Of a stretch of DNA of 64,000 nt, positions 1 through 64,000 are shown one piece after another. The stretch covers positions 86,612 through 150,611 of the forward strand of contig LNDT01000025.1 of NCBI GenBank assembly GCA_001464715.1, written 5' to 3'. This stretch comes from Bdellovibrionales bacterium Ga0074137 (lineage in GTDB: Bacteria > Bdellovibrionota > Bdellovibrionia > Bdellovibrionales > JAMPXM01). The notes under the pieces were generated by a model. The model had not been told where the DNA came from, did no database searches, and was given only the letters and a program-made list of their open reading frames with translations. The translations under genes were made by a program, and so were the position numbers. Positions within the stretch are counted from its first letter, which is position 1, and the number at the start of each line of letters is the position of its first letter.

Positions 1-350
1 GGCTTGATGGTGATGAGCGCACGAGAAAAGCAATGACTGATCTTGCGGTGATTTCAAAAGAAGTCGGCCGCGCGGTCACCGCGCGAAACCACGATCTTTT
101 GCCAAAACTTTTCGAGCGTGAGTTCGAAGCTCGTGTGAGACTTTCAGAGGGTTTTTCGAGTCCCGAAATTCGAAGGCTTCATGACGTGGCGAAGTCTTTG
201 GGCGGTCAGCTAAAAATTTGTGGTGCCGGCGGTGGAGGCTGTGTCCTCTTGTGGTCGCACGATAGAAAAGCAGAGGCATTGGCTACGGCCGCATCGAAGG
301 CAGGATTCAAAGTTTTGCCGGCGAAGCCGTGGGAACCGAATCCTCAGTGA
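1..350 (+). CDS. GHMP-family kinase, C-terminal part (5' end lies upstream of the window)
   Basis: The reading frame is open from base 3 with no stop, so the listed Met at 33 is internal. It contains the glycine-rich GHMP motif KICGAGGGGCVLL. Confidence 0.6.
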   Translation, partial: LDGDERTRKAMTDLAVISKEVGRAVTARNHDLLPKLFEREFEARVRLSEGFSSPEIRRLHDVAKSLGGQLKICGAGGGGCVLLWSHDRKAEALATAASKAGFKVLPAKPWEPNPQ

Positions 351-1276
351 TAGACGAACGTGGAACTGTTAAAAAGGCGGGAACAAGAAAGCGGGCGCCC
401 AGCGATAGCAAGGGCCTCACGGTTCACCGTTTTGCGGGCGTTGCTTTGGGCGGTGGGAAGACCGAGCGCACGGCCGTGGCTGTGATCGAATATTACCCCG
501 AAAGCCGGCGTATTTTCCTGCGCGCTCTTCGCGACCGCGTTAAAAGTGATGAGGAATCGTCCAGTGATGAAGTTCTTTTTCATCTTCTGACCGTGGAAGA
601 AGTCGGACTTGAAACGATTGCTTTCGATGCGCCTTTGCAGCTTCCAAAGTGCATTCGTTGCGATCTTGTTTGCCCGGGATTTGAGGCGTGCCGGCTTCCA
701 GAAATTCGGTGGCTTTGGGCCGAGCACGATGCGCGCGGAAAGAAAAAGCGACCGAACAAGGTTTTTACTCCTTATACCGAGCGCTGTGCCGAAGTGGCGA
801 TTGCCAATCATCTTGAAGAACCGTTTCATCCGCCGCACGCGCTGGGGTCGAACGCGGCACCTCTGGCAGCGCGAGCGCACTTTTTGGCCAGAAGAATCAC
901 TGGAAAGCGCATTTTGAATTTATCAAAGCCCGAAAGTTCGGATCCGCAGCTGATCGAAGTCTACCCGAAGCTTTCGGTGTGGAGAATCGGGCGGGATTTG
1001 AAAGTTCCCAAAAGCCATCTTCGTTTTCATCGCCATGCCGTCGACAGCGATGAGTCGCGACACTATTTTCTAAAGCAGCTGATCGAGCGCGAAATCACTT
1101 TTATTTACCAGCAAGATCTAAAAACGATGATCGAAAGCGCCCAAGCCTTCGATGCCTTCGTCGCAGCCCTCACAGCCTTTCTAAAATATCGTGGCCAAAC
1201 CGTGCCTCGGCCCGCCGGATTCCCCAAAGATGAAATCTGGATCGAGTTCCCCGAAGACCAAATTGACTGGTTTTAG
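347..1276 (+). CDS. DUF429-like protein (predicted RNase H-fold nuclease family); function unknown
   Basis: 315-aa ORF. A GTG at 347 gives a GTGA overlap with the upstream stop; the alternative GTG is at 329. Motifs FDAPLQLP, EVYPK and DAFVAALTA resemble DUF429 family patterns. This is motif-level only. Confidence 0.4.
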   Translation: MIDERGTVKKAGTRKRAPSDSKGLTVHRFAGVALGGGKTERTAVAVIEYYPESRRIFLRALRDRVKSDEESSSDEVLFHLLTVEEVGLETIAFDAPLQLPKCIRCDLVCPGFEACRLPEIRWLWAEHDARGKKKRPNKVFTPYTERCAEVAIANHLEEPFHPPHALGSNAAPLAARAHFLARRITGKRILNLSKPESSDPQLIEVYPKLSVWRIGRDLKVPKSHLRFHRHAVDSDESRHYFLKQLIEREITFIYQQDLKTMIESAQAFDAFVAALTAFLKYRGQTVPRPAGFPKDEIWIEFPEDQIDWF

Positions 1277-1574
1277 TACTCTTCCAATTTGATCCAGCCA
1301 AAAACGTCGAAGTTGTGTGTAAAGAAATGGTATCAGCTTTTCGAGCTAAGCCCTCTGAGACAAAGCCTCGGCGGCTGGCCGGCAGTCTTGAAGAAAGCAC
1401 CAGATAACAAGCAAGAAATGTAGACGGTGATACGAATCGCCACGCATGAGTTCGCTTGCGACACGATATTTATCGCTCATGCTGCTTAAAGCCCCTTTTG
1501 AAAATCGAATCAGTCACACTTGTCTCGAAAAGAGTGGTTGATTTTAAATACAAAAATACGTATGCTTCCAATTC

Positions 1575-2267
1575 ATGAAAGAAGCGGTAAAAAGTCAGGC
1601 GAAACCCGGCCTCGGGGCCGTGAAAGCATCTATAAAGTCGACGAGGAAACCGTCCATGAAACGGACAAGACGAAGTCGTTCTGGTCAGAGTTCGTTTCTG
1701 CCAGTTTTGAAAGACACGTTCATGGGTCCAGACCGTATGCCTGGCCGCGATACTCACGCGAAAGTGGGGCGACCGTTGAGCAGTCGAAAGCCCATTCATG
1801 TTTGCTTTCGATCAAAGCACGCCAAGGGCCGCCGAACGATGCTTGGTCTAAATAAAATCAAAGTCGATCGACTTGTCGCTCGAATCTCGAAGCGGTTTGG
1901 GATCAAGGTTCAGAAATACGCCAATGTCGGAAACCATCTTCACCTTGTCGTGAAGCTTCCCGGCGGCACAATGACGGCTCGGCGCCAGTATCAGAAATGG
2001 ATTCGCTTGCTCACGTCGCGAATCGCTTTTGACATCGGTGGTGGCAAAAAAAATCGACCGTTCACAGATGACACGGGCAAAAAGACTAAGTTTTGGGATG
2101 CCATACCGTTCTCACGCGTTGTCCACGGGCTTCGCGGCTGGAAGGACATGGATCGGTATGTTTTGAAGAATGAACTCGAAGCGCAAGGCGTGCCAAAGGA
2201 CCTCGCTATCACAATGGCGCGTGATCTTTTCTATTCCAGCCGGTTCGTGGGTCGCGCCGCCGGCTGA
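1575..2267 (+). CDS. IS200/IS605-like Y1 HUH transposase-like protein (COG1943 / RayT-like), with a basic N-terminal extension
   Basis: HUH motif in VGNHLHLVVKL; PIHVCFRS strand typical of the family; candidate catalytic Tyr in DRYVLKNELE. It is single copy, with no tnpB and no obvious terminal hairpins seen. The start is uncertain. Confidence 0.5.
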   Translation: MKEAVKSQAKPGLGAVKASIKSTRKPSMKRTRRSRSGQSSFLPVLKDTFMGPDRMPGRDTHAKVGRPLSSRKPIHVCFRSKHAKGRRTMLGLNKIKVDRLVARISKRFGIKVQKYANVGNHLHLVVKLPGGTMTARRQYQKWIRLLTSRIAFDIGGGKKNRPFTDDTGKKTKFWDAIPFSRVVHGLRGWKDMDRYVLKNELEAQGVPKDLAITMARDLFYSSRFVGRAAG

Positions 2268-2691
2268 CGATGTCACAAGAACACGCTCGTCGGTGCGCCG
2301 ACGCCAGCTTCGGAATCGGACGCTGGTGCCAGCTGAGCATTGGGTCGCCCACGCCGATCTTTTTCCGTCGAAGGCGTAAAGAAGGTACCCAGCAGTGCCA
2401 ACTCGTCCATAATGGAATTCAACCAGTTTAATTATATTAATTATTTCGCGCTGAACGGATGTCGGCCACCTGAAGTGCCAATATTTCAGGGGGCAAAAGT
2501 GTCGATACTATTCGGTACCACCCCATAATTTACATCGACCCACAGGCAAAATTGAGTTTTTCGAAGATTTCGAAGATACTCCAGCCGTTCGATTTTGCTA
2601 AAAATCGCGAGAGTTTTTGAGCTTCATTTGGCCGCCTTCGGGGCGCCTTTCATCTGGGCCTTGAACGATCGCAAAATAGACGAGGTATTTC

Positions 2692-3165
2692 ATGACTAAG
2701 ATATTTGGTTCGATTTCTAGGACATCGCGCGCGGCCGTTCTTTTTTGCGCGGCCGTCGTCGTTTCGACTGGCCTTGCATCGGTTTCTCATGCGACTCCGG
2801 GCGATGCTCTTTGCACGGGTAAAACTGCGGACGGACGAAGTGTTGAAGTTCTTTTGGGCTATGAAAACTTCGATCAGGAAACGGCGTCCTTCATCGAAGT
2901 GTCGTTGGACGAGAACAAGATCGCGATTTTTCCAAAAGAGACAATCCGCGTTGGTTATGCTGACTTCAGCACAACGGGAGAGCCGGTTCTAATGTTCTTT
3001 CAGGCGGCCGAGCAAGGCGCTGATCGCTTAAACCTAGTTTACTTTGGGACATCATCAGCCTCGGGAGAGACTGCTGTGTTACTTGATCTCAAAATTCCCG
3101 CAGTACCTGGCAAGGCTAACTCAAAAGAAATTTTGATAAAGACTATCCTGGCTTGCCAGCCTTAG
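2692..3165 (+). CDS. secreted hypothetical protein
   Basis: ATG start with an N-terminal signal-like segment AAVLFCAAVVVSTGLASVSHA. No recognisable domain. Confidence 0.5.
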   Translation: MTKIFGSISRTSRAAVLFCAAVVVSTGLASVSHATPGDALCTGKTADGRSVEVLLGYENFDQETASFIEVSLDENKIAIFPKETIRVGYADFSTTGEPVLMFFQAAEQGADRLNLVYFGTSSASGETAVLLDLKIPAVPGKANSKEILIKTILACQP

Positions 3166-3174
3166 GAATTACAT

Positions 3175-3948
3175 ATGAAGAACCTCTTTATCTTAGCGAT
3201 CATGTTTTTTTTCCAGAACGCATCGGCATTGGACGTCACGTATCGGATCAAGGCCGATTACAAGGACCCACAGATCGCGCAGATGACGTGCTCTGGGCAA
3301 TCCTGCGCATGTGCGCCGGACACTGTGCTCGACGAGCGGCAAAAGCTGTGTCTGACGTGTCCAGCGGGTCACGACTTGGTCAATGCTAACGGACGAAAGC
3401 AGTGTGTAGATCCCAACATCCCGCTGACCCAGACGATCAAAGGCTGGAACGCTTTTGACCCAGCGAAAAGCCCGGCCGCTCAGATGTTGCTTGATGAAGA
3501 AAGCAGTCAGCCCTCGTTGTGTGATGTTACAAAGATGGTTGATGGAAAGTTCACGAGCTGTGAGTGCCCCGCGCGCACTTTGACTGTCACGCTGAACGAG
3601 GCCACAAAGCAGACGCTTGGTGTTCAAATTTCTAAGGCCTTCAATCAACAGTCGCAAAATTGTGAGAGAAGTCGCCCTTATGTAGTGACCGTGCCCAACA
3701 TCAGTTGCCGTGGTCCGAAAAAAGGTGCTTTTCTTAATCTTGAGACGATGGGTTTGATCTCTTACGATTATGAAGAACCGAATTTCTCATTGGGTAGCTG
3801 CGGAGCGATTGATGGAACACACACACTCAACTTAAAGAAATCAGAGAACATGACCAGCGTTCTCGACGCCATAGCTTTGACGATGAGCTTATCGTCGGAC
3901 CGCTCGATCGAGTCATTTGAAATTGACGCCAATTCTCTGAACTACTAG
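3175..3948 (+). CDS. secreted cysteine-rich hypothetical protein
   Basis: Signal peptide MKNLFILAIMFFFQNASA and many paired Cys residues. Followed by a strong terminator. Confidence 0.55.
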   Translation: MKNLFILAIMFFFQNASALDVTYRIKADYKDPQIAQMTCSGQSCACAPDTVLDERQKLCLTCPAGHDLVNANGRKQCVDPNIPLTQTIKGWNAFDPAKSPAAQMLLDEESSQPSLCDVTKMVDGKFTSCECPARTLTVTLNEATKQTLGVQISKAFNQQSQNCERSRPYVVTVPNISCRGPKKGAFLNLETMGLISYDYEEPNFSLGSCGAIDGTHTLNLKKSENMTSVLDAIALTMSLSSDRSIESFEIDANSLNY

Positions 3949-3953
3949 GCACT

Positions 3954-3982
3954 CGAACCCGACGCAAGTCGGGTTCGCTTTT
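3954..3982 (+). terminator. rho-independent terminator
   Basis: 10-bp stem cgaacccgac / gtcgggttcg with a gcaa loop, followed by ctttt. It lies directly after the stop at 3948. Confidence 0.6.
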
Positions 3983-4057
3983 AAGAGCAAGGCCTCTTTC
4001 AGGGCTTCTTGGCAGCCTCCACTGGATGTCCCAGTTTTAAAATGCGACACTTTCTTT

Positions 4058-5092
4058 GTGCTTCCAAAACAGATGCTCGCAAAATTCCTCGTCTCGATGA
4101 CGGCCCTAATTTCAGCGGCTGCCCCATCCAAAGGCGTCGCCGAAAGTGATTCGTCGTTGGCGCCGATCGCATCGATTGAAAAGATCGCTGTGTTTCCAGT
4201 TCTCTACCAAGGTGAGCGCGGAACAAAGGTCGATCCCGAAACTGCGAAAAGCTTGGACGATACGTGGTGGCAAGTTCGCGACGAATTGACCGAGACCGGA
4301 AGATTTGTCGTAGCCAGCCGCGCGTTCTTACAGAAGGCTGACGCGTTTCAGCCGCGGGGAAAGCTTTCCGTGGGTGACGCTGTCATTCTTGGTCGCTACG
4401 TCGAATCTCACGCGCTTTTGACAATGAGTCTAAAAGACCGGTCGTTCACAATTTCCGTCGCAAGTTCAATCGATGGAACAATGATCTGGACGATGACGGT
4501 GGACCTTCATCCTTCGGTTCTCATTCGCGAACAAATCGCCGGCGTCTCGCGCGCCCTGGTGCGCGAATTTATCGCAAGTTTCCCGTATCAAGCTGTGACG
4601 ACCGTCGATGCGCTTTCAAAAAGAGCTCAGTTCGATGATGGTCGGCGGAAGCTCGCGCGGCTTCGCCTGGCTCCTAAAAGCGTGGCCGTCGGCGATAAGG
4701 CGGAATGGGTGCAGGTTCGACGTGATAGTTTGGGTGCTCTTTTCCAAGGAGCTTCCAAGGTGTCCGTTCGCGCTGAAGGCACCGTTGTCGAGGTCCAAGA
4801 TCAGAACGTCGTCGTTGAGCTCAATCGGTTCGACGAAGGGTTCGTCATCATCGAGGGGGCTCTTGTGAATCTACCAAAGGAGCAAGCGCGGCTTTTGGAG
4901 CTTTCAAAGTCCAAAGATTCGGCGACATCAAAGGCGGTCGTTTCACTTTTGGCGGCTGACACGGCTTCGGGCGGTGCCTCGATCGTGCCCGAAGGAAAAA
5001 CCGAAGAACAGCGCCGGGACGAGTCGGGGCCACTGGCCACAACACTTTCTATTCTCGCAAGCCTTGCCGTTATTCTCCTTCTTGCGTTCTAA
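4058..5092 (+). CDS. hypothetical exported protein with a C-terminal membrane anchor
   Basis: N-terminal signal-like segment and a C-terminal hydrophobic tail LSILASLAVILLLAF. The start is GTG at 4058 or ATG at 4073. Confidence 0.55.
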   Translation: MLPKQMLAKFLVSMTALISAAAPSKGVAESDSSLAPIASIEKIAVFPVLYQGERGTKVDPETAKSLDDTWWQVRDELTETGRFVVASRAFLQKADAFQPRGKLSVGDAVILGRYVESHALLTMSLKDRSFTISVASSIDGTMIWTMTVDLHPSVLIREQIAGVSRALVREFIASFPYQAVTTVDALSKRAQFDDGRRKLARLRLAPKSVAVGDKAEWVQVRRDSLGALFQGASKVSVRAEGTVVEVQDQNVVVELNRFDEGFVIIEGALVNLPKEQARLLELSKSKDSATSKAVVSLLAADTASGGASIVPEGKTEEQRRDESGPLATTLSILASLAVILLLAF

Positions 5093-5098
5093 TAGGCT

Positions 5099-6175
5099 GT
5101 GGCCGATTGGGAATACAGATCAGAGACTGAAGGGGACGTCGTTAATTTTCGCTACGCAGGCGAGAATCTTGAGCGCGCGTTTTCAGAAGTCTATGTTTGG
5201 GATCTGGACAAAACTTATCTCGATACAAGTCTCGCGTCGATCGGTGAGCTGTGGCGAACAGCGTTGGAAAAAGCATTCCAGAAAAAAAATATTCCAGGTA
5301 CGGCCACTCTTGTTCGCGCGCTTCGATCCGGCTGGGAGGACAAACGGGGAAAACTCGCTTTCCCGATTTATTTCATCACCGCAAGTCCTCCGCAGATGGA
5401 AGAGCGAATCAATCAAAAGCTCAACCTCGACGACATCAATCCTTTAGGCGCGTTTTATAAAGACAATCTCAAGAACTGGAAGCCTTCGCGCTGGTGGCGA
5501 CTCACCAAACAGGTCGGTTTTAAAGTTCAAGCACTTCTTCAGCTTCGAGTTCGTCTAAAAGACGATGTTCGGCAAATTCTTTGGGGTGATGATTCCGAGA
5601 GCGACGCGATTATTTATTCGCTCTATTCCGATATCTGCGCTCGTCGTTGGAGCGAAAAAGAATTGATCGAAATATTGTCGCGACTCCATGTGATCGGCGA
5701 GCAGACGGAAACGATTTTGGATTTACAGGATCAGATTCCCGTTCACGATCCGGTCGAGAAAATCTACATCAACCTCGCCACCGACACGGATCCTGAGTAC
5801 TACTTAAAATTTGGTCGTCGCTGCGTTCCGACTTCGAGTTCGCTTCAGGCGGCGCTGGATCTTTTTCAAGATGGACGCTTAAGTTCCGAGCGAGTTCTGG
5901 AAGTCGCTCGCGACATGCGTGAGAACTATGCGATCTCGCTCGAATTCATGGAGGCGGGAATCGACAATCTCGTTCGTCGCCAGATTCTTGGAAAGCCCGC
6001 AGTCGAAGCGATTTTACCGAAGCTCGCAGCGCATGGATTTATTTCGAATGATTTTAAAACTTCTGTCGAACCTCGCGCTGTCGAAGAAGAGCGCGAAGGT
6101 CGTGTCTATCGCCTCGAAGGTGTTCATGAACTTTGGATGCCTGAAGGCATCGACTACCTTCACGACTCTCGTTAG
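5099..6175 (+). CDS. HAD-superfamily phosphatase-like protein (App1/DUF2183-like)
   Basis: DxDxT motif in VWDLDKTYLDT and a second acidic motif, WGDDSESDAIIY. Motif-level assignment. Confidence 0.45.
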   Translation: MADWEYRSETEGDVVNFRYAGENLERAFSEVYVWDLDKTYLDTSLASIGELWRTALEKAFQKKNIPGTATLVRALRSGWEDKRGKLAFPIYFITASPPQMEERINQKLNLDDINPLGAFYKDNLKNWKPSRWWRLTKQVGFKVQALLQLRVRLKDDVRQILWGDDSESDAIIYSLYSDICARRWSEKELIEILSRLHVIGEQTETILDLQDQIPVHDPVEKIYINLATDTDPEYYLKFGRRCVPTSSSLQAALDLFQDGRLSSERVLEVARDMRENYAISLEFMEAGIDNLVRRQILGKPAVEAILPKLAAHGFISNDFKTSVEPRAVEEEREGRVYRLEGVHELWMPEGIDYLHDSR

Positions 6176-6205
6176 ATACTTAAGAGGCAAGCTCTCTGAG
6201 CTTGA

Positions 6206-6706
6206 TTACTTACCGTCGGCGTAAACGCGCGGTTCTTTGGGCTTCTCTAAATGTCCCATTTTAATATCGAGATCAAACACATCGCCGCGCGCATTCTTCG
6301 CTTGAACGATCTTCTTTCCGATAAGCTTCAACCTCGTGACCGGAATCGCAATCAAAGGATCGGCCGCGGAAACCATTGCGCCTGCTGGCGATGTCGGTTC
6401 TGTTTGAGAATAAATTCGGCGTTCCCACTGAAGTTCACCGTTGTCCGTCGCATAAGCGACGATGAAAGTGTCGATCGAGCAGATTCTGCGTCCGGAAACA
6501 CAAGCGTTCGCTTGAACCCGAACAGTGAACGTCGAATTTTTCAGCGTGACCGGCGCCGGCGTCGCAACTGGGTTTGCCTCAGGAATCGCACTTGTCGACG
6601 TTGATGGAGTCACCGCCGGAGTCGTCGGTGGCGACGGTTTCGTCGCGTGGCTGAAGCTTTGCGCAGTGATCAACAAAATACTTATGCCAAGAATGAATAC
6701 TTTCAT
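6206..6706 (-). CDS. secreted hypothetical protein with a Pro/Thr-rich linker
   Basis: Signal peptide MKVFILGISILLITAQSFSHA followed by a PTTPAVTPSTSTS linker. Confidence 0.5.
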   Translation of the reverse strand: MKVFILGISILLITAQSFSHATKPSPPTTPAVTPSTSTSAIPEANPVATPAPVTLKNSTFTVRVQANACVSGRRICSIDTFIVAYATDNGELQWERRIYSQTEPTSPAGAMVSAADPLIAIPVTRLKLIGKKIVQAKNARGDVFDLDIKMGHLEKPKEPRVYADGK

Positions 6707-6718
6707 ACGAGCGACCTC

Positions 6719-7735
6719 CTACTCAAGAGCGATTGGAAATTCAGCGATCGGAATTGTTGGACCTTGGAATTGGCGAAAGCGAAGTCGCTCGAGCGCCTGA
6801 GTAATACAGCGATCAAACGTCGGATCCTTGAACGGAGATTTCAGAACGCGCGACGCTTCTGTTTTTCCCGTCGAAAGAATTTTGAAGCTCACCGTGATCT
6901 CTCCGCGCGGAAGTGCTCCGACCCGAGCACCGGCCTCCGACATTCGGTTGACCATTGTAACGTAACACTTTTGAAAACTGCCGGCCTGCGAGCGAACTTG
7001 AGTTCGGATATCGTCATTCGTCAGTGTTGAACCAAGAAGACCCATCTGTTTTTTCTTCGGAAGAGTTTTTTGGCGAGGGTCGGCCGCTTCCAAGGCATCG
7101 AGGTCGACGGCGGGTACGGTGGCAAGCTCGCTCTCTTGTTCGATTTCTAGTTTTTCTTGAAGATCTTGACCTTCCTGCTGGTCTTTTCCGCTCTCAGCAC
7201 CGGGTTCGGATGATTCTCCAATTTGAATCAGCGGAACCATGCGCGGCATCGGAGTGCTTCCATCCCGGAAATTAATTTCTTGTCCCTGGTGCAGAAGCAC
7301 GAAGAGGGGATTGGTCCCGGCGTTTAGGACCGTCACTTCTCCGGCCAGAACCGTCGCCTGAATGGCGCCATCGCGAGACGTGTCGATTTGAGCAACGATG
7401 CGCGAATTCTCAAGGAGGCGAAGCGTGGGGCCTGGGCGAAATTCAATAACGGCGGCGGAAGCGGCTTGAGTTTGAACAACGGATTCCGCGCGCAGCGGGC
7501 CCATGGTGGCTGGTTCATAGCGAGTTCCGCGTGGGGGCCGAACCAAAACTTGTCCTTCAATACTTTGTAGTTCGCCGACGACGGGTCCGTTGAAGGCTCG
7601 ACTTTGGGAGCCCGCGCGACCTGAATCGCGAAGGTACTCGTTCATTCCGTAGGCCGCGACAAGAGCCGCAAAAATCGCGACAATCGTCGGAAGTTTAGCT
7701 TTGAGACGTGCTCTCGCGCCAGGCGTGTCGGTCAC
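6719..7735 (-). CDS. membrane-anchored protein with a FecR-like middle region and an AgmX/PglI-type C-terminal domain
   Basis: N-terminal TM segment IVAIFAALVAAYG. C-terminal SFQKCY...GEITVSFKI...FDRCI pattern, as in AgmX/PglI C-terminal domains. The GTG start forms a GTGA overlap with the secG stop. Confidence 0.5.
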   Translation of the reverse strand: MTDTPGARARLKAKLPTIVAIFAALVAAYGMNEYLRDSGRAGSQSRAFNGPVVGELQSIEGQVLVRPPRGTRYEPATMGPLRAESVVQTQAASAAVIEFRPGPTLRLLENSRIVAQIDTSRDGAIQATVLAGEVTVLNAGTNPLFVLLHQGQEINFRDGSTPMPRMVPLIQIGESSEPGAESGKDQQEGQDLQEKLEIEQESELATVPAVDLDALEAADPRQKTLPKKKQMGLLGSTLTNDDIRTQVRSQAGSFQKCYVTMVNRMSEAGARVGALPRGEITVSFKILSTGKTEASRVLKSPFKDPTFDRCITQALERLRFRQFQGPTIPIAEFPIALE

Positions 7736-8175
7736 TTCGCCGGTGCGGTGTCAGGCGTTGTCGAAGGAGCCGCGGCCGGTGCCGCCGCAGGCGCGGTAGC
7801 TGAAGGCGCAGTCGCCGGAGTTGTCGCCGCTGGCGTCGTCGAAGCCGGAGCTTCGATGGGTGCCGTCGCTGCCGCTGCCGGCATCGAATCGAAAACCGAG
7901 CCCGCATCACGGCGGCTAAGAATTGTCAGCAGAAGGCAGCAAATACCGAAGACGATCGCCGCGTACCGAGTCATCTTCTGAAGCAAAGTCGCTCCGCCAG
8001 TAGCTCCGATAACAGTGTTCGAACCGCCGCCGCCAAACATGGCGCTTCCGCCAGTGCTTTTAGGATCTTGAAGAAGCACGAGCGCAATAAGGAGGAAGCA
8101 AGCAATGATGTGAATGATCGCGATGACGGTCAGCATGAAAATTCCTAACGCAATTATCAGTTCGAAAGATTTCAA
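7732..8175 (-). CDS. secG: preprotein translocase subunit SecG with a long Ala/Pro/Thr-rich C-terminal tail
   Basis: Two TM helices flank LLQDPKSTGGSAMFGGGGSN, the SecG signature. The tail is about 55 aa of AATAPIEAPASTTPAATTPA... Confidence 0.75.
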   Translation of the reverse strand: MKSFELIIALGIFMLTVIAIIHIIACFLLIALVLLQDPKSTGGSAMFGGGGSNTVIGATGGATLLQKMTRYAAIVFGICCLLLTILSRRDAGSVFDSMPAAAATAPIEAPASTTPAATTPATAPSATAPAAAPAAAPSTTPDTAPAK

Positions 8176-8222
8176 TTTATAGATTGGCTTGGGGGGCGTC
8201 GTCCATTGTTTTTCGTGACGCG

Positions 8223-9185
8223 TTAAGCGGCTTTTCGTGCGCTTTCACGGGCAACGACCAGGCCGACGACGTGCGCAGTCATCTGGGCGAACCGAATTTC
8301 GAAATCCGAGAGCACGGTTTTGCTATCGGGGAGGCGAACCGAGACCACGCCCCAGATGTCGCCGCCGACCCGAACCGGGCAAACCAGCATGGCGTTAAAG
8401 GAAATGGACTTTGTTTGGGCAGCAATCGCGGCCATCGTCGTGTCGTCTTTAAGGTTGTCCAGGGCCAAGGTTTTTTCAGACCGCAAAACGAAAATCACTT
8501 CCGGATATTTCGCCAGATCCAATTTCAAACCATCGATGTCTTTTTTGTCGCTCGACGCGCGAACCGTGCCCTCGTTCACTCCAAGCCGCGCTTCAATCGC
8601 CGACACACGAACGGCCTCGGTCGCAAGCCCCAGCATTCCTGTCAGGTTGTAAAGCGACTGCGCGAGAGGTGCGAGTTTCAGACTTTCTCGCAAGAGAAGT
8701 TCGGTCAAATGCATATAGTGAAGAGCGCGCCCTGAATCGGACACGTCGCCGGCTTTCAGCTCGGTGACCTGACGCTTGGTTTGAAGGTGAAGAATGAGGC
8801 GGCTGACCAGGTCTTCAGCTTTGATAGGCTTAACAAGGTAGTCGCTGGCTCCGGCCTTTAAACACTCTTTCACATTGGCCATGGAGTTGTGCGAGGACAT
8901 GACGAAAACGCGCGATTTTAATTCCGTGTTTTTGTCGTCCGCCAAAATGCCTTCGGCTTTTAGTTTTTTTAAGAATGCGGGGCCGACCATGTCTGACATA
9001 ACCATGTCGTAGAGGACAAAATGTGGGCACCATTCGCGAACCGTTTCCAAAGCGTCGGCGCCCGACGTCACCGTGCGGACTTGAAAGCCGCGCTCACTCA
9101 GCGAATCACGCAATTTGTCCGAGACAAACTGAGTTTCCTCGGCCAAAAGTATTCGGGTGTCGGATGGATGCCGCGGCTTGCTCAA
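8223..9185 (-). CDS. response regulator (receiver domain) fused to a GAF-like domain
   Basis: REC pattern ILLAEE...VLYDMVMSDM...SDYLVKPI. The C-terminal ~170 aa is GAF-like. No DNA-binding domain seen. Confidence 0.7.
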   Translation of the reverse strand: MSKPRHPSDTRILLAEETQFVSDKLRDSLSERGFQVRTVTSGADALETVREWCPHFVLYDMVMSDMVGPAFLKKLKAEGILADDKNTELKSRVFVMSSHNSMANVKECLKAGASDYLVKPIKAEDLVSRLILHLQTKRQVTELKAGDVSDSGRALHYMHLTELLLRESLKLAPLAQSLYNLTGMLGLATEAVRVSAIEARLGVNEGTVRASSDKKDIDGLKLDLAKYPEVIFVLRSEKTLALDNLKDDTTMAAIAAQTKSISFNAMLVCPVRVGGDIWGVVSVRLPDSKTVLSDFEIRFAQMTAHVVGLVVARESARKAA

Positions 9186-9288
9186 AGGTTAAGATTCCTC
9201 CAAGCATCTCTTCGGCCATTTGGCGGAGAAACCCGAGGATAATGCAGTGCGCAATTGCCTCGGCGTCTGCGATTAAGAAAGGGGTCTT

Positions 9289-9942
9289 ATGAGATTTCTG
9301 TCGTTTGAAGGCCTCGACGGTTCGGGGAAGTCGACTTTGATCGAAGGATTGAAGGCCGAGCTTGAGCGCCGCAAGATCAAAGTCCAGGTCACGCGCGAAC
9401 CCGGCGGTACACCTCTCGCCGAAGAAATTCGGAATCTGATTTTGAGACCCGAGGGCGGCGAGGCACCGGTCGCGGCCACCGAAATTCTTTTGTATCAAGC
9501 AAGCCGCGCCCAGCATGTTGCGAAAGTGATCGCTCCGGCGCTCGCTTTGGGAGAGTGGGTTCTTTGCGACCGTTTTAGCGAATCGACCGTGGCGTTTCAG
9601 TGTTTTGCGCGCGGGCTTGATCGCGGTGAAGTCAATCGGTTGAACCGATTTGCCGAGCAGGGGTTAAGACCCGAACTCGTCGTGTATTTAGATTTGTCGG
9701 TCGATGCCAGTCGCGCTCGTCAAAATCGCCGCGCAGAAAAAGACAGCGCTCGGTCTTTGGACCGCATCGAAAAAGAGGCCGACGCTTTTCACGAACGCGT
9801 TCGCGAAGGATTTTTGGCCCAAGTGAAGGAAGAGCCCGAGCGTTGGTTTGTTTTGGATGCGGATCTAAGTCCCTCTGATCTTTTGGCAAAAACGGTCAGT
9901 GAACTTTCGCGCCGTGGTTGGTTTGAAGGGATTGGTTCATGA
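9289..9942 (+). CDS. tmk: thymidylate kinase
   Basis: P-loop FEGLDGSGKST and TREPGGTPLAEEIR motifs. ATGA overlap with holB. Confidence 0.9.
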   Translation: MRFLSFEGLDGSGKSTLIEGLKAELERRKIKVQVTREPGGTPLAEEIRNLILRPEGGEAPVAATEILLYQASRAQHVAKVIAPALALGEWVLCDRFSESTVAFQCFARGLDRGEVNRLNRFAEQGLRPELVVYLDLSVDASRARQNRRAEKDSARSLDRIEKEADAFHERVREGFLAQVKEEPERWFVLDADLSPSDLLAKTVSELSRRGWFEGIGS

Positions 9943-10886
9943 AAATCATCGGACACACCGAAGTTCGCGCGCGGCTTCGCGCAATGAAGGATCGCCTTCC
10001 GCCCTCACTTTTGTTTTCTGGCCCCGAGGGCATTGGTCGAAAGCTTGTGGCTTTGGAATTCGCGCGCGATGTGACGGGTGAAACGCGGTCTTTGGATCTG
10101 ACGCAATCCATGTCGCAAACGGAATCTTTGTTTTTCGTTTCTCCCGACGGCGCTTCGATCAAAATTGAACAGATTCGTGAAGCGCTTCATTTTCAAAGTC
10201 TTGCGCGCGATGGAAAGCCGTTATTTTTAATTTTCGATCAAGCGCATTTGATTGGGCCCCAAGCGGCGAACGCACTTTTGAAATCCGTCGAAGAGCCGCC
10301 GCCGGGCGTGCATTTTATTTTTATCACGCCGACACCTGCGTTGATGCTTCAGACGATTCGTTCGCGCTCGCAAGTGATCCGGTTTGCACCTCTTTCGGAC
10401 GACGAAGTTCGCGCCGTCGTAAAAGCGGCCGAGCCCGATTTGAAATTGGAAACGTGGACCGTTGAAATGGCTGGCGGTTCCGCAGGGCTTGCGATCGAGA
10501 TGTCTCGGGTCGGTGATGATGCGGCCGATGTTCGCCCCGTGATCGAACGCTTGGTCGATGCGTGTGGGCCCGATGGCGGAATGACTGAACGGACGGAAGC
10601 CTTGATCGGCGTGCGAGAAAATTTGAAAGATCGCGAGCGCCACGTGATGGCTTTACGTTTTTTGGTGCGCGAAATGAATTCCGCGTGGCGCTCAAAAGCC
10701 CGCGGCGAAAAACCGCTGTCGTGGCTTGGCTCGTTGCCGTTCGATTCTTTGGACGCCGCCACCGATCTCGCCCTCGAAGCCGAGGCCGACCTCTCTCGCA
10801 ACGTCGACCGCCAACTTTTGTGGGAGTCTTTTTCTTCGCGGCTTTCGCGCGTCTCACAAGCGATCGGGCGAGCACCAGCTTCGTAG
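9939..10886 (+). CDS. holB: DNA polymerase III delta-prime subunit
   Basis: LLFSGPEGIGRK Walker-A-like motif, ANALLKSVEEPP and QTIRSRSQ motifs, and its position after tmk. Confidence 0.8.
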   Translation: MKIIGHTEVRARLRAMKDRLPPSLLFSGPEGIGRKLVALEFARDVTGETRSLDLTQSMSQTESLFFVSPDGASIKIEQIREALHFQSLARDGKPLFLIFDQAHLIGPQAANALLKSVEEPPPGVHFIFITPTPALMLQTIRSRSQVIRFAPLSDDEVRAVVKAAEPDLKLETWTVEMAGGSAGLAIEMSRVGDDAADVRPVIERLVDACGPDGGMTERTEALIGVRENLKDRERHVMALRFLVREMNSAWRSKARGEKPLSWLGSLPFDSLDAATDLALEAEADLSRNVDRQLLWESFSSRLSRVSQAIGRAPAS

Positions 10887-11076
10887 CGCGCCCCGTTAGA
10901 CAAAATAGTAATTGTTTACATATAAAACTTTCTTTGGATGAATAGTCGCTGACTCTTTTTTAGAGCGGAGGCCGTGCGTGGTGGGGAAGTTTCAGCTTTT
11001 TTTGGATGGTATTGTTACGAAGTTTGGCTTTGGCGATTGGTTTTGCGATTGTGCCGTTCGGCTAAAACGCGGCCAA

Positions 11077-14000
11077 ATGGCGATACTATATTCAGTTTCC
11101 TTTTTGCTTGCCGCAACTCCATCAATGGCTTGTCACATTGATCCAGCTCAGCAAGCCTCCCTGGATTTTGCGAGCGAATCATGTATTAACGATTATGCCG
11201 GAGTTTGGGAGGGAACTTATTATTACAACTACGGCACTCCGTACATGAACTACACCTGTACCAATGGTGGTGGTGTCGTCAGCTATTTCACCGGTCTTCA
11301 CTGCCCGACGCGGCCAGTAGAACCGCCAACAAGTATGGCTCCATCACCGACAACGGCGAACAGCTGCCCAATAAAAGGTTCTGTCATTCGTCCCGAATCT
11401 CGGGTGATCGAAGAGAACATTTCTATTGCCGGTACAGGGTACACTCTTAACTACTCAAGCGATCGAGCGTTTGGCTATTCGTCCAATCGTTACAAGCACG
11501 TAAATACTTATGTTGGCGAGTGTTTAGCCTTACGAACTCGTCATGAGACGGGCGGTGGATCTCCTCTTCCGCCCGAGTGCCAGAGTCGCGATGTGCGAAT
11601 CGAAGTCGCAGGAAGAGTCTTCAACCCGACGGTCGTCAACAGTAACCCAGCAGGTTATCAGTTCTTTTGGGATGGACTCGATGCCAGCGGAAACTTCACT
11701 TCTGGTTCGGGTCTTGCGAAATTCACCATCACCGACATTCCGGCCGATGTGAATGAAGTCCCAGCGACTTACTCTCAGCCCATCGGTTCGTTTTACTCAA
11801 TCATAATAGGTCTTGGCGGCTGGACGATTTCTCCGGTTCATTTTTATGATGTTCATCAAGCGACAGTCTTTCGCGGCGATGGATCGAAATTCAAAACCCT
11901 TTCGGCGGCTCTTTCTGGCGGAACCTACTCTGTTCCATCTTCGGATGCGTCTGAAGTCTATGTTTTCGATTCAACAGGTCGGCACCTGCAGACGAAGACA
12001 GGAATTAAGGGCACCGTTATTTTGACGATGACTTACGTGGCAGGTAAAATTTCGACGATCACAGACGCATTCTCAAACGTGACGACTGTCAATTACATCT
12101 CTAATAAACCAGTTTCGATTGTTGGACCGTTTGGTCATACGACAACTCTCGCGACCGACGCGGATGGGTACTTGACTGCGGTTACAAGCCCATCGGCCGA
12201 AACATTTAACATGACCTACTATTCAGGCGCAGCGAAAGGTCTTCTTCAGAATTTTCAAAAGCCCAAAGGTATTGTCACCAGCCTAAGCTACGACAGTTTC
12301 GGTCTTCTCACCTATGATTCGAGTTCCGCTGGAAGTTCTTTATCACTTTTGTCGACATTCCCGGACGTCGTTGAAGCGACCTCAGATCTGGGAATCAAGA
12401 CGGAGTACCTTAGGTCGATAACCTCACTTGGTGCTACGACGCTTACGAAAACAGGCCCCGGTGCAATGAATAGCACCTTCACTCATTCAGTAACACCTGA
12501 TGGTATTTTGCAGTACATACAAGGCACGGACAACATCGGCGTAACTCTTTACGACAACAAGACCGCAGATCCTCGCTTCCCATCCGTTTTCGAAACAAAC
12601 AATTTTACGCAGCAAACGTCCAGTTATCTTCGTAGTTTTGCCGTCACAAAGGCGGCGACGTTAAGCAATCCGGATGATCCCTTCAGCGTTGTCGACTTGA
12701 CTGAAACTACCGTCTTGAATTCTTCAAAGACAACGACGTCGGCGTACCTTTCTTCGACGTCGAAGTTCACGAGGACTTCGCCGGTGGGTAGAAAGAACTA
12801 TGTGACGGTCGACTCCTTTGAGCGTCCGATCTCGACGCAGTTTGCGACCTACGCACCGGTCACCGTTTCCTACGATACGCGCGGACGCGTGTCGACGGTC
12901 GCACAAGGCACCTCGAGAACTTCGACCTTCACATATGACTCCAGCGGAAACCTACAGTCGATCACGAATCCGTTAAGCCAAACGAAGACTTTCGGCTACG
13001 ACTCTTCTGGGCGAGTGACGAGCGAAACTTTTCCAGATTCACGGGTGATCAGCTACGCCTATGATCTGAATGGAAACTTAGCTAGTGTGACTCCGCCAGG
13101 GGGCCTTGCGCACTCGTTTGTTTCGAATGGTTTCGATCTCATTGGGAAATACACAAGTCCCGCAGTGAGTTTCTTTGGAGTGGAAGTCCCGGCCAAGAAA
13201 GTATCATCAAAACTGGCTACGATTTATAATTCAGCTATCCAGTGGGCGGCCGAATTTTTGCGGACATTTTTACCGGAAGCTTCGTCGAAAGTTCGAAGGC
13301 TTCTTGTAAACCGCGACACGGACTATTTTTACGACAATGATAGAAAGCTGACTTCCGTTGTCCGGCCTGATGGTGCCACCGCGAGCTTCACATATAGTGC
13401 GACGTCAGGGCGCCTCGATGGAATCGTTACGCCCCTTGGTAACTACGTAATCAACCAGAATTCTTACTATAGCTATATAGATTCAGTCGTTTCGCCAGAT
13501 GGGGTTACTCAGACCTTTTCGCATGACGGCCCGTTCTTGATGAGCGCGATAAATTCTGGTGCAACATCGGGATCGGTTTATTTCACTTACAATAACGAGT
13601 TCCAGTTAGCCTCCTCAAAAGTCAATACAGCCACGACACTAAATTATGTCTACGACAATGATGGTCTTGTGACGACGGCAGGGAATCAAACGATCACCCG
13701 AAGCACAACGACGGGTTTTCCCACCAAGACGACCTTGTCGACTGCGAACGAAAATTACACGTACTCGACGTCGTTCGGGGAACTCGCCTCCATCCAAGGA
13801 AAGTACGGAACAACCACAAATATTTATCAGTCAGTTTTAACAAGAGATGATCTGTCTCGGATTGTTCAGAAAGTTGAAACGGTCGGCGTTCTGGCTTCGA
13901 ATACATACGCATACACCTTCGACTCTTCGGGAAGATTGACGACCGTTCTCAAAAACAGTGCGCCTCATTCTGCATATGTCTATGACTCGAATTCAAATCG

Positions 14001-15054
14001 CACGTCAGTCACTCGAAACGGGACGACTTTGACAGCGACATTTGATGAGCAAGACCGAATCGTGACGTTTGGAACAAAGACCTACGCCCACAACGATGCG
14101 GGCGAGGTGCTGTCGATCACAGACACGTCAACCGCGCCTTCGTCGGTAACCACTTACACGTACGATGTCTTTGGAAACTTGAAGTCGGTCAGTCTTCCGA
14201 ACAGCACCGTAATTTCATATGTGCTGGATGGTCAGAATCGTCGTGTAGGGAAGAAAGTCGGCGTCACTCTTCAGAAACAATTCGTTTGGTTCGATCAGCT
14301 TCGCCCGGCCGCAGAATTGAACGGAACCGGCGCGATCGTTTCACAATTTGTTTATGGCATTAAAGGCAATGTCCCTGACTACATCATAAAAGGTTCAGTT
14401 CGCTACAAGCTAATGACCGATCACTTAGGAAGTGTCGTAGCCGTCGTTCACTCAACCAACGGAACAGTCGCCCAAAGAATCGAGTACGACGAATTCGGCC
14501 GCGTCCTCAGCGACACAAGCCCCGGCTTCCAACCGTTTGGTTTCGCTGGTGGGATTTATGACAGTGACACGGGGTTAGTGCTGTTCGGTGCCAGAACCTA
14601 CGATGCCGAAACGGGACGGTGGTTGAGTAAGGATCCGATTCTATTCGCCGGGGGCGATACGAACCTCTACGGGTACGTGATGAACGACCCAATAAATTTG
14701 GTAGATCCGAGCGGATTGAGCCAGAAAGAAGTAGATTTTGCGATGGGATGGATTCGGCGAAATCGACCGGACCTGGTCAAAGGTATTGGTGGGGTGAAAG
14801 CGACGGCGACGAATTTGCTGCCAAGCGGAACCACTGGTTTTACCCTACCGGGGCGCATACTGATCGACTCAGCTGCTTCTGATAATCAGAGTAATGCGAT
14901 TTATCTAGTAGCCCACGAACTGCAACACGCTCAAAGGGGAGTGTTGAATACAATACTTTTCCAAACTCAGGCGGAGCATGATTCAATCTATACAAACGCT
15001 TTTCGGGTCCAAGACCTTTATGATTCGCAGCAGTCGAATCCGAGTTGTCGATGA
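11077..15054 (+). CDS. Rhs/YD-repeat polymorphic toxin with a signal peptide and an HExxH (metallopeptidase-like) C-terminal toxin domain
   Basis: Many YD-type repeats (YDSSGNL, YAYDLNGNL, YTYDVFGNL). The Rhs core end is [43 protein letters not shown], followed by a ~112-aa tip containing VAHELQHA. The ATG at 11077 gives the signal-like MAILYSVSFLLAATPSMA; the ORF is open from GTG at 10978. Confidence 0.85.
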   Translation: MAILYSVSFLLAATPSMACHIDPAQQASLDFASESCINDYAGVWEGTYYYNYGTPYMNYTCTNGGGVVSYFTGLHCPTRPVEPPTSMAPSPTTANSCPIKGSVIRPESRVIEENISIAGTGYTLNYSSDRAFGYSSNRYKHVNTYVGECLALRTRHETGGGSPLPPECQSRDVRIEVAGRVFNPTVVNSNPAGYQFFWDGLDASGNFTSGSGLAKFTITDIPADVNEVPATYSQPIGSFYSIIIGLGGWTISPVHFYDVHQATVFRGDGSKFKTLSAALSGGTYSVPSSDASEVYVFDSTGRHLQTKTGIKGTVILTMTYVAGKISTITDAFSNVTTVNYISNKPVSIVGPFGHTTTLATDADGYLTAVTSPSAETFNMTYYSGAAKGLLQNFQKPKGIVTSLSYDSFGLLTYDSSSAGSSLSLLSTFPDVVEATSDLGIKTEYLRSITSLGATTLTKTGPGAMNSTFTHSVTPDGILQYIQGTDNIGVTLYDNKTADPRFPSVFETNNFTQQTSSYLRSFAVTKAATLSNPDDPFSVVDLTETTVLNSSKTTTSAYLSSTSKFTRTSPVGRKNYVTVDSFERPISTQFATYAPVTVSYDTRGRVSTVAQGTSRTSTFTYDSSGNLQSITNPLSQTKTFGYDSSGRVTSETFPDSRVISYAYDLNGNLASVTPPGGLAHSFVSNGFDLIGKYTSPAVSFFGVEVPAKKVSSKLATIYNSAIQWAAEFLRTFLPEASSKVRRLLVNRDTDYFYDNDRKLTSVVRPDGATASFTYSATSGRLDGIVTPLGNYVINQNSYYSYIDSVVSPDGVTQTFSHDGPFLMSAINSGATSGSVYFTYNNEFQLASSKVNTATTLNYVYDNDGLVTTAGNQTITRSTTTGFPTKTTLSTANENYTYSTSFGELASIQGKYGTTTNIYQSVLTRDDLSRIVQKVETVGVLASNTYAYTFDSSGRLTTVLKNSAPHSAYVYDSNSNRTSVTRNGTTLTATFDEQDRIVTFGTKTYAHNDAGEVLSITDTSTAPSSVTTYTYDVFGNLKSVSLPNSTVISYVLDGQNRRVGKKVGVTLQKQFVWFDQLRPAAELNGTGAIVSQFVYGIKGNVPDYIIKGSVRYKLMTDHLGSVVAVVHSTNGTVAQRIEYDEFGRVLSDTSPGFQPFGFAGGIYDSDTGLVLFGARTYDAETGRWLSKDPILFAGGDTNLYGYVMNDPINLVDPSGLSQKEVDFAMGWIRRNRPDLVKGIGGVKATATNLLPSGTTGFTLPGRILIDSAASDNQSNAIYLVAHELQHAQRGVLNTILFQTQAEHDSIYTNAFRVQDLYDSQQSNPSCR

Positions 15055-15368
15055 TGATGAACAAGATATTTGTATTCCAACGAATTGTGTTTCCAATCGT
15101 GATCCTGCTTTTCCTTAAGTCTATCGCTCCCGTGAAGTTGGCCATCGAGGGATTGATGAGAGCAGGATGTGTTGAGCAGTGCGAAAGCAGTCGGCAGCTG
15201 TTATTCTCAGCGGTGGATGCCTTCAAATGGATTGGCATTCTTAGTGCGCTATTTCTCATCTCTTGCGCTGTCATGGAGGTTGTCTCGAATCGTAAGGCGC
15301 TGGTCGCATGGCTAACTTTGGGACTCAATCTGATCGCGCTGATCGGTGCCGTAGTGTTGACTTGGTAG
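15051..15368 (+). CDS. small 3-TM membrane protein, candidate cognate immunity protein for the Rhs tip
   Basis: The ATG overlaps the Rhs stop (cgATGAtgatg). Three hydrophobic helices. Assigned from position only. Confidence 0.5.
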   Translation: MMMNKIFVFQRIVFPIVILLFLKSIAPVKLAIEGLMRAGCVEQCESSRQLLFSAVDAFKWIGILSALFLISCAVMEVVSNRKALVAWLTLGLNLIALIGAVVLTW

Positions 15369-15501
15369 CGTGCACTTTGGCGATTTAAGTTTTACTCGGG
15401 AAAAACGGACACGAGTTCAAAATTGATTGCCAGAATTGTCGACGTGGCCGGAATTTCAATAGTTGTTCACGCGCTCTAGACCGAGCTGAATTGAGGCAAA
15501 T

Positions 15502-15699
15502 ATGAAGCGGCTGAATATTTTTTTCGAGGTCGTGGTTGTGCTGGCCTGGGGCGCATTTGTGGGGATGGGGGCCTCCCATCTAACACCTAGCGAAGTCGTG
15601 TTTGAGATAGCGGGGGTAATCTCCGGTTTGTCTTTTGGTATCCTGATTGCGTGGGGCATTCGCTTTCTCTCGCTTTCGCTTAAAGCCCAGGGACGATAG
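15502..15699 (+). CDS. small 2-TM membrane protein (possible extra/orphan immunity gene)
   Basis: 65-aa ORF with two clear hydrophobic segments. No homology evidence. Confidence 0.3.
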   Translation: MKRLNIFFEVVVVLAWGAFVGMGASHLTPSEVVFEIAGVISGLSFGILIAWGIRFLSLSLKAQGR

Positions 15700-15952
15700 C
15701 GCCGCAATCTGTGCCAGGCGATTTTTCGATAACAGCTGCGGGTCTCAGGCCCGCCATTCTTTACTGTCGGCGATCGACAAGAGCATGATTAAATTTTGAA
15801 TACGAAATCCCAGACTTCATCGCACCTTTGGCGTCCCGTTGCATGTTCGCAACGAGTCTTGAGGCGGCGAAGACGCCTCCGCATGCGATAAAAGATGAAA
15901 GTGCCATTCAAACTGCGAGTTCCAAAAGTTTCCCCATTTTAATCCTATCTCC

Positions 15953-15976
15953 AATTTTAACGGCCGGTTCGCGGCC
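15953..15976 (+). repeat. left copy of an imperfect direct repeat (candidate att site)
   Basis: aattttaacggccggttcgcggcc. It matches 21810-21835 (aattttCGaacggccggAtcgcggcc) with one 2-nt indel and one mismatch. Weaker similarity continues for about 50 nt. Confidence 0.4.
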
Positions 15977-16028
15977 GACTTATTCCTAAAAATTTCCGAA
16001 AAGTCTCGAAATCTGCATTTTCTGACGA

Positions 16029-17063
16029 TCAATTCCCCGTCTCTGGTACCCCTGAAACTTCAAAAAATTCAGCTCTCGAAACTTTAAAACGGCCGTAAAG
16101 TTCTTCAGTCATTCGAACGTGCTGATGACCCATGATCTTTTGAAGTTCGTTGATATCGCGCCCAGCTTTCAGAAAGTTGACGGCGAATGAATAGCGAAGG
16201 TCGCGGTAGACCCAGTCTTGTTCAATCTTCAGCTGCCGCTTTAAGATGCGAAGCTCACGAACGAGACAGTGCTTATACAAAGGGCGTCCTTCCAGGTTCG
16301 TAAAAACGTATTCGCTCAACTGTTCGAGGACTTTAAGTGCAGCGACTAGATTTTCAGAAATCGGCAGGATGCGAGTCTGAATCTTCTCACCATCTCGAAG
16401 AACAACTCTTGCCGCGCCAAAATCGAGGTCTCGCCATTTGAGCTCTAGAATGTCATGAGTTTTTGCGGCCGTTTCACACACGAGAAGCAAAATTGGATAG
16501 AGGTAACCTGGGCTCAGTCGTTTAGCTCCTTCAAGGGCTTCTTCGATTTGCTTTGGTTTTACCCAAATGTGTTTTCGTTTGTAGATCTTGCTTCGGCCCA
16601 TCGTGATTTTTGATTGAGGAGAATCCCCAATAATTCCTCGCGACGTCATCCATTTAAAGAAGCCTTGCAGCTGATATTTGCGCGTCGCGAGACTGTGGCT
16701 GGTGTAGTCGTATTCAAGCTTCTGGCGCTGGTAGAAGCTTCGCATCCCAAGCTCATCAATTTGCGAAGGGCGATAAATCGCAAATTGATTTAAAAAATCC
16801 CGAATCAACTGGGGACTTCGAATAAGCGAAGCATCTGGCACTTCTTCAGCGTACAAACCAAGAAGCTCTTCGACCGAATATTCCTTTAATGGCCGACGCT
16901 GTTCTTTGATTGGCTTCCACATGCGAAAACGGTTGTAAGCTTCCGTCGCTTTCCACTCTTCTTTAAACGTCTCGGCGATGCGTTCTCGTTTTAAAGAGTT
17001 GAAATAGGAAACGACGAATTCTCCGTTCGGCAAAGGGTAGTAGCGAATGTCGATTGGCTTCAT
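16029..17063 (-). CDS. tyrosine recombinase family protein, divergent active site
   Basis: C-terminal RDLRYSFAVNFL ... GHQHVRMTEELYGRF (box II with His and Tyr). Aligned to its neighbour, box I reads ETAAKTHD instead of TGARRSE. 4-nt overlap with the upstream recombinase gene. Confidence 0.8.
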   Translation of the reverse strand: MKPIDIRYYPLPNGEFVVSYFNSLKRERIAETFKEEWKATEAYNRFRMWKPIKEQRRPLKEYSVEELLGLYAEEVPDASLIRSPQLIRDFLNQFAIYRPSQIDELGMRSFYQRQKLEYDYTSHSLATRKYQLQGFFKWMTSRGIIGDSPQSKITMGRSKIYKRKHIWVKPKQIEEALEGAKRLSPGYLYPILLLVCETAAKTHDILELKWRDLDFGAARVVLRDGEKIQTRILPISENLVAALKVLEQLSEYVFTNLEGRPLYKHCLVRELRILKRQLKIEQDWVYRDLRYSFAVNFLKAGRDINELQKIMGHQHVRMTEELYGRFKVSRAEFFEVSGVPETGN

Positions 17064-18100
17064 ATTATCTCCGTTTCATTTTTTTCATAAGGGCATGCGT
17101 TTTCGATATCTTGGGCACCGATCTGCCCGTAGGTATCAACGGTCACGTCGATACTTCGGTGACCTAAGATGGCTTGGAGCTCATACATGTTCCCCTTCTG
17201 CTTTAGGAAGTTGTACGCGAACGAGTGGCGAAGTGAGTGTGGTCCCCAATGCTTTCCGATTGGGAATTGCTTTCTGAATCGCCTGAGATGTTTTCCGATG
17301 ATGTGTCGGGGCACCATCTCGCCATTATGGTAAGGCACAACGTGTTCGTGGCTATGGCTTGCGAGGAACTCTTCGAGAAAGACTTTGAGGCTTTTCGTGA
17401 TTCGGATGGATCGGTCTTCACCGTTTTTGGTCCGCCGGAAATGCACAAGACCAGTTTCAAAATCGACGTCGTGTCTTTTGAGTTTTAAAACCTCGCTTCG
17501 GCGGGCACCTGTGTAGGCCGCAATAAATAGAATCGGATAAAGCGTCTTCGGACTAAAGACTCTTACGCCGTCGAGAACCTTCATCACTTCGTCCACAGAT
17601 AGAACAACTCGCGGGCGTCGTGGCGGCGGCTTCCTGGCGAATCGCACTTTCATAAGAGGCGAATCTGAAATTACGCCCTCGTCTTCGAGATGAATGAAGA
17701 AGCTATTGAGCTCGGACTTAATTGTGTTGAGCGTTCGATCCGAAAGATCATTCTCTTCCTTGATTTTCTTAAACCACAACGAGAGTTCGGTTTTTCCAAC
17801 CTGGTTAAGGGGCCGTTTACCAAACGACTGACAAAAAGATTCAAAATGCTTCTTTCGATTTCGCACTCGCGAATTCGGAAACTGCTCCAGATAAATCTTC
17901 ATGTATTGTTCAATCGGCGTTTGGTTAAGGCTCTGCGGCCCTTTGGTTTGAAACTTAAGCTCGATGTCACTTCGGTAGCGTTTCGCTTCTACTTTCGATT
18001 CGAACTTTGTTCGTTTCCGCTTCTGTGTTGTTGGATCTTTGTAGCAGACGACGTGATGGCCATCTTTAAGCTGATAGATTTTAACTTTAAGAGAATTCAT
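17060..18100 (-). CDS. tyrosine recombinase / phage-type integrase
   Basis: Canonical YTGARRSEVLKL, HSLRHSFAYNFL and LGHRSIDVTVDTYGQI motifs. The ATG at 18100 lies 2 nt after the upstream stop; the ORF is open to 18139. Confidence 0.85.
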   Translation of the reverse strand: MNSLKVKIYQLKDGHHVVCYKDPTTQKRKRTKFESKVEAKRYRSDIELKFQTKGPQSLNQTPIEQYMKIYLEQFPNSRVRNRKKHFESFCQSFGKRPLNQVGKTELSLWFKKIKEENDLSDRTLNTIKSELNSFFIHLEDEGVISDSPLMKVRFARKPPPRRPRVVLSVDEVMKVLDGVRVFSPKTLYPILFIAAYTGARRSEVLKLKRHDVDFETGLVHFRRTKNGEDRSIRITKSLKVFLEEFLASHSHEHVVPYHNGEMVPRHIIGKHLRRFRKQFPIGKHWGPHSLRHSFAYNFLKQKGNMYELQAILGHRSIDVTVDTYGQIGAQDIENACPYEKNETEII

Positions 18101-18102
18101 AT

Positions 18103-19347
18103 CTAGAAACTCCCTTTGGCAGACTTCGATTCGGTCCAAGCCTTTAGTTTTTGACGGTCGACCACGAACTTTTTCTTTAAGCCAACGTTCAATGACGGAA
18201 ACGTCGGATCCGTTTTGACGAGGCTATAGATCGTCCAAGTTGAAACTCTCATCATTTTTGCGACCTCCTTAATTGTGATGAATCCGTTATTAATTTCGGA
18301 TTCTTTATCGGCCGGCCTACAGTCCTCGAAATTCTCGAGCAACGGTTGACACGGCCGGGTCGTTTCTTTGACGGCCGTGTCAGCGAGCTCTGTTAGTTCA
18401 ATCGATCCAACGGTTGGTCCGCGATGCTTTGGGTACGGAATGTTCTGAAGCTCAGGATGCAGTGTCTTGAATTTCGCCAAGAGATTCTTTGTTTCTTTTT
18501 TGTCGAGGCCAGCGAAGGAAGCATATTTGTGTTTTGGTTCGACCATTCGCATTTTGCAAAGGGCCTTGTGGCTTTTCGCGTGGAGCTTGATGGCTTCCGC
18601 TGTTTTATCTGGAATCGCCGACCAATTGACGACGCGGTTTCCGTTACCATTGAATCCATCCCAATGGTGACGCCACTGGATTCCGAGTTCGCGACAATAT
18701 CTTTTGATCTGACTCGTTTGGCGAAACTGTCGGTCCGTAAACCAACCGAGGTCTGGGTAATTGGCATCGAAGTACTCGTACCTGGTTCCCGAGTTTTGCC
18801 CGAGGTAAATGAAGTTGCACGCTTGGTAGATCGTGCCGAGCTCTCTGGCTGCGACGTCACCGTAGGCGGTAAAAATGCGAAAGCCTGTGTTCTTCACCAT
18901 CCATCGAATTGAAAACATGATGAGTGCGGAAGCCAAATTCTTCGGCGACCACGAGATACATGCACCGCGACTAATGAGCTTTTCTAGGTTTCGGTCTTCT
19001 TCGCCCAATAGGTTCGAGAAACTGTTTGGCGTCGCCATGACGATGACCCCGGCTAACTGACCCCTGTAGGTCGCAATGAAGCGGTGGGTGGGTCTGTTGG
19101 GCATTTTGCCGAGCCATTCGTGACGCCGAATGAACTGAACGATCTCCATCCATCTTTGGAATTCAGTTTTCGGGACGTAAGAAAACTCGAAGTCGCCGAC
19201 TCGAAGCTTCTCGGCGTCCTCTTTCGTAAGTCCTGCGGCTTTTAAATCCTCTTCTAGGTTCTTGAGTCGGATCTCATACTGCCAGCAGTGACCAGCTGAA
19301 TAATCGTCTGTTGGACGAGAGACGGGTTGAGGAATAAGGTCTTCCAT
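18103..19347 (-). CDS. fusion protein: Mom-like GNAT-fold domain (N-terminal) plus Xis/AlpA-type HTH (C-terminal)
   Basis: The N-terminal half has HEWLGKMP, AGVIVMATP and RIFTAYGDVAARELGTIYQACNFIYLG. This resembles the Mom-family pattern SYAD..GH.G.IYQA.NW.Y.G. The C-terminus, ITIKEVAKMMRVSTWTIYSLVK...FVVDRQKLKAWT, is a typical excisionase-type HTH. It is the first gene of an operon with both recombinases. The CDS itself is confident; the domain call is motif-level. Confidence 0.45.
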   Translation of the reverse strand: MEDLIPQPVSRPTDDYSAGHCWQYEIRLKNLEEDLKAAGLTKEDAEKLRVGDFEFSYVPKTEFQRWMEIVQFIRRHEWLGKMPNRPTHRFIATYRGQLAGVIVMATPNSFSNLLGEEDRNLEKLISRGACISWSPKNLASALIMFSIRWMVKNTGFRIFTAYGDVAARELGTIYQACNFIYLGQNSGTRYEYFDANYPDLGWFTDRQFRQTSQIKRYCRELGIQWRHHWDGFNGNGNRVVNWSAIPDKTAEAIKLHAKSHKALCKMRMVEPKHKYASFAGLDKKETKNLLAKFKTLHPELQNIPYPKHRGPTVGSIELTELADTAVKETTRPCQPLLENFEDCRPADKESEINNGFITIKEVAKMMRVSTWTIYSLVKTDPTFPSLNVGLKKKFVVDRQKLKAWTESKSAKGSF

Positions 19348-19879
19348 CGGGATACCTCCAGAGTGAGTACGATATAGTACTCAGTTGAAGCTCGGCTCGG
19401 TCGCCAAGGTTCGTTGAGTGATTGAAACTCTTAGGAAATTTTGATTCTAAATTTTTTAAGGCGGTCGCCTAGGTGATGGGAAGGCGACGAGAAGGCGACG
19501 GGGTTGCGACTCTTGTTTTGTGACTAGTTGGCGACACGAGAATATCGAGTCGCTTACCTATTTGTATTGCAAGGCGTACCAACAAATCGACAAAAGTGAT
19601 TTAAGGCTTTGATGTGGCGTGGGAATTTTGATTTTCGCCGAAAAAGCGGAATGAAGAAACATTCAAAAGATTTGAATGTTTCCGGACGCTGATTCAGTGA
19701 TTTCAATATCTTATCCGTGTTCAAATAATTTGAAGGCGTTCACGGAATTTGAGCTTAAGTCTTTTGAATAACTCGAAAGAGCCCACACCGACCGCGTCGC
19801 ACAACTCTGACTGCTCGAATACTTGGACAAAGAAATAAACTGAACTGCGGCAGTATCTCCCTGCGACTAAAGAAGCTGT

Positions 19880-20551
19880 TCAATCTTTAATTCGAGGAAA
19901 ATTGCTGAGGGAGTCGACGTTGCGTTCACCGCTGAATGTGCGGTGCCGTCCCATGCCGCTAATATTCATTCGGTAACTGGGTGCTGTCGACCAAGGGTCG
20001 ACGCCTTTCGAAATCACCAACTGCCCCTCTCGATCGTAACAGGCGACAGTCTGGTTTTCTTGGAAAGGAAACTGCTGACCTTCGGCTGCAACAGGATTCT
20101 TAATCTTTGCTGAGTAGAAGTCCGATTCCCGATGTTCTAGGCCAACCTGGTCTGCGCGATTGCTGAATCCCTCGATATAAAGGTCGCATCCGCCCAAATA
20201 GATTTCTTGGTTATCGACAGAATCGTAAATCGTCGCGCCGATGCGATCATAAGTTTCGAAACGCCATCGAAAGTGCCAAAAACTGTGTCTACGTTCATCG
20301 CCGCGAGAAAGTTCGTATAGATTTCGCAAGCTATCTAGGCGGAGAATTTTTGTATGAGCGTGGATAGCTGCGGTCTGTTTTTGGATTGCTTCGGTATTGG
20401 CTTTTATCGCAACTGAAATCTCAGAACTTTCGTGATTAAGTTTGTTTGAGAACCAAATTGCGTACACCGAAATTCCGGTACCAACAACCGCCCCGATGAC
20501 TGTAGCCATATTGATCCAACCAATTTCCATATTCGCAAAGACACTGTACAT
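19880..20551 (-). CDS. hypothetical protein with an N-terminal TM helix and an unknown C-terminal domain
   Basis: TM segment ATVIGAVVGTGISVYAIWF, then a short coiled segment, then a ~150-aa domain with no motif I recognise. It lies 86 nt downstream of the AbiGi-like gene on the same strand. Confidence 0.55.
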   Translation of the reverse strand: MYSVFANMEIGWINMATVIGAVVGTGISVYAIWFSNKLNHESSEISVAIKANTEAIQKQTAAIHAHTKILRLDSLRNLYELSRGDERRHSFWHFRWRFETYDRIGATIYDSVDNQEIYLGGCDLYIEGFSNRADQVGLEHRESDFYSAKIKNPVAAEGQQFPFQENQTVACYDREGQLVISKGVDPWSTAPSYRMNISGMGRHRTFSGERNVDSLSNFPRIKD

Positions 20552-20637
20552 CCAGCTAGGTTCCCATATTCTACAAAATTGATGCGATAATTGAACTATG
20601 GCGACTGCGTTTTGTTAATTGATCGTGGTGCAGTTTT

Positions 20638-21447
20638 CTACAAAGCAGAGGCCAAATCTTGCCGACCTTTCGATTTAAAGTGGCCGATCAGAACGTCAGT
20701 GTCCCAGTCTGGATCCACAAACATAATCTTGTCAGCGCAAAGTTTTTCGAACTCAGGAATTCGCCCCTCCGGGCACAGACCGAATGCTACGTCGGAAAAT
20801 TCGAACTTCAAATCTCCGACGTGACGCCACTCACGTTCCCAGCGAAAGTCGATTTCGTAGGCCAGCGGGAATTTGGCTTTTCTGGCAGGGCCGAAGGATT
20901 CGAAGAGCGGAAGCAATGGTTTGCAAGCGGTGAGGAACTGCGGATCCGCAAGACGATCGACTGCGTTGTAGATGTCGTCTTTTCTTGAGTCGAAATAAAA
21001 AATCGGATGGCCGCCACGATCGCGAATGAAATCAGTGAAGAATGCGAGGCCAAACTTTTGATAACGATTGAGTTTATACGCGTACTGTGTGGAATTCTGC
21101 GTCGAGCGATAAAACGATCGAAGTTCGCGGAGCGGAGTCTCTGAAAAGCAGACGCATTTCAACCAATCAGGAGGGACGGACCGTCGAAGTTTACTATAGA
21201 TATTGATATCGAATTTAAAGTGACCGAACGGCGCTCTTCCTTCGAGCTTGGGGCCATTGGTCGCGTGAAGAATTTGTTTTAGAGATTTGTCGGCCACTAA
21301 ATTTAACGAGTTGCCGAACTGATAGTGTCCTGATTTAGGCAAGTACTTTTCGTAGTTCTCATAGCTGCCATTTTTTGTCAGATGAATCAGGAAGTTCGAC
21401 AGGTCGGCACGATCAGAGGAAAAGGATTCGCTTGGATTTCCGCCCAC
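20638..21447 (-). CDS. AbiGi-like abortive-infection family protein
   Basis: Motif series FLIHLTK, CVCFSETPL, YQKFGLAF..GGHPIFYFD and FRWEREWRHV parallels the AbiGi family (lfHfTk, CFcDiPL, YG.yGI.f, EREWR). GTG start. Confidence 0.55.
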   Translation of the reverse strand: MGGNPSESFSSDRADLSNFLIHLTKNGSYENYEKYLPKSGHYQFGNSLNLVADKSLKQILHATNGPKLEGRAPFGHFKFDINIYSKLRRSVPPDWLKCVCFSETPLRELRSFYRSTQNSTQYAYKLNRYQKFGLAFFTDFIRDRGGHPIFYFDSRKDDIYNAVDRLADPQFLTACKPLLPLFESFGPARKAKFPLAYEIDFRWEREWRHVGDLKFEFSDVAFGLCPEGRIPEFEKLCADKIMFVDPDWDTDVLIGHFKSKGRQDLASAL

Positions 21448-21503
21448 TTAAAAGCTCGCCTTTCCGTTGATTTTGGCACATAGATCGCATACTTAGTAAG
21501 GAG

Positions 21504-21800
21504 ATGAATAATTCAACGAAGCTTCAAATTTTCACCTTCAGCGACCGTTTTAATTGGTCATTTCTAGATGTTCAAACTGAAGCGTTCAATGCGGCACTTC
21601 GTCGAGCAGAAATCATGGGTTGGTCCGATATTCGCCTCGTGCCAGTAAGCCTCACTCCGAAAATTCAGAACGACGTCCGGAATTATGAATTTGAAATTTG
21701 GGGCGCCGGTGAAGCGGTTCTCGAATCATCGCAAGAATCCGAGTCGGCATTGTCGCCGGTCGAAACTTTCCGTAACGTTGCTCGAGACACCGAACTTTAA
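21504..21800 (+). CDS. hypothetical 98-aa protein
   Basis: ATG ORF divergent from the AbiGi-like gene, with an acidic C-terminus. No motif recognised. Confidence 0.4.
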   Translation: MNNSTKLQIFTFSDRFNWSFLDVQTEAFNAALRRAEIMGWSDIRLVPVSLTPKIQNDVRNYEFEIWGAGEAVLESSQESESALSPVETFRNVARDTEL

Positions 21801-21809
21801 ATCAGTCAA

Positions 21810-21835
21810 AATTTTCGAACGGCCGGATCGCGGCC
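21810..21835 (+). repeat. right copy of an imperfect direct repeat (candidate att site)
   Basis: See 15953-15976. It contains the same ggccg-N5-cggcc hairpin. Confidence 0.4.
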
Positions 21836-21949
21836 AGAACTTTCACAAAATTCTCGATATTCACAAAATTCGTTTTACGATACGTCGATAGCTTCCGATC
21901 CAATCGCCATGATTTCCTAAGTAGCGCCAAGGCGCAGCCTCTGGAGTGA

Positions 21950-22459
21950 TTGTGCACTTATGGCCGTATCAGACCTTACGATGCGGAAACCGGAAGATGG
22001 CTCTCGAAGGACCCCATTTTATTCGCAGGGGGAGACACAAATCTGTATGGGTACGTCCTCGCGGACCCCGTCAATTTGATTGACCCTAGTGGGCTTGCCT
22101 CGTTCCAGGAGAATCTGGCGTATCGACAGAATGCAAACAGTCGAGTGGCTGACCAAGTAACACGTATGGCGACCGGATTTGCGATTGGAAGTTCATTCGC
22201 CAGAAATATGCGGCCGCTAGGTCTCGGTGTCGGATTGTTCGAAGCCTATCGCTATGGTTTTAATATTCCGCTTTTGGGCGTAAGAGGGACCTTACTCGGG
22301 CTCGTAGCGAACTCGGCGGCCCAATCGGCCTTCATATTCGGAGCATTTACGGCTGGCGCTTGGGCCGGTGACTACATTGGGGCGGCGATTGACACTTACG
22401 TCGACAACAACGGGGGCCAATGTAATGCTTTGAGTGGGGCCGGGTTCGGTTCTCATTAG
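21950..22459 (+). CDS. orphan Rhs C-terminal module: Rhs core-end remnant plus an alternative Gly/Ala-rich (glycine-zipper) toxin tip
   Basis: [41 protein letters not shown] matches the end of the main Rhs core. It is followed by a hydrophobic tip with GAWAGDYIG (GxxxGxxxG). There is an in-frame stop immediately upstream, and a TTG start preceded by GGAG. Confidence 0.7.
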
Positions 22460-22467
22460 GAGGGCGA

Positions 22468-22830
22468 TTGGGCATCGTATATGATAGCGAGCATCAGAAA
22501 CGAGAGACATTCATTTTCAAAAATGGCGACTACCGAGGTGTAATAGCTTTTTTTGCTCTCGCTCCGGTTGCGGTAGTCAGCATTTGGTTTGCCTATCATT
22601 ACCGAAGTGGTGTGGGCGGCATGTTAGCTATAGGATGTGTCGGCTTCATGATTTGGGCAGTGAGCGGAAAATGCCAAATCTGCGGACGACGGTATCTTTT
22701 AGGCTATCTAAATGGTCATTTTGGTAGCGACTGGTTTCATGAAATTATGCATTCGAAAATTTGTTTGAATCCGAATTGTCCTAGTCGTCACAGTTCCACC
22801 TCTCAAAAGGCGGCAGGTGATATTGGGTAG
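22468..22830 (+). CDS. membrane protein with a C-terminal Cys4 zinc-ribbon-like motif, candidate immunity protein for the orphan tip
   Basis: GGAGG lies 4 nt before the TTG start, directly after the orphan toxin stop. Two TM helices. CQICGRR ... CLNPNCPS motif. Confidence 0.45.
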   Translation: MGIVYDSEHQKRETFIFKNGDYRGVIAFFALAPVAVVSIWFAYHYRSGVGGMLAIGCVGFMIWAVSGKCQICGRRYLLGYLNGHFGSDWFHEIMHSKICLNPNCPSRHSSTSQKAAGDIG

Positions 22831-22896
22831 CAGAAAAAGTCGTTCGCGGCTGAAGCTGCGAACGACGAACCTTCGTGACACCCAATTGAGGTAGAT

Positions 22897-23994
22897 ATGG
22901 CCGACGAGTATAAAGTCAGAAGTACGTCGAATGTTTCTGCTGCGGTCGAGGACCGTGAGCTATCATGCTCGACTACAACCCGTCGAATTCTGAGACCAGA
23001 ATTAGTAGACAATCCTAAGAATGCCGACGCCTGTGTCAAAATCTCCATTGTTCATCAAAGGAAGAAGCCGAAGGATGGTTGGGAAGATGTTGAAACTGAA
23101 TCTTTGAATTCGCTTAAGGCCGGTGAGATTAGAAAGCTGAACTTGGATACCGCAGAGACATTGTCTCTTTTCACCGAGCTGAAAAACTTATTCGCGATCA
23201 AGCAAGAAAAAGGCGTCCCTTACGGTGAACGAGACATTGTCGTCGGATACGAGGGGGAAATTATTAAAGCGGACCCCAAAAGGGCGAAGGTCATTCAAGA
23301 GCTGTTGAATCAAGGACACTCCGAGCAAGTTTGGACGGAGTTGGTCAAGCATAAGCCTGACCTGGCAAATAAGCTATGCCTCTTACGAATGCATCAGAAC
23401 AGAGTAGAAGCACTGAAAGAGTTCGAGGCCGGGATGAAAGAAGAAAAGGCGGAAGCCTTCTGGCAGGATTTTTTTGAGCGCAATACATGGATATTTGGTT
23501 TTGGTCTCAACTACAGATTCTTACGACAAGTGCAGAGTCAGCCGTCATACGGAGGAACAAACGTTTCTGGAAGTGGAGCGCAGAGAGGTGACTTTCTCGC
23601 AGCGACAGAGGCAGAGGTCCGATTTACCGTTCTTGTAGAAGTAAAAAAATCCAACACAGCACTGCTTGGTCCGGAGTATCGCAACGGGGCGTTTCCTCCT
23701 AGTCAGGAGTTGGCTGGGGGCGTTGCTCAAGTGCAGACTAACTGCCGAAAGTGGGAAACCGAAGGTTCGCAGTCTGACGAAAACCGCGAAATCTTAGGTG
23801 CCGATAATATCAACAGTGTTCAGCCCAAAGGCATCTTGATTATCGGGAATACGAATCAGCTCAATTCCTCTGCCAAGAAGTCTTCGTTTGAGATTTTTCG
23901 ACGGAATTTGGCGAATCCAGAAGTCATCACTTTTGATGAGTTGTATGAGCGGGCTAAGTACTTTGTCGAACATCCGAAAGACGAAATTGAATAA
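22897..23994 (+). CDS. sduA: Shedu-type defence nuclease (DUF4263 / SduA-like) with an uncharacterised N-terminal domain
   Basis: FWQDFFERNTWIFGFGLNY; PD-(D/E)xK-like RGDFLAA...VLVEVKKS; AQVQ; ILIIGNTNQL; EVITFDELYERA. This order of motifs is typical of DUF4263. Confidence 0.7.
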   Translation: MADEYKVRSTSNVSAAVEDRELSCSTTTRRILRPELVDNPKNADACVKISIVHQRKKPKDGWEDVETESLNSLKAGEIRKLNLDTAETLSLFTELKNLFAIKQEKGVPYGERDIVVGYEGEIIKADPKRAKVIQELLNQGHSEQVWTELVKHKPDLANKLCLLRMHQNRVEALKEFEAGMKEEKAEAFWQDFFERNTWIFGFGLNYRFLRQVQSQPSYGGTNVSGSGAQRGDFLAATEAEVRFTVLVEVKKSNTALLGPEYRNGAFPPSQELAGGVAQVQTNCRKWETEGSQSDENREILGADNINSVQPKGILIIGNTNQLNSSAKKSSFEIFRRNLANPEVITFDELYERAKYFVEHPKDEIE

Positions 23995-24058
23995 CGGCTT
24001 ACTGAGTCGCCGTGCCAAGGGTAAGAGGCTTTATTCTTCAGGGCTAATAGTGAAGAAG

Positions 24059-24538
24059 ATGATTTTGATGCTACCCGGTGTTCTTGTTTTTTGTGGAATC
24101 AGCTTTATGGTGGGATTGTCATTTATTGTCGAGTCTGCTCGTGAAAACATCGAGCACGACAAGCCCTGCGAAAGTTACCAAACATTGAAATGGACTTCTC
24201 ATTTCTCGAAAGAGAGCAAGTACCTGCTGGGAAGTTTATATTCTTTAGGGGTTTGCTCCGCCCAAGACATCCCTCAAGCGAAAGAACTCTATGCATCTGT
24301 ATTCGGAGATGATTCTGCAAGAGTGGCTCAAGCGCTCTTTCACGACGCCATTCAGCTTTCAGATTTCTATGAGCGGGGTCAGAAAGAGCCAAATACGGAA
24401 AACATACACGCGCTGTTGTTAGAGTCGAAACGCTTGGGATTCCAGCCTTCGGTTGGAGAGTTGGGAAACTTGACGGCGCGCGGCCTGAAAGAAATGTTTA
24501 CGGATTCTGCTCGAAGAGAAAAATTAGAGGAGAACTGA
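24059..24538 (+). CDS. membrane-anchored protein with a possible Sel1-like repeat
   Basis: ATG at 24059 (the ORF is open from 23888 but overlaps the Shedu gene there). TM segment MILMLPGVLVFCGISFMVGLSFIV. LGSLYSLGVCSAQDIPQAKELY resembles a Sel1 repeat. Confidence 0.4.
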   Translation: MILMLPGVLVFCGISFMVGLSFIVESARENIEHDKPCESYQTLKWTSHFSKESKYLLGSLYSLGVCSAQDIPQAKELYASVFGDDSARVAQALFHDAIQLSDFYERGQKEPNTENIHALLLESKRLGFQPSVGELGNLTARGLKEMFTDSARREKLEEN

Positions 24539-24645
24539 GGCTAGCCTCAAGGACGTCGTCGAAGTAGGAATGATCGAGTAATCGACAGCGCGGCTTTTCC
24601 GCTTTCGAATTTTTTGGTCGAGTAAACAGCTCGAAGACTTTCGGT

Positions 24646-25251
24646 ATGAACTCCAGCTTACGGAGCGAAAGAAATAGTGGTTTTCGGAATTTTACGGATT
24701 TCTCGAGCGCAAGGCTTGCGAAAATTCTGGCACCGTTCGTAAAAGCCGTGTCCAAGATGTGCGAAAGGAAGAGCGTGAACCAGATTGACTTTGTAAACTG
24801 GGCGACGATTGTTGGCGGATTTGCGGGACTGCTCTCTTTCTCATATGTCGTATGGGAAAAAATGACGACCAGGCCAAAGATACTGACAGGAGTACGGAAG
24901 GCATATTTCCGAATGTCCGAGAATCGCGAAAGGCATAGTTGGTCCGTGGTGATCGGTGTAAGTCTCGACGTTGGCAATATTGGAAACGAACTAACGACGA
25001 TAACAGAAGTGACACTACTTCTTCCAGACAATCACATCTTGAAATCTCAGAAACGAGGTCAAACGTTAATTGTGGACGATTTTGAAACTCGAGTCTGCGA
25101 GCGCGGCGTTGCATTTGTGGATCATCGTGAGTTTTTCGGCCGCGATCAGCCTGAATGGAAGAATGTCGCAGAGGGCATCGTTGTTTTAAAGCTTTTAGGA
25201 GGACAGGAACATCGGCAGAAAGTAACCTTCGAGGTGGAAAAGGGTTCGTGA
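24646..25251 (+). CDS. hypothetical protein with one TM helix
   Basis: The plus-strand ORF has a balanced composition and the TM segment WATIVGGFAGLLSFSYVVW. The competing minus-strand ORF is Ser-rich and low complexity. The start is uncertain (an alternative ATG is at 24757). Confidence 0.35.
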   Translation: MNSSLRSERNSGFRNFTDFSSARLAKILAPFVKAVSKMCERKSVNQIDFVNWATIVGGFAGLLSFSYVVWEKMTTRPKILTGVRKAYFRMSENRERHSWSVVIGVSLDVGNIGNELTTITEVTLLLPDNHILKSQKRGQTLIVDDFETRVCERGVAFVDHREFFGRDQPEWKNVAEGIVVLKLLGGQEHRQKVTFEVEKGS

Positions 25252-25365
25252 AATAAAGCGTGCACTGAGGGCGTCTACAGCCGGACTTATTCGAAAAGAG
25301 CTGACGGTACCTTCACTTATAAGTGCTGCGGGGACGGCGCTACGAATAAACCTCCACTCCAAAAA

Positions 25366-25686
25366 ATGTACTACCCAGCGGGTACGAAGCTAGAATTTGT
25401 AATTGAGGACTTCGTCCGTAAGGGTGAGAGAGATCTGTTCTGGTGTAATGTACAGGGATTTATCTTTCCTATATTATTTGCGTTTTTGATGTTCCTCTTG
25501 GCCGTAAGCCGGTTTGGAAAATTCCACACCGGGAAGTTTGCTTTCTTTTTTCCGGTGCTATCTTTGCCATTTTTTGGAATGTGGTTCCGCCCCAGCACTA
25601 TGATCACGTCATTTTTATGTTTAGCTTTTTCCGCGGTGTGGCTGGTCTTATTCCTCGTCCGGCTGATGCGTCGAAAGTCCGTTTGA
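25366..25686 (+). CDS. small polytopic membrane protein
   Basis: 106-aa ORF with three hydrophobic helices. No motif recognised. Confidence 0.35.
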   Translation: MYYPAGTKLEFVIEDFVRKGERDLFWCNVQGFIFPILFAFLMFLLAVSRFGKFHTGKFAFFFPVLSLPFFGMWFRPSTMITSFLCLAFSAVWLVLFLVRLMRRKSV

Positions 25687-25817
25687 TTGGAGTGGCAAAC
25701 TTCGGCGCTTTTGGTCCTGCGAGGATTCCTTGGGGGCGCGCTAGCAAGGTAAAAGAGGTCTATTCTCACGACTTTTCCGTCCATGGCTTAAGGAAATCTG
25801 GTAGACTCTTGCTTGAT

Positions 25818-26630
25818 ATGAAATTCATCGATGTTCACGTTCACTTGGATAAATTGAAGACGCCGTTTGAAGAAGCTTTGGCTTCGGCGGCGGCTTGCGG
25901 TGTTACGCGGGTGATTACGATTGGGACCGAGCCCGCGGATCATCCGGTGGTTTTGGGCTATGCGAAGAAGTATTTCCCGCAAGTGGCCTGCACTTTGGGT
26001 ATTCACCCGCACGAAGCGCAGTTGTGGTCTGAAGACGTCGGTGCTTGGATTCGGTCCAAGGTTTTGTCGGAGGACGCTGAAGAGTCTCGTGGGATTGTCG
26101 CGGTCGGCGAAATCGGGCTCGATTACTATGATGAAAATGGCGCACGAAATCTTCCGTCGAAAGACATCCAGCGAAATGCGTTTCGGCGGCAGATGGATTT
26201 GGCCGAAGAGCTTGGGCTTCCGGTTGAAATTCACACCCGCGATGCGGATGACGATTGTGCTATGATTTTGAACGAGTACCGGGGACGCGTGACCGGGCTG
26301 CTTCACTGCTTCACGTCGTCCATGGCGCTTGCGAAAACGGCCGTGGATTGCGGATTTGATATTTCAATCAGCGGTGTCGTGACTTTCAAAAATGCAGTCG
26401 CACTTCGCGAAGTCGTTCAGTTCTTGCCGCTCTCAAACCTTCATGTCGAGACCGATGCGCCGTTTTTGGCGCCCGTCCCTCAGCGCGGAAAATCGAATTT
26501 GCCTGAATTCGTCCTTCACACCGCACAATTCGTGGCTGATCTGAAAGGCATTTCGCTGGATGAACTTTCACGGGCGACGCGCGCCAACGCCAAGCGACTG
26601 TTCCCAAAACTGAGTATGGACGAATCTTAG
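25818..26630 (+). CDS. TatD-family metal-dependent hydrolase (YcfH-like)
   Basis: MKFIDVHVHLD start motif, GEIGLDY, PVEIHTRDA, LHCF and ETDAPFL motifs. The listed ORF start at 25581 is an upstream extension. Confidence 0.85.
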   Translation: MKFIDVHVHLDKLKTPFEEALASAAACGVTRVITIGTEPADHPVVLGYAKKYFPQVACTLGIHPHEAQLWSEDVGAWIRSKVLSEDAEESRGIVAVGEIGLDYYDENGARNLPSKDIQRNAFRRQMDLAEELGLPVEIHTRDADDDCAMILNEYRGRVTGLLHCFTSSMALAKTAVDCGFDISISGVVTFKNAVALREVVQFLPLSNLHVETDAPFLAPVPQRGKSNLPEFVLHTAQFVADLKGISLDELSRATRANAKRLFPKLSMDES

Positions 26631-26710
26631 TTAAGACTTGCCGCGAACAATTGCTTCCCGCAACTGCGCGGCCGGTCCGCCAAACATCGGAAATTGAATC
26701 TCGGCGGAAA

Positions 26711-27727
26711 TCACTCGCGGCGACGGAAGCTATCCATCTTTTTTCGACCGAAAGTCTGTTCGGCCATCATTAGATTGTGCGTGCGACAAAGCGCTCGAAG
26801 ATTTTCGATTGAGTTCTTTCCTCCAAGGGCGCGAGCGTGAATGTGATCGACTTCCAAAAGGTGGCGACTTTCGCAGCGGCGACCGTCAGGCGCTCGATAC
26901 TCACATTGACCGTCCGACTTTCTCAATACCAAGTTTCTTGTCGATGGTTTCACTGACCCCGTAGATTTCGTTATTGCAGCGATCTGGGAATCGCCCTTTG
27001 AGGTATTTGCTTTGCATTGATTCGACGGTGGTTTCGTACGCTCAAACACCGGTGCCACTTCCGCAGCGGTGTCGCCTTGCGCAAGACGCGGCCGAATGAC
27101 TTTTTTTAGTGGATCTTTCTTCTCAAGAAACGCGTCCATCGCGGCATCAAGAAGAGTCGCATTTGAAGCTTCGATGTCGGAATGGGACATGAGTTCCTGA
27201 ATTCGTTTGAGCTTGTCAAATTGTTCGCGGGTGAAGGTCACTTGGACGCTGATTTGATCTTGGCCCACGGCGCGAACTTTTTCTTTCACGGCCTCGGCCG
27301 CTAAGTCTGGAAAATGCTCAGCCAATCTAAATTCAGCTTCGCGGCCCGAGCAAGATTCGACTTTGGCCAAAATTTCAGACTTTGCCTGGACCGACATTTT
27401 CTCGCCAGTGCGCCTCTCGTCAGCACGGATCAAAGTTTGAACTTTTGAAAGCACGGTGAGACCAAGTTCTCCCGACTCTATTTTAACGGAAGCTTCCGGA
27501 ACCGCTTGAAGAATCCGCGCCGCCTGCATCCGTCGATACGCCGCCGATTCGCTATAACCCAAGTCTTTCACGAGCCAGTCAAAAAGTGACGAGTACCCAA
27601 GATCCGCAAAAAGCCTGCGCCGCGCGACTTCACCAATATGATCTAAAATTTCTCGTGTGATTCGCCGTTCTTCTTTCACAAGCGAGCGAACCGCCGAGAT
27701 CAATCCATCGTTTGAAAGTGCGATCAT
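26711..27727 (-). CDS. stand-alone HNH endonuclease (DUF222-like N-terminal region)
   Basis: HNH core CEYRAPDGRRCESRHLLEVDHIHARALGGKNSIENLRALCRTHN. The ATG at 27727 is preceded by GAGGAGG. Confidence 0.7.
   Translation of the reverse strand: MIALSNDGLISAVRSLVKEERRITREILDHIGEVARRRLFADLGYSSLFDWLVKDLGYSESAAYRRMQAARILQAVPEASVKIESGELGLTVLSKVQTLIRADERRTGEKMSVQAKSEILAKVESCSGREAEFRLAEHFPDLAAEAVKEKVRAVGQDQISVQVTFTREQFDKLKRIQELMSHSDIEASNATLLDAAMDAFLEKKDPLKKVIRPRLAQGDTAAEVAPVFERTKPPSNQCKANTSKGDSQIAAITKSTGSVKPSTRNLVLRKSDGQCEYRAPDGRRCESRHLLEVDHIHARALGGKNSIENLRALCRTHNLMMAEQTFGRKKMDSFRRRE
27056..27085 (+). repeat. dispersed 30-nt motif, copy A (inside the HNH gene)
   Basis: CACTTCCGCAGCGGTGTCGCCTTGCGCAAG. 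Contains the palindromes CCGCAGCGG and TTGCGCAA. Confidence 0.6.
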
Positions 27728-28042
27728 AAAAACCTCCTCTTGGTGAGAAAGTCCTATCATCGGTTTTTGGCGACAGATTTTTCGCTCGAGGTTCAGTCCT
27801 ATTTTGTTGCTGAAAGTGCCCATCGGCCGGGGCTCGACGGTCGCAGCCGCCGGCGATAGAGGCGTTTAATATCGGAATCAGAGGTGTCCGGGGAGAACTT
27901 TGAAATCGCGATCTGCAGTTTCGCAAATCGGTTCAAATCCACGTCAAACAATTTCGAACAGTAAGACCTGAGATTTAAGATCTGTCCGAGACTCGTCCTT
28001 GGCAGCCGCAACCTCAACTACTTCACCGCTTCACCGCAATTT

Positions 28043-28072
28043 CACTTCCGCAGCGGTGGCGATTTGCGCAAG
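28043..28072 (+). repeat. dispersed 30-nt motif, copy B (intergenic)
   Basis: CACTTCCGCAGCGGTGGCGATTTGCGCAAG. Confidence 0.6.
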
Positions 28073-28185
28073 GCGTGCGAGATATTAACTTCGCAGCCCT
28101 CGAATCTTCTCTAATTGGTCTTTTCTAACTGGTTTTTTCCAAGCTGAAAAAATTGAAATCGAAGACTCCGAGCCGATTCGTATAT

Positions 28186-28836
28186 CTACTTCTCAGGTAA
28201 AGATCGCGGCGAATCCGCGCCGATCTGTGGTTGGACTTTGATATAGCCCTTTTGCAGCAGCAATTCTTTGAGTCGAATGAGCATCTGCTTATGATTCGCC
28301 TCGAAGATGCCAAAGGTCACACTTGGTTCCTTGGACACTCCAATGGAATCAAGCGGCGGAAGTACAATCACGTTCACAATGTAATCGGCTAGCGGAACGG
28401 AGTCGCCGCCAGGCGCGCCGATCGCGTTTGCATCAACATTGGGGGAACCGAGGTACTTAAATCCGTCAAAAATAGATTGAACAACTTGTTCAGAGTTCGC
28501 TTGCGAGAGATCGATGAAATCTTTGTGGTCCTCTTTTATCGAACTGCCACTTTGGTTCATATCCGGGACAGAGTCTCGCTTCCTCATCGGGCCTACTGAA
28601 TTGTAGCTCCCTCTGTGCGCGGAAACGTAGAGCACTGGCTTGTCGTTCAGCGACCTCGGAATTCCTAAGGCTTCCCGCTGGGTTTCGAAAGATGTCGCGG
28701 GACGAAATGCTGCGAGCCTTTGGAAATCCTCGCCACAAATTCGGCTTGGCAGATCTGCAGCGACGGAATCGTCAACAGTCAGCGAGATCGTGACCAAAAC
28801 GGCCAACGCTGTAAAAACGGTCCGCAAACACTGCAT
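28186..28836 (-). CDS. secreted hypothetical protein
   Basis: Signal-like MQCLRTVFTALAVLVTISLTV. No motif recognised. Confidence 0.45.
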   Translation of the reverse strand: MQCLRTVFTALAVLVTISLTVDDSVAADLPSRICGEDFQRLAAFRPATSFETQREALGIPRSLNDKPVLYVSAHRGSYNSVGPMRKRDSVPDMNQSGSSIKEDHKDFIDLSQANSEQVVQSIFDGFKYLGSPNVDANAIGAPGGDSVPLADYIVNVIVLPPLDSIGVSKEPSVTFGIFEANHKQMLIRLKELLLQKGYIKVQPQIGADSPRSLPEK

Positions 28837-28956
28837 AGGCTAAGCATCTCATGCGCCTAACAGACGGAACATAGCCAGAGTATTTCCAATACGATGGTCT
28901 ACGTACAACCGTCGGTCTCAAGAGTCTCGCTCCCACCAGTTCCACTGCGGATAGCG

Positions 28957-28974
28957 ACTTCCGGCGCCGGAAGT
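28957..28974. promoter_or_regulatory. perfect 18-bp palindrome upstream of gap (candidate operator)
   Basis: acttccggcgccggaagt, about 155 nt upstream of the gap start codon. Confidence 0.3.
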
Positions 28975-29129
28975 GACTAGCGATCACTCATAACGCGGCA
29001 AGTCGCCTGCGCTGGCTTGCGCCTCAGGGCGGCCGCGGGTAAACCGGGCCATTCTTAATTGGCAAATAAGGTCTGAAATGATCAGGCCAATAGGCCTCGA
29101 TAGCGTTTTTTAGAAAGGCTGCGATAGCA

Positions 29130-30179
29130 ATGGCAAAAGTGCGTGTTGGCATCAATGGTTTCGGTCGAATCGGTCGCGTTTTCTTTCGTGCGGTGATGAG
29201 CGATTTGGCTCAAAAAAAAGGTGGCGACGAGATCGAAATCGTCGGCATCAACGATCTTGGAAGCCCGCAGCTCGCGGCGCATCTTTTGAAGTACGATTCA
29301 ACTCACGGTGTGTTTCCGGGCGATGTCGCGATCGAAGGCGAAGGAGCGACAGCGAAACTTGTCGTGAATGGAAAAGCGATTTCACTTTCGGCGCAGAAAG
29401 ATCCTGGTCAAATTCCATGGAAAGCCATGGGAGCCGACATCGTCATCGATTGCACGGGTGTCTTTAACGACAAACGCGAAGAACTCATGAAGCACATTTC
29501 TGCGGGAGCGAAAAAAGTCATCGCGTCGGCACCTGCGAAAGCGGCGGATGTCACAATCGTTTACGGCCTCAATCACCAATCGTACGATCCAGCCAAACAC
29601 CATATTCTTTCGAACGCTTCGTGCACGACCAACTGCTTGGCGCCAATCGCAAAAGTTTTGAATGAAACTTTCGGCATCGACCGTGGTCTTATGACGACGG
29701 TTCATGCGTTCACGAATGATCAATCTGTTTTGGATGCTCCTCACAAAGATCTTCGCCGCGCGCGAACAGCTTCGGCGTCGATCATTCCGACAACGACCGG
29801 AGCTGCGAAGGCCGTGGCCGAAGTGATGCCCGAGCTCAAAGGCCGCTTGGATGGAACTTCGGTTCGCGTTCCGACAACAAACGTGTCGCTGGTGGATCTG
29901 ACGTTCACGTCGAATAAAGACATGACTGTGGAAAGTGTGAATCAAGCTTTGAAAGCGGCGGCGACATCGGGTCCGTTCAAAGGTGTTCTTCACTGTGAAG
30001 CGGCACCGCTGGTGTCGATCGATTTCAACGGAAGTCCTTTTTCGTCGATCGTCGATCTGCAAAGCACGATGGTTTCCGGAACTCGCATGGCGAAGATTTT
30101 TTCTTGGTACGACAATGAAACTGGATTCTCGACACGCCTCGTGGATCTTGCCAAACACATGGCACAAAAAGGCTTATAG
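29130..30179 (+). CDS. gap: glyceraldehyde-3-phosphate dehydrogenase, type I
   Basis: INGFGRIGR, SNASCTTNCLAP and WYDNE motifs. Confidence 0.95.
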   Translation: MAKVRVGINGFGRIGRVFFRAVMSDLAQKKGGDEIEIVGINDLGSPQLAAHLLKYDSTHGVFPGDVAIEGEGATAKLVVNGKAISLSAQKDPGQIPWKAMGADIVIDCTGVFNDKREELMKHISAGAKKVIASAPAKAADVTIVYGLNHQSYDPAKHHILSNASCTTNCLAPIAKVLNETFGIDRGLMTTVHAFTNDQSVLDAPHKDLRRARTASASIIPTTTGAAKAVAEVMPELKGRLDGTSVRVPTTNVSLVDLTFTSNKDMTVESVNQALKAAATSGPFKGVLHCEAAPLVSIDFNGSPFSSIVDLQSTMVSGTRMAKIFSWYDNETGFSTRLVDLAKHMAQKGL

Positions 30180-30182
30180 ACA

Positions 30183-31463
30183 ATGACGACACGTCCGGGT
30201 GCTGGTTTCGGGAAAACGCTTTCGGGTCTTCAAGGAATAAAGTCCATCGAGGATTTTGAACTGAAAGATCAGCGCGTTTTCATTCGTCTCGATTTGAATG
30301 TTCCTATGTCGGGCGAAGCCGGCGCGCTTGAAATTACGGACGACACACGCATTCGCGCAGCTCTTCCGACGGTGAAGTACGCTCTTGAAAAAGGCGCGAA
30401 GGTCATTTTGGCGTCGCACCTGGGCCGTCCTGAGAAAGACGAAGACCGTGCGAAATTTACGCTTGAACCGGTGGCCGAGCGCTTGGGCGAGCTTCTAAAG
30501 TGTGAAGTGATCTTGATTGAAGAGCCAAATTCGGATGCGCCGAAAGCTTTGCTCTCGGGCTTAAAGCCAAATCAGCTTTTGCTTTTAGAGAATCTTCGAT
30601 TCGATGTCGGTGAAACGAAAAATGCGCCGGAACTTGCGAACACGATCGCAAGCTACACGGACATCTACATTAACGACGCGTTCGGAGCTTCGCACCGCGC
30701 GCACGCGACGATCGACGCTTTGCCAAAGCTCATCGCGAAACGCGGCTGTGGATTTTTGATCAAAAAAGAAATCGAAAATTTAAGTGGTCTTTTGGCGGGC
30801 CCGGCGAAGCCGTTTTTGGCGATCATGGGCGGCGCGAAAGTTTCTGACAAAATCAAAGTCATCGAAAAGATGATTGAATCCATCGATACGTTCATGATCG
30901 GTGGCGCGATGTCTTACACGTTCTTGGCCGCAAAAGGTCTTGGCGTTGGTAAATCGCGGGTTGAAAAAGACAAAATCGCTTTTGCCCGAGAACTCATGGA
31001 ACGGATCGAAGCGCGCGGACGAAAAGTTCTTTTGCCGGTGGATCACATCGTTGCGGATGATTTCCTGGCGCCGACCAAGATTGAAACAATCAGTGGCGAA
31101 TCAATCCCTGAAGATCGCTTGGGACTTGATATAGGTCCGAAGACGCGCGCGATGTACCGCGAAGAAATTTTGCGCGCGAAAACTGTTTTCTGGAATGGCC
31201 CCATGGGCGTTTTTGAAAAGCCTGAGTTCGCAAAAGGATCTTTCGCCGTGGCCGAAGCGTTGGCGGGGCTTGTTGCAAAAGGTGGAATTTCAATTGTTGG
31301 CGGCGGGGACTCTGCGGCCGCAGCTGAAGCTTCAGGCTTTGCCGATCAAATGACCCATATTTCGACCGGCGGCGGAGCATCGCTTGAGTACTTGGAAGGC
31401 GCTAAACTTCCAGGTCTTGAAGCGCTTCGCACCGTTCGCGAATCTGCCGCACCAAGTTTGTAG
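30183..31463 (+). CDS. pgk: phosphoglycerate kinase
   Basis: RLDLNVP, ASHLGRP, FGASHRAH and GGGDSAAA motifs. There is an N-terminal extension of about 25 aa if the ATG at 30183 is used. Confidence 0.95.
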   Translation: MTTRPGAGFGKTLSGLQGIKSIEDFELKDQRVFIRLDLNVPMSGEAGALEITDDTRIRAALPTVKYALEKGAKVILASHLGRPEKDEDRAKFTLEPVAERLGELLKCEVILIEEPNSDAPKALLSGLKPNQLLLLENLRFDVGETKNAPELANTIASYTDIYINDAFGASHRAHATIDALPKLIAKRGCGFLIKKEIENLSGLLAGPAKPFLAIMGGAKVSDKIKVIEKMIESIDTFMIGGAMSYTFLAAKGLGVGKSRVEKDKIAFARELMERIEARGRKVLLPVDHIVADDFLAPTKIETISGESIPEDRLGLDIGPKTRAMYREEILRAKTVFWNGPMGVFEKPEFAKGSFAVAEALAGLVAKGGISIVGGGDSAAAAEASGFADQMTHISTGGGASLEYLEGAKLPGLEALRTVRESAAPSL

Positions 31464-31529
31464 AGTCCTTCAGCCCGTGCCGCCTTCGGGCGGCCGCGCC
31501 GCCGACCACGACTATTATAGGAGCACTCA

Positions 31530-32399
31530 ATGAGAGATTTCATTCTCGCTGCGAACTGGAAATTAAATAAAACGCCCAGCGAAGCGAGCCAGTTTTTTCG
31601 CGACTTTAATGAGAAGCTTGAAGATCGACTTTCGCTTCCGCCGACGGCGGGTGGGGAGTCGCGCGATATCCGCGGTTTCGGTGAGGGCCCCAATGGCGGT
31701 CGTCGTCGGATTGTGTTTTTCGTTCCTGCGTTGCTTGTTGCGACCAGCGAACAGGTCGTTAAGGATACTGGGCTTGAAATTGGTGGACAGAATATTTGGG
31801 TTGAAACCAAAGGGGCTTTCACCGGAGAAAACTCGAGTGATGTTTTAAGTGCGATGGGTGCTGCTTGGGCCTTGGTGGGTCACAGCGAGCGTCGTTCCAT
31901 TTTTGGTGAAACCGACAAACACACCGCTCAGAAAATGAAGACCGCACTCGCCAGCGGACTCTCTGCGATGCTTTGTGTGGGAGAAACTTTGGCGGAGCGT
32001 GAAGCCGGCGATAATTTGAAGGTCGTCTTCCGTCAGCTCGAAGAAGGATTGTCGTTAATTACCGATGTGATCGCGAAAGATCCGTCGCGTGTAGCGATTG
32101 CGTATGAACCTGTGTGGGCGATCGGAACTGGAAAAGTCGCGACGCCTGAGCAAGCGTCCGAAGTTCACCAAGCTTTGCGAAAGCGCTTGGCGGAGTTCCT
32201 TGGAAAATCTAATGCCGGCAGCGCCGCCAGCGGAACGACTTCAGCCAGTGGAACTGCTGTGGCGGCTGAGATCGCGCTTCTTTACGGTGGAAGTGTGAAG
32301 CCCGACAATGCTAAAGCCTTGGGTTTAAAACCCGACATCGACGGTTTTTTGGTGGGCGGCGCTTCGCTGGAACCAGATTCATTTTTGGGCCTATTTTAA
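31530..32399 (+). CDS. tpiA: triosephosphate isomerase (with two low-complexity insertions)
   Basis: ANWKLNKT, VGHSERR, AYEPVWAIGTG and YGGSVKPDN motifs. At 289 aa it is longer than the usual ~250 aa. Confidence 0.9.
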   Translation: MRDFILAANWKLNKTPSEASQFFRDFNEKLEDRLSLPPTAGGESRDIRGFGEGPNGGRRRIVFFVPALLVATSEQVVKDTGLEIGGQNIWVETKGAFTGENSSDVLSAMGAAWALVGHSERRSIFGETDKHTAQKMKTALASGLSAMLCVGETLAEREAGDNLKVVFRQLEEGLSLITDVIAKDPSRVAIAYEPVWAIGTGKVATPEQASEVHQALRKRLAEFLGKSNAGSAASGTTSASGTAVAAEIALLYGGSVKPDNAKALGLKPDIDGFLVGGASLEPDSFLGLF

Positions 32400-32727
32400 A
32401 TTCGTCCCAGAATTGACTGTCAGATTTTGAGACAGTCGGTGTCGTCACATTATAACGCGAAGCATCAAGATACTGTGGTAGCTCGCGAATGTGAAATCCA
32501 CCTTGAGTCCGTTTCATGGCGGCACATGAGTCAAAAAGCGCCTCTCGAATATGGTGATGTTGGTGCCCCCAAAATCGTGAGAAAATAGACGCGGGTAAGA
32601 GAGACGTCGTCCTAAATTCGAATCGAAGTCGCAATCCAGCGGCACGTTGAGTGCAAACCTTCTTTGTGAAGTTTGATCCCAACAAGCCACGCTGAAGAGA
32701 AGCGAGCTTCGAATTCGAGAAGGATGA

Positions 32728-33156
32728 TTGTTCATGAGAAGGTCTAAAAATTTAAATAGTAATTTAAATGGGCGTCTAAACGGCGTTGCGCTTAAAACGC
32801 GAAGCCTCGAACACGCACTTCAAATTTCATTCGGTGGTCAGACGACGGCAAACCGTTCGACCAACTCTGCTGAGTCTTCACAGTCTGCGTGGTCGCATGT
32901 TCGGCGCTGTCATAAGTGCGGTCACATTAGCGAATCAACAGGCGAGCGCGTTCTTAAATGCGATTCGTGCGCAACTAATTTTGCTCCGTTCTTTTTTGCT
33001 GAGCTCACACCAGAGGCGATTGTCCAGGCCGTGAAAACTCAAAGCCGTGATATGTCGATCGCTAACACAGCGTCTCCGACGTCGCTCGCATTTTCGACAG
33101 CGCGAAACTACCGCGCGGTCGTTGGCCTCACGTGGTGGTGGTCGGACGCCGATTAA
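32728..33156 (+). CDS. hypothetical zinc-ribbon protein
   Basis: CHKCGH...CDSCATNF Cys4 motif. No other support. Confidence 0.3.
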   Translation: MFMRRSKNLNSNLNGRLNGVALKTRSLEHALQISFGGQTTANRSTNSAESSQSAWSHVRRCHKCGHISESTGERVLKCDSCATNFAPFFFAELTPEAIVQAVKTQSRDMSIANTASPTSLAFSTARNYRAVVGLTWWWSDAD

Positions 33157-33253
33157 TTCGGCCTCGAGGAGCAACCGCACGGCATAGACAAACCGCAACA
33201 TGTCGAGAAGTTAGGTTGCCCTGGCCTCTTGCTTCGTCGAAAACTGAAGCTCT

Positions 33254-34561
33254 ATGGAGCGAAAACTCAATCCGACCGCCACCGATCTCAATCTCACCAT
33301 CGACGACATTCGAGCAGCGCGAGCGGTGATCGAAAATCGCGTGCGGCGAACGCCACTTCGCGAAGCTCCGTTTGCAGTCTCGCGGGCACCTGCCGGTGCA
33401 AAAGTTTACCTAAAATTTGAAAACGAACAGCTCACGGGAAGTTTTAAAATTCGCGGAGCGATGAATACGATGCTCTCGCTTTCAAAAGAAGAGCGCGAGC
33501 GCGGCGTCGTTGCAAGTTCGGCGGGAAATCACGCTCAAGGGGTTGCGTATGGAGCGAAAGTCGTTGGTGCAAAAGCCCACATCGTGATGCCCGAAACGGC
33601 TCCGATTGTGAAAATTAACGCCACACGCTCTCACGGTGCTGAAGTCATTTTGCACGGCGAAGTCTACGACGATGCTTTTGCAAAAGCTTTGGAGCTTGAA
33701 AAAGAGAACGGTTGGATTTTTGTTCATCCTTACTTAGATCGTCGCGTGATCGCAGGCCAAGGAACGATCGGTCTTGAAATTCTAGAAGACCTTCCCAACG
33801 TCGATACAATCGTTGTTCCTATCGGAGGCGGCGGATTGATCAGTGGTATTGCTCTGGCTGCGAAAGCATTAAAGCCTTCGATTCGCATTGTTGGCGTTGT
33901 CTCGGATCAAGCGCCGATGATGCGCCGACTTTTTCAAGGTGAAACGTTTGAGGCAATTCAAGCCGAGCGTCTTAAGGCGAACGGCTCGCGCCCGAAACGT
34001 GTCACGACCATTGCCGAGGGAATCGCTATAAAAAATGCGAACCCGATCATGTTTGAAACTCACATTAAAAAGCTTGTCGATGAAATCGTCGAAGTTAGCG
34101 ACGACGAAGTTGCCGCCGCCATCGTCGCACTTTTAGAAAAAGCCAAGACAGTGACGGAAGGCGCGGGGGCGTCGGGCCTTGCGGCCGTGATGGCTGGTAA
34201 AATTCAAAGTTCCCCGAAATTAAAGCCTGGTCAGGTCGAAAACATGGCCGTGGTGTTGTGCGGTGGCAACATCGATCTCAACGTTATGTCTCGAGTGATC
34301 GAAAGCGGTCTTCGCCACGATCACCGTTTGGCGCGAATTGCACTTGTCGTTGATGATCTGCCGGGAAATCTGCAACGAATTACGACAGTGATGGCCGAAG
34401 AGCGCGCCAACGTGCTTGAGGTTTACCATGACCGCGTTTCCCCAGAGCTTGCACTTCGAGAAACTCGCATCGATTTTCTGGTTGAGACTTCGAATCAAGA
34501 GCAGATCGATCGGCTTCACAAGGCACTTCGTGCTCAGGGCTTCCGCGTTTTAGGCAGGTAA
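33254..34561 (+). CDS. ilvA: threonine ammonia-lyase (PLP-dependent, with a C-terminal ACT-like domain)
   Basis: PLP-lysine motif SFKIRGA, SSAGNHAQG, and the glycine loop PIGGGGLISG. Confidence 0.85.
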   Translation: MERKLNPTATDLNLTIDDIRAARAVIENRVRRTPLREAPFAVSRAPAGAKVYLKFENEQLTGSFKIRGAMNTMLSLSKEERERGVVASSAGNHAQGVAYGAKVVGAKAHIVMPETAPIVKINATRSHGAEVILHGEVYDDAFAKALELEKENGWIFVHPYLDRRVIAGQGTIGLEILEDLPNVDTIVVPIGGGGLISGIALAAKALKPSIRIVGVVSDQAPMMRRLFQGETFEAIQAERLKANGSRPKRVTTIAEGIAIKNANPIMFETHIKKLVDEIVEVSDDEVAAAIVALLEKAKTVTEGAGASGLAAVMAGKIQSSPKLKPGQVENMAVVLCGGNIDLNVMSRVIESGLRHDHRLARIALVVDDLPGNLQRITTVMAEERANVLEVYHDRVSPELALRETRIDFLVETSNQEQIDRLHKALRAQGFRVLGR

Positions 34562-34654
34562 ATTTGTCGGGCGACGCGTTGTCGACTTGACCCCTTGGCT
34601 GCCATTCCTGGTAGGACTTTAGAGATGCTCGAACGTCTCACCGAGAAACCTGAC

Positions 34655-35389
34655 ATGACGCGATCTCAGAACAAATCCAGCGACTCAAAATCCACCAAGT
34701 CCGCTCAAGGTGGATCTTTGATGGGCGTTGTAACGATCGACGGACCCGCGGCGAGCGGAAAGTCGTCCGTTTCGCGCGAGCTTGCAAGGCGACTTCAGTG
34801 GGACTGGGTTTCAACGGGAACGTTTTACCGCGGTCTTGCGTGGGCTGCGAACGAGGCTGGACTTGATCTTAATGACGAAGCCGCGATCGTACTTTTCTCC
34901 GAGAGCGATCGTTGGGAAGTTCGTCTGACGGCTCAAACGACACGCTTTGTTTTCGAAAATGTCGATCGCACCGATGATATCGGAAAAGAATCCGTGGGCG
35001 CTCTTGCTTCGAAAATCTCCTCTTACCCAAAAGTTCGGTTGGCTCTGCTTGAAGCGCAGCGAGCTTGTTCGGGAACCGGCCGGGGCCTCATTGCCGAAGG
35101 TCGCGACTGCGGAACTGTTGTATTTCCAAACGCTGACGTGAAGGTTTTTTTAACGGCGAAAGCCGCTGACCGCGCTCAGCGCCGCGCCCTCGAAGAAGGT
35201 CGATCGCTGGAAGCGACAATCAGCGATCAAGAGCGACGCGACCACCAAGATGCGAGCCGAACCGCGGCGCCGATGATCGCCTCAGAAGGGGCCTACCAGC
35301 TCGATACGACAGGGCTCACTTTGGAAGCCGTCGTCGACCAGATCGAGGCTCTTGTGCGAAAGACCCTAAGTCCCCAGCCAACGGTTTAG
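34655..35389 (+). CDS. cmk: cytidylate kinase
   Basis: IDGPAASGKSSV P-loop and STGTFYRGLA. The start is uncertain: TTG 34595, or ATG at 34625, 34655 or 34721. Confidence 0.85.
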   Translation: MTRSQNKSSDSKSTKSAQGGSLMGVVTIDGPAASGKSSVSRELARRLQWDWVSTGTFYRGLAWAANEAGLDLNDEAAIVLFSESDRWEVRLTAQTTRFVFENVDRTDDIGKESVGALASKISSYPKVRLALLEAQRACSGTGRGLIAEGRDCGTVVFPNADVKVFLTAKAADRAQRRALEEGRSLEATISDQERRDHQDASRTAAPMIASEGAYQLDTTGLTLEAVVDQIEALVRKTLSPQPTV

Positions 35390-35412
35390 GCGCTGGGCAG
35401 TCTTTTCAAAAG

Positions 35413-36273
35413 ATGGCCACCTCCGCGATCCGCCCCTTGCCATGGTTAACGCAACGCAATAGTTTGCGTTCCATGAACCATAAAGCCAAGTTCCGCCGCG
35501 ACCGAGAGTGGCGGTGTTTTAGTCAGCGCCTCTGGGCTGTTTTACTTTTTGCGGTGGCCCTTTTGTTGGGTCTGAAAGCACAGACTGAAACCTGTGACTC
35601 GCTGTTTTCTGAAGCGCGCACCACTTTGGATTTTTACAACGCCAATGCCGCCAACTACCGACAGACTCGCTCGCACGTGAGCCCCGAACTACAAAAGCAG
35701 CGCCTACGTTTTGAAGCGCTTTTGAAAATTAACGGGGCCTTAAAAAGAACCAGCGATCAAGTTTCGGTCCTTGAAGTTGGCTCAGGACACGGGCGGGATG
35801 CCAAGTATTTTGCGGAACGCGGGATTCATATTGTAGCGACCGAACCCTCGGCGGCTCTAGCGAAAATCGCCGAAATGCACACGGGGCGGTCCGTACTTCA
35901 AGTGCGCGCTCAGGACATTCGCGGTTTCCAAAATCATTTTGATGGAGTTTGGGCTGCGGCGTCTTTAATTCACGTACCGACCGCCGAACTTCCGATGATT
36001 TTTAAAAATTTGACGGCCGGTTTGAAAGTCGGTGGGGTCATTCACGCAAGCTTCATAAAGGGCGTCGGGACTCCCGATATCCCTGAAACTCTATCTGACG
36101 GAAGGTACTTTAACCGCGTGTCGGAGGCGACTTTGCGCCGGATTGTCGGAGAGATTCCCGGTCTTCGCGTGATCGAAAAGTTAACTGGCAGCGAGAGCGA
36201 CGACTATTTCGGTGCGGCCGCGCCCACCAGCACGTTTGGTTTCTTCAATCTGTACCTCGTTCGTGAGTTCTAG
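35413..36273 (+). CDS. class I SAM-dependent methyltransferase with a hydrophobic N-terminal segment
   Basis: Motif I VLEVGSGHGRDA. N-terminal LWAVLLFAVALLLGL. The start is uncertain. Confidence 0.6.
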   Translation: MATSAIRPLPWLTQRNSLRSMNHKAKFRRDREWRCFSQRLWAVLLFAVALLLGLKAQTETCDSLFSEARTTLDFYNANAANYRQTRSHVSPELQKQRLRFEALLKINGALKRTSDQVSVLEVGSGHGRDAKYFAERGIHIVATEPSAALAKIAEMHTGRSVLQVRAQDIRGFQNHFDGVWAAASLIHVPTAELPMIFKNLTAGLKVGGVIHASFIKGVGTPDIPETLSDGRYFNRVSEATLRRIVGEIPGLRVIEKLTGSESDDYFGAAAPTSTFGFFNLYLVREF

Positions 36274-36488
36274 AGCATCGAGAGCACGTCTTTTCACCTC
36301 GACCTAGCTAGGCAAAAAATGCAGCGCGTCGCCTTAGAGCATCGTGGGCTTTGACTCCGCGCAAACCCCCGCCGATAACCGTTTCAGTCCGAAAAATGGG
36401 ACCGCGCTGCGAGTATGAGACCCGAGTTATGAACGGGTGGGCATCCGCTTCCAGAGCCTGTTTTTCGCAAGGAGGACCAACAAATTAT

Positions 36489-38372
36489 ATGAAGTTTTCT
36501 TTTAACAACCTACTCGCTGCCGATGCTCAAACATCTGGTGGTGCCAGCTCTAAACGCGCCGATGGCGTGATCGTCGTAAGTCTCACAAAAGCACAACAAG
36601 AAGCCGCTCGGATCGCATCTCTCTTCGATGCTGCTGAAGGCGCGAAAGCTGCAAACCCTGCGGCCGAATTCGAAAACTTGTTTGAAGCGTCCGTCAAAGA
36701 ACGCGATTTCAAATTGGGTGATGTCGTTAAAGGCATCGTGGTGGAAGTTCAGACCGACTATGTCTTGGTCGACATCAACTACAAATCTGAAGGTCTGATT
36801 CCAATCAACGAGTTCCGCGTTGTCGATGGTGTTCGCGAAGTGAAACCAGGCGACGAAGTCGAAGTTTACATCGACCGCGTTGAAAACGAAAACGGCATGG
36901 TTGTTTTGTCGAAAGACAAAGCCGACATGATGCGCGCATGGAACGATATCTCTCGTGCTGCCGAAAACGAAGAATTGATCGAAGGTACTATCATCGCGAA
37001 AGTGAAGGGTGGTTTGTCGGTTGATATCGGAGTGAAGGCGTTCTTGCCAGGTTCGCAGATCGATCTGCGTCCGGTTCGAAACATGGATATTTACATCGGC
37101 AAAAAATATAAATTCAAAGTCATCAAGTTCAACAAGAAGCGCGGAAACATCGTGCTCTCTCGTCGAGCTCTCCTCGAAGAGGAGCGCGAGAATTTGCGCA
37201 CGCAAACTCTCGATGCGATGAAAGAGGGTTCGATCGTTCAAGGTATCGTTAAGAACATCACCGATTACGGTGCGTTCATCGACCTTGGCGGTATGGATGG
37301 TCTTCTTCACATCACGGACATGTCGTGGGGCCGCGTAAAGCACCCTTCGGAAGTCATCACTCTTGGCGACGAGATAAAAGTGATGGTCTTGAAATACGAT
37401 CAAGAAAAAGAGCGCGTCTCTTTGGGTCTCAAACAGCTTCAGCAGGATCCATGGGAAGCGGCTCTCGCGCAATTCCCTGTTGGAACAAAACTCAAAGGCA
37501 AAATCGTTTCCTTGGCGGATTACGGTGCGTTTGTTGAGCTCGCAGAAGGTGTTGAAGGCCTCATCCACGTTTCAGAAATGTCGTGGACAAAGCGCGTGAA
37601 GCATCCTTCGCAGATCATCAACGTTGGCGACGAAGTCGACGTTCAGGTTCTCGATGTCGATTCGACCGCACGCCGAATCTCTCTTGGCATGAAGCAGTTG
37701 ATGGCCAACCCATGGGTTGAGCTCAAAAACAGCTACCTTCCAGGTACAATCATCGAGGGCGAAGTTCGCTCGATCACTGACTTCGGTATCTTCGTTGGCG
37801 TTGAAGACGGCATCGACGGTCTCGTTCATATCTCTGACTTCTCATGGACAAAGCGCGTGAACCATCCTTCCGAGATGTTCACAAAAGGTCAGAAGATCCG
37901 TTCGGTTGTCTTGGGTGTTGATATCGAGCAAGAGCGTTTCTCGCTTGGCATTAAGCAGCTCGAAGCTGATCCATGGGCGAACATCGACACGAAGTACGGT
38001 GTCGGTACTCAGCACGACGTAAAAGTCGTGAAGCTTGCGGACTTCGGCGTGTTTGTTGAACTCGAAGCGGATATCGAAGGTCTGATCCACATTTCAGAAC
38101 TCTCGACCGATCGAATCAACAAGGCGGAAGAGTTCTGTAAGCCTGACGATATGATCAAAGCTGAAATTATCTCGATCGATCGCGATGCGCGAAAAATCGG
38201 TTTGTCAGCGAAGCTCGTAAAGCTTCGTGAGCAAAAAGCGGACGTCGATGACTACGTGAAGAAACTCACGTCGAAATCTTCGACTTCGTTTGGTGATCTG
38301 TTCGGTGACGCTTTCAAAGCGGCCGCCGCTCCGACAGCTGATGCCGCCGCCGAGAAAAAAGAAGGCGAGTAA
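36489..38372 (+). CDS. rpsA: 30S ribosomal protein S1
   Basis: Six S1 domains (repeated G.V..I..FG.FV.L..G..GL.H.S pattern). The ATG at 36489 is preceded by AAGGAGG; the listed ORF start at 36351 is an extension. Confidence 0.95.
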   Translation: MKFSFNNLLAADAQTSGGASSKRADGVIVVSLTKAQQEAARIASLFDAAEGAKAANPAAEFENLFEASVKERDFKLGDVVKGIVVEVQTDYVLVDINYKSEGLIPINEFRVVDGVREVKPGDEVEVYIDRVENENGMVVLSKDKADMMRAWNDISRAAENEELIEGTIIAKVKGGLSVDIGVKAFLPGSQIDLRPVRNMDIYIGKKYKFKVIKFNKKRGNIVLSRRALLEEERENLRTQTLDAMKEGSIVQGIVKNITDYGAFIDLGGMDGLLHITDMSWGRVKHPSEVITLGDEIKVMVLKYDQEKERVSLGLKQLQQDPWEAALAQFPVGTKLKGKIVSLADYGAFVELAEGVEGLIHVSEMSWTKRVKHPSQIINVGDEVDVQVLDVDSTARRISLGMKQLMANPWVELKNSYLPGTIIEGEVRSITDFGIFVGVEDGIDGLVHISDFSWTKRVNHPSEMFTKGQKIRSVVLGVDIEQERFSLGIKQLEADPWANIDTKYGVGTQHDVKVVKLADFGVFVELEADIEGLIHISELSTDRINKAEEFCKPDDMIKAEIISIDRDARKIGLSAKLVKLREQKADVDDYVKKLTSKSSTSFGDLFGDAFKAAAAPTADAAAEKKEGE

Positions 38373-38375
38373 TCT

Positions 38376-38537
38376 CCAAATCGAGCTGCAGGCGTGCAGC
38401 TCGCAGCGAAGCTGGGCTATGCCCAGCGGAGCGACACAAACGTTAGCTGGGCTCTGCCCAGCGGAGCGACACAAGCAATGCTGGGCACTGCCCAGCGGAG
38501 CGACACAAACGTCACCTGGGAACTGCCCAGCGCCGAA
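38376..38537 (+). repeat. REP-like palindromic repeat array
   Basis: Hairpin cgagctgca-ggcg-tgcagctcg (38382-38403), then about 3.5 tandem ~34-nt units of GCTGGGCNNTGCCCAGCGGAGCGACACAA.... Each unit has a CTGGGC/GCCCAG inverted repeat. Confidence 0.7.
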
Positions 38538-38569
38538 CCTGGAACGCTGACGCGCTCCAGGTTTTTTTT
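38537..38569 (+). terminator. rho-independent terminator of rpsA
   Basis: Stem acctggaacgc / gcgctccaggt (one mismatch), loop tgac, then T8. Confidence 0.7.
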
Positions 38570-38598
38570 CGCCCGAAGCTGGTGCAAGCTTTCAAGCT

Positions 38599-39180
38599 AT
38601 GGCCAAGAAAAAAGTAGCGAAGAAAAAAGCCACGAAAAAAGCCACGAAGACAGGCAGTAAGAAGTCCACGGCGAAAAGTGCCAGTCGTTGGCCTGCGCAA
38701 AAACAGGTTTTGTTTCGGCCCGAACGGCTCAAGTACGTCCGAAAACTGATTCGCAGTGAAACGTGCGTCTTTTGTGAAGCTCGCGAAAAAGGTGTGAAGC
38801 CAGAGTCTCTGCTTGTCGCGACACACGGTTCAGCCATGCTGATTTTAAATAAGTATCCCTACAACGCAGGGCACTTGTTGGTTTTGACGACACGTCATGT
38901 GGGTCGCTTTGAAGATCTGAAGCCCGAAGAGCTTGCCGACACTCAAGCACTTCTCCAAAAAGCGATGCGCGCGCTGACCGAGCTCTATTCGCCGGGCGGG
39001 TTTAATATGGGGCTCAATCTTGGATCGGTCGCCGGAGCAGGAATTCCTGATCACCTTCATTGGCATCTCATTCCTCGTTGGCCTGGAGACTCGAATTTTT
39101 TTCCGCTGATCGCAGAAACAAAAGTCGTCATTGAAACTCTTGAGCGGACTCACGAACGCTTGGTACCCTACTTCACATGA
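38599..39180 (+). CDS. HIT-family nucleotide hydrolase/transferase with a Lys-rich N-terminus
   Basis: Histidine triad HLHWHLIPRW and NKYPYNAGHLLV. Confidence 0.8.
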   Translation: MAKKKVAKKKATKKATKTGSKKSTAKSASRWPAQKQVLFRPERLKYVRKLIRSETCVFCEAREKGVKPESLLVATHGSAMLILNKYPYNAGHLLVLTTRHVGRFEDLKPEELADTQALLQKAMRALTELYSPGGFNMGLNLGSVAGAGIPDHLHWHLIPRWPGDSNFFPLIAETKVVIETLERTHERLVPYFT

Positions 39181-39620
39181 CACAGTCCTATGGAAAAGCT
39201 GGAGAGATTTTAAGAGCCGTCGGTTTTGAACTGGATCATTTGGGTGTGGCCGTTCGAAGTCTTGACGAAGGCGTGAAGTTTTACCGAGCACTCGGTTTTT
39301 CCGAGATGCCTATCGAGGAAGTCCCGACAGAAATGGTTCGGGTGGGTTTTTTAAATCTCGACAACCAAGCTTCCATTGAACTCCTTGAACCGACCTCCGA
39401 CGAAAGTCCAATCGCGAAATTCTTGGCCAAGCGAGGTCCAGGTATTCACCATGTGTGTCTTCGTGTGAAGGGTATCGACGAGATCGCCTTGAAGCTCAAA
39501 GCGGCAGGTGTGAGACTGGTGAACGAGACTCCGAGACCTGGAGCCCATTCGTGCCGTGTGGTGTTCATCCACCCGGCGTCGACGGGCGGAGTGTTGCTCG
39601 AACTCTCAGAAAGAAGCTAG
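39177..39620 (+). CDS. mce: methylmalonyl-CoA epimerase / VOC-family protein
   Basis: LDHLGVAV, GPGIHHVCLRV and FIHPASTGGVLLEL motifs. ATGA overlap with the HIT gene. Confidence 0.75.
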   Translation: MTQSYGKAGEILRAVGFELDHLGVAVRSLDEGVKFYRALGFSEMPIEEVPTEMVRVGFLNLDNQASIELLEPTSDESPIAKFLAKRGPGIHHVCLRVKGIDEIALKLKAAGVRLVNETPRPGAHSCRVVFIHPASTGGVLLELSERS

Positions 39621-39652
39621 GCGTGGGAAATCGAGGCCAAGGCTCTGTTCAA

Positions 39653-40453
39653 ATGAATTCGATGGTGCCGATCACTCCTGTTGTGAAGTGGCTCATTGGA
39701 ATTTGTGTCGTTATCTGGCTGCTCTTTCAGGTCATCGTTGAAAAATATTTTTTAGATCAGCCGCAGATCACTTACGGCTTGGGACTTGTTCCTTTGTCTG
39801 TGATCGAAAAGTTTTTCGTCTGGCAGGTTTTCACTTACCAGTTTCTTCACTCCACAAACGTCTTTCACATCGTCTTCAATATGCTGCTGCTTTGGTGGCT
39901 GGGGTCGGAGCTTGAAAGCCGCTGGGGTTCGAAATTATTTTTGGCTTACTACTTAGTTTCTGGTGCTGGCGCTGGCGTGATTTACGTCTTCGTCATGGCT
40001 ATGCATGGATGGATCACCGGAACTTTCTCAGGGTGGACGACACCTGTCGTGGGAGCTTCCGGGGCCGTTTTTGGTCTCATGCTGGCCTATGGGGTTTTGT
40101 TCGGCGAGCGGATCGTCTACTTCATGATGGTTTTCCCGATGAGGGCCAAGTGGTTTGTTGTGATCCTCGGGGCCGTGGAAGTCGCGACGTTGCTCAATAG
40201 CGGTGTTGGTGGCAGCCAGGAAGCGAACTTGGCCCATTTGGGCGGTATTGCCGCGGGTTTTGGATTCCTAAAGAGCTACACGTGGTGGCAACAGCGCCGC
40301 TGGCGCAATAAGTCGTCCGTTCGTGGACGGAGTCTTAAGCTCGTGGTAGACAACGACAAGAAATCAGAAGGCGATGCGCCGGACGACCCTTCGGGTGGTG
40401 GTGCTGGCGGTGGTTCGAGTGGTAAGGGGCGGGGGCCCAAGTACTGGAACTGA
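39653..40453 (+). CDS. rhomboid-family intramembrane serine protease
   Basis: HIVFNML, catalytic GASGAVFG and AHLGGIAAGF. Gly-rich C-terminal tail. The alternative GTG start is at 39623. Confidence 0.8.
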   Translation: MNSMVPITPVVKWLIGICVVIWLLFQVIVEKYFLDQPQITYGLGLVPLSVIEKFFVWQVFTYQFLHSTNVFHIVFNMLLLWWLGSELESRWGSKLFLAYYLVSGAGAGVIYVFVMAMHGWITGTFSGWTTPVVGASGAVFGLMLAYGVLFGERIVYFMMVFPMRAKWFVVILGAVEVATLLNSGVGGSQEANLAHLGGIAAGFGFLKSYTWWQQRRWRNKSSVRGRSLKLVVDNDKKSEGDAPDDPSGGGAGGGSSGKGRGPKYWN

Positions 40454-40536
40454 TCTTGTGATTTCGAATCGGACGTTGGATTTCGATGGCCGGTCTGTTG
40501 GGTCTGATTGTTATTTAGTGGTTTCTTGGAGGTTTT

Positions 40537-40749
40537 GTGTCTGTAGCTAAAGTTGTCAGTGGTTCTATCGGTGCTTCTAAATCTCTCGCCACTGAAATTG
40601 AGCGTTTGAAATTCGACAAGCGTCTCACGGACTGGAGCCTCAGCCGCAAAAAGTTCACCAAAGAAGAATTGAAGAAGCACCTCGATGCTCTTCCTGATCT
40701 CGCCGACAACGTTATCCGCGTCGAGCTAGAGAACGAAAACCTTAATTAG
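40537..40749 (+). CDS. small hypothetical protein (70 aa)
   Basis: GTG ORF ending exactly where the inverted REP-like copy begins. Confidence 0.4.
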   Translation: MSVAKVVSGSIGASKSLATEIERLKFDKRLTDWSLSRKKFTKEELKKHLDALPDLADNVIRVELENENLN

Positions 40750-40812
40750 TGTCGCTCCGCTGGGCATAGCCCAGCTACGCTGCGAGCTGCACGTCTGCAG
40801 CTCGATTCGGAC
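40750..40812 (-). repeat. REP-like element, inverted copy
   Basis: Its reverse complement (ccgaatcgagctgcagacgtgcagctcgcagcgtagctgggctatgcccagcggagcgacac) is near-identical to 38379-38437. Confidence 0.7.
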
Positions 40813-40923
40813 AAATGTCGCGCCGCCAGATTCCGCCCTTTGGGCTTCGTGTGGCTGAATTCTGAGCTGCAATTATGTAGCTCGGTTCGACGATTCTGCG
40901 CGGTTCTATTTAGAAGATTAGGA

Positions 40924-41250
40924 CTATGCTTTTTCTATGAAGCGGTAGTTTGAATGGACGTCGTATTTCATTCCGTAGACTCGCTTGAAGTCGGCGATGA
41001 CTTTTATGTCGTCAGCTCCAAAGGTTTGCGCTGAGCCGCCTTCGAATGAATGAAGCACGATGTCTTCGAGTAGTTCGCCCAGCGACATATCTCCGTACTC
41101 TGCCATCGCTTTCAGAACCTTCACCATGCTTCGTTCTAAGCGTACTCCCAGTTGCACTCGTTTCACCGGTATTTGCTTTGAAAGCTTAGCTCTTTTAGCT
41201 GACGTCCGGGGCGACTTCTTTACGCTTTTTCCTGCCACACTTTTTGCCAT
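40924..41250 (-). CDS. hypothetical protein, possible ribbon-helix-helix DNA-binding protein
   Basis: Basic N-terminus followed by VQLGVRLERSMVKVLKAMAEYGDMSLGELLEDIVL (RHH-like). ATG at 41250. Confidence 0.4.
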   Translation of the reverse strand: MAKSVAGKSVKKSPRTSAKRAKLSKQIPVKRVQLGVRLERSMVKVLKAMAEYGDMSLGELLEDIVLHSFEGGSAQTFGADDIKVIADFKRVYGMKYDVHSNYRFIEKA

Positions 41251-41425
41251 ACCGCAGACCTTTTTTGTTACTTTGTTATCTTGGTAACAAAATAACATCA
41301 TTAGGTTGCCTATTCAAAATTTTTTCGAGTTGCATCGATCAAGGCCGCGCGCGGTGCAACCAATGTCTAGAAATGAGATCACCAATCGCTCCGGCAGAGT
41401 CGGCCATCAAGGTAGTGTCAGATCG

Positions 41426-41455
41426 CACTTCCGCTGCGGTGGCGCTTTGCGCATA
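41426..41455 (+). repeat. dispersed 30-nt motif, copy C (intergenic)
   Basis: CACTTCCGCTGCGGTGGCGCTTTGCGCATA. Confidence 0.55.
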
Positions 41456-41536
41456 GTCGATCGGAAGCGGAGGATTCGGGCAATAGTAGGTCTGCCCCAG
41501 AAGTGTCTGCGGTGCCAAAGGTTCTGGATGTGCGTT

Positions 41537-42688
41537 TTAAAACGCGGCGGTTTTAGTGGTGGGTTCGGTACTGACGGCGGCACGGGCGGCGGCGGAGTCG
41601 TCGGGGCGCCAAGTTTCAGAGATAATTTTCCATTCGCCTTTTCGATTCACGAGGTGAAGTGTTTTTTCACCTAAATCGGAAATGCCGCTGGATGAGTAGC
41701 TCTGAACGAATCGAACGACGGCGCGGCCACGCTGTTCAAGGGCGAGCGGCTGCGAAATTTTCACTGAGATTTGAGAGTACTTTTCGCCCAGACGCGATTT
41801 GTAAGTGCGCCAGTCCGCTTTCTTCATTTTCAGCGTTTCGAAATCCTCGTCGTAAAACTTCATGTAGTCATCAAGGGACTTCGTCTCCCATGTCGAGCGC
41901 CAGGACTCGAGCCACTTTTCGAGTTTTGCTTGTGACGCTTCCATCTCAACGATCGAACGTTTTTCGACTTTTTCGGAAATGACAATGGGTGTACGGCCAA
42001 CGCGAATGTAGGGATCTAGGGTTTTCACGATATCGTTTCGTACCACCACGCAGCCCCGGCTCCCGCGAGTCAGCGGAACGTCGTCGGGAACCGAGTGAAG
42101 CCAAATGCCGCTTCCTGTTTTTCCATCAAGAGAGTCAAAGTGATTTGGATAATCCGTGGTGTAGGCGCGGCTTCCATAAAGTTTGAAGTCGAGCGTGGAG
42201 CCTTCGAGTTTTGAGAGAAGAAAATAAATTCCTTCTGGAGTTTTGTGATCCCCCTCAGAAACTTTGTCTCCAGTTCGTCGGCCGAGATCCGCTGGATAAG
42301 CGGCCGAACGGATGAATTGGCGCTGACCATTGGCACTGACTTCGCTTTTCCAAATTTCAAGAGAGCGCGCCGTTTTGTCGACGACGAAAATGTAAGGTAA
42401 ATAGTAATCACTACGAGTGGGAACCGAAACAAGATGCGCAGGGAGCCCCGTGGGGCCGCCGACGACGGAGTCTTTATTCTCGTCGGAGAGAGTGGTGATT
42501 TCGGACCGCGATTGAGCCGCCAGGTCCAGCGGAAAAGCTACGGGTATCACCGAGGCTAAGATCAGGGACAGCGTTGTCAAATTAGTCGCCAAAAGACGCG
42601 ACAAAGTCGGCACGGTGGGACGCAGGAATTTCCTGGCCATCATCGCTGAGGTTCGAAACAGAGGCTTCCGTCGCGGCTTAAGGTGCAT
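41537..42688 (-). CDS. L,D-transpeptidase (YkuD domain) with a C-terminal SnoaL/DUF4440-like domain
   Basis: Catalytic region GIWLHSVPDDVPLTRGSRGCVVV and an N-terminal signal/anchor. Confidence 0.75.
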   Translation of the reverse strand: MHLKPRRKPLFRTSAMMARKFLRPTVPTLSRLLATNLTTLSLILASVIPVAFPLDLAAQSRSEITTLSDENKDSVVGGPTGLPAHLVSVPTRSDYYLPYIFVVDKTARSLEIWKSEVSANGQRQFIRSAAYPADLGRRTGDKVSEGDHKTPEGIYFLLSKLEGSTLDFKLYGSRAYTTDYPNHFDSLDGKTGSGIWLHSVPDDVPLTRGSRGCVVVRNDIVKTLDPYIRVGRTPIVISEKVEKRSIVEMEASQAKLEKWLESWRSTWETKSLDDYMKFYDEDFETLKMKKADWRTYKSRLGEKYSQISVKISQPLALEQRGRAVVRFVQSYSSSGISDLGEKTLHLVNRKGEWKIISETWRPDDSAAARAAVSTEPTTKTAAF

Positions 42689-42854
42689 ACACCGAGAATC
42701 GTCTCACTTCGATGCAAAAGCCGCAACCCTCCAGCTTGTTAAGAGTTTAATTGGGACTGCGATGCTCCGCCTTCGCGAGGTCTGGACTATAGGTCTAGAG
42801 CCTTTGGTCCGATAAAAACTTAAGCTTAATCCACGTTTGTGGGGTGTTTGTTTT

Positions 42855-43370
42855 ATGGCCGAAAATAATAGCGGTGCGCCAGAGGCCGAAGCGAAAAAAT
42901 TCGACACAAAGAAACTGGCGATGCCCCTGTTTGTCGCTTTGAATCTTGGTGTTCTTGGCGCGGGCGTCTTCATGACTTATATGGGGACGTTGGGCTGGGT
43001 CCGTCCATCGGTGCGAGAACCCGCGGCCATCGAGGAGCTGAAAATTGAACGAGAAACAGAAGGTGTGCGTGACTCGGTTCTCTACACGATGCCGACCTTC
43101 ACGGTGAATCTTGACGGTCAACCGCGGCGCTTAATTCGCGTCTCACTGACTCTCGAGATGCTCGACAAAGATGGATTTGAAGAGGTCGTGCGAAATAGTC
43201 CTTCGGCGCGCGATTCGATTGTTAGAATTCTTAATTCCAAGACTTACGACGATATCGAAACGATTCAAGGTAAGCTCTTTTTGAAAGATCAAATCGCCGT
43301 GACCCTCAATAAATCTCTCAAAGATGGTGTTGTTAAAGACGTCTACTTTGGCGATTTCCTCGTACAGTAA
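42855..43370 (+). CDS. fliL: flagellar basal-body-associated protein FliL
   Basis: Single TM, then FTVNLDG...RLIRVSLTLEM...IRDSIVRIL...VKDVYFGDFLVQ, which is typical of FliL. Confidence 0.7.
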   Translation: MAENNSGAPEAEAKKFDTKKLAMPLFVALNLGVLGAGVFMTYMGTLGWVRPSVREPAAIEELKIERETEGVRDSVLYTMPTFTVNLDGQPRRLIRVSLTLEMLDKDGFEEVVRNSPSARDSIVRILNSKTYDDIETIQGKLFLKDQIAVTLNKSLKDGVVKDVYFGDFLVQ

Positions 43371-43409
43371 GTTTGACCTCGCAGCAGTTTGGGCCGCAAA
43401 CTGTTGGAG

Positions 43410-44858
43410 ATGGAAAATACAAAAAAGAAAAAAGTAGCCGTTCGTTTTTTTGCTAGAGTTCTTCAGGCGATAGTGGCCAGCTTGATTCTGTCACCATTAG
43501 CCGTGGCCGTGGAGCCTGCGAAACCGGAGCCGGCGAAACCAGAGCCAACCAAAGTGGCGTCGTCCAAGCCGGACTCGACGCTCGGAGTTCGCTTTGCGGT
43601 TGAAAAAGAAGTTTTACCCAACGGGCTAACCGTCCTTTACCACGTCGATCGCTCGGTCCCGCTTGTCAGTTACCACACTTGGTTCAAGGTGGGCTCAAAG
43701 GATGAGAAGACGGGTCTCACGGGCATTGCGCATTTGTTTGAACACATGATGTTCAAAGGATCGAAACGCTACTCAGGCGATCAGTTCGATCTCATTTTGC
43801 AAAGCAACGGCGCGACAAACAATGCCTTCACGACCCAAGACTACACGGGCTACCACATCAATGCTCCGTCATCGAAGCTTGAGCTTCTGATCGATATCGA
43901 GAGCGATCGTATGGCAACTCTCAAAATTGACAAAGCGGCCCTCGATTCCGAGCGCAATGTCGTGAAAGAAGAAAAAAGATTTCGAGTTGATGACAATCCC
44001 ATGGGACTTTTGTGGCAGGGGATTTATGCGACATCGTTTTCGCGCCATCCCTATAAAAATCCTGTCATTGGCACGATGGAAGATCTTAGCAATGTCACTC
44101 CGGAAATCGCACAAGCTTTTCATAAGTCTTTTTATAGCCCTTCCAATGCTGTGATCGTTGTTGCGGGTGACTTCGAATTAGCTGAAGCGCAGCGACTCAT
44201 AAAAAAATACTACGCTGGAATTCCTCGCCAGGAAGTAAAGCGTCCAACACTTCCTGAGGAACCCGAGCAAGGTTCGCCGCGGTCGACATTCATCCGGCGC
44301 GATCTCAAGAGTTGGACGTTCGCCGTCAATTACAAAGCTCCAGCAGCAGGAACCGACGAGAGCTTCGCGCTTGATTTGTTGTCGGCCATTATGGGGCGTG
44401 GGCCTTCAAGCCGGCTTTATAAGCGCATTGTTTATAAGGATCAGTTCGCGACATCGGCCAGTGCTGGCAACAATACGATGCAGGATGCAGGACTTTTCCA
44501 GATTTTCGTGACGATGAAACCTTCTGCCACCGCCAGCGAAGCGCAGCAACAGTTTCTAGCGGCACAGCGGGCGATCTATGGAGAAATGTGGCGCCCTCGA
44601 AATATTGCAGTCACGGAAGCCGAGCTCGAGCGGGCTCGAAATCAAATGATCATGAGTCAGGTCGACAGCCTCAAAACACTTCACGGAAAAGCAGAGGCGC
44701 TGGCGATGAATGAAATTTTGTTTGGCGATTACAAACGTGTGTTCACGGACATCGACCGCTACCTGAAAGTGACTCCGGGTCAAATTCTCAAGGCTGCTCA
44801 AAAGTACCTCGTTCCTGAGCGCAGCAATCTGGTCGTCGTACGACCGAAGGGGGCGTAA
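43410..44858 (+). CDS. M16-family zinc peptidase (active subunit)
   Basis: Inverted zinc motif HxxEH in GIAHLFEHMMFKGS, and a signal peptide. The start is 43389 or 43410. Confidence 0.85.
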   Translation: MENTKKKKVAVRFFARVLQAIVASLILSPLAVAVEPAKPEPAKPEPTKVASSKPDSTLGVRFAVEKEVLPNGLTVLYHVDRSVPLVSYHTWFKVGSKDEKTGLTGIAHLFEHMMFKGSKRYSGDQFDLILQSNGATNNAFTTQDYTGYHINAPSSKLELLIDIESDRMATLKIDKAALDSERNVVKEEKRFRVDDNPMGLLWQGIYATSFSRHPYKNPVIGTMEDLSNVTPEIAQAFHKSFYSPSNAVIVVAGDFELAEAQRLIKKYYAGIPRQEVKRPTLPEEPEQGSPRSTFIRRDLKSWTFAVNYKAPAAGTDESFALDLLSAIMGRGPSSRLYKRIVYKDQFATSASAGNNTMQDAGLFQIFVTMKPSATASEAQQQFLAAQRAIYGEMWRPRNIAVTEAELERARNQMIMSQVDSLKTLHGKAEALAMNEILFGDYKRVFTDIDRYLKVTPGQILKAAQKYLVPERSNLVVVRPKGA

Positions 44859-44861
44859 CTC

Positions 44862-46301
44862 ATGGCCACACCAAACCGTTTTATTTTTACTCTCTGCGCA
44901 GTCTCTGCGATTTCGTCTGGTTGTGCTTCAAGTGGCGGTGATGGGGCTCCTGCGACCGTCGCCTCGACGACCTCGTCGTCAAGCTCCGGTGTTACAACGC
45001 TAAGAACCTACAAAGAAACGACTCTCGCCAATGGGTTGAAAGTTCTTTTTCTGCCCGATTCAACTTTGCCGGCACTTTCGATGGGACTTTTAGTAAAGTC
45101 CGGATCGTCGTCGGATCCAGCGGGGCGATCAGGTCTTTCTAGTTTAGTTGCTGATCTCCTTGATCAGGGTACGAAGCGAAGAAATGCAAATCAGATCGCA
45201 GAAGATTTGGGCCGAATGGGAGCCTCTTTCGGCGCGTCGGTGGATTACGATTACAGTTACTTGTCGCTCAGTGGACTTTCTGTTTCGGCGCCAGCTCTGC
45301 TTTCGAATTTCGCGGAGATTGCGACGGGTCCGTCGTTTCCGGACGCCGAGATTTCTCGAATTAGAAAGCAAACTCTGGCCAGCATCGAGCGCGGTCTTGA
45401 TAATCCAAGAAACGTTGCCGAGCTTGGTACACTCACGGCCGTTTTCGGTCAGCATCCCTATGGGCAGTCTGTTTCGGGGTCGATGAAAACCGTGGCCGCA
45501 CTTTCAAAAAAAGATGTTATCCAGCACTATCTTCGCTTTTATCGTCCCAACAATTCCATTCTCGTTGTTGTCGGGAAGTTCGATTCGGAGTTTGAGAAGA
45601 AAGTCGAAACGACATTTGGTTCTTGGGCCAAGCGCGATGTTCCGGCCCAGAATCTTGCCACGCCAAAAATGTCCGAAGGTCTTCGTATTCGCGTCGTTGA
45701 GAAAGCGGGTTTGACTCAAGCGCAAATTCGGTTCGCAAGCGTGGGAATAAAGCGGCAAGACGATGATTTCTTGGCTCTTCGTGTGGCAAATACAATTCTT
45801 GGCGGCGCTTTTGCGAGCCGGTTGAACGATAAGATTCGCAAAGAACTTGGACTTACTTATTCGATCAGTTCAAATTTTGATTCACGCATGGAGCGTGGGC
45901 CGTTTGTCATCAGCACATTCACAAAAATTGAATCCATCGACAGCGTGGTTTCTGAGACGTTGAAGCTTTATAAAGTTTTTGTTGAAAAGGGTGTTACGAG
46001 CGACGAGCTGAACCGCGCACGAGGATACTTAAAAGGAATTTTTCCGCAGGCGATTGAAACGAGCGACAAGCTTGGCTTCAACTTGGTCTTGCTTCGCCTC
46101 TACGGAATTCCTGATCGCTATCTTACGCACTACCTTCGGGAGCTGGATGATCTATCAGTTTCAGATATAAATTCTGCGATTCGTCGCCACATGAAACCGG
46201 AAAATCTTGCGATCGTTGTTCATGCTCCGAAAGAAGCTGCGGATAAATTAAAGGCAATGAGTCCACAGTTCGAAGTAGTTCCGGTCAACTCGCTTCAGTG
46301 A
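44862..46301 (+). CDS. M16-family peptidase-like protein (lacks HxxEH, probably a non-catalytic partner), lipoprotein-like
   Basis: M16 fold pattern, but it has GLSSLVADLLDQGT in place of HxxEH. N-terminus has AISSGC. Confidence 0.8.
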   Translation: MATPNRFIFTLCAVSAISSGCASSGGDGAPATVASTTSSSSSGVTTLRTYKETTLANGLKVLFLPDSTLPALSMGLLVKSGSSSDPAGRSGLSSLVADLLDQGTKRRNANQIAEDLGRMGASFGASVDYDYSYLSLSGLSVSAPALLSNFAEIATGPSFPDAEISRIRKQTLASIERGLDNPRNVAELGTLTAVFGQHPYGQSVSGSMKTVAALSKKDVIQHYLRFYRPNNSILVVVGKFDSEFEKKVETTFGSWAKRDVPAQNLATPKMSEGLRIRVVEKAGLTQAQIRFASVGIKRQDDDFLALRVANTILGGAFASRLNDKIRKELGLTYSISSNFDSRMERGPFVISTFTKIESIDSVVSETLKLYKVFVEKGVTSDELNRARGYLKGIFPQAIETSDKLGFNLVLLRLYGIPDRYLTHYLRELDDLSVSDINSAIRRHMKPENLAIVVHAPKEAADKLKAMSPQFEVVPVNSLQ

Positions 46302-46669
46302 TTGAGACGAAAAACCGCAGTGTCTTTCTTTGCCTGCGGTTTGATTTCTGTTTCGCCAGCGAGCTGGCTTTCCAATTTGGGAGACGGCGTTGTGCCGGTC
46401 GAGAGCTGAAGCCGTTCAACAGTCGCTTCGAGGGCCGAGAGATCTCCTTGAAGATCTCGAACCAGTGTTTCCAACCGTAGTACTTCGTCGATGATCGCGT
46501 TGGTTTTTAAGAACCAAGATAAGAACTCACGAACTGCGAAAACAAGGCCCATCGCCGAAAGCCCCATGATAAAAAGAACGCCCCAGCCTGGAATTTGAAG
46601 AGCGTCGAAACTTTCGAGCCATTGCGGAAATCGGGTCATAGCATCGAAGGCGCGTTCGGAAAGTAACAT
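46295..46669 (-). CDS. hypothetical membrane protein with a coiled-coil segment
   Basis: TM segment GWGVLFIMGLSAMGLVFAV followed by a heptad-like region. ATG at 46669. Confidence 0.4.
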   Translation of the reverse strand: MLLSERAFDAMTRFPQWLESFDALQIPGWGVLFIMGLSAMGLVFAVREFLSWFLKTNAIIDEVLRLETLVRDLQGDLSALEATVERLQLSTGTTPSPKLESQLAGETEIKPQAKKDTAVFRLNH

Positions 46670-46777
46670 AGTCTTACATTTACCTTGGGCGCGATGGCTC
46701 CGGAAGAACAAAACGGGAGCCGGGCAAAGGCTACAAACGAAACTTCAAGACAGCTGGGCCGAAAGGGCCGAGCGCCT

Positions 46778-47542
46778 CTATTTTCTTTTGGTAGGTTTTT
46801 TCTTTTTGTTTCGAAGAATCAAATAGATGCCGCCCAACAGAAGCAAAGCCGCAAGCGCCATAATCGCCTTGGTCGCAGTGTCTCCGCCGGCATTGCCAGA
46901 GCCCTCTTGGGGAAGTTCTTCGTCCATCCCCATGCCGCCACCGGTGTTGCCGCTGCCAAACATTTCTGAACCTGGGATTCCGACGCCACCACCACCACCC
47001 GTTTGGCCCATGAGGTTTTTCGTCGCAATCACGCGGAGTGATTCGATCGCGCGGTAGAAGTCGGTCGAGTATTTTGAGTAGTGAGTTTTGTGGGCGCTAA
47101 ATGTGATAAGCACCGCGATTTTGTCTTTTGTGGTGGCGAGGTAGCGCGTGAAGTAATTTGGGACTTCACTCGCTAAATGCATACCGTCGATCCATGGGTG
47201 TTGATTGATATTGCGCTGTTCAACCTTAAGAATTTGCGACTGAATTGGCTGTCCAGTTCTTCCGAATATTGAACGCGGTGCTTTGAGATGAGCTTCGTAG
47301 GCGGTCATAGAGTCCGACGGACCGACTTCTTTTGCCGTTAGAATGATAATCGCTTCGCGATTATCTCCGGCGCCAACACCCGTGCGGCAGACCCATTCGG
47401 TTTGTTCTAGTGTGCAGTCCCATCGCTCGGTGAGGTCGAAGCTGACGTAGGCATTTCTGAAGGTCTTTGCCTGGGCGTCGTTGAAGGTCGCAGTGAGACT
47501 GAAGGCGACAAGTGTAAAGACAAGAGTCATCGATGTTTTCAT
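46778..47542 (-). CDS. secreted hypothetical protein with a Gly-rich linker and a C-terminal TM anchor
   Basis: Signal peptide, a GGGGGVGIPG...GGGMGM linker, and the ALAALLLLGGIYLIL anchor. Confidence 0.5.
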   Translation of the reverse strand: MKTSMTLVFTLVAFSLTATFNDAQAKTFRNAYVSFDLTERWDCTLEQTEWVCRTGVGAGDNREAIIILTAKEVGPSDSMTAYEAHLKAPRSIFGRTGQPIQSQILKVEQRNINQHPWIDGMHLASEVPNYFTRYLATTKDKIAVLITFSAHKTHYSKYSTDFYRAIESLRVIATKNLMGQTGGGGGVGIPGSEMFGSGNTGGGMGMDEELPQEGSGNAGGDTATKAIMALAALLLLGGIYLILRNKKKKPTKRK

Positions 47543-47694
47543 ACACCGTTAGCGTGGCATTTTGTGGGCCTAGAAGAAAAGAAGTAGCTGTAAAACGCTG
47601 TGGGCTTAAGACTTTTGTCGGGTCTCGTCTTTGTTCAGGGAATCATTCAGGAATCCAGTGATTTCTGAAGCGAAACGGGTCAAGAATGGGAAGC

Positions 47695-48594
47695 ATGAAC
47701 TTACAACAGCTGATTACATTCTCAACGGTGGTCTCTGAAGGCAGCATGACGGCGGCCGCAGAAAAACTTTTTCTTACGCAGCCCGCGGTTTCTCAGCAAA
47801 TTCGAAACTTGGAAGAAGAGCTGGGTGTTGGGCTTCTTGATCGCGGGGCTCGTCATGCTCGTCCGACGGTTCAGGGGCAGCTCCTTTACGACTACGCTCG
47901 GCGAATTATTCAACTGACTCAGCAGGCCCAGGCCGCAATTCAGACGATGGCAGAAGGCGTGCAAGGAAGACTTCGAATCGGAACGCTCAATTCGCTGGGT
48001 CTTCAGTTAGTCGCGCCGAGTGTTGCTACACTCTTAAAGCATCACAACCGAGTTTCGATTGAGCTTACGTACGAAGACGTCGGAGAAATTTTGACGGCGA
48101 TCGGCGAAGGCCGTCTTGATGTCGCTATTTTGCCGGACATCGGCCCCGAGAAAGCCGAGGCTCTTGGTCTTCAAGGGCGCCCTCTTCACAAAGACGAAAT
48201 GTGGCTTGTCGCTTCGGGAAAAGATCCGTCGTTACCAGAAGAAATTCGTTTCGATCAATTGGATCAACGCCCCTACGTACGGTTGACCGAAAAGTACGAA
48301 GGCTTCGACGAAGGATTTAAATCTCTGCAGACCAAGTCAGGCGTGAAGCTCAATATCGTTTTTGAATCGAACAACGTCGGAACTTTGAAACGGGTGATCG
48401 AAAATGGTCTTGGTTGGGGCTATCTGCCAGCGCACGCCATACGTAAGCAAGTCCGAATGGGACGCCTCACGCAAGTCATCGTCACCGATCTAAAGCACAC
48501 GACAAACGTAGTTTTCTACGCGCGCGACACTTCTCCAGCCGCACAGCTAATAGACGTATTTTTCCGAGTTTTGAAACAGGGCGTATCGTCGTAA
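47695..48594 (+). CDS. LysR-family transcriptional regulator
   Basis: N-terminal HTH LQQLITFSTVVSEGSMTAAAEKLFLTQPAVSQQIRNLEEELG. Confidence 0.85.
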   Translation: MNLQQLITFSTVVSEGSMTAAAEKLFLTQPAVSQQIRNLEEELGVGLLDRGARHARPTVQGQLLYDYARRIIQLTQQAQAAIQTMAEGVQGRLRIGTLNSLGLQLVAPSVATLLKHHNRVSIELTYEDVGEILTAIGEGRLDVAILPDIGPEKAEALGLQGRPLHKDEMWLVASGKDPSLPEEIRFDQLDQRPYVRLTEKYEGFDEGFKSLQTKSGVKLNIVFESNNVGTLKRVIENGLGWGYLPAHAIRKQVRMGRLTQVIVTDLKHTTNVVFYARDTSPAAQLIDVFFRVLKQGVSS

Positions 48595-48599
48595 TTGGG

Positions 48600-48686
48600 C
48601 GCGGCGTTCTCCCAAGTTCCGCGACCTCCGAATCGGGAAACTCGCGTACGCCACGAGCGGAGGGCGGAACTTGGGAGAACGCCGCG
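48600..48686. repeat. long perfect inverted repeat (23-bp arms, 41-nt spacer) between convergent genes
   Basis: cgcggcgttctcccaagttccgc (48600-48622) pairs with gcggaacttgggagaacgccgcg (48664-48686). The spacer itself begins and ends with cctccg / cggagg. There is no T-tract. Confidence 0.6.
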
Positions 48687-48717
48687 ACCAACTCACCCAA
48701 GACCTGTTTCAAAAGTC

Positions 48718-50331
48718 TCAGGTGAGGCGTTTTAGTACTGCGGTGTAGAAGCCGTCGTAGCCGTCTTCGCCGGGCCAGAAATTTCTGTCGGTGACGAGTT
48801 CGAATTTTGGCGTTTTGGGGTTCGACGCGACCGCCGTTTTATTGCGCTGAAGAAATCCATCGATCTGATCACGGTTCTCACTTTTGAGGCACGAGCAGGT
48901 CGCATAGACGACCGTACCGCCCACTTTCGCCATCAACGTATAGTCATCAAGAATTTCAGCTTGAATAATTTTGAGGCGTTCGAGATCGTCGGCAGTCAGC
49001 TTCCATTTTTTGTCGGGGTTTCTGCGAAGTACGCCAAGTCCTGTGCAAGGTACATCGAGTAAAACTTTGTCGGCCGAAGCTTCGAGGCGTTTTATTACTT
49101 TTAGTGAGTCGATGATTTTTGCTTCGTTCGTGTCGACGCCGGCGCGAGCCACTCGACGTCTAAGTTCTTGAAGTTTTTTTTCTTCGACATCCAGTGAAAG
49201 AAGGCGACCTTTATTTTTCATCATGGCACCGATGGCCAATGTCTTTCCGCCGGCTCCAGCGCAGGCGTCGATGACTCTTTCGCCTGGTTTTGCGTCCAGA
49301 ATTTTTGCGACCTGTTGGCTTGCGCCATCTTGAACTTCAAACCATCCGTCCTTGAAAGCGTCGGTGGTGAATACGTTTTTTCTTTCCGCAAGCACCAATC
49401 CGTCATCGGTTTTGAAAGCAGGTCGTGCGGAAATTCCGTTTTCATCTTTGAGACGCACTTGAAGCTGGTCCCGCGTGCACTTTAAGGTGTTGGCTCTTAA
49501 GACCACCGGAGCTTGTGAATTTAGGGCGTGCAGAACTTCGGGCCATTTGGCGCCGATTTCTTTTTCGCCCAATTGATCGATCCAATCGGGGATGGATTCT
49601 AAAATCGCACGGTCACGTTTTGGATCAAGATCGCTCAAGCGGTTGGCGACTTGAATCGGGTCGACCGATTTGAATTCTTCCCACGATGGAAGCGAGGGAG
49701 GATTTCCAAGTTTTATGGACTTTTCAATCAAGTAAGCTGCGAGCCACTTCCACAGATCTTTTGTTTCCAATGCGCGCGTTGGGCTTTCTGTGTCCCATTC
49801 GACAGCGTAGCCAAAACGTCTCCACCAACGAACGATTTCGTAGACCATTTCAGCAAAAGCTTTTCGGTCCCGACCGCCCATATTTTTTTCTGCTTTAAAG
49901 GCACGCTCGATAACTTTGTCAGCGTAGCGTCCTTCAATCACTATCTGTGAAAGAGCCAGTACGACGCCATGAGCGACGGGGCGATGAAGAGGAGCATTGG
50001 CTCCGCGCTCGGCGCGCTCTTCATGACGGAAAGGATTTGCGCCCGGTCGTGAACCCGATGGAATGCCAGATGGAATGCCAGAGTGTGAAATAGGATTTGG
50101 CTGACGAAAACCCGAGGGCCCTGGACGAGGCTCGTCGCGCGGAACGGGACCGCGCGCTTTTTCTGCGTTCTGTGAAAGCCCAGCATTTTTTTTAAACTTG
50201 TCCGCCGCCGAACTGCGCTTAGGCGCCTCAGTGCGCTTAGAAGGTGTCGCACTGGAGGTGCGCTTAGAAGGTGTCGCACCGGAGGTGCGCTTAGAATGTA
50301 AAGACGAGCCCGGTCGCGATGAATGTGCCAT
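48718..50331 (-). CDS. rsmB: 16S rRNA (cytosine-C5)-methyltransferase RsmB/Sun family with a basic repeat-containing N-terminal extension
   Basis: NusB-like region, SAM motif DACAGAGGKT, LLDVPCTGLGVLRRNPD and VYATCS. The N-terminus carries KRTSGATPS KRTSSATPS KRTEAPKRSS. The start is uncertain (the ATG at 50331 overlaps the upstream gene by 41 nt). Confidence 0.8.
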   Translation of the reverse strand: MAHSSRPGSSLHSKRTSGATPSKRTSSATPSKRTEAPKRSSAADKFKKNAGLSQNAEKARGPVPRDEPRPGPSGFRQPNPISHSGIPSGIPSGSRPGANPFRHEERAERGANAPLHRPVAHGVVLALSQIVIEGRYADKVIERAFKAEKNMGGRDRKAFAEMVYEIVRWWRRFGYAVEWDTESPTRALETKDLWKWLAAYLIEKSIKLGNPPSLPSWEEFKSVDPIQVANRLSDLDPKRDRAILESIPDWIDQLGEKEIGAKWPEVLHALNSQAPVVLRANTLKCTRDQLQVRLKDENGISARPAFKTDDGLVLAERKNVFTTDAFKDGWFEVQDGASQQVAKILDAKPGERVIDACAGAGGKTLAIGAMMKNKGRLLSLDVEEKKLQELRRRVARAGVDTNEAKIIDSLKVIKRLEASADKVLLDVPCTGLGVLRRNPDKKWKLTADDLERLKIIQAEILDDYTLMAKVGGTVVYATCSCLKSENRDQIDGFLQRNKTAVASNPKTPKFELVTDRNFWPGEDGYDGFYTAVLKRLT

Positions 50332-51073
50332 TGAACTGCCCGTCGCTAAACAAAAAGAGGTGATTCTTAATGCCGCCCTCGACAAAGATTCCGGTTTCAC
50401 CCCAGACATTGAAGAAGCGTGCACCGCCTAAGAGTTGATAATCCAGGGTGAGCGCAGATTCACCTGCAATCTGATTTCCGAACACTCCCAGGCCAATGCC
50501 TGCACCAAAATACAATGGGAAGCGGCTCGAAGCGTCCGGAAACGTGATCAGGGGAAGGACGCCGAACTTCGTGACGCCGCCTTCGGCCAAATTCATGCGA
50601 GACACGTCAAAGCGAAAGAGCAGGTCCATCGAATTTACCCACTCGCCCATGCGGTAGGTGACTCCAAAATTGTAGCTTCCCACATTGGACTGATTGTCGG
50701 GAGCCCCCCACTTGTAAGCGTTGTCGCTTAAAAACGACCCCACGTGAATTGCTAGATAGTGATCGCTCGTCGTTCCGGCGGCAGGGCCTCGCCGAGCCGG
50801 TGCTTCGGATTCGGTCTCAGCGCCGTCGGGTCGCTTTGGCGCCATGTACTTTACGGCCGCTCGACGCCCAACGCGGGCGGGGGTGTAAGCTTGTGGTCGT
50901 CTTGGCGCTTGCGATGGCTCAGCTTCGGTATCTCGATCAACGGGAAGATCGGCCGAATCGGTGATTTCGATGGCCTGAACCCCGTCTTGAAACTCTTGGC
51001 CAAAGACCTCGGTGTGAAAAATCGATGCGGCAAAAAGTACGATCAAAAACCGATGGGTCACCTGTGCTGTCAT
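50291..51073 (-). CDS. outer-membrane beta-barrel protein
   Basis: The ATG at 51073 is preceded by GGAGG. Signal peptide, alternating hydrophobic beta-strand pattern, and a C-terminal ...GLVFTF ending in Phe. Confidence 0.55.
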   Translation of the reverse strand: MTAQVTHRFLIVLFAASIFHTEVFGQEFQDGVQAIEITDSADLPVDRDTEAEPSQAPRRPQAYTPARVGRRAAVKYMAPKRPDGAETESEAPARRGPAAGTTSDHYLAIHVGSFLSDNAYKWGAPDNQSNVGSYNFGVTYRMGEWVNSMDLLFRFDVSRMNLAEGGVTKFGVLPLITFPDASSRFPLYFGAGIGLGVFGNQIAGESALTLDYQLLGGARFFNVWGETGIFVEGGIKNHLFLFSDGQFNGTFIATGLVFTF

Positions 51074-51207
51074 CTCGACCTCCGCAGCTTCGATTTTGGC
51101 ATTTTTGAAGGCTCGTGAAAACATCTAAACATCCAACAGACACTTCTTCCAGGGGCCCCGGCCTCGTCTCCTTGACGGTCGTGGATTCGCTCCCTAAAGT
51201 GCGCTCC

Positions 51208-51627
51208 ATGTCGCTCCGCCGTCGCTCTCGAGAAATGACCCTTCAGCTTTTGTTTCAACGCGAATTTGTTCCGGGCGAAGGTCTAGAGGCGCGGCCTGTG
51301 AACATGCTCCGCGACTTCATTCACGATTTCGAGATGGAGGCTGAGGTTGCCGATTACGCAGGCACGTTGTTTCGCGGCGTGTGTGATAACCTTCCCGATA
51401 TCGACGGAAAAATCGAGGCCCACGCCCGCCATTGGAAGATAAGTCGCATGAGTTTGGTCGATCTGTCGATTCTAAGAATCGCCATTTTTGAAATCGTTTT
51501 TGCGGTGCCCAATATGAAGCCTGCCATCGCGATTGATGAGGCGGTTGAGCTGGCGAGGCTTTATGGAAGTACGGACTCAGCGTCATTTGTGAACGGTATT
51601 CTTGACCCGATCGCCCGTAGCCTCTGA
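51208..51627 (+). CDS. nusB: transcription antitermination factor NusB
   Basis: RRRSREMTLQLLFQ, ILRIAIFEI and AVELARLYGSTDSASFVNGILD motifs. Confidence 0.85.
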   Translation: MSLRRRSREMTLQLLFQREFVPGEGLEARPVNMLRDFIHDFEMEAEVADYAGTLFRGVCDNLPDIDGKIEAHARHWKISRMSLVDLSILRIAIFEIVFAVPNMKPAIAIDEAVELARLYGSTDSASFVNGILDPIARSL

Positions 51628-51639
51628 CGATCAAGTTAG

Positions 51640-52098
51640 ATGGTTTCAGAGATTTTCTCTTCGACAAGTTACAACAGTGTTTGGACCTCACCTTCGGATG
51701 TTTGGGTCCTTCTCAATCCCGACATGAATCAGTGGACCGAAGAGATCGACTGGTCGCTGGGTATGCTACTTCGCCGCGCGACTTTGCGCCTTGAGAGAAA
51801 GAGAAACGAAGAGCGCCTTCGAGCGTCGGACGGAAGTCCGTCAGGGACAAGTCGTTCCGATGACGTTCTACTTTTAGCGGCGCCTGAGGGCTTACCCGCG
51901 CGCCGCATTTTGGTTCTTCGGCGATCGCGCGGCGAGGATGGCGAGTGGCTTCGCGATCTGGGTCCGATCCTTACGAAATTGAAAGTGGAGACTGTGACGG
52001 TGTTTGCACCAAAAGAATGGCGCCCACCACATGTTCGCCAAATATCCGATATGTCGGATGGGAAATGGGGGCTTCGATGGGTCGAGCCCGCCGGTTAG
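51640..52098 (+). CDS. hypothetical protein
   Basis: 152-aa ORF after nusB. No motif recognised. Confidence 0.35.
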   Translation: MVSEIFSSTSYNSVWTSPSDVWVLLNPDMNQWTEEIDWSLGMLLRRATLRLERKRNEERLRASDGSPSGTSRSDDVLLLAAPEGLPARRILVLRRSRGEDGEWLRDLGPILTKLKVETVTVFAPKEWRPPHVRQISDMSDGKWGLRWVEPAG

Positions 52099-52643
52099 AT
52101 CCGAAAAAATCTTGGTCGAAGTTTGTCGGTCTGTTTAGCGGACTGATGGAGGGACGATCCGAGGAGTCTCCAATCTGGCATTTGGATTCCGTCGACAAGG
52201 TGATTTTGATGTGGCCAAAGTCGGATGAGGCGACTTTTTCCCATTTGAGCCGTCTCTATCGCTACGGGTTTCGCCTTCGAGCCGAGTCGCGCGGTCTCTC
52301 GCTTTTTGAATTTTTCGCGGATGGCGAGATCTACCGTCCCGAAATTCGCTCGAGCAAAATCAATACTCTTCCCCAAAATCTCGTTGCGTCCAGCGAAGGC
52401 ACTTCGTCTCTCCGTCCAGGCCAATGCCGCACTGGGCGGGCGAAACCAGTTCTTGAAGCGCTTGGTTTTCCGGAACTGGACACGGCGGAATCTCACGCCG
52501 TTCAGTTTGCAGGCGTTGGTGGTGAGAGTTGGATTTTTATCGATACTCGCCCAGATCTTTTTCGACGCGAGGTTTCGGCGACCGTGGCTGCACAGTTGGC
52601 CGAAATAAAGGAGGGCCCCGGTCTCGAGGGCCCCGGCCTATGA
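52077..52643 (+). CDS. hypothetical protein
   Basis: This ORF is in another frame and overlaps the previous one. Its stop overlaps the ppsR start (ATGA), which supports translation. Confidence 0.35.
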   Translation: MGRARRLDPKKSWSKFVGLFSGLMEGRSEESPIWHLDSVDKVILMWPKSDEATFSHLSRLYRYGFRLRAESRGLSLFEFFADGEIYRPEIRSSKINTLPQNLVASSEGTSSLRPGQCRTGRAKPVLEALGFPELDTAESHAVQFAGVGGESWIFIDTRPDLFRREVSATVAAQLAEIKEGPGLEGPGL

Positions 52644-53488
52644 GTGATTCGCAGAAGCGGGGAACGATCTACATTATTTCAGACGGTACCGGAGAAACGG
52701 CCGCGACGATGATTCGTGCGGCGCTGGTGCAGTATCAAGACGCCGAAATTAATATCGTGCGATCAAAAAATATCCGCACCGAGGCTCAGGTTGAAAGTGT
52801 GATCAATGACGCTTTCGACAACCAGGGCATCATTATCCACACCGTTGTCAGCGCACAGCTGAAACAAGTCATTCACGAGCAAGCCGCCAGCAAGGGTTTA
52901 AGAACTGTCGATTTGATTGGCCCGTTACTTCAGAACTTGGACGAGTATTTTGGTGGAAAGACGGAAACAAAAAGCGTCGGAATTTTGCGAACCGTCGATG
53001 ATCGCTATTTCAAGCGAATCGAGGCCATCGAGTATACCGTCAAGCACGATGACGGAAAGTGCCTGACGGAACTTGGCGAAGCGGACATTATTCTTGTGGG
53101 AATTTCGAGAACATCGAAAACACCGCTTTCGATTTTCTTGAGTCACAAGGGTTGGAAAGTAGCCAACTTCCCATTGGTTTTAAATTCTACTTTGCCGAAG
53201 GAACTTTTTGCGGTTGATCAAAGAAGAATTGTTGGACTTCTGATCGACACAGATTCTCTCTCTAAAATTCGGCGCAATCGCCTTGAGAAATTTGGACAAG
53301 ATCCGGGCGGCGAGTACGCTCGGTTAAGTTACATCGAAAAAGAAATCGAGTACGCGCAAGATTTGTTCAAACAAAATCGCAGGTGGCCTGTGTTTAATGT
53401 GACTGAACGGGCCCTTGAAGAAACCGCAGCCGAAATCGTTCGCGTGATTTCATCGCGCTTAGGGCTTCCTGACAAAATGAGCTTTTGA
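52640..53488 (+). CDS. ppsR: PEP synthase / pyruvate phosphate dikinase regulatory protein (DUF299 kinase-phosphorylase)
   Basis: ISDGTGETA and P-loop GISRTSKTPLS motifs. Confidence 0.85.
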   Translation: MSDSQKRGTIYIISDGTGETAATMIRAALVQYQDAEINIVRSKNIRTEAQVESVINDAFDNQGIIIHTVVSAQLKQVIHEQAASKGLRTVDLIGPLLQNLDEYFGGKTETKSVGILRTVDDRYFKRIEAIEYTVKHDDGKCLTELGEADIILVGISRTSKTPLSIFLSHKGWKVANFPLVLNSTLPKELFAVDQRRIVGLLIDTDSLSKIRRNRLEKFGQDPGGEYARLSYIEKEIEYAQDLFKQNRRWPVFNVTERALEETAAEIVRVISSRLGLPDKMSF

Positions 53489-53582
53489 GGGTACCTGGTT
53501 CTTTTTGCAGAAGCGCTGCGCAAGATGCGCCGCTTCTGCGTCCGGCTGAAAGCCGACCTTCGGTCGGACGAACCGGGTGCCC

Positions 53583-56513
53583 TCAAAAAGTACCGATGGA
53601 AAGGTGGTAGGCCTCGGGGCTTTCATAACCGCGTCCAGGGCCCCAATTTTTTCGGTTCAATTTTTTTCCGTACTCAACACCGGCGACAATGCCGCCCGCA
53701 AACTTATAGCGAAGTGCAACGCCGAAAGAGTCCCGATAAGCATCTTCTAGATAGATCTGCGAAAGCAAAACCGCGCCACCGTCGTAAAAGAATGCACCTT
53801 GGAGATCGCCATAAAGAGGGAAGCGCAGTTCAGCTTTTATCAGCGCATAATAGCTGTCGCTTGTGACGTAGAAATCTCGCAGGTTGGGTTTTCCAAGTTG
53901 GACCAAGTTTGGAACTCTTTCGAGATCAAAAGCAGATCCCGAAGGTTCAAATCCACGAAGTGTCGATCGTCCTCCAAGGAAAAAGGCTTCTTGAGCCGGA
54001 ACGCCGCCTTGAGCTAGCTGGGATAAATTTGCTAGATAACCTGCACGGAGAGAGGTCGCGAATAAAAAATTCGGATTCTTTCCAAGTCGGTAGGGTTGAG
54101 ATATCGATGCATTCATTTTCACAAATCGAATCGACTGCGCAATGTCCTCGGAACTTCCCAATAATGGATCTGAATACTCAGCTCCAAGACTCGCGTATAA
54201 TCCCGTGGTCGGGTAAAAGACATTGTCCCGAGAATCGTATTCGATAAGCGGACCTGTTTTTCCAATATTTTGAGTCAGTTTCTGAACGTCTGTACTTCGA
54301 TCAAATTGAGTGAGGGTCGAGAAGCTGTAAGCTGTCAGCGTCAGCTTCAGATACTTCGTGATGTCGCGTTCGACCTGAAGCCCTAACTCATTTTTTTCTT
54401 GAATGATTGTTCGGTCATCCGAATCGATTTCAAAGAACTCGAGCTGCCTGACGAGGTTAACGCGGCCCTTGTTGCGATCGCCGAAAATGTAGGGCTCAAG
54501 ATAGCTCAATGTGATTTTTTGCTCGAGGTAGCTGATCTTTGGGTCAGTCTGATAGCTTGGATCGAATCTCGCGCTGACAGCGCGCCCCGTACCATTGAGA
54601 TTGCGGTAAGCGACGCCGACGTAACCGCGAAACTGAAAGTTTCGGTCATACGCGATACCTGCTCCGGATTCAAAAGTTCCAGGCGGACTTTCTTCGACTT
54701 CGACAATCACTGTTCGATCGCCAATCGAAGTGCCTTCTTCGAGTGTCTTGATGTTCACACGGGCAAAGAGTCCCAGCTTTTGAAGATGAAAAAGCGAGTC
54801 CTCTCTGCGTTCGGGAGTGAAGACGTCGCCTGGCTTGAGGCTTAATTCGCGCAAAATGACTTCGTCTTTTGTGAATGTGTTTCCTTCAAGGAAGAGAGTT
54901 TTAACTGTCACCTTCGGACCTTCGACGATTTGAAACTCGACAGTGGCCTGCGTGCTGGTCTCGTTATACGACACCATTCCGTCTTGCTCATTGACGATTT
55001 TCATCTCGATGAAGCCTTGTGATGAGTAGAACGTTTTTAACGCGTCGATCGATGCGTTGAGATCTTTGATTTTAAGGGACTCGCTGGGCCGAATCGGAAG
55101 AATGTTTTGAAGTTGAATTTTTGAAAAGGACTCGACACCTTCGAAGCGAATTTGTCGGATAACCGTCAGTGGCCCCTCGTCAATATTCAGGATCAGCGTG
55201 GCTTGGCTACCCCGAAAGTTTTGGCCTTTTTCGTCGGATTTCAATGCAGGATCTGGTTTCGGTTTTGCCGACAGGCTGGATGTGAGCGTTGCAGGGCGAG
55301 AGAACTCCGAGCGCCAGGACTTCACTTTGGCTCGCAAGTAGCCTTGGTTCTGAAGCTCTTCTTCGATTTTGCGGATGCCCTCTTCGATATCTTTTCGGTT
55401 GTAGTAGCCTTCACCAATAAGATCCGATGACGAGCTTGAAATAAACTGGGCGTAGTATTCGGCGGCACGAGAAATATTTCCGGTGATCTCGATCTTTTTA
55501 ATTCGAACCCGCGGACCTTCATCGATTTTGAAAATGATCTCTTTCAAAAAACTCGTCGCGTTCGTCTTTTCGGCTGTTTCAACTTGAATATGAGCGAAGC
55601 CATTGGATTGATAAAAGCGACGCGTTCGTTCGGCGAGTTCTGGAACAGGTGTCGTGACGGTCCCAATCAGCTGCTCTAAATTCATGTTTCGAATGAGCGA
55701 TGAGTCATCGTAGGTCGAATTTCCCTCAAAGCGAAATTGATATCTCCACGCGTTTTCAACGGTGAAAACGATGCGCACACGGCTTTGCTCTTCATCAAAA
55801 ACAGCTTGTGGATCAAGAACTCGAGCGGTGAGAAAGCGGTTATTGCGAAGGTCGTCAGATATATCGCGGACGATTGTCTGCAAGTCTTCTTCGCTGAGGG
55901 CGCGTCCCTTGAGACCGCGTGTGATTCGATCAACGCGTTTAACCACTTCCGGATTGGTCGAATCAATCTGAACTCGATCAACGATCGTGGACGGCCCTTC
56001 ATCAATCACGATTTTAAGATTAACTTCCGTGTCATTCGGAGTTTCAAATTCGACTTCGGCGTTCATTCCGCGGTAGCCGCGTTTTCGGTACTCAGTCTGA
56101 AGCGTTCGAACAGATTCGATCAGTTCCTTTCGCTCGAAAACTTTTCCTTCGGAGATTTGTAGAATTTCTCGAACGTCGCGAGCTGCGAAGTTTCGATTTC
56201 CTACGACTGCAATCGATTTAATCTTTCGAAGCGCTGTGGCGACCAGCAAAAGTTCGGGCCCCTCTGGGGTCGCGCGCGCAATGACTTCAACGTTGGAATA
56301 AAGTCCGGTTTTCATCAGGTAACGAACGACCTCATCCACTTCCGAAAGTTCAACACCTCGTTCAAAGACGAAGGGAAACTTCGCCTGTAGCTGTCGGCCT
56401 TGAATCAAAGAGACGCCGGTGAAGCGAAGCACGTGCGGATTGGCGGCTTGAGCCGTCGCACCGAGATTCAAAACAATTAAGCTCGCCAGAAAGCTCAGAA
56501 CGACACGGGTCAT
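53583..56513 (-). CDS. bamA: outer membrane protein assembly factor BamA
   Basis: The ATG at 56513 gives the signal peptide MTRVVLSFLASLIVLNLGATAQA. Repeated POTRA-like modules, and a C-terminal beta-barrel ending ...YHLSIGTF. Confidence 0.85.
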   Translation of the reverse strand: MTRVVLSFLASLIVLNLGATAQAANPHVLRFTGVSLIQGRQLQAKFPFVFERGVELSEVDEVVRYLMKTGLYSNVEVIARATPEGPELLLVATALRKIKSIAVVGNRNFAARDVREILQISEGKVFERKELIESVRTLQTEYRKRGYRGMNAEVEFETPNDTEVNLKIVIDEGPSTIVDRVQIDSTNPEVVKRVDRITRGLKGRALSEEDLQTIVRDISDDLRNNRFLTARVLDPQAVFDEEQSRVRIVFTVENAWRYQFRFEGNSTYDDSSLIRNMNLEQLIGTVTTPVPELAERTRRFYQSNGFAHIQVETAEKTNATSFLKEIIFKIDEGPRVRIKKIEITGNISRAAEYYAQFISSSSSDLIGEGYYNRKDIEEGIRKIEEELQNQGYLRAKVKSWRSEFSRPATLTSSLSAKPKPDPALKSDEKGQNFRGSQATLILNIDEGPLTVIRQIRFEGVESFSKIQLQNILPIRPSESLKIKDLNASIDALKTFYSSQGFIEMKIVNEQDGMVSYNETSTQATVEFQIVEGPKVTVKTLFLEGNTFTKDEVILRELSLKPGDVFTPERREDSLFHLQKLGLFARVNIKTLEEGTSIGDRTVIVEVEESPPGTFESGAGIAYDRNFQFRGYVGVAYRNLNGTGRAVSARFDPSYQTDPKISYLEQKITLSYLEPYIFGDRNKGRVNLVRQLEFFEIDSDDRTIIQEKNELGLQVERDITKYLKLTLTAYSFSTLTQFDRSTDVQKLTQNIGKTGPLIEYDSRDNVFYPTTGLYASLGAEYSDPLLGSSEDIAQSIRFVKMNASISQPYRLGKNPNFLFATSLRAGYLANLSQLAQGGVPAQEAFFLGGRSTLRGFEPSGSAFDLERVPNLVQLGKPNLRDFYVTSDSYYALIKAELRFPLYGDLQGAFFYDGGAVLLSQIYLEDAYRDSFGVALRYKFAGGIVAGVEYGKKLNRKNWGPGRGYESPEAYHLSIGTF

Positions 56514-56517
56514 CGCT

Positions 56518-59500
56518 CTATTTGAACTCAAATTTGTACTCGAAGTCGAGGCCGACCTTGTCTTGATTCGCAGACTGTTGGCCTGTTGAGTCAGATGTCT
56601 CTCCGCGTTCGACACCCTGCCAGCTAACCACTCCTGAAACGCGATCTGTTACGCGGTAGCGAAGTTTGGCTTCGGTCTCTGATTTTTTTCCGAGAGATTG
56701 ACTCCCAGAGGCCTCGAGACGGCGATTGAATTGCTTCTTGATGACGACTTTCTGATAGGCCTCATCGGTGTCGTCGAATCCTGGCGAAAGTTGCACGTCC
56801 ACGCCAAGCTTTCCTGTGACACCTTTTAAAGCCTGATTTGCGACACCCGAAAGTACCTGCGCGCCGGCGTTCATGCCTTGGCTCTGGCTACTCGTTTGAG
56901 TGGACAGTTTTTGATCGGTTGTTCCAAGCGCCAGCAGAGAGAGAATGTCTCGTTCGGGCATTGGCGGAACGCTGGAGACAGAAATCTCTGGTTTTTTTGC
57001 TGTGCCTTGCGCCAGCAGGTTCACGTCGTATTCGCTGACCCGCGTGCGAGCGTTAAGATTAATTCGTGGATTGATGTCGAGTGGGTCTTCAAACGAGAGC
57101 AGGGCTGAAGAAACTTCGAAGATATTTTCTCGGAATTTAATCTTTGTTTCGTTTTGTGTACGAATTTGTCCGATGATTGAGGGTTTGAGTGGGTTTCCTG
57201 TGACTCTCAATTGCCCGCTGGCCGAGCCTTCGATCATTTCGTTTTTCAGTTGAATACCTTTTGAAAAATCAATAGCGAGATCAAGTGCCACGGGCTGGAA
57301 GGATTCTTCCACCAGAAACCGAGGTAAAAACTGATCGCGACGAATGCCGTCGCCAGTTCCGCCCCCCGTGTCGCTGAGCTCTTTTGACATTAAACCATCG
57401 CGAATATTGTACGAACCCTTCAGAAGAAATGGAAACCAACTTCCTGTGAAAGTGAAGCTGCCTGAACCCGACGTCTGGATTTTGTCGGGGATATTTAAGT
57501 TAATTTTTTCGAACGTTCCGGTCACGTTGGTCGGCACTTTTTGTTTTCCCTGAAGTTCAAGACCGCCGGTCGCTTGGATTTTCCCACCAGCGAAATCGGA
57601 CTTCAGAGAATTGATCACCACTTTTTTGTGATTGAAAACAATGTCACTTTGTAAGTTTTCAAAAGCGTGTGGGAATTCCGGGAACTGGATGAACGCGCGG
57701 TCGACGTAGGCCGAGCCAATGACATCGCTGCCTTCAGGCCCGACCTTCAAAGAAACAGCCATAGAAAGGAGACCGCGAAGCTCTTCAAAAAAGGGCGTAA
57801 ATATCGAAAGCAAATTCATGTCGATTTTCGTGTTGATTTGCACGTCGACTTTCCGTGCGGGAGCGTCGCTTCCTTCGCGGTCAGCAATACGGATGTAAGT
57901 TCCATCTCCCTCAAGCTCAAAGTCGCGGACCGAGATGCCGCCATTTTTTGCCTCAAATCGAAGTTCGCGTTTATTTTCGAGTTCGATGCCGCCGCGACGA
58001 AGCGATAACTTTTGAATCGTCGCAGCACCCGTGGAGGCCCAGAATCCACCCCGCGGAGCCTTCAAATCGACTTTTGCTGAAAGCAGTCCTTGAAAATCTC
58101 GGCGGCCCTCGGGGCCTGCGAAAGCCGCAAAGACAGGCGCGTAGTTCCAGTCGACCGATTCGAACTGAAGCGACATCGGCGCTTCAGCTGTCAGCGGCCA
58201 TACAAATTCACCCTTCACGAGATTTCCCATGAAGCGCCCTTGGCCTTCGACCGTCTTTGCTGAGAACCGAAGCTGGAATTCGCTGTCGGGGACATTTGAT
58301 TCAGCAATCGTCGTTCGCGAGAGAGTGCCTTTCATGGCCGTATCGGGAGCAAGCACGGGGCCCTTCATTGTCATGTCAAATCCGACTACTCCCGTGAGCG
58401 CGAATCCAGATTCCGAAATGAAGTTCGTTTCTTCGAGCTTTAGACCGCGACCCCGAAGTTCTGTTTCGATGGTTCCGTCGGGTGACCCGCGACCTGTCAG
58501 CTGGATGACCGATTCGCCTCGTTGGATTGAGACTCGTTCGCTGCGAACATCTCCAGCTTTTGACTTTACATCGAAGTGAGCTTGGTCGAAGTTTTCTCCG
58601 GCCACGGTGCCTTTGAATAAGGAGGACTTAAGATCGTAGGTCATTCTTGAGATGTCGAGCGGGCCGCTGGCTTTGATGGAAGCTTGGCCGGTCCCGGTCA
58701 CTGCGATGGGAAGTGTGAATTTTTTCGAGAAAACTTTAAGAAGGTCGCGGGCGTCAAAAAACGGAACTTTTAAATTCGTATCGATCACAGACCGCTGGAG
58801 ATCAATCGTCACATCACCGCTGTAGCGAGACGTCGTATAGAAACCTTGAAGGGAATTGAACCCAAGTTTTCCAGTCTTGTAGGTCACTATTCCTTTTGGT
58901 TGCCCGAGCCAGAAGTTCTCAAGCCAAAGATCTTGACCCTCGGCCTCCATTCGCAGGCTCGCTTGCGAACTGTTGCCAATTGTTGAGCCTTTGAGTTTTA
59001 GACTTCCTAGGATATTTAGATCTCCCAGTGATGCGAGATCTTTTAGAGCCAGTGTGTCGGCTTCATATTGAATATCGAAGCCCGTCTTATAACGAACTTC
59101 ACCTGAGCTGCGACCCTTGGAATTGGGCATTTCGATTTCAGTTTGATACGAAAATTTTTGAAGATCGAAACTGAAGTCTCCTTTGGAAGTGAAAGATGGA
59201 ATTGCAACAATCGAATCTTTTGGCACACGGCCACGTTGAAGATCACCTTGAACGACAAGATTTTGTCCCGAGAAAACACCTCCGCAGCGAAGGATAAATT
59301 TTGGAACCAGTTGCGACTCGCAAGGGAATTCGCCTTGGGCCGATAACCAAACCGGAATAGGTCCAATTCCCATGTCAGCTAGGAACTCGTGCACTTCGAT
59401 AGCGCCTTTAAGTTTTCCAATTCTTAAAAGCCAGGGCGTTCGGCCTTCAGGCGTTTTCTCCACACCCTCACCAATACGCAAATCGGTCGCAGTCACTGTG

Positions 59501-60564
59501 CCCGAACGCGACACAGAGGCGAGTTCTGAAATGGACAGATACTTTCCATCCCACGCTCCGCGCCCTTTTACCTTATCCAAATGAATACCTTGAACCCTGT
59601 AGTCGACTGTAGCGAGATCAAACTTCGCTGTGACCGGTGCCGATTTCGCCGTTTTCTGAATCTCGATGTCTGAGACAAGCGTTCCACTCATGGGGGGCGT
59701 AGGCTCGGCTTCTTCAAATGACTTTTGAATCCAATCTCGCGTCGATTTGACATCTAGACTCAGATTGCTTTTGAGATTCAGACTCGAAAATTCCAGGCCT
59801 TCCGTGTCGCCATCAAGGCGGCCAGTCACAGAAACGACGGATGTCCCGCGGCGGACTTCGAGATTTAGAATTTCGATGTTCGTTGGTGTCATGATGAGTG
59901 CGATTTCAGGCGCAATGCGAAGCGCACGCTGACCTTTTAGGTCTTTTATCAAAATGGATTCTGCAATCAGATTCGCACTGAGTTTAGCGCGCGACCGATC
60001 AACGTTAAGTCCCAACTGCTCAACGTCGAACTCAAGACCCAAATGAGGAACTGAAACTTCGGCGCTAATTTCCGATAAGATGATTGTGCTCACCGGTATT
60101 CGGTCGAGCTCCTTAAAGAGCCCTTCCAATGGTTTGCCGCCGGTTGTTTTAGGCTTTGGGATTGTGAGGCGGGCTGAAGTACCCCGGATCGCCAGTTCTT
60201 CCACCGACACTTCGCCGCGGATGATTTGGAAAAACGAAAAGTCGATACTCAGTTCCTGAATAGTGAGAGGCGATAAGATTTTGTCGAATTCACCGCTGGG
60301 TAGAATTCGCACGTCATTCAAAGTCACACCGATGGGAAAAATGCGGAAGTCGACCGAGCCCGGTAGAATGCGAACGGGGAGATTGTCTCTGGAAAAGTTA
60401 TCGACGCTGACAAGAAGCCACGATTTTACTTTCGGTAGGGTCTGGGCCAGCACCGTTCCCAGGCCAAAGGCCGCGCCACTCACAAGAAGCGCAAAAACCA
60501 AAAAGCGGCGCGAGAAAAATTTGAATTTTTTCTTCCCGTCGCTCACGGCGCTTCCTCGGTCCAC
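56518..60564 (-). CDS. tamB: TamB / AsmA-like translocation and assembly module protein (DUF490 C-terminus)
   Basis: N-terminal TM anchor, a very long beta-rich body, and a C-terminal segment RDILSLLALGTT...RLEASGSQSL...VSWQ typical of DUF490. Its stop is 4 nt before the bamA start. Confidence 0.75.
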   Translation of the reverse strand: MDRGSAVSDGKKKFKFFSRRFLVFALLVSGAAFGLGTVLAQTLPKVKSWLLVSVDNFSRDNLPVRILPGSVDFRIFPIGVTLNDVRILPSGEFDKILSPLTIQELSIDFSFFQIIRGEVSVEELAIRGTSARLTIPKPKTTGGKPLEGLFKELDRIPVSTIILSEISAEVSVPHLGLEFDVEQLGLNVDRSRAKLSANLIAESILIKDLKGQRALRIAPEIALIMTPTNIEILNLEVRRGTSVVSVTGRLDGDTEGLEFSSLNLKSNLSLDVKSTRDWIQKSFEEAEPTPPMSGTLVSDIEIQKTAKSAPVTAKFDLATVDYRVQGIHLDKVKGRGAWDGKYLSISELASVSRSGTVTATDLRIGEGVEKTPEGRTPWLLRIGKLKGAIEVHEFLADMGIGPIPVWLSAQGEFPCESQLVPKFILRCGGVFSGQNLVVQGDLQRGRVPKDSIVAIPSFTSKGDFSFDLQKFSYQTEIEMPNSKGRSSGEVRYKTGFDIQYEADTLALKDLASLGDLNILGSLKLKGSTIGNSSQASLRMEAEGQDLWLENFWLGQPKGIVTYKTGKLGFNSLQGFYTTSRYSGDVTIDLQRSVIDTNLKVPFFDARDLLKVFSKKFTLPIAVTGTGQASIKASGPLDISRMTYDLKSSLFKGTVAGENFDQAHFDVKSKAGDVRSERVSIQRGESVIQLTGRGSPDGTIETELRGRGLKLEETNFISESGFALTGVVGFDMTMKGPVLAPDTAMKGTLSRTTIAESNVPDSEFQLRFSAKTVEGQGRFMGNLVKGEFVWPLTAEAPMSLQFESVDWNYAPVFAAFAGPEGRRDFQGLLSAKVDLKAPRGGFWASTGAATIQKLSLRRGGIELENKRELRFEAKNGGISVRDFELEGDGTYIRIADREGSDAPARKVDVQINTKIDMNLLSIFTPFFEELRGLLSMAVSLKVGPEGSDVIGSAYVDRAFIQFPEFPHAFENLQSDIVFNHKKVVINSLKSDFAGGKIQATGGLELQGKQKVPTNVTGTFEKINLNIPDKIQTSGSGSFTFTGSWFPFLLKGSYNIRDGLMSKELSDTGGGTGDGIRRDQFLPRFLVEESFQPVALDLAIDFSKGIQLKNEMIEGSASGQLRVTGNPLKPSIIGQIRTQNETKIKFRENIFEVSSALLSFEDPLDINPRINLNARTRVSEYDVNLLAQGTAKKPEISVSSVPPMPERDILSLLALGTTDQKLSTQTSSQSQGMNAGAQVLSGVANQALKGVTGKLGVDVQLSPGFDDTDEAYQKVVIKKQFNRRLEASGSQSLGKKSETEAKLRYRVTDRVSGVVSWQGVERGETSDSTGQQSANQDKVGLDFEYKFEFK

Positions 60565-61616
60565 TGTTGAAGGAGTGTTGTGGCAGAGCGGTAGGTGGGT
60601 CTAACACGCGTGAGACTCTTCATGAGCTCGATCGCAGTGATCGTATCGCCAAGTCCCCAGAGCGCTCGAGCGCGAGCGTAAGTGAGCGCAAACGGCGCTT
60701 CGGGGTCGCCTGCGTATTTCAATTCCAAACTTTCGACTTCACCCAGTGCTGCTGCATACTGACGACCGAGTATCAAAGTCTCTAGTAGAAGCCAATCGAT
60801 ACGGACTGACAAGCGTCTCTTGTCGAGCAGCGCAGCACTCTCATCGTGAAGATCCATGAAAATCAGCATGAGCGCGAGATCGTAGAGCTCGGGCTCGCTG
60901 GCGCTTTTCGCCAGTTGCTGAACGCGTCTTAAAATAGGCTTTGTTGCCTCTTTCATTTCGGGTGAAAGCGTGGAGAATTTTCTTTCGATTTCAGATTTTG
61001 GAGGAGAATGGGCCAACGCGTTTTCAACAATCTCTTGCGCTTCACGAAATTCGAAAAGATTTTTCTCAAGCGAGAGTTCCATGTCGCTCGGATCGAATGC
61101 TTGGATCTCGTCAAGAAGGCGCTTTTCCTGACTCAGCAGTCGATTCACGCGTGCGTAATCGAGCTGCCGCTGCAGGTCCGCTCTTTTTTCTTCGTGAAGA
61201 CGACGAATGTGAGCGACTTTCTGACGGCGGAACTCGGAGGCTCGCGCGTCGAACCGATCAAGCCCAAAACTTTCAACAAGGTCCGACATGCAGTCTGTTT
61301 GAAACGAGGCCGATTGATCAGCGACGCCCTCAAAGATCGCGTCGACTTCAAGGGGCTCAAGCGTTACGCCAAGCTTCGTTACAGTTTCAACCAGCGCCGC
61401 CCATGGTAGTGCCACTTCATTTTTCAAATTTAAGCGCAGTCTTGAGAGTAGTTCTGAATGCAGTCCGGCGGCCGACATGAACCGAGTCAGTGAACGAACG
61501 TCGGCGTCTGAGAGTAGATTTGCGTCCCAGCGTTTGAACAACTGCTTAGCGACGATCGCGGGATCTCCGCTCTCGGCAAATAGCTGTCTGATTTCAGATT
61601 CAAGAGATGTCGACAC
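60543..61616 (-). CDS. hypothetical helical/TPR-like protein
   Basis: Alpha-helical, with a C-terminal TPR-like segment. 22-nt overlap with the tamB start. Confidence 0.45.
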   Translation of the reverse strand: MSTSLESEIRQLFAESGDPAIVAKQLFKRWDANLLSDADVRSLTRFMSAAGLHSELLSRLRLNLKNEVALPWAALVETVTKLGVTLEPLEVDAIFEGVADQSASFQTDCMSDLVESFGLDRFDARASEFRRQKVAHIRRLHEEKRADLQRQLDYARVNRLLSQEKRLLDEIQAFDPSDMELSLEKNLFEFREAQEIVENALAHSPPKSEIERKFSTLSPEMKEATKPILRRVQQLAKSASEPELYDLALMLIFMDLHDESAALLDKRRLSVRIDWLLLETLILGRQYAAALGEVESLELKYAGDPEAPFALTYARARALWGLGDTITAIELMKSLTRVRPTYRSATTLLQQWTEEAP

Positions 61617-61759
61617 CTAGCTATTTTGAGGCATTTTCGCTGTAATTTCAGCGAAATTTAGAGCGTATCGTAGGACTAAGGTCATGACCTGAACGCCGAA
61701 GAAACTCGGCGATCATTGGTTCTTTTGGGGCTTTGAGCCTGTTGGTGTCTTGTTCTTGG

Positions 61760-62323
61760 TTACTTGTTGACGCGCTCGACGTACTCGCCGGTACGCGTAT
61801 CAACTTTCAACACGTCGCCCTCGGTAATGTGCATAGGAACGTGAACTGTGTAGCCAGTTTCAAGAACGGCTGGTTTTTGAGCGCCGGTCACAGTGTTACC
61901 CTTGAACGAAGGGTCTGTTTTTACGACTTTTAGGGCGACCGAGTTTGGAACATCAACGCCGATGGTTTTCCCGTTGAAAAACATAATCACGCAATCAAGA
62001 TTCTCGATCAGAAAGTTTTTTGAATCACCGACATCTTCGTCGTTCAGCGTGACCTGTTCAAAGTTCGTTTGATTCATAAACGAGTAGCCGGATTCGTCTT
62101 TGTAGAGAAACTGCATTTCTTGTGAGGAGATATCGGGGACTTCGAATTTTTCGCCCTGTTTGAAAGTCCATTCGCGGTTTTGACCAGTGATGAGGCTTCG
62201 CGCTTTGCAGCGAGTGAACTGGTTTCCTTTTCCCGGCTTTACGTGCTGGAAGTCGGTGACAGTAAACGGCTCGCCATCGACAAGAAATTTGAGACCTTTT
62301 TTGAAATCTTGAAGCTGATACAT
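61760..62323 (-). CDS. efp: elongation factor P
   Basis: FQHVKPGKGNQFTRCKARSL loop with the conserved Lys. Typical length of 187 aa. Confidence 0.95.
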   Translation of the reverse strand: MYQLQDFKKGLKFLVDGEPFTVTDFQHVKPGKGNQFTRCKARSLITGQNREWTFKQGEKFEVPDISSQEMQFLYKDESGYSFMNQTNFEQVTLNDEDVGDSKNFLIENLDCVIMFFNGKTIGVDVPNSVALKVVKTDPSFKGNTVTGAQKPAVLETGYTVHVPMHITEGDVLKVDTRTGEYVERVNK

Positions 62324-62409
62324 AATTCCTCCGACCGAGATCTTTCGAGGGTTTAGGTGTCGCCGATTCCCGACGGTCGGTCAACTGGCTTGGGTCGCTG
62401 AAATTAGCG

Positions 62410-63258
62410 TCAGCCTTTGAGGCGCTTTAACAAACCCCTCAATTTTTCTTTCTTTTTGGCTTTTGCGGAATCTGTTGTCGCTGCCGGAGGGGTGGTTTTG
62501 ATCATGGCTTGTACATCACTGGGTGAGTGTCCAAGGCGCCGACCCAAAAGCAGCAAACGTTGCTCGATGTCCGGACGGGGGCCGATTTGGCGAAGGCCCC
62601 GAACGAGCGTTGTAAATGCGGCGTTCAGATCGTTTCGAACAGTCAAGGCGTCGGCCATCGAGAGTGTGCGATTGGCTTCGCGATCAGCGAGCTTCGTTGG
62701 TGGAGTTGGCGACGCCGGCTCGCTCTCTACAGAGTCTTGAGTCGGCACGGTGTCTTTTGATGACCACTCGAAAGCTTCATCTTCGAACTCATCGGCGGTC
62801 AAAAATTCCCACTTTCGAACCATTGCTTGCGCGCGGTCGTGAAGGGGATTGAGAAATAAAACCATCTTGAAAGCTTTTAGAGCTTCCTTCGGCCGGCGAA
62901 GTTCCATTTGCGTTTCGCCTAAAAGTTGAAATGCCAAAATATTATCCGGAGACAGTTCGGCGGCCAACGTCAGCTCTCCGACGGCTTTATCAAAAAGTTT
63001 TTTTTCGATGAAAATTCGAGCAAGGGCGATGTGACCTCCGGCAAAGTCCGGATGCATTCGAACGCCGCGCTCGGCAAGTTCGAAAGCTTCATCGATGAGA
63101 CCCATGCGGCGATAAGCTTCGCAGAGCGGAGCGAAAACACGCGACGATGGATTTCGGGCATACTCGATTTGGCAACGTTCGATGAACTCAGCGTTCGGGC
63201 GGCTGAGCTCGCGGCCTTTGAGATTTTTCTCGGGGTCGCTGAATGTTTCTGTCGCCAT
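62410..63258 (-). CDS. TPR-repeat protein
   Basis: Several 34-aa TPR-like units (AYRRMGLIDEAFELAERGVRMHPD, LARIFIEKKLFDKAVGELTLAAELSPDN). Confidence 0.6.
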   Translation of the reverse strand: MATETFSDPEKNLKGRELSRPNAEFIERCQIEYARNPSSRVFAPLCEAYRRMGLIDEAFELAERGVRMHPDFAGGHIALARIFIEKKLFDKAVGELTLAAELSPDNILAFQLLGETQMELRRPKEALKAFKMVLFLNPLHDRAQAMVRKWEFLTADEFEDEAFEWSSKDTVPTQDSVESEPASPTPPTKLADREANRTLSMADALTVRNDLNAAFTTLVRGLRQIGPRPDIEQRLLLLGRRLGHSPSDVQAMIKTTPPAATTDSAKAKKKEKLRGLLKRLKG

Positions 63259-63332
63259 GCTTTGATTGTTGCACTGCGGCTGCCGTTCTTCAAGCCTTGC
63301 TAGCGGATCGCTTGGGTTGCTCTTATCAGAAT

Positions 63333-63911
63333 GTGAACCAGAGCGTGAAAACGATCACTATTTTTGGAGTCGATCCCGGTACGCGCGTCGTCGGTTTTGG
63401 ATGGATCGAAGTCGATTCACAAAATCTGGACGTGATCGTTTCGCGAGGCTGTGGGGTCATCAATGCAATGGCTGCCACCAGTCGCGCTTCTGGTCGCGCT
63501 TCTGGTGTTCCTGAGCGACTTTCCGTCATTCTGCGAGATCTCCAAGCTGTTTTTGCAGAGCGTCGGCCGGACATCGTCGTCGTCGAAAAAGTTTTTTTGG
63601 GAAAAAACGTCGACAGCGCTTTCGTCCTGGGCCAAGGCCGAGGCGTTGTGCTGGCGGTGGCGGCCATGGTCGGAGCCGAAGTTCGGGAAGAAGCCGCAAA
63701 AACAGCAAAGAAGAGCGTGACCGGGCGCGGTTCCGCAGAGAAAACCGAAGTCCGCCAAACGCTGGGTTGGCTTTTGGGAATGAGCGAGGAGCTTGAGAGT
63801 TTACCGATCGATGCGAGCGACGGTTTAGCGTTGGCGTACCAAGGGTGGCGATCGCTTCTGGGCGAACAGCGACTTCAGGACGGAACTTTTCAGGGTGAGG
63901 TGGATTTGTGA
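63333..63911 (+). CDS. ruvC: crossover junction endodeoxyribonuclease RuvC
   Basis: IFGVDPGTRVVGFGWIEV with the catalytic Asp, VVVEKVFLGKN, and DASDGLALAY. GTG start at 63333 or 63345. Confidence 0.85.
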   Translation: MNQSVKTITIFGVDPGTRVVGFGWIEVDSQNLDVIVSRGCGVINAMAATSRASGRASGVPERLSVILRDLQAVFAERRPDIVVVEKVFLGKNVDSAFVLGQGRGVVLAVAAMVGAEVREEAAKTAKKSVTGRGSAEKTEVRQTLGWLLGMSEELESLPIDASDGLALAYQGWRSLLGEQRLQDGTFQGEVDL

Positions 63912-64000
63912 TCGGACGTCTTAAGGGTGTTGTCGAAGCTCGCGAAGGCGAAATGTGCCTCCTCGATGTCGGCGGTGTCGTCTATGAACTCACGTGTTCT
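63908..64000 (+). CDS. ruvA: Holliday junction DNA helicase RuvA (N-terminal fragment, continues past the window)
   Basis: VIGRLKGVVEAREGEMCLLDVGGVVYEL matches the RuvA N-terminus. GTGA overlap with the ruvC stop. Confidence 0.75.
   Translation, partial: MIGRLKGVVEAREGEMCLLDVGGVVYELTCS

What the first reader, a model, noticed from the sequence alone, without database searches (positions are those of the whole stretch)
15953..21835. Candidate 5.9 kb integrative element bounded by imperfect direct repeats, inserted inside the rhs locus
AATTTTAACGGCCGGTTCGCGGCC (15953-15976) recurs in the same orientation at 21810-21835 as AATTTTcgAACGGCCGGaTCGCGGCC. The differences are one 2-nt indel and one mismatch. 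Weaker similarity continues for about 50 nt (tctcgaaat / tctcgatat, acgat).

Both copies lie in intergenic DNA. The left copy is about 50 nt beyond the stop of the terminal recombinase gene, and the right copy is just after the last cargo gene.

The interval holds exactly the recombinase operon plus cargo. It separates the main Rhs/immunity pair from its orphan cassette.

I found no tRNA or known att target, so the insertion site type is unknown.
Basis: seen in the sequence. Interest (0 to 1): 0.65.

Follow-up and report, generated by a model that had tools for sequence, protein, structure and literature searches.

The report
Recombinase element inside Rhs toxin array
The repeats are real and mark the ends of a 5.9-kb recombinase-carrying element sitting at a short palindromic site that also precedes spare Rhs toxin-tip cassettes in many predatory-bacteria genomes, which offers a candidate for the long-missing recombinase of Rhs toxin loci.

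Summary
15953-15976 and 21810-21835 are a 24/26-nt direct repeat whose core is the palindrome GGCC-N7-GGCC. That motif occurs exactly twice in the 64-kb window.

- The interval carries an operon of a Mom-like/Xis-HTH protein, a canonical tyrosine recombinase (YR1) and a degenerate one (YR2), plus three cargo genes.
- I collected 28 non-redundant related trio loci, mostly Bdellovibrionota MAGs. In 18 the same palindrome lies within 200 nt after the last recombinase.
- Eleven elements (6-10 kb, with differing cargo) also have a second copy beyond the cargo. The two copies co-vary within an element (permutation p about 5e-4).
- Homology blocks between arrays break at the palindrome.

New here:
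- 27 of 28 trios lie in rhs arrays.
- The cargo-side copy is always about 130-160 nt upstream of an orphan Rhs core-end.
- The same palindrome plus an A-tract arm precedes orphan cassettes that have no trio beside them. All 22 such cassettes begin core homology at the same codon.

The best reading is an integrative element that uses the orphan-cassette leader palindrome as its att site. An integron-like system that also moves the tip cassettes is not excluded.

No circular or empty-site junction was seen.

The parts
15953..15976 (+). Left repeat (attL-like). The core palindrome GGCCGGTTCGCGGCC is at 15962-15976, 52 nt beyond the YR2 stop.
   Evidence: A palindrome at the same position in 18 of 28 related trio loci.
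15977..16028 (+). Element-side arm: phased A-tract/AAAATT repeats with a TCTCGAAAT box at 16004. Candidate accessory or arm sites.
   Evidence: Conserved to the right of every palindrome, in both recombinase-proximal and cassette-leader copies.
16029..17063 (-). YR2, 344 aa. A degenerate tyrosine recombinase: Arg-I is Lys, the HxxR His is Arg, and Arg-II, His-III and Tyr are kept.
   Evidence: Pfam PF00589 3e-21. PDB alignment. Lys at Arg-I in 16 of 18 orthologues.
17060..18139 (-). YR1, 359 aa. A canonical tyrosine recombinase with the full R-K-HxxR-H-Y set. Its stop overlaps the YR2 start (ATGA).
   Evidence: Pfam PF00589 1e-21. XerA/XerC-like hits far below NCBIfam cut-offs. PDB alignment. 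Catalytic residues kept in 18 of 18.
18103..19347 (-). First operon gene, 414 aa. A Mom-like domain (about residues 15-310) fused to a C-terminal excisionase-type HTH (about 350-410). Candidate directionality or site-binding factor.
   Evidence: PF25680 4e-11 and HTH_17 3e-5. TIGR01764 excisionase 3e-4. PHROG 1384 Mom-like and PHROG 66 excisionase. About 2000 homologues.
19348..19760 (-). Operon leader and regulatory region. Shared with L001 at high identity to about 19585 and weakly to 19679. Operator-like palindromes at 19657-19681 and 19719-19736 (TTCAAA-N3-TTTGAA).
19880..20551 (-). Cargo gene 1, 223 aa, with an N-terminal TM segment. No family assigned.
   Evidence: No Pfam, NCBIfam or PHROG hit. 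Not shared with L001.
20638..21447 (-). Cargo gene 2, 269 aa, with a weak AbiGi-like hit.
   Evidence: PF10899 E=0.009, below cut-off. 69% identical to a cargo gene of the second L007 element.
21504..21800 (+). Cargo gene 3, 98 aa, divergent from the 269-aa gene.
   Evidence: 51% identical to the L007 98-aa gene in the same paired arrangement.
21810..21835 (+). Right repeat (attR-like). The core palindrome GGCCGGATCGCGGCC is at 21821-21835.
   Evidence: It lies 156 nt (start to start) upstream of the orphan core-end, as in the other palindrome-linked cassettes.
21836..21949 (+). Leader of the orphan cassette: A-tract arm, TCTCGATAT box at 21852 and a promoter-like site at 21842-21869. This is the chromosome-side arm of the target site.
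21950..22830 (+). Orphan Rhs-CT (21950-22459; core homology from 21961) and its immunity candidate (22468-22830). This is the cassette whose leader is the insertion target.
   Evidence: TIGR03696 Rhs_assc_core 8e-14. Its homologues lie on the other side of the element in L001. The 5' boundary of core homology is fixed.
15761..15907 (-). Small trio-linked ORF just outside the left repeat. 48 aa here, with the N-terminus lost to an in-frame stop. Single TM plus an AMKSGISYxKFN motif.
   Evidence: Homologues directly after the palindrome in L001, L006, L007, L204, L207 and L209. In-frame stop shown.
10978..15368 (+). Main Rhs toxin (10978-15054) and its overlapping immunity candidate (15045-15368). 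This is the array head to the left of the element.
   Evidence: RHS_repeat and TEN_YD-shell hits. Core-end query used.

Best explanation
Window 15962-21835 is a 5.9-kb integrative element. Its integration module is a three-gene operon: a Mom-like/Xis-HTH protein, YR1 and YR2.

The recombination site is a 15-nt palindrome. Two GGCC(R) half-sites flank a central region of about 7 nt, followed on one side by a roughly 45-nt A-tract arm. I infer that YR1 does the catalysis. YR2 (Arg-I replaced by Lys, the HxxR histidine lost) would act as a structural or half-active partner on the second half-site, as in a XerC/XerD-type pair. The HTH tail of the first protein would bind the arm and set directionality.

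The element is integrated at the equivalent site in the leader of an orphan Rhs-CT/immunity cassette. One copy of the site therefore lies at each end, in direct orientation, which would permit excision as a circle.

Shown: the repeats; their positional conservation; the co-variation of the two ends; homology breakpoints at the palindrome; variable cargo; the near-obligate rhs context; and the catalytic-residue patterns.

Inferred: that these recombinases act on these sites; where the crossover falls; the roles of YR2 and the HTH; and present-day mobility.
For: (1) Repeat significance and uniqueness in the window.
(2) The same two-site layout in relatives with different cargo: L001 (189/6871), L006 (1276/10902), L007 element 1 (4660/13360), L008, L014 (2768/12255), L020, L029/L030, L153, L204 (3284/13429) and L205 (4544/13435).
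(3) The two ends co-vary. They are identical 15-mers in L006, L007 element 1 and L014. Mean distance within an element is 1.6 against 3.9 between elements; permutation p about 5e-4. In L008 and L014 the element's pair differs from the other array sites in the same locus.
(4) 35 of 46 strict palindromes in 453 kb lie at the two canonical positions. None occurs in stand-alone-Mom loci.
(5) Window/L001 88% identity starts 28 nt left of the palindrome (15934). Leader blocks shared between arrays stop 12-19 nt past the palindrome centre, and one cargo block starts 21 nt from it.
(6) YR1 is fully canonical and YR2 is consistently degenerate. The HTH is excisionase-type.
(7) Cargo in relatives includes Replic_Relax and FtsK/SpoIIIE-type genes and defence systems, as is typical of integrative or mobilizable islands.
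(8) Tandem elements are separated by a single cassette (L007, L209/L210), and a decayed copy exists (L207).
Against: - No circular junction or empty site was seen. The only runs holding this DNA are low-depth unitig sets with no joints.
- The window's two palindromes differ at one position of the central region (T/A), which in most tyrosine-recombinase systems lowers recombination.
- A small ORF that tracks the trio lies outside the repeat-bounded interval.
- The cargo half is not co-inherited with the trio.
- The same site precedes cassettes with no trio beside them, so two copies flanking the trio might simply reflect the array's own periodic structure.
- 10 of 28 trio loci lack a strict palindrome within 200 nt after the last recombinase.
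- The genome-wide frequency of the motif could not be measured.
Confidence: 0.62

Rival explanations
1. Integron-like toxin-cassette system. The palindrome is the recombination site of every unit in the array, not only of the trio element. Each orphan cassette (palindrome, leader, last ~40 core codons, tip, immunity) would be a discrete unit that the trio recombinases can excise as a circle and re-insert at any palindrome. The retained 120-nt core-end would then allow RecA-dependent fusion to the main rhs gene. On this reading the trio plus cargo is one more unit, and it supplies the machinery.
For: - The palindrome plus A-tract arm precedes orphan cassettes that are not next to a trio, at a fixed 132-172 nt (arms).
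- All 22 palindrome-linked cassettes start core homology at query residues 107-121, 20 of them at 116-121. Core-ends without a palindrome extend variably upstream.
- Leader homology between different genera stops at the palindrome while the tips differ.
- The window's orphan cassette has its homologue on the opposite side of the element in L001.
- All sites in an array share one orientation.
- Jackson et al. [quoted passage not shown]
- rAID-1 is a precedent for recombinase-linked arrays.
Against: - No identical cassette was found in two places bounded palindrome to palindrome.
- Leader conservation could instead reflect expression signals: a promoter-like site and in-frame start codons.
- In L008 and L014 the element's own pair of sites differs from the neighbouring cassette sites, which suggests specificity for its own ends.
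- No circles were observed.
Confidence: 0.28
2. A larger unit enters by recombination at the Rhs core-end (C-terminal displacement). A circle would carry core-end, new tip, immunity, small ORF, palindrome, trio, cargo, palindrome and leader, and would cross over with the resident rhs core-end. The two palindromes would then serve only for later removal of trio plus cargo.
For: It explains three things: why the small ORF stays with the trio although it lies outside the repeats; why palindrome plus leader sits at a fixed distance before each displaced tip; and why the element's two palindromes match each other rather than the other array sites. In the window, L204 and probably L006 the trio directly follows a full-length or long Rhs plus immunity.
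Against: - The tip and immunity to the left of the trio are unrelated in the window, L001 and L006 although the trios are 68-88% identical.
- Window/L001 identity drops sharply at the palindrome, not at the core-end.
Confidence: 0.1
3. The palindromes are expression signals of the array (terminator of the preceding unit, promoter or operator of the next). The trio would lie between two of them by chance or by a different insertion mechanism with other ends.
For: The left copy scores as a weak terminator-like hairpin on the + strand, and a promoter-like site follows the right copy. The hairpins are short, at -6 to -9 kcal/mol. The sites occur periodically along arrays.
Against: - The right copy is not terminator-like, and such sites are not enriched in the region (14 found against 8.8 +/- 3.8).
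- A signal role does not explain a palindrome 30-190 nt after the last recombinase in 18 of 28 loci, whatever follows it.
- It does not explain end-to-end co-variation or homology breakpoints at the palindrome.
Confidence: 0.06

Closest known systems
rAID-1 (recombinase-associated acquired interbacterial defence) clusters of Bacteroidales (Ross et al. 2019, bioRxiv 10.1101/471110; PMC12247911)
   Same: A tyrosine recombinase is physically linked to an array of interbacterial-conflict genes with repeated, conserved intergenic motifs 'reminiscent of integrons'. The mechanism of cassette gain is unknown there too.
   Different: rAID-1 has one XerD-like recombinase at the array head and co-oriented orphan immunity genes in low-GC Bacteroidales arrays. 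Here there is a three-gene module (Mom-like/Xis, canonical YR, degenerate YR), usually antiparallel to the cassettes and itself flanked by the sites. The cassettes keep toxin tips with a fixed 40-codon Rhs core-end. The hosts are Bdellovibrionota. Homology to the rAID recombinase was not tested.
Integrons (IntI, attI, attC cassettes)
   Same: The logic is similar: discrete cassettes, each with one imperfect-palindrome site, all in one orientation, next to a tyrosine recombinase. Only one catalytically competent partner is needed if a single strand exchange is used.
   Different: The recombinases are not IntI (TIGR02249 scores 78 bits against a cut-off of 265). The site is a 15-nt palindrome plus a one-sided A-tract arm, not a 57-141-nt attC. 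No attI/Pc arrangement is present. The cassettes appear to carry their own leader and start codon.
Gamma-Mobile-Trio (GMT) islands (bioRxiv 10.1101/2023.03.28.534373)
   Same: A three-gene mobility module at one end of an island. Cargo is rich in defence and antibacterial toxin genes. Insertion is at a short inverted-repeat site, which is then found flanking the island. The island-specific spacer matters.
   Different: The proteins are unrelated (recomb_GmtY 22 bits against a cut-off of 340). GMT has one recombinase (GmtY) plus GmtZ and GmtX. GMT target sites are diverse and are not tied to rhs arrays.
XerC/XerD-dif and Xer-exploiting elements (IMEX)
   Same: Two paralogous tyrosine recombinases acting, by inference, on a short palindromic core with a 6-8-nt central region. 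The one-sided accessory sequences recall cer/psi. A single active partner recalls XerC-only integration of filamentous phages.
   Different: The recombinases are element-encoded and are not Xer orthologues (97 bits against 335 for XerC). The target is not dif.
Tn554-type, RIT and BIM multi-recombinase elements (Van Houdt et al. 2012, PMC3414803)
   Same: Adjacent, overlapping tyrosine-recombinase genes form one mobility module together with a third small or unrelated protein.
   Different: RIT has three recombinases. BIM has one recombinase plus an unknown protein. Tn554 has a long TnpA, TnpB and TnpC; from my own knowledge it lacks terminal repeats and target duplication. None is linked to rhs arrays or to a Mom-like/Xis fusion.
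Rhs C-terminal displacement and orphan arrays (Jackson et al. 2009, PMC2935791; Koskiniemi et al. 2014, PMC3967940; Steele et al. 2017, PMC5727410)
   Same: A main rhs gene with immunity, followed by orphan tips that keep a piece of the core. Rhs-linked integrase-like genes have been noted in bee-gut bacteria.
   Different: In those systems orphans are explained by homologous recombination. [quoted passage not shown] Here a defined recombinase module and a defined site co-occur with the array, and the orphans have a fixed 5' boundary.

Membership tests
Tyrosine-recombinase integrative element (genomic island / IME) | Encodes a tyrosine recombinase with the R-K-HxxR-H/W-Y catalytic set | tested here: met
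   YR1 has all six residues, conserved in 18 of 18 orthologues. YR2 is degenerate.
Tyrosine-recombinase integrative element (genomic island / IME) | Directly repeated att core at both ends, with the same layout in independent relatives | tested here: met
   Found in the window and in 10 further elements with different cargo. The two ends co-vary, p about 5e-4.
Tyrosine-recombinase integrative element (genomic island / IME) | Excisionase / directionality factor | tested here: inconclusive
   The C-terminal HTH_17 scores 24.5 bits against a cut-off of 27. TIGR01764 scores 20.9 against 28.8. PHROG 66 gives 3.8e-7. The domain type fits, but function is untested.
Tyrosine-recombinase integrative element (genomic island / IME) | Observed empty site and/or circular excised form | tested here: inconclusive
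   Contigs of 4 runs were laid on 13500-24000 and showed no joints, but these are only 2-5x unitigs. The candidate empty site L207/L208 proved to be a decayed element.
Integron | IntI-type integrase | tested here: not met
   TIGR02249 scores 78.5 bits (YR1) and 40.8 bits (YR2) against a cut-off of 265. NF011946 scores 54 against 435.
Integron | attC sites (57-141-nt imperfect inverted repeats) at the 3' end of each cassette | tested here: not met
   The site is a 15-nt palindrome plus a one-sided A-tract arm at the 5' side of each cassette.
rAID-1 | XerD-like recombinase more than 44% identical to BF9343_RS08045 at the head of the array | not tested
   The reference sequence was not fetched. 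The phylum and gene order differ.
rAID-1 | Array of two or more co-oriented short conflict genes with conserved intergenic motifs | tested here: met
   Orphan tip/immunity cassettes, each preceded by the palindrome plus arm, in one orientation.
GMT island | GmtY, GmtZ and GmtX in tandem | tested here: not met
   recomb_GmtY NF040693 scores 22 bits against a cut-off of 340, for YR1 only.
RIT element | Three adjacent tyrosine recombinases (RitA, RitB, RitC) | tested here: not met
   The window has two recombinases plus a non-recombinase first gene. A few relatives have a third recombinase (L124, L206).
XerC/XerD | Orthology to XerC or XerD | tested here: not met
   TIGR02224 scores 97 against 335 and TIGR02225 scores 89 against 330 for YR1. 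YR2 scores lower.
Rhs orphan array | Full-length Rhs with immunity, followed by orphan tips retaining the core-end | tested here: met
   RHS_repeat/YD-shell hits in 10978-15054. Rhs_assc_core hit in 21950-22459.

The most novel reading that the evidence does not exclude
Rhs toxin tips in these bacteria are genuine recombination cassettes. Each orphan would be a discrete module (GGCC-N7-GGCC palindrome, A-tract arm and leader, the last ~40 core codons, tip, immunity). The Mom-like/Xis-YR1-YR2 trio could excise it as a circle and insert it at any other palindrome, and it could then be fused to the expressed rhs gene through the retained core-end. That would be an integron-like toxin-cassette system with its own heteromeric recombinase. 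[quoted passage not shown] (2009) said the episomal-circle model lacked.
Probability: 0.28. Interest if true: 0.88.

Novelty: new variant of a known kind. Interest (0 to 1): 0.7.

Why it matters
How rhs loci acquire new toxin tips has been open since the C-terminal displacement model. Homologous recombination explains switching among resident tips, but not the arrival of new ones. The integron-like alternative was set aside because no recombinase was known to accompany rhs (PMC2935791).

This locus and its roughly 28 relatives put three things in one place: a defined recombinase module, a defined 15-nt site with an accessory arm, and orphan cassettes with a fixed boundary. That makes the question testable with a simple two-site plasmid assay.

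Independently of that, the trio defines an undescribed family of small integrative elements in Bdellovibrionota. They carry defence systems (SIR2-HerA, a ubiquitin-like Bil-type set, AbiE, an AbiGi-like gene) and transfer-related genes. They also pair one canonical with one degenerate tyrosine recombinase and fuse a phage-type Mom-like enzyme to an Xis-type HTH.

Tried and rejected
- Exact-protein look-up of YR1 to find the same element elsewhere: not on record.
- Excision or empty-site junctions in public runs: 7 runs hold the DNA and 4 were laid. Only low-depth unitigs are kept and no joints appeared. This is uninformative rather than negative.
- Empty site via homologues of the small flanking ORF: L207/L208 lacked a called trio, but they contain a YR2 3' remnant. 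They are a decayed element, not an empty site.
- Metagenome scan with the Mom/HTH alignment: swamped by stand-alone phage-type Mom-like genes. Only 5 useful loci came back.
- tRNA target: none in the window.
- Known RNA family at the repeats: none.
- Plain terminator explanation: only the left copy qualifies weakly.
- A second recombination site at the cargo/trio breakpoint (about 19585-19680): none found, only operator-like palindromes.
- A possible extra GGCCGT half-site at the leader/core junction: rejected, because it is the Gly-Arg codons of the degenerate core homology.
- Plasmid carriage of the trio: no match. Phage records hold only the Mom-like domain.

Full report
**The observation**

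The two sequences are exactly as reported. Left: AATTTTAACGGCCGGTTCGCGGCC at 15953-15976. Right: AATTTTCGAACGGCCGGATCGCGGCC at 21810-21835. They are on the same strand and differ by one mismatch and one 2-nt indel.

- A local alignment of the two neighbourhoods scores 36, against 18.6 +/- 2.5 for random pairs of window segments.
- The 18-nt core, allowing up to three mismatches, occurs nowhere else in the 64 kb.
- The core is a palindrome, GGCC-N7-GGCC (15962-15976 and 21821-21835). In its strict form it also occurs only at these two places (0.49 expected).
- About 28 nt to the right of each copy lies a second shared box: TCTCGAAAT at 16004 and TCTCGATAT at 21852.
- There is no tRNA in the window and no Rfam match in the interval.

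**What lies between the repeats**

On the minus strand there are three overlapping genes.

- A 414-aa protein (18103-19347) with a Mom-like domain and a C-terminal excisionase-type HTH.
- YR1 (17060-18139), a tyrosine recombinase with the full R-K-HxxR-H-Y set.
- YR2 (16029-17063), a paralogue in which the first Arg is Lys and the HxxR histidine is Arg.

This asymmetry is a family trait. YR1 is canonical in 18 of 18 orthologues. YR2 has Lys at Arg-I in 16 of 18 and has lost the histidine, while mostly keeping Arg-II, His-III and Tyr.

Beyond a roughly 400-nt regulatory leader come three genes of unknown function: 223 aa, 269 aa with a sub-threshold AbiGi hit, and 98 aa.

To the left is a full-length Rhs toxin with its immunity gene (10978-15368). 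To the right are an orphan Rhs tip with immunity (21950-22830) and a Shedu nuclease.

**Comparative evidence that the repeats are element ends**

The Mom/HTH protein has about 2000 homologues. I collected 28 non-redundant loci with the complete trio from assemblies and metagenomes, mostly Bdellovibrionota MAGs.

- The closest relative (L001/L002, 94% protein identity) matches the window at 88% DNA identity only across 15934-19679. That block starts 28 nt left of the palindrome and ends in the operon leader. The cargo is unrelated.
- In 18 of the 28 loci a strict GGCC-N7-GGCC lies 30-190 nt after the last recombinase.
- In eleven elements a second copy lies beyond the cargo, giving units of 6-10 kb. 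Cargo includes M78/HTH genes, HEPN, SIR2-HerA, a ubiquitin-like ThiF/BubE set, AbiE, Replic_Relax and FtsK/SpoIIIE-type genes.
- The two copies of one element match each other. They are identical 15-mers in L006, L007 element 1 and L014. The mean distance is 1.6 within an element and 3.9 between elements (permutation p about 5e-4). In L008 and L014 they differ from the other array sites in the same locus.
- Of 46 strict palindromes in 453 kb of trio loci, 35 lie at two canonical positions. The remaining 11 are about what chance gives (roughly 7 expected at 50% G+C, my estimate). There are none in loci that carry only a stand-alone Mom-like gene; the six 'control' hits are all in the truncated trio contigs L013, L029 and L033.

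The motif is not a common REP or terminator, and relatives do not show different boundaries.

In 27 of 28 loci the trio lies in an rhs array, usually antiparallel to it. The cargo-side palindrome always sits 132-172 nt (start to start) upstream of an orphan Rhs core-end; in the window the distance is 156 nt.

The same palindrome, at the same distance, precedes orphan cassettes that have no trio beside them, for example two in L011 and three in L008.

To the right of every palindrome there is about 45 nt of phased A-tract/AAAATT repeats. This holds for both recombinase-proximal and cassette-leader copies. All sites in an array therefore point the same way, which would give excision rather than inversion.

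Homology blocks shared between arrays of different genera stop 12-19 nt past the palindrome centre. A shared cargo block starts 21 nt from one.

All 22 palindrome-linked cassettes start their Rhs-core homology at the same place: query residues 107-121, with 20 at 116-121, just before YD(A/P)ETGRW. Core-ends without a palindrome extend variably upstream. Many leaders also carry an in-frame start codon a few codons earlier. In the window there is a promoter-like site at 21842-21869.

The orphan cassettes are therefore discrete modules, not ragged leftovers of homologous recombination.

**Mechanism**

The best-supported reading is that 15962-21835 is an integrative element whose att core is the palindrome. 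The evidence for this is the repeats, their positional conservation, the co-variation of the two ends, the breakpoints, the variable cargo and the recombinase features.

The following points are inferred, not shown:
- Two GGCC(R) half-sites around a central region of about 7 nt would bind a YR1/YR2 pair.
- YR1 would catalyse, and YR2 would be a structural or half-active partner, as in Xer-type systems where one partner can suffice.
- The Xis-type HTH would act on the A-tract arm to control direction.

The window's two cores differ at one central position (T/A), which may reduce present-day excision. All three genes are intact here. In L001/L002, by contrast, YR1 is split.

**Rivals and unexplained points**

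*Integron-like reading (about 0.28).* The same recombinases may also move the Rhs cassettes themselves. This fits the fixed cassette boundary and the presence of sites at every cassette. It also fits the different position of homologous cassettes relative to the element in the window and L001. However, I found no identical cassette at two places bounded palindrome to palindrome.

*Larger unit entering at the core-end (about 0.1).* This would explain a small trio-linked ORF: 15761-15907 in the window, and directly after the palindrome in L001, L006, L007, L204, L207 and L209. That ORF lies just outside the repeats. Against this reading, the tips next to related trios are unrelated, and identity drops at the palindrome.

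*Pure expression-signal role for the palindromes (about 0.06).* This fits the weak terminator-like score of the left copy and the promoter-like site. It does not explain the co-variation or the breakpoints.

The seven runs that hold this DNA are kept only as 2-5x unitigs and show no joints. A candidate empty site (L207/L208) proved to be a decayed element, with a YR2 3' remnant, the palindrome and the small ORF next to the Mla operon.

**Comparison with known systems**

I found no paper describing this trio or a palindromic site in rhs arrays.

- Closest in logic are the rAID-1 clusters of Bacteroidales: a XerD-like recombinase, orphan immunity arrays and integron-like intergenic repeats, with the mechanism still unknown.
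- Integrons are also close in logic, but the recombinases fail the IntI models and the site is not an attC.
- GMT islands share the idea of a three-gene mobility module, defence and toxin cargo, and insertion at a short inverted repeat that ends up flanking the island. The proteins are unrelated.
- RIT, BIM and Tn554-type modules share only the tandem-recombinase theme.
[quoted passage not shown] Steele et al. noted Rhs-linked integrase-like genes without sites or mechanism.

**Verdict**

I rate it a new variant of a known kind: a tyrosine-recombinase integrative element with an unusual heteromeric module and a defined target in Rhs orphan-cassette leaders. A credible, more novel reading is that the whole array is a recombinase-driven cassette system.

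Interest is 0.70, and confidence in the main reading is 0.62.

Noticed in passing
window 18103-19347; loci L043-L122, L125-L202: The Mom-like domain alone (about 300 aa, no HTH) is very common in viral and marine metagenome contigs: more than 450 viral hits at 47-56% identity. The fusion to an Xis-type HTH followed by two recombinases is confined to the rhs-array elements. So the trio's first gene looks like a captured phage DNA-modification enzyme.
   Followed up: partly
window 15761-15907 (-): A small single-TM ORF (relatives read ME[RK]...GG...AMKSGISYxKFN) starts with its own Shine-Dalgarno 20-45 nt beyond the recombinase-proximal palindrome in seven loci. In the window its first ~10 codons are cut off by an in-frame stop. 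It tracks the trio, not the neighbouring toxin cassette, yet lies outside the repeat-bounded unit.
   Followed up: partly
L207 6100-6800 and L208 5500-6200: A decayed element. Only the last ~110 codons of YR2, the palindrome (GGCCTCGAACCGGCC) and the small ORF remain. They abut an MlaE/MlaD operon at the far end of an rhs array that also holds a serine resolvase and another integrase.
   Followed up: yes
L007 (4660-21209); L209/L210: Two trio elements in tandem, separated by exactly one orphan Rhs tip/immunity cassette. In L007 the second element carries homologues of the window's 98-aa and 269-aa cargo pair.
   Followed up: partly
L124 2988-6103; L206 11224-14111: Some relatives have three recombinase genes after the Mom/HTH gene instead of two.
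   Followed up: no
window 19657-19681 and 19719-19736: Two operator-like palindromes (AAACATTCAAA-N3-TTTGAATGTTT and TTCAAA-N3-TTTGAA) upstream of the Mom/HTH gene. They are conserved in L001 although the surrounding sequence has diverged.
   Followed up: no
window 21842-21869 and the leaders of L014, L020, L029, L205: Orphan-cassette leaders contain a promoter-like site. In many there is also an in-frame ATG 10-14 codons before the retained core-end (e.g. MSVAVALKIPDSH|YNP...), so orphans may be expressed on their own.
   Followed up: partly
L001 4747-5787, L002 4737-5777: In the closest relative, YR1 is called as two pieces (264 or 300 aa plus 42 aa). It is probably a frameshifted pseudogene. 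The window copy is intact.
   Followed up: no
window 15054, 16555, 21011-21012: Contigs from two drinking-water runs (X3, X4) leave the window sequence at these points for 255 nt of unrelated sequence. This suggests related strains with a mosaic structure: a different sequence after the Rhs stop, inside YR2 and inside the 269-aa cargo gene.
   Followed up: no
window 15502-15699 (+): A 65-aa two-TM ORF between the immunity gene and the small ORF. It is homologous (30%, E 2e-7) to an ORF at the same relative position in L012 (3580-3795). It overlaps the 83-aa minus-strand ORF 15456-15707, which is probably spurious.
   Followed up: no
L028 5444-5530 and 6501-6590: The arm next to the last recombinase and the leader of the next cassette are nearly identical for about 85 nt, including a GCGGCCC-N7-GGGCCGC hairpin. 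This looks like an arm that has been copied or exchanged between the two classes of site.
   Followed up: no

Follow-up and report, generated by a model that had tools for sequence, protein, structure and literature searches.

Studies of Mom-type hypermodification have treated it as a phage counter-defence. In prophages, ICEs and AICEs, excisionases of the Xis/AlpA/TorI type (HTH_17, TIGR01764) have their genes upstream of int, and simple Xer-like recombinases that act at short core sites often have no need of a Xis-type factor. In RHS loci, 'C-terminal displacement' and the build-up of orphan cassettes have long been discussed. Mom enzymes have a GNAT fold and catalyse the post-replicative hypermodification of adenine in double-stranded DNA (PMC13219725). 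Their mechanism was revised in 2026 to a Gly-tRNA-dependent aminoacyl transfer, with Gly-tRNA(Gly) as the donor for Mu Mom and N6-carbamoylmethyl-dA as the product; in the same study viromes were mined, with stand-alone Mom domains only (PMC13219725). Residues R111, S124, D149, Y159 and H58 of Mom are needed for its activity (PMC7261163; PMC13219725). The Mom-specific arginine (the equivalent of R127 below) has a proposed role in base recognition (PMC7261163), and an HTH-like insertion before the last strand is required for activity and has been modelled contacting DNA (PMC13219725). In the rAID systems of Bacteroidales, a tyrosine recombinase accompanies arrays of orphan immunity genes between which conserved motifs lie (PMC12247911 and its ref. 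16).

Below, we describe a gene in which a Mom-like domain and an excisionase-type HTH are joined. It lies in a window of 64,000 nucleotides, this being the whole stretch of DNA that was analysed; the source is a predatory (Bdellovibrio-type) bacterium. From its sequence, the gene is best read as part of a small integrative element and as encoding a protein of two domains. The initial annotation had noted in this ORF the motifs HEWLGKMP, AGVIVMATP and RIFTAYGDVAARELGTIYQACNFIYLG, all of which are found in the 414-aa translation. It had also proposed a Mom-like GNAT domain at the N-terminus, an excisionase/AlpA HTH in the last ~60 aa, and a stop codon 2 nt from the start of an integrase gene in a two-recombinase operon; each of these assignments holds up in the results given below. 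No paper describing a fusion of Mom with an excisionase HTH was found in the literature searched. The features of the locus are summarized in Table 1.

Table 1. Features of the Mom–HTH locus and its surroundings (positions are those of the window).
Feature	Position	Strand	Remarks
Full-length RHS toxin gene (core/tip junction 14593-14742; HExxH in tip), convergent with IntB	10978..15054	+	
Two small membrane-protein ORFs, candidate immunity genes	15045-15368, 15502-15699	+	Role assigned from position
Palindromic site GGCCGGTTCGCGGCC, proposed element end (att)	15962..15976	.	56 nt past IntB stop
IntB, divergent tyrosine recombinase	16029..17063	-	Lys for Arg-I, no first box-II His, Tyr kept
IntA, tyrosine recombinase	17060..18100	-	Full catalytic set ARRSE, TKNG..R, HSLRH, GH, Y
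Mom–HTH fusion gene	18103..19347	-	414 aa; GGAGG 8 nt 5' of ATG
Excisionase/AlpA-type winged HTH (HTH_17), residues ~353-414	18106..18291	-	Profiles, fold, dN/dS 0.03
Low-confidence linker, residues 310-352	18292..18420	-	pLDDT <50, alignment A1, dN/dS 0.29
Mom-like GNAT domain, residues ~50-309	18421..19200	-	Alignment A6 and fold matches
Conserved N-terminal extension, residues 1-49	19201-19347	-	
Upstream control region	19348..19740	-	GTCGC/GCGAC cluster and two TTCAAA-N3-TTTGAA palindromes
Variable cargo region	19880..21800	.	Three ORFs; other genes in its place in L039
Cargo 223-aa ORF	19880-20551	-	
Cargo 269-aa ORF	20638-21447	-	Weak AbiGi-like match
Cargo 98-aa ORF	21504-21800	+	
Palindromic site GGCCGGATCGCGGCC, proposed other end	21821..21835	.	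115 nt before orphan RHS tip ORF
Orphan RHS tip, repeats junction sequence	21950-22459	+	
120-aa ORF after orphan tip, candidate immunity gene	22468-22830	+	

The Mom-like domain

Evidence for the family of the N-terminal domain comes from both profiles and folds. Pfam PF25680 (Mom) matches residues 70-188 above its cut-off (E 3.7e-11, 43.5 bits vs 27.1), and PHROG 1384, 'Mom-like DNA modification protein', matches residues 69-303 (E 6e-15). The AF2 model of the 414-aa protein has a pLDDT of only 72. Its best PDB match in Foldseek is Mu Mom (8BV8; E 6e-6, TM 0.53-0.61 over 241-264 aligned columns), and in BFVD the Mom protein of Salmonella phage FSL SP-031 ranks first (E 3e-9); generic GNAT acetyltransferases rank closely behind Mom in the fold search, and no unrelated family came up. 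A sequence-only search of the PDB with a narrow family profile barely detected Mom (E 0.39), and hhalign of alignment A2 against the single sequence of Mu Mom aligned 32 columns only; the link to Mom was made via pairwise BLASTP, the bridging alignment A6 and the fold search.

The domain shares the fold of phage Mu Mom and is collinear with it over its full length, the C-terminal KHKY...YPK segment running alongside NQYRY...YPK of Mom. In alignment A6, R127, S140, D164 and Y174 correspond to Mom R111, S124, D149 and Y159 (241-aa numbering) and are invariant with Mu Mom and phage Mom-like proteins, as are G171, N178 and G183. H76 corresponds to Mom H58, and all five of the equivalents of the residues needed for Mom activity are invariant in alignment A1. 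An insertion at ~190-265, helical in the model, is found at the position of the HTH-like insertion of Mom and is larger (~75 aa vs ~35 aa). Unlike Mu Mom, the fusion protein is not phage-encoded and has an N-terminal extension of ~50 aa. It also differs in that Mom Y59 is replaced by a glutamate (E77) and R151 by an alanine (A166) in this clade, with an arginine (R168) two residues further on in A6. R151 is not a family-wide feature, because other phage Mom-like proteins also lack it at this position. Since neither Y59 nor R151 of Mu Mom is kept, the donor or the chemistry may differ. Homology places the N-terminal ~310 residues in the Mu Mom family as a member predicted to be catalytically intact, with DNA as its candidate substrate.

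The C-terminal HTH and the recombinases

The last ~60 residues are identified by homology as an excisionase/AlpA-type winged HTH. PHROG 66, 'excisionase and transcriptional regulator', matches this region with an E of 3.8e-7, and its fold matches to phage excisionases reach a TM of 0.64 and an rmsd of 1.3 A. For the window protein, HTH_17 (PF12728) scores 24.5 bits, slightly below its cut-off of 27, and TIGR01764, 'excise', scores 20.9 vs a cut-off of 28.8; PF12728 is present in many homologues in the precomputed annotation. The linker that precedes the HTH (residues 310-352) has a conserved C-R/W-P motif in alignment A1.

As in the Xis/AlpA/TorI systems, the ~60-aa winged HTH is encoded immediately 5' of an integrase gene and coupled to it: the stop codon TAG (18105-18103) is followed by 2 nt and then by the ATG of IntA at 18100. 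At the loci examined, IntA always follows the Mom–HTH gene directly, the two either overlapping by 4 nt or lying 2 nt apart. Unlike in those systems, the HTH here makes up the C-terminal part of an enzyme of 414 aa, and the recombinases with which it is paired are of an Xer/integron-like kind that has a short palindromic site, rather than lambda-type with demonstrated arm sites. In one relative (L051), CagX/FtsK genes are followed first by a gene for Mom (306 aa), then by a separate HTH_17 gene (79 aa) and then by an integrase gene, the 79-aa gene standing free where an excisionase gene would be expected. There is no detectable BLASTP similarity between this HTH_17 and the HTH of the window protein, so the argument from the split genes is one of family and position, not of orthology.

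Both ORFs downstream of Mom–HTH match Phage_integrase (E 1e-21 and 3e-21), and the stop codon of IntA overlaps the start codon of IntB by 4 nt (ATGA, 17063-17060). The arrangement indicates translational coupling between Mom–HTH and the two tyrosine recombinases, which are Xer/integron-like; Mu Mom, in contrast, has no fused excisionase-type HTH and no co-transcribed recombinases, and the fusion gene has no com-like translational activator. The R-K-H-R-H/W-Y set is complete in IntA in 17/17 aligned homologues. At the IntB position, Arg-I is a lysine in 16 of the 17 aligned sequences (an arginine in L013) and the first box-II histidine is missing, which leaves the set incomplete; Arg-II, the second box-II histidine (a tyrosine in the window copy) and the catalytic tyrosine are retained. 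Adjacent, overlapping recombinase genes are also known from XerC/XerD-dif, Tn554 TnpA/TnpB, SE/GInt and RIT, and the likeness to such pairs extends to the proposed core site, whose inverted arms enclose a short spacer, and to the FtsK-family ATPase of full-size relatives of the element. The substitutions in IntB set the present pair apart from them, as do the scores of IntA and IntB, which are far under the Xer cut-offs. Two named classes were rejected for the two-recombinase layout: BIM elements have one recombinase and an SMC-like protein, and RIT elements have three recombinases.

The element, its ends and its cargo

In the window, the element measures 5.9 kb and is located between RHS toxin/immunity cassettes, and related loci show the same pattern. 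It adjoins Shedu within an RHS toxin array. The two palindromic sites proposed as its ends, with a core written GGCCGG(T/A)TCGCGGCC, are direct repeats (14/15 identical) with an AAC flank in common, and GGCCRN5YGGCC has only two copies in the 64-kb window, one on each side of the unit. The 88% identity to the relative L039 stops ~28 nt past the site at 15962-15976, and at both of the corresponding positions in L009 and L043 there are exact repeats of 20 nt. The palindromes could also serve as terminators. Neither the predicted empty site TTTTAACGGCCGGWTCGCGGCCAGAAC nor the predicted circle junction TTTCGAACGGCCGGWTCGCGGCCGACTT had a match in metagenome_contigs, a weak test because exact identity was needed, and no tRNA or Rfam feature was found as an integration target.

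Upstream of the fusion gene, seven GTCGC/GCGAC motifs within ~180 nt (~19370-19560) form the densest such cluster of the window. The TTCAAA-N3-TTTGAA palindromes (19662-19676 and 19720-19734) were considered as element ends and rejected, as they lie inside the conserved module and are confined to the window and near-identical relatives; they are treated as local operator-like sites. A sigma-70 promoter scan gave fewer sites than shuffled sequences and was uninformative. In L039 the cargo region is replaced by other genes. No transfer genes (coupling ATPase, relaxase or T4SS) were found in the window element, and no PADLOC model matches the Mom–HTH protein or its neighbours and cargo within the element.

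Distribution and conservation of the family

The fusion architecture, for which the initial annotation had suggested a survey, belongs to a large conserved family and is not a singleton: the fusion protein has 1,956 protein matches, mostly in Bdellovibrionota, with 1,058 representatives at 50% identity. In ~20 loci there is synteny of an FtsK-like ATPase, a Replic_Relax-like protein (p249), Mom–HTH, IntA and IntB, and some relatives have T4SS genes, including TrbI and CagX. These genes, and the order ATPase, wHTH (Replic_Relax-like), (Mom), Xis-like, Int, are reminiscent of FtsK/TcpA conjugative elements (AICE-like, MPF-FA-like). Unlike in those elements, the anti-restriction candidate is a Mom-type hypermodifier, not an ArdA-type inhibitor or orphan methyltransferase, and the window copy is without any transfer genes. 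These are all missing in L039, L007 and L023 as well, and in all four the Mom domain is still beside the recombinases. Cargo varies between loci (relatives have HEPN and ImmA/IrrE-type genes), whereas the linkage of Mom–HTH to the recombinases and the FtsK module is constant. Against an 88-92%-identical relative, the Mom domain has a dN/dS of 0.07 and the HTH one of 0.03; purifying selection acts on both.

Shorter versions, of ~300 aa, also occur with no integrase nearby, beside IS elements and in a lytic-type Vibrio phage. The 290-aa homologue of Vibrio phage 501E54-1, 44% identical, has a DNA-modification setting, beside thymidylate synthase and dam genes. In other members of the clade, the fusion partners are ParB-HTH and restriction-endonuclease-like domains. 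The PLSDB plasmid collection contained no homologue of the Mom-like domain.

Proposed function and alternatives

On balance, we lean towards the view that the protein hypermodifies DNA and is joined physically to the excision module of the element, and that hypermodification probably serves restriction evasion. The HTH would tether the protein at the recombination or control region of the element, where it would act as a directionality factor for IntA and IntB, as a regulator of their operon, or as both. Since this operon also encodes the Mom domain, the DNA of the element, and possibly of the host, would become hypermodified exactly at mobilisation; expression of the fusion would plausibly be timed to this event, much as Mu Mom is timed to the late lytic phase. 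DNA modified in this way would then resist restriction upon entry into a new cell. Full-size relatives, with the FtsK-like ATPase, the Replic_Relax-like protein and sometimes a T4SS, would transfer themselves, and the window copy, its transfer genes lost, would depend on others; the transfer rationale rests on the relatives, since the window element has no such genes. Self-marking for anti-restriction and a coupling of modification to excision had both been put forward in the initial annotation. They are made more plausible by the synteny with conjugation-type genes, by the split Mom, HTH_17 and integrase genes of L051, and by the purifying selection on both domains.

A bolder reading gives the unit a different role, which we consider rather unlikely. 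Mom–HTH, IntA and IntB might be an integron-like engine of Bdellovibrionota, inserting, removing and reshuffling RHS tip/immunity cassettes at a dif-like palindrome, after which homologous recombination through the short RHS junction of each cassette would fuse the new tip to the main gene; hypermodification would be coupled to this, protecting the moving DNA or marking the sites. The engine would use GGCCR-N5-YGGCC sites with A/T-rich arms, one before every truncated cassette. The palindromic motif does lie 144-179 nt upstream of 17 of the 26 non-main RHS junctions vs none of the five main genes (background density 0.096 per kb). In this respect, and in that toxin-tip/immunity cassettes form a co-oriented array right next to the recombinase genes, the locus is like integrons and rAID. 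It differs from rAID in that the cassettes have RHS tips and a junction segment, not immunity genes only, and in phylum (vs Bacteroidales). Two recombinases and Mom–HTH are a further difference from integrons and rAID, and the motif stands on both sides of the recombinase unit, as expected of an inserted element. The two small membrane-protein ORFs next to the RHS toxin gene had no family match.

The other alternatives concern the Mom-like domain itself. That it is a GNAT acylating or aminoacylating charged tRNA (TacT/AtaT-like) or a protein, for example a recombinase, with the HTH only autoregulating the operon, seems to us quite improbable. GNATs that use or modify tRNA are diverse (PMC13219725), and both the closeness of generic acetyltransferases in the fold search and the replacement of Mom Y59 and R151 would suit such an enzyme. 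However, it is Mom proteins specifically that give the best profile and fold matches, the Mom-specific R127 is invariant, an enlarged insertion lies where Mom has the one that it needs, and the domains to which other clade members are fused are DNA-directed modules.

It is very unlikely that the domain is an architectural or recognition subunit of IntA/IntB recombination, which would bind or flip a base or locally mark the palindrome for directionality, with no genome-wide anti-restriction. The obligate adjacency to recombinases, even in the four transfer-less copies, speaks for such a subunit, a fused HTH would concentrate the domain at one locus, and the degenerate active site of IntB suggests an unusual recombination complex; yet the catalytic residues are invariant across >50% sequence divergence, and the ~300-aa versions are remote from integrases. 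We know of no precedent for a Mom-like domain in this role. Least probable of all is modification in the service of host/element conflict and not of transfer, either shielding resident DNA from RHS or other nuclease toxins or from the element's own cargo, or supplying a defence system with its 'modification' half: the place of the element in the RHS array beside Shedu and the defence-like cargo of window and relatives would fit, but PADLOC recognizes nothing within the element, and the cargo changes while Mom–HTH stays with the recombinases and the FtsK module.

Implications

Among the conserved core genes of these chromosomal integrative elements is one for a Mom homologue that is predicted to be catalytically intact and is fused to the excision/integration module. 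If DNA is indeed modified, this would be a new anti-restriction strategy for tyrosine-recombinase elements, the family would be a natural example of an enzyme that modifies DNA and is directed by a site-specific DNA-binding domain, and the divergent active site, with Glu for Mom Tyr59, may yield different adducts. The placement of the element at a conserved palindrome between RHS cassettes, finally, offers a testable site-specific route to C-terminal displacement and the accumulation of orphan cassettes.

The Mom-like domain

The N-terminal domain of Mom-HTH is a homologue of Mom. The initial annotation had called it a Mom-like GNAT, quoting three motifs that are all present in the translation (see the table of features), and the assignment is borne out by Pfam (PF25680 'Mom', residues 70–188, 43.5 bits against a cut-off of 27.1), PHROG 1384 'Mom-like DNA modification protein' (residues 69–303, E = 6e-15), fold search and active-site residues. 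An AlphaFold2 model, made with 30 homologues as input (mean pLDDT 72), is well folded over residues 22–309 and 353–411 and disordered over 310–352. Against the PDB it matches Mu Mom best (crystal structure 8BV8; E = 6e-6, TM 0.53–0.61 on the target, 241–264 aligned columns), with ordinary GNATs ranking next; against BFVD it is closest to the Mom protein of Salmonella phage FSL SP-031 (E = 3e-9).

A bridging alignment of eleven sequences (A6), which includes Mu Mom, a homologue from a Vibrio phage and four phage proteins annotated as Mom-like, shows Mom-HTH to be collinear with Mom over residues ~50–309. The collinear stretch runs through the final strand to the YPK at the end of Mom (KHKY...YPK here, NQYRY...YPK in Mom). 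R127, S140, D164, G171, Y174, N178 and G183 are invariant in all eleven. R127, S140, D164 and Y174 correspond to Mom R101, S114, D139 and Y149 in the 231-residue numbering of Karambelkar et al., or R111, S124, D149 and Y159 in that of Silva et al., which were required for activity in both studies (PMC7261163; PMC13219725); H76 corresponds to Mom H58. There are also differences from Mu Mom. Y59 is replaced by Glu77 (HEW in the Mom-HTH clade, HYS in phage Moms), and R151 by Ala166, with an Arg two residues further on; an R151 equivalent is absent from the remaining phage Mom-like proteins of A6 as well. At the place of Mu Mom's essential HTH-like insertion, Mom-HTH has a larger insertion (residues ~190–265). 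The 'methylcarbamoylation' of the initial annotation belongs to an older model, superseded by one in which Gly is transferred from Gly-tRNA(Gly) to the N6 of adenine in double-stranded DNA and then rearranged (PMC13219725).

The linker and C-terminal HTH

The C-terminal region had been described as a textbook excisionase/AlpA HTH. At the family level this is sound, though the sequence falls slightly below curated thresholds: HTH_17 (residues 357–408) scores 24.5 bits against a cut-off of 27, and TIGR01764 'excise' 20.9 against 28.8. PHROG 66 'excisionase and transcriptional regulator' matches the C-terminus (E = 3.8e-7) and the predicted fold resembles phage excisionases (TM 0.64, rmsd 1.3 Å, 59 columns); the sole named match of the HTH in a PDB sequence search was a weak one to an AlpA family regulator. 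The disordered linker carries an L...C-(R/W)-P motif (residues 336–345, ~18313–18342) that is nearly invariant across the family. Against the 88–92%-identical copy in the relative L040, dN/dS is 0.077 over the gene as a whole; by region it is 0.07 (Mom domain), 0.03 (HTH) and 0.29 (linker), and the low values of the first two indicate that Mom domain and HTH are both kept by purifying selection.

The operon and its recombinases

GGAGG lies 8 nt 5' of the Mom-HTH ATG. The 2-nt spacing noted earlier between the Mom-HTH stop (TAG, 18105–18103) and the IntA ATG is correct, and the IntA stop overlaps the IntB ATG (ATGA); overlaps in relatives' operons are typically 4 nt. The catalytic set of IntA is complete in 17 of 17 aligned homologues. 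At the IntB position, Arg-I is replaced by Lys in all aligned sequences except that of locus L013 (Arg), the first box-II His is missing and the tyrosine is retained. This predicted non-canonical active site is conserved between the second recombinase of the window and its homologues in 16 loci. Among curated families, XerA, XerC, XerD and the integron integrases come closest to both recombinases, with scores far under cut-off. In three 88–92%-identical relatives (L039, L040 and L041), the IntA gene is cut short by a stop at codon 301 (e.g. L040 4737–5777), with Mom-HTH and IntB intact, reflecting either recombinase decay in that lineage or an assembly error.

Features of the element and its surroundings (window coordinates)
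Feature	Coordinates	Strand	Remarks
RHS gene, full length	10978-15054		1,358 aa; IntB convergent on it
Palindrome copy 1	15962-15976		56 nt past IntB stop; pattern search
IntB, second tyrosine recombinase	17063-16029	-	Phage_integrase E 3e-21
IntA, tyrosine recombinase	18100-17060	-	346 aa; Phage_integrase E 1e-21
Mom-HTH ORF	18103..19347	-	414 aa; translation
Palindrome copy 2	21821-21835		Pattern search
Orphan RHS tip	21950-22459		Past other element end; repeats 26-residue RHS junction, 76% nucleotide identity
Shedu gene	22897-23994	+	SduA_N + SduA_C; PADLOC SduA E 1e-67

Distribution and gene context

Mom-HTH is a large, conserved family. A word-indexed search found 1,956 matching proteins at E <= 0.001; of the 120 top clusters, 93 span 79% or more of the query, C-terminal region included, and the few that are named belong to Bacteriovoracaceae/Bacteriovoracia, with the labels 'helix-turn-helix domain-containing protein', 'AlpA' and 'excisionase family'. 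A profile of the 300-residue domain gave 1,058 representatives at 50% identity. The 35 loci from GTDB species genomes are mostly from Bdellovibrionota (Pseudobdellovibrionaceae, Bacteriovoracaceae, Halobacteriovoraceae and Oligoflexia), with a few elsewhere. About 20 loci share a gene order in which an FtsK/SpoIIIE-family ATPase is followed by a ~250-residue winged-helix protein weakly similar to Replic_Relax, then by one to three tiny ORFs and finally by Mom-HTH, IntA and IntB. Locus L002 has two diverged modules of FtsK and winged-helix protein (p249) ~5 kb apart (7307–13251 and 18511–21230), which suggests tandem elements.

Versions of ~300 residues lacking the HTH occur downstream of TrbI (VirB10-like) and FtsK genes in one genome. 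Locus L051 has the same arrangement as Mom-HTH split over two genes, in the order CagX-like, FtsK, p252, lipoprotein, Mom (306 residues), a separate 79-residue HTH_17 gene and a single 404-residue integrase; no pairwise similarity between its HTH and that of the window was detectable. Vibrio phage 501E54-1 encodes a 290-residue homologue (44% identity, 93% coverage) beside thymidylate synthase and Dam methylase. Other fusion partners are ParB-HTH, DUF7487, DUF559 and REase_MTES_1575, found N-terminally in 500–890-residue homologues (P0122–P0196) that end in the 300-residue Mom-like domain; 550-residue phage 'endonuclease-like' proteins (BFVD A0A8S5T2T4 and others) also bear it. These proteins are putative modification/nuclease fusions.

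Proposed ends and control region of the element

The island has housekeeping genes on either side, on a 224-kb contig (JGI metagenome 3300002461). The 88%-identical relatives L039–L042 have only 19679..15934 in common with the window, a stretch made up of the control region, the three genes and ~95 nt past IntB; their upstream cargo differs. The 64-kb window contains two copies of GGCCRNNNNNYGGCC and no more, where 0.21 would be expected. The two palindromes are in direct orientation, identical at 14 of 15 positions and share a common flank, and the 5.9 kb between them hold IntB, IntA, Mom-HTH and ORFs of 223, 269 (a weak AbiGi-like match) and 98 residues. At the two equivalent positions, L009 and L043 have 20-nt exact repeats, and L015, L002, L039 and L003 near-identical ones; additional copies within relatives' loci differ in their central bases. 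Of 21 informative loci, 11 have a palindrome 56–184 nt past their last recombinase gene; L009 is a twelfth case (motif at 12255, IntB end at 12126), the automatic count having used a later partial recombinase gene.

Inverted GGCC arms, A/T-rich extensions and a ~7-nt centre shared by both ends of an element give the palindromes the shape of a tyrosine-recombinase core site, and we read them as candidate att sites. Terminator function is another possibility for them, but neither it alone nor chance explains the identical spacers at both ends. Exact searches of a metagenome contig collection for the predicted empty site and circle junction gave no matches.

Upstream of Mom-HTH (~19370–19560), GTCGC/GCGAC occurs seven times in 180 nt (0.8 expected; four direct and three inverted copies), the densest cluster in the window, with five of the seven kept in L039. 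Two TTCAAA-N3-TTTGAA palindromes also lie within 400 nt upstream. Both the cluster and the palindromes may serve the HTH as operator or accessory sites.

Location in RHS toxin arrays

An RHS junction (the core/tip boundary) convergent with IntB lies 0.6–1.7 kb beyond it in 14 of 17 informative loci, as counted by combining recombinase and junction positions, most having another on the far side. In truncated orphans, RHS similarity begins within a few codons of Y(D/N)P..GR(W/F). A palindrome ends 144–179 nt upstream of the GRW Trp codon at 17 of 26 non-main junctions and at none of five full-length genes (background 0.096 motifs per kb). Each unit of an array therefore comprises a site, a leader, a junction, a tip and an immunity gene, and the element occupies one such site. 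The toxin tips are arranged as a cassette array of the integron or rAID type. Among published systems, integrons and the rAID (recombinase-associated AID) arrays of Bacteroidales (PMC12247911) come closest, and unexplained integrase genes have been reported near Rhs loci of bee gut bacteria (PMC5727410). GGCCR-N5-YGGCC with A/T-rich flanks is found ahead of nearly all truncated orphan cassettes and bracketing the element in the window, L003, L005, L006, L009, L011, L015, L023 and L043.

The picture is not uniform across loci. In L001 and L011 the element is reversed relative to RHS; the palindrome pattern is absent from L001 and, in L011, from the position where it would be expected. Three 0.9-kb direct repeats of the RHS core 3' end (88–93% identical; 1229–2156, 3452–4366 and 14257–15184) flank the element in L001.

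The main tip of the window (14623–15054) has an HExxH motif (AHELQH) and is possibly a metallopeptidase-type toxin. The orphan tip, rich in glycine and alanine and hydrophobic, may be membrane-active; it is 56% identical to the L039 tip adjoining IntB, and tips therefore move relative to the element. The Shedu gene lies just past the orphan tip and its putative immunity gene, in the same low-GC island (~15–25.5 kb).

Possible function and significance

The Mom domain would hypermodify DNA, and the HTH, acting as directionality factor and/or regulator, would tether the enzyme; co-expression with the recombinases would time modification to mobilization, so that the DNA survives restriction in the recipient. 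We lean slightly towards this combined reading. An alternative is that the domain has a non-DNA substrate; the fusion partners listed above all act on DNA, which supports DNA as the probable substrate. Other alternatives are a purely architectural part in recombination, or a part in toxin or phage conflict.

The component families are known and their combination is what is new; we found no description of a Mom–Xis fusion ahead of a recombinase pair in the literature searched. In these chromosomal integrative elements a Mom-type enzyme is encoded as a core gene and joined to an Xis-type module that precedes an Xer-like recombinase pair, and the association of RHS cassettes with palindromes is a by-product more surprising than the fusion itself.

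Follow-up and report, generated by a model that had tools for sequence, protein, structure and literature searches.

AbiG, which is made up of AbiGi and AbiGii, is among the oldest abortive-infection systems. To our knowledge a mechanism for AbiG is still lacking, and the links drawn between AbiGi and the ADP-ribosyltransferases (ARTs) are computational only. The Pfam family AbiGi (PF10899) is listed among the ART-like families beside DUF2971 and DarT, and AbiGi was reported to be similar in sequence to both (PMC12522546). Lactococcal AbiGi and AbiGii were each non-toxic in E. coli when expressed singly (PMC3985639).

The window analysed here is a stretch of 64,000 nucleotides from Bdellovibrionales bacterium Ga0074137 (contig LNDT01000025.1). 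ORF calls agreed with an earlier note on this DNA in giving an AbiGi-like protein of 269 aa, a protein of 223 aa with one transmembrane (TM) helix, an 86-nt spacer between these two genes, and a divergent ORF of 98 aa. The locus resembles AbiG in that the family of the 269-aa protein is related to PF10899 and in that both lie on mobile DNA amid defence genes. Unlike AbiG, no AbiGii-like partner is present and no conserved operon partner was found downstream in 35 loci. The conserved partner here is an acidic protein of ~98 aa, which is divergently transcribed. The host phylum is Bdellovibrionota and not Firmicutes. The predicted motif series H ... C-x-S-E ... G-hydrophobic ... Y-F ... E-x-E-W-R is like that of the DUF2971 (PF11185)/DarT-type proteins of the modified H-Y-E clade (PMC12522546). 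Unlike DarT-type systems, the AbiGi-like locus has no DarG-type macrodomain antitoxin and is not an operon.

The AbiGi-like protein and its family

The AbiGi-like gene is located at 20638 to 21447 on the minus strand and starts with GTG. The 269-aa product has a pI of 8.5 and is the predicted effector enzyme of the locus. Its family comprised 92 clusters, for the most part from Bdellovibrionota. In an alignment of 40 sequences 20 columns were invariant, including H, C, E, Y and WEREWR (203-208), and H22, T24, C100, E103, P105, G133, Y151 and W203-R208 were invariant or near-invariant. The motifs picked out in the earlier note (FLIHLTK, CFSETPL, GLAF, HPIFYFD and EREWRH) all fell on such columns. 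The AF2 model of the protein was confident (pLDDT 89.8), and this together with the 20 invariant columns suggests enzyme-like conservation.

The earlier note had also called the protein AbiGi-like. Of 40 family members 35 matched PF10899 at E<=0.01 (best 3.5e-9). The 269-aa protein itself stayed below the threshold of 22.4 bits, with a score of 16.4 (E=0.0093) over residues 123-216 only. The matches support a relationship to AbiGi at the family level. None of the PADLOC models matched the 269-aa protein, and scans of all three proteins against Pfam, NCBIfam, PHROGs and PADLOC gave nothing meaningful beyond the weak AbiGi match. PDB profile searches with the three protein families found no meaningful relative. 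Foldseek searches with the AbiGi-like model found no significant relative in the PDB (best E about 2) and nothing below E=0.048 in BFVD. Rifampin ADP-ribosyltransferase 2hw2 appeared among the PDB hits (E=2.1, TM 0.13/0.22) and was not taken as evidence.

ART motifs were defined as H or R in strand 1, then Y or S-x-S in the strands after it, then E or E-x-E in strand 5. In the 269-aa protein H22 falls in strand 19-28, followed by C100-x-S102 (strand 97-102), Y151 (strand 150-153) and, as the third motif, E204-x-E206 (at strand 206-210). All of these residues are invariant or nearly so, and by our own reading, guided by PMC12522546, they would correspond to the ART motifs. A DUF2971 protein encoded at a related locus (L094) has five AbiGi-family motifs in identical order with similar spacing (41/125/151/175/232 vs 21/99/133/149/204). 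Its similarity to the AbiGi-like family was weak when this one sequence was aligned (hhalign E=0.048, probability 1%), and Foldseek recovered no ART structure. The proposed link to the ADP-ribosyltransferases is based on the PF10899 matches, the listing of that family in PMC12522546 and the motif order shared with DUF2971.

The small acidic protein and the control region

The small gene is located at 21504 to 21800 on the plus strand and encodes a 98-aa protein with a pI of 4.5 and a net charge of about -6.5. An N-terminal alpha/beta-type domain of ~70 aa is followed by a Ser/Glu-rich tail with a conserved Ala motif near the C-terminus. The family was assembled from six-frame ORFs of the fetched loci using an HMM because a word-indexed search returned the query alone. 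Across the family the length is kept within 92-102 aa, the low-complexity tail ends in a conserved terminal motif, and W40 and A93 are invariant (alignment A5). Acidity is universal (34 of 34 members, pI 4.1-5.7, net charge -2 to -14), set against the basic enzyme. Searches of Pfam and the PDB found no relative of the small protein and no DNA-binding or other known domain in it, and hhalign found no relation between the small-protein and AbiGi-like families.

The earlier note had mentioned the 98-aa ORF in passing, as a possible regulator or antitoxin. It proved to be the conserved neighbour of the AbiGi-like gene. Of the 40 Bdellovibrionota-type loci (L001-L040), 39 had a homologue, found with the HMM, directly upstream in opposite orientation; the lone exception (L033) is cut at a contig end. 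Homologues were also present in L059 and L094-L096. The pair persists despite divergence to 35-40% identity for the enzyme and about 20% for the small protein, and despite unrelated neighbourhoods. The 122 proteins flanking the pair belonged to 83 different Pfam families, none of which occurred more than three times. Bdellovibrionota-type genomes keep the divergent pair together as a unit, irrespective of its neighbours. Two copies, the maximum per genome, were found in four MAGs.

Among distant AbiGi-like genes the small partner was not detectable in Actinomycetota and Dehalococcoidia, and distant family members from Actinomycetota, Dehalococcoidia, Planctomycetota and one archaeon had no conserved neighbour. 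Recurring neighbour clusters at distant loci (L041-L080) were rejected as artefacts, as they were antisense ORFs within the gene itself. The distant members would fit an AbiGi-like protein that acts alone, in single-gene defence or housekeeping, the small ORF being a linked gene of unrelated role or a leader peptide. Such an arrangement is improbable, as it is at odds with the 39/40 linkage, in which orientation and spacing are kept across the divergence described above, and with the constant length, acidity and invariant residues of the small protein, which are expected of a folded protein.

The two start codons are separated by a divergent control region of 56 nt (21448 to 21503). Loci with clear starts usually had a spacing of 50-70 nt, and in the closest loci it was 56-58 nt. 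The region contains a sigma-54-like -24/-12 element, TGGCACATAGATCGC, at 21474 to 21488 on the plus strand, 15 nt upstream of the small-gene ATG, which agrees with TGGCAC-N5-TTGC at 9/10 positions. GG-N10-GC was present on the small-gene strand in 24/34 loci, compared to a mean of 4.5 and a maximum of 12 in shuffles, and a perfect consensus match was found in L026. Across the 64-kb window TGGYAYN5TBGCW had three matches (0.43 expected), of which the one at 21474-21488 was the only intergenic one. The distance from the element to the ATG was fixed at 13-15 nt in the window's subclade. As a sequence pattern with GG/GC at this spacing, the element is a putative sigma-54-dependent promoter aimed at the small gene. 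A scan for promoter and terminator consensus sites found them no more frequently than expected by chance.

Sigma-54 promoters depend on an activator, and the small protein may therefore be made only upon a signal. It could be induced by stress and serve the enzyme as activator, adaptor or substrate rather than as an inhibitor; another possibility is that the enzyme gene is mainly repressed by the sigma-54 closed complex at the shared control region. The frequency of the element on the small-gene strand and its fixed distance to the ATG are consistent with this, as is the presence of RpoN in Bdellovibrio (bd0843, PMC3464611). However, the sigma-54 assignment is one of pattern, with no match in 10/34 loci, the 13-15 nt spacing would give a nearly leaderless mRNA, which is unusual, and no activator gene is carried on the mobile element. 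A sigma-54-governed role of this kind is considered unlikely.

The membrane protein and the mobile element

The gene for the 223-aa protein is located at 19880 to 20551 on the minus strand. The earlier note had proposed that it and the AbiGi-like gene form a non-canonical two-gene defence module, with co-occurrence of their homologues elsewhere as the check. In such a system the two genes would be co-transcribed and the membrane protein would replace AbiGii. The genes run in the same direction in the window, 86 nt apart, with no convincing terminator between them, and in L001 a membrane protein, unrelated in sequence to the 223-aa protein, is likewise encoded 62 nt behind the AbiGi-like gene. 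A 223-aa homologue was found in 0/83 AbiGi-like loci, and an AbiGi-like gene in 0/13 loci carrying the 223-aa protein (about nine of them independent). By the note's own co-occurrence criterion the module is refuted. Also against it, the position behind the AbiGi-like gene is taken by unrelated genes in the closest elements and varies among L001, L094, L095 and L096, the downstream neighbour is on the opposite strand (convergent) in 22/35 AbiGi-like loci, and the 86-nt spacer holds a plausible -10 box (TAGAAT), which could serve separate transcription. Homologues of the 223-aa gene instead adjoin McrBC, a DEAD-box helicase, integrases, recombinases, a RelE/HTH pair and an N6-methylase-like gene. 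A co-transcribed AbiGi-like/223-aa system is hardly credible on these data. The 223-aa gene is an independent orphan, occupies a variable cargo slot and is not the conserved partner of the AbiGi-like gene. This is a caution for the scan, as the module was suggested by adjacency in a single genome and was unsupported by comparative data.

The 223-aa protein has one N-terminal TM helix, a long helix, a YWHFRWRFET motif, a beta-rich C-terminal domain and RIKD at the C-terminus. The TM helix had been predicted correctly, the single hydrophobic segment spanning residues ~14-35 (Kyte-Doolittle 19-residue mean 1.73). The C-terminal domain had been called unassignable, and the protein indeed had no Pfam, NCBIfam, PHROGs or meaningful PADLOC match. 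Matches to LeoBC and Drt1b (E=0.007 and 0.054) were treated as noise because they were restricted to the TM/helix part. The family is small, with 44 representatives in 1.84 billion proteins, all of 200-270 aa and common architecture, and a metagenome scan found one locus only. A 160-aa gene upstream of two 223-aa homologues (L082 and L090) resembled the family at hhalign E=0.002 (probability 14%), the likeness being limited to a short LYxLS...FWHxR stretch.

Sa_NUDIX (PF18167) was matched by 2/38 relatives, both below threshold; the best match (P0125), over residues 14-128, had E=1.4e-4 and reached 22.3 of the 25 bits required. The window protein had no match. No Nudix box was evident in the family alignment and the protein was rejected as a SMODS-associated NUDIX effector. 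The uniform architecture of the small family, its neighbours and the two PF18167 matches would suit a single-gene effector or exclusion protein that sits in the membrane, works independently, belongs to mobile elements and defence islands and may be distantly related to the Sa_NUDIX domain. This remote relationship is weakened by the confinement of the matches to the TM/helical part, by the missing Nudix box, by a predicted C-terminal domain that is all-beta, and by a Foldseek search of the AF2 model against the PDB that gave nothing below E=0.18. The reading is possible, at somewhat less than an even chance.

The slot belongs to an integrative element, of which a gene with a Mom-like domain and a C-terminal HTH/excisionase-like domain is a backbone gene (18103 to 19347, minus strand; PF25680 Mom 3.7e-11, HTH_17 3.2e-5, phrog_1384 6e-15). 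Two tandem tyrosine recombinases of 359 aa and 344 aa are encoded at 16029 to 18139 on the minus strand (PF00589 1.2e-21 and 3.3e-21). An orphan Rhs core-end/toxin-tip fragment flanks the element on the small-gene side (21950 to 22459, plus strand; TIGR03696 Rhs_assc_core 7.8e-14). The window also contains a full-length Rhs gene (10978-15054, plus strand) and Shedu SduA (22897-23994). The G+C content is 0.46-0.48 over 16-26 kb compared to about 0.50-0.55 in much of the remaining window. These features corroborate the earlier description of the locus as mobile-element cargo in a defence/toxin island.

Mom/HTH orthologues with 55-56% identity occupy the matching position in L001, L094 (twice) and L096. 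Orthologues of the recombinase pair are present in L094 and L096, and L001 has one integrase at its cut end. The four closest elements share a conserved order of small ORF, AbiGi-like gene, variable slot, Mom/HTH gene and integrase(s). In the window the slot is filled by the 223-aa gene; elsewhere it is taken by a DUF2971 gene (directly behind the AbiGi-like gene of L094), a gene of 201 aa or one for a polytopic membrane protein. Rhs tips also adjoin the element in L001, L095 and L096, and a YD-shell giant gene does so in L094. In the window and its closest relatives the pair is cargo of a Mom/HTH-integrase element that sits in Rhs loci. The element has a full-length Rhs gene and its immunity gene on one side and orphan Rhs tips on the other, as in L001, L094, L095 and L096, a location like that of the orphan-toxin arrays and integrative elements of Rhs loci. 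Unlike Rhs orphan-toxin arrays, the insert is a Mom/HTH and double-integrase element with non-Rhs cargo. No att-type direct repeats longer than 14 nt were found at plausible element ends, and the search of the ends found no tRNA and no Rfam RNA family.

Proposed function of the pair

The preferred reading, to which we give about an even chance, is that the divergent 98-aa/269-aa pair is the functional unit, an AbiGi-family ART-like effector under a small acidic inhibitor or regulator. The acidic and the basic protein would be expressed from the common 56-nt control region, with the sigma-54-type element facing the small gene. The AbiGi-family protein would be an ART-fold enzyme with the motifs H22 ... 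C100-x-S102-E103 ... Y151 ... E204-x-E206 and would act as an effector or toxin, most likely by modifying a nucleic acid or a protein that belongs either to the cell or to an invader. Its small acidic partner, which has a disordered tail, may bind the enzyme and, much as an antitoxin does, neutralise or regulate it. The pair would stabilise the element, provide abortive defence or do both. The accessory nature of the pair is suggested by the two copies in four MAGs, the low-G+C island and the integrase element. An antitoxin-like small protein is suggested by its acidity beside a basic enzyme, its low-complexity tail and its conserved terminal motif.

A small acidic protein with a disordered tail beside a basic enzyme, in a compact cassette on mobile DNA that is sometimes present in several copies per genome, is like a type II toxin-antitoxin system. 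Divergent transcription is atypical of toxin-antitoxin pairs. Unlike type II systems, the two genes diverge from a 56-nt region, an arrangement kept across 40 loci, and are not bicistronic; no DNA-binding fold is recognisable in the small protein, and the promoter element is sigma-54-like rather than an autoregulated sigma-70 promoter. As a sigma-54 promoter would be silent without its activator, it is a poor fit for an antitoxin that is constantly needed. The blank Foldseek searches, the weak hhalign match, the non-toxicity of lactococcal AbiGi, the divergent layout, the failure to find a known domain in the small protein and the distant members without a partner all count against the preferred reading. 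A more specific version of it is that the small protein and an AbiGi/DUF2971-type enzyme form an undescribed toxin-immunity or abortive-defence family, largely of Bdellovibrionota, with DarT-like nucleic-acid modification, direct inhibition by the small protein and coupling to stress through sigma-54. This version is put forward tentatively and is rather doubtful.

We know of little study of the immune repertoire of predatory bacteria. In this clade AbiGii is absent, and a small acidic protein in strict linkage is retained instead. The pair is a minimal two-protein system for testing how AbiGi-type enzymes act and are restrained. With their swappable slot, the Mom/HTH-integrase elements in Rhs loci are a useful hunting ground for defence and toxin genes in predatory bacteria.

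The locus and its integrative element

The locus contains three ORFs, all found in the window where the earlier note had placed them. The AbiGi-like gene (20638-21447, minus strand) starts with GTG and encodes 269 aa. A gene for a 223-aa protein lies 86 nt downstream in the same direction (19880-20551, minus strand). A small ORF of 98 aa (21504-21800, plus strand) is divergent, with 56 nt between its start and that of the AbiGi-like gene. The claimed mobile-element and defence/toxin surroundings were also confirmed. They include two tandem tyrosine recombinases (16029-18139), a 414-aa Mom-like protein fused to a C-terminal excisionase-type HTH (18103-19347, minus strand; PF25680, phrog_1384), a full-length Rhs gene of 1358 aa (10978-15054), a 169-aa Rhs core-end fragment, or orphan Rhs tip (21950-22459), and a complete Shedu SduA gene (22897-23994; PADLOC E=1e-67). 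The G+C content was 0.46-0.48 across 16-26 kb compared to about 0.50-0.55 in much of the remaining window. The island is flanked by housekeeping genes, including those for PGK, GAPDH, TIM, ribosomal protein S1, cytidylate kinase, TatD and RuvC.

A 107-aa membrane ORF, probably the immunity gene of the full-length Rhs gene, follows that gene and overlaps it (Rhs region 10978-15368). The orphan Rhs tip lies beyond the element and has a 120-aa ORF downstream (region 21950-22830) which may serve it likewise; Shedu SduA adjoins. Just outside the island and adjoining TatD, a 370-aa ORF (26711-27823, minus strand) carries a C-terminal HNH-like motif, HxxxxxxGG...N...LC..H.

The locus is part of a family of integrative elements, each with a Mom-like/HTH gene, two tandem tyrosine recombinases and a variable cargo slot, with a full-length Rhs gene on one side and orphan Rhs tips on the other. 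Elements were located in the window (16029-21800), in L001, a Bdellovibrionota-type AbiGi-like locus (5639-12586), and in two loci of the closest AbiGi-like proteins, L094 (1295-13713, two in tandem) and L096 (1102-6852). The Mom/HTH fusion is kept in every related element; in the window its gene overlaps by 37 nt with that of the first integrase. A search for att repeats of these elements found none.

The AbiGi-like protein of the window was 65% identical to that of L001 and 66-69% identical to those of L094-L096, and all four loci were syntenic with the window. The common order was Rhs tips, small ORF, AbiGi-like gene, variable stretch, Mom/HTH and integrase(s). In the window, the variable stretch was occupied by the 223-aa gene. 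L094 had a 328-aa DUF2971 gene there and L096 an unrelated 201-aa gene; in L001 the stretch contained other genes besides one for a 278-aa polytopic membrane protein, and in L095 convergent Rhs tips. As this stretch differs among the closest relatives, the 223-aa gene is swappable cargo. The second element of the L094 tandem consists of a 236-aa gene, Mom/HTH, IntA and IntB and lacks the small ORF and AbiGi-like gene. In the window, neither a convincing ORF nor an Rfam match was found in the 530 nt between the Mom-like and 223-aa genes (19348-19879), where the cargo-slot junction or promoters may lie.

The 223-aa protein

The earlier note had proposed that the AbiGi-like and 223-aa genes form a two-gene defence module. 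A tblastn search with 17 family members found no 223-aa homologue at 80 AbiGi-like loci with flanks of up to 6 kb on each side. L094-L096, which encode the closest AbiGi-like proteins, lack one too. Conversely, 13 loci were fetched for the 223-aa family, of which about nine are independent, and none had an AbiGi-like gene. Co-occurrence was therefore negative both ways, the outcome which that note had itself named as counting against the module, and the module is not supported. In 22 of 35 loci of the wider AbiGi-like family the following gene is encoded on the other strand, and no recurrent partner emerged among the flanking proteins (122 proteins in 83 Pfam families). The 223-aa gene is very probably independent of the AbiGi-like gene.

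The 223-aa family is small, with 17 clusters in a 5.8-billion-protein set and 44 representatives in a 1.84-billion-protein library, all of 200-270 aa with the same layout. Its signature is YWHFxWRFET with a C-terminal RIKD. The single TM segment described earlier was recovered as hydrophobic residues ~14-35 (Kyte-Doolittle mean 1.73 over 19 residues). In an AF2 model of moderate confidence (pLDDT 74), residues 10-81 form a TM helix that extends into a long helix, and a short helix and six-stranded beta domain follow; the model had no Foldseek match below E=0.18. Two of 38 relatives matched the SMODS-associated NUDIX family below threshold (P0125, 22.3 bits, cut-off 25), a possible relation which serves as a lead only. 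Neighbours of the homologues included McrBC, a 1188-aa DEAD-box protein, an integrase, recombinase fragments, a RelE/HTH pair and an N6-methylase-like gene. As its gene recurs beside recombinases and restriction/defence genes, the 223-aa protein may act independently, as a membrane effector or exclusion protein carried by mobile elements.

Some 223-aa homologues are preceded by another small TM protein, with a 4-nt overlap or 26 nt upstream: 160 aa in L082 (5522-6004) and L090 (343-825), which are 56% identical to each other, and 214 aa in L087 (475-1119). The 160-aa protein may be a truncated paralogue of the 223-aa family, as both have the short stretch LYxLS...FWHxR (hhalign E=0.002).

The AbiGi-like protein and its small acidic partner

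All AbiGi motifs quoted in the earlier note were present in the 269-aa translation, and they fall on columns that are invariant in an alignment of 40 family members (H22, T24, C100, E103, P105, G133, Y151, W203-E-R-E-W-R208). In the Pfam scan the window protein matched PF10899 (AbiGi) over residues 123-216 only, below the cut-off (16.4 bits against 22.4, E=0.0093), and it had no match in PADLOC, NCBIfam or PHROGs. However, 35 of the 40 aligned members matched PF10899 at E<=0.01 (best 3.5e-9). The relation to AbiGi thus holds at the family level and the window protein is a divergent member.

The family is tight (92 clusters, mostly Bdellovibrionota). A scan of one genome per species gave 137 relatives, about 40 of them Bdellovibrionota-type at 35-65% identity; the others, at 25-30%, came from Actinomycetota, Dehalococcoidia, Planctomycetota and other groups. 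Among the loci fetched, this distant clade (L041-L080) is widespread in Actinomycetota, Dehalococcoidia, Planctomycetota and Obscuribacterales and includes one archaeal MAG. The distant clade had neither a detectable small partner nor a conserved neighbour. Seemingly conserved ORF clusters there were rejected as antisense ORFs within the AbiGi-like gene itself. One distant locus, L044, has two AbiGi-like copies (5896-6732 and 8231-8989).

When all ORFs of the fetched loci were clustered, a single neighbour of the AbiGi-like gene recurred: an ORF of ~95-100 aa, directly upstream and on the other strand. An HMM of these small ORFs found it in 39 of 40 Bdellovibrionota-type loci, the exception (L033) ending at a contig edge, and also in L059 and the window (E=2e-26); blastp found it in L094-L096. 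The start codons of the two genes usually lie 50-70 nt apart; in the closest loci the distance is 56-58 nt. The small proteins have diverged to about 20% identity yet keep a length of 92-102 aa, with W40 and A93 invariant. The N-terminal ~70 residues are beta-alpha-beta-beta-like, followed by a Ser/Glu-rich tail with an Ala-containing motif near the C-terminus (e.g. VARD, AAKE, AARP). No relative was found in Pfam or PDB. The small proteins are uniformly acidic (pI 4.1-5.7, net charge -2 to -14); the AbiGi-like protein has a pI of 8.5. The pair is strictly linked and divergent, and combines a basic, enzyme-like product with a small acidic one; we are highly confident that the two genes are the conserved unit.

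Putative promoter, proposed function and standing of the pair

The 56-nt spacer holds TGGCACATAGATCGC at 21474-21488 on the strand of the small gene (plus), matching 9 of 10 positions of the sigma-54 consensus TGGCAC-N5-TTGC; the -24/-12 element conserved ahead of the small gene reads TGGCAC-N5-TCGC. Of 34 loci, 24 had a GG-N10-GC match of this kind before the small gene (shuffles: mean 4.5, maximum 12). A sigma-54-like element also precedes the small gene in L094-L096, and L026, another Bdellovibrionota-type locus, has a perfect consensus match. The 64-kb window has three occurrences of the pattern TGGYAYN5TBGCW, where 0.43 would be expected, and only the copy at 21474-21488 was intergenic. 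An RpoN-like sigma factor, bd0843, is encoded by Bdellovibrio (PMC3464611). From its sequence, the element is a putative sigma-54-type promoter directed at the small gene. Its GC lies at a fixed 13-15 nt from the ATG in the window's subclade, which implies a nearly leaderless transcript. A Shine-Dalgarno sequence was absent from several small-gene members.

The AbiGi-like protein may be an enzyme of the ADP-ribosyltransferase (ART) fold. PF10899 was listed among ART-like families in a published survey, similar to DUF2971 and DarT (PMC12522546), the motifs H, C-x-S-E, Y and E-x-E occur in the expected ART order on predicted strands, and the same five motifs recur at similar spacing in the L094 DUF2971 protein. 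Counting against this reading, Foldseek found no ART structure for the AbiGi-like model, as a 2026 review reported for lactococcal AbiGi (PMC13064643), hhalign of the family to a single DUF2971 sequence was weak, and lactococcal AbiGi was not toxic in E. coli (PMC3985639). In L094 the DUF2971 gene (8968-9954, plus strand) directly follows the AbiGi-like gene in what is the closest JGI locus; it encodes a second ART-like family member, which places two related enzymes side by side.

On the basis of its charge, disordered tail and strict linkage, the small protein is taken to inhibit or regulate the enzyme directly. A toxin-inhibitor mechanism is a possible but rather doubtful reading. A stress-induced regulator is a serious rival for the role of the small protein, because divergent genes and a putative sigma-54-type promoter suit a classical antitoxin poorly.

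The pair lies outside the AbiG system as defined, since it has no AbiGii and no operon, and is not a canonical type II toxin-antitoxin module, since its genes are divergent. Its sole likeness to DarTG and other ART-type toxin systems is the predicted fold of the enzyme. In the literature searched, no published description was found of AbiGi-like genes in Bdellovibrionota or of the small partner. Four MAGs have two diverged copies of the pair on different contigs (L001 and L009; L023 and L025; L005 and L032; L035 and L038). Together with carriage on mobile elements and varied neighbourhoods, this makes the pair accessory.
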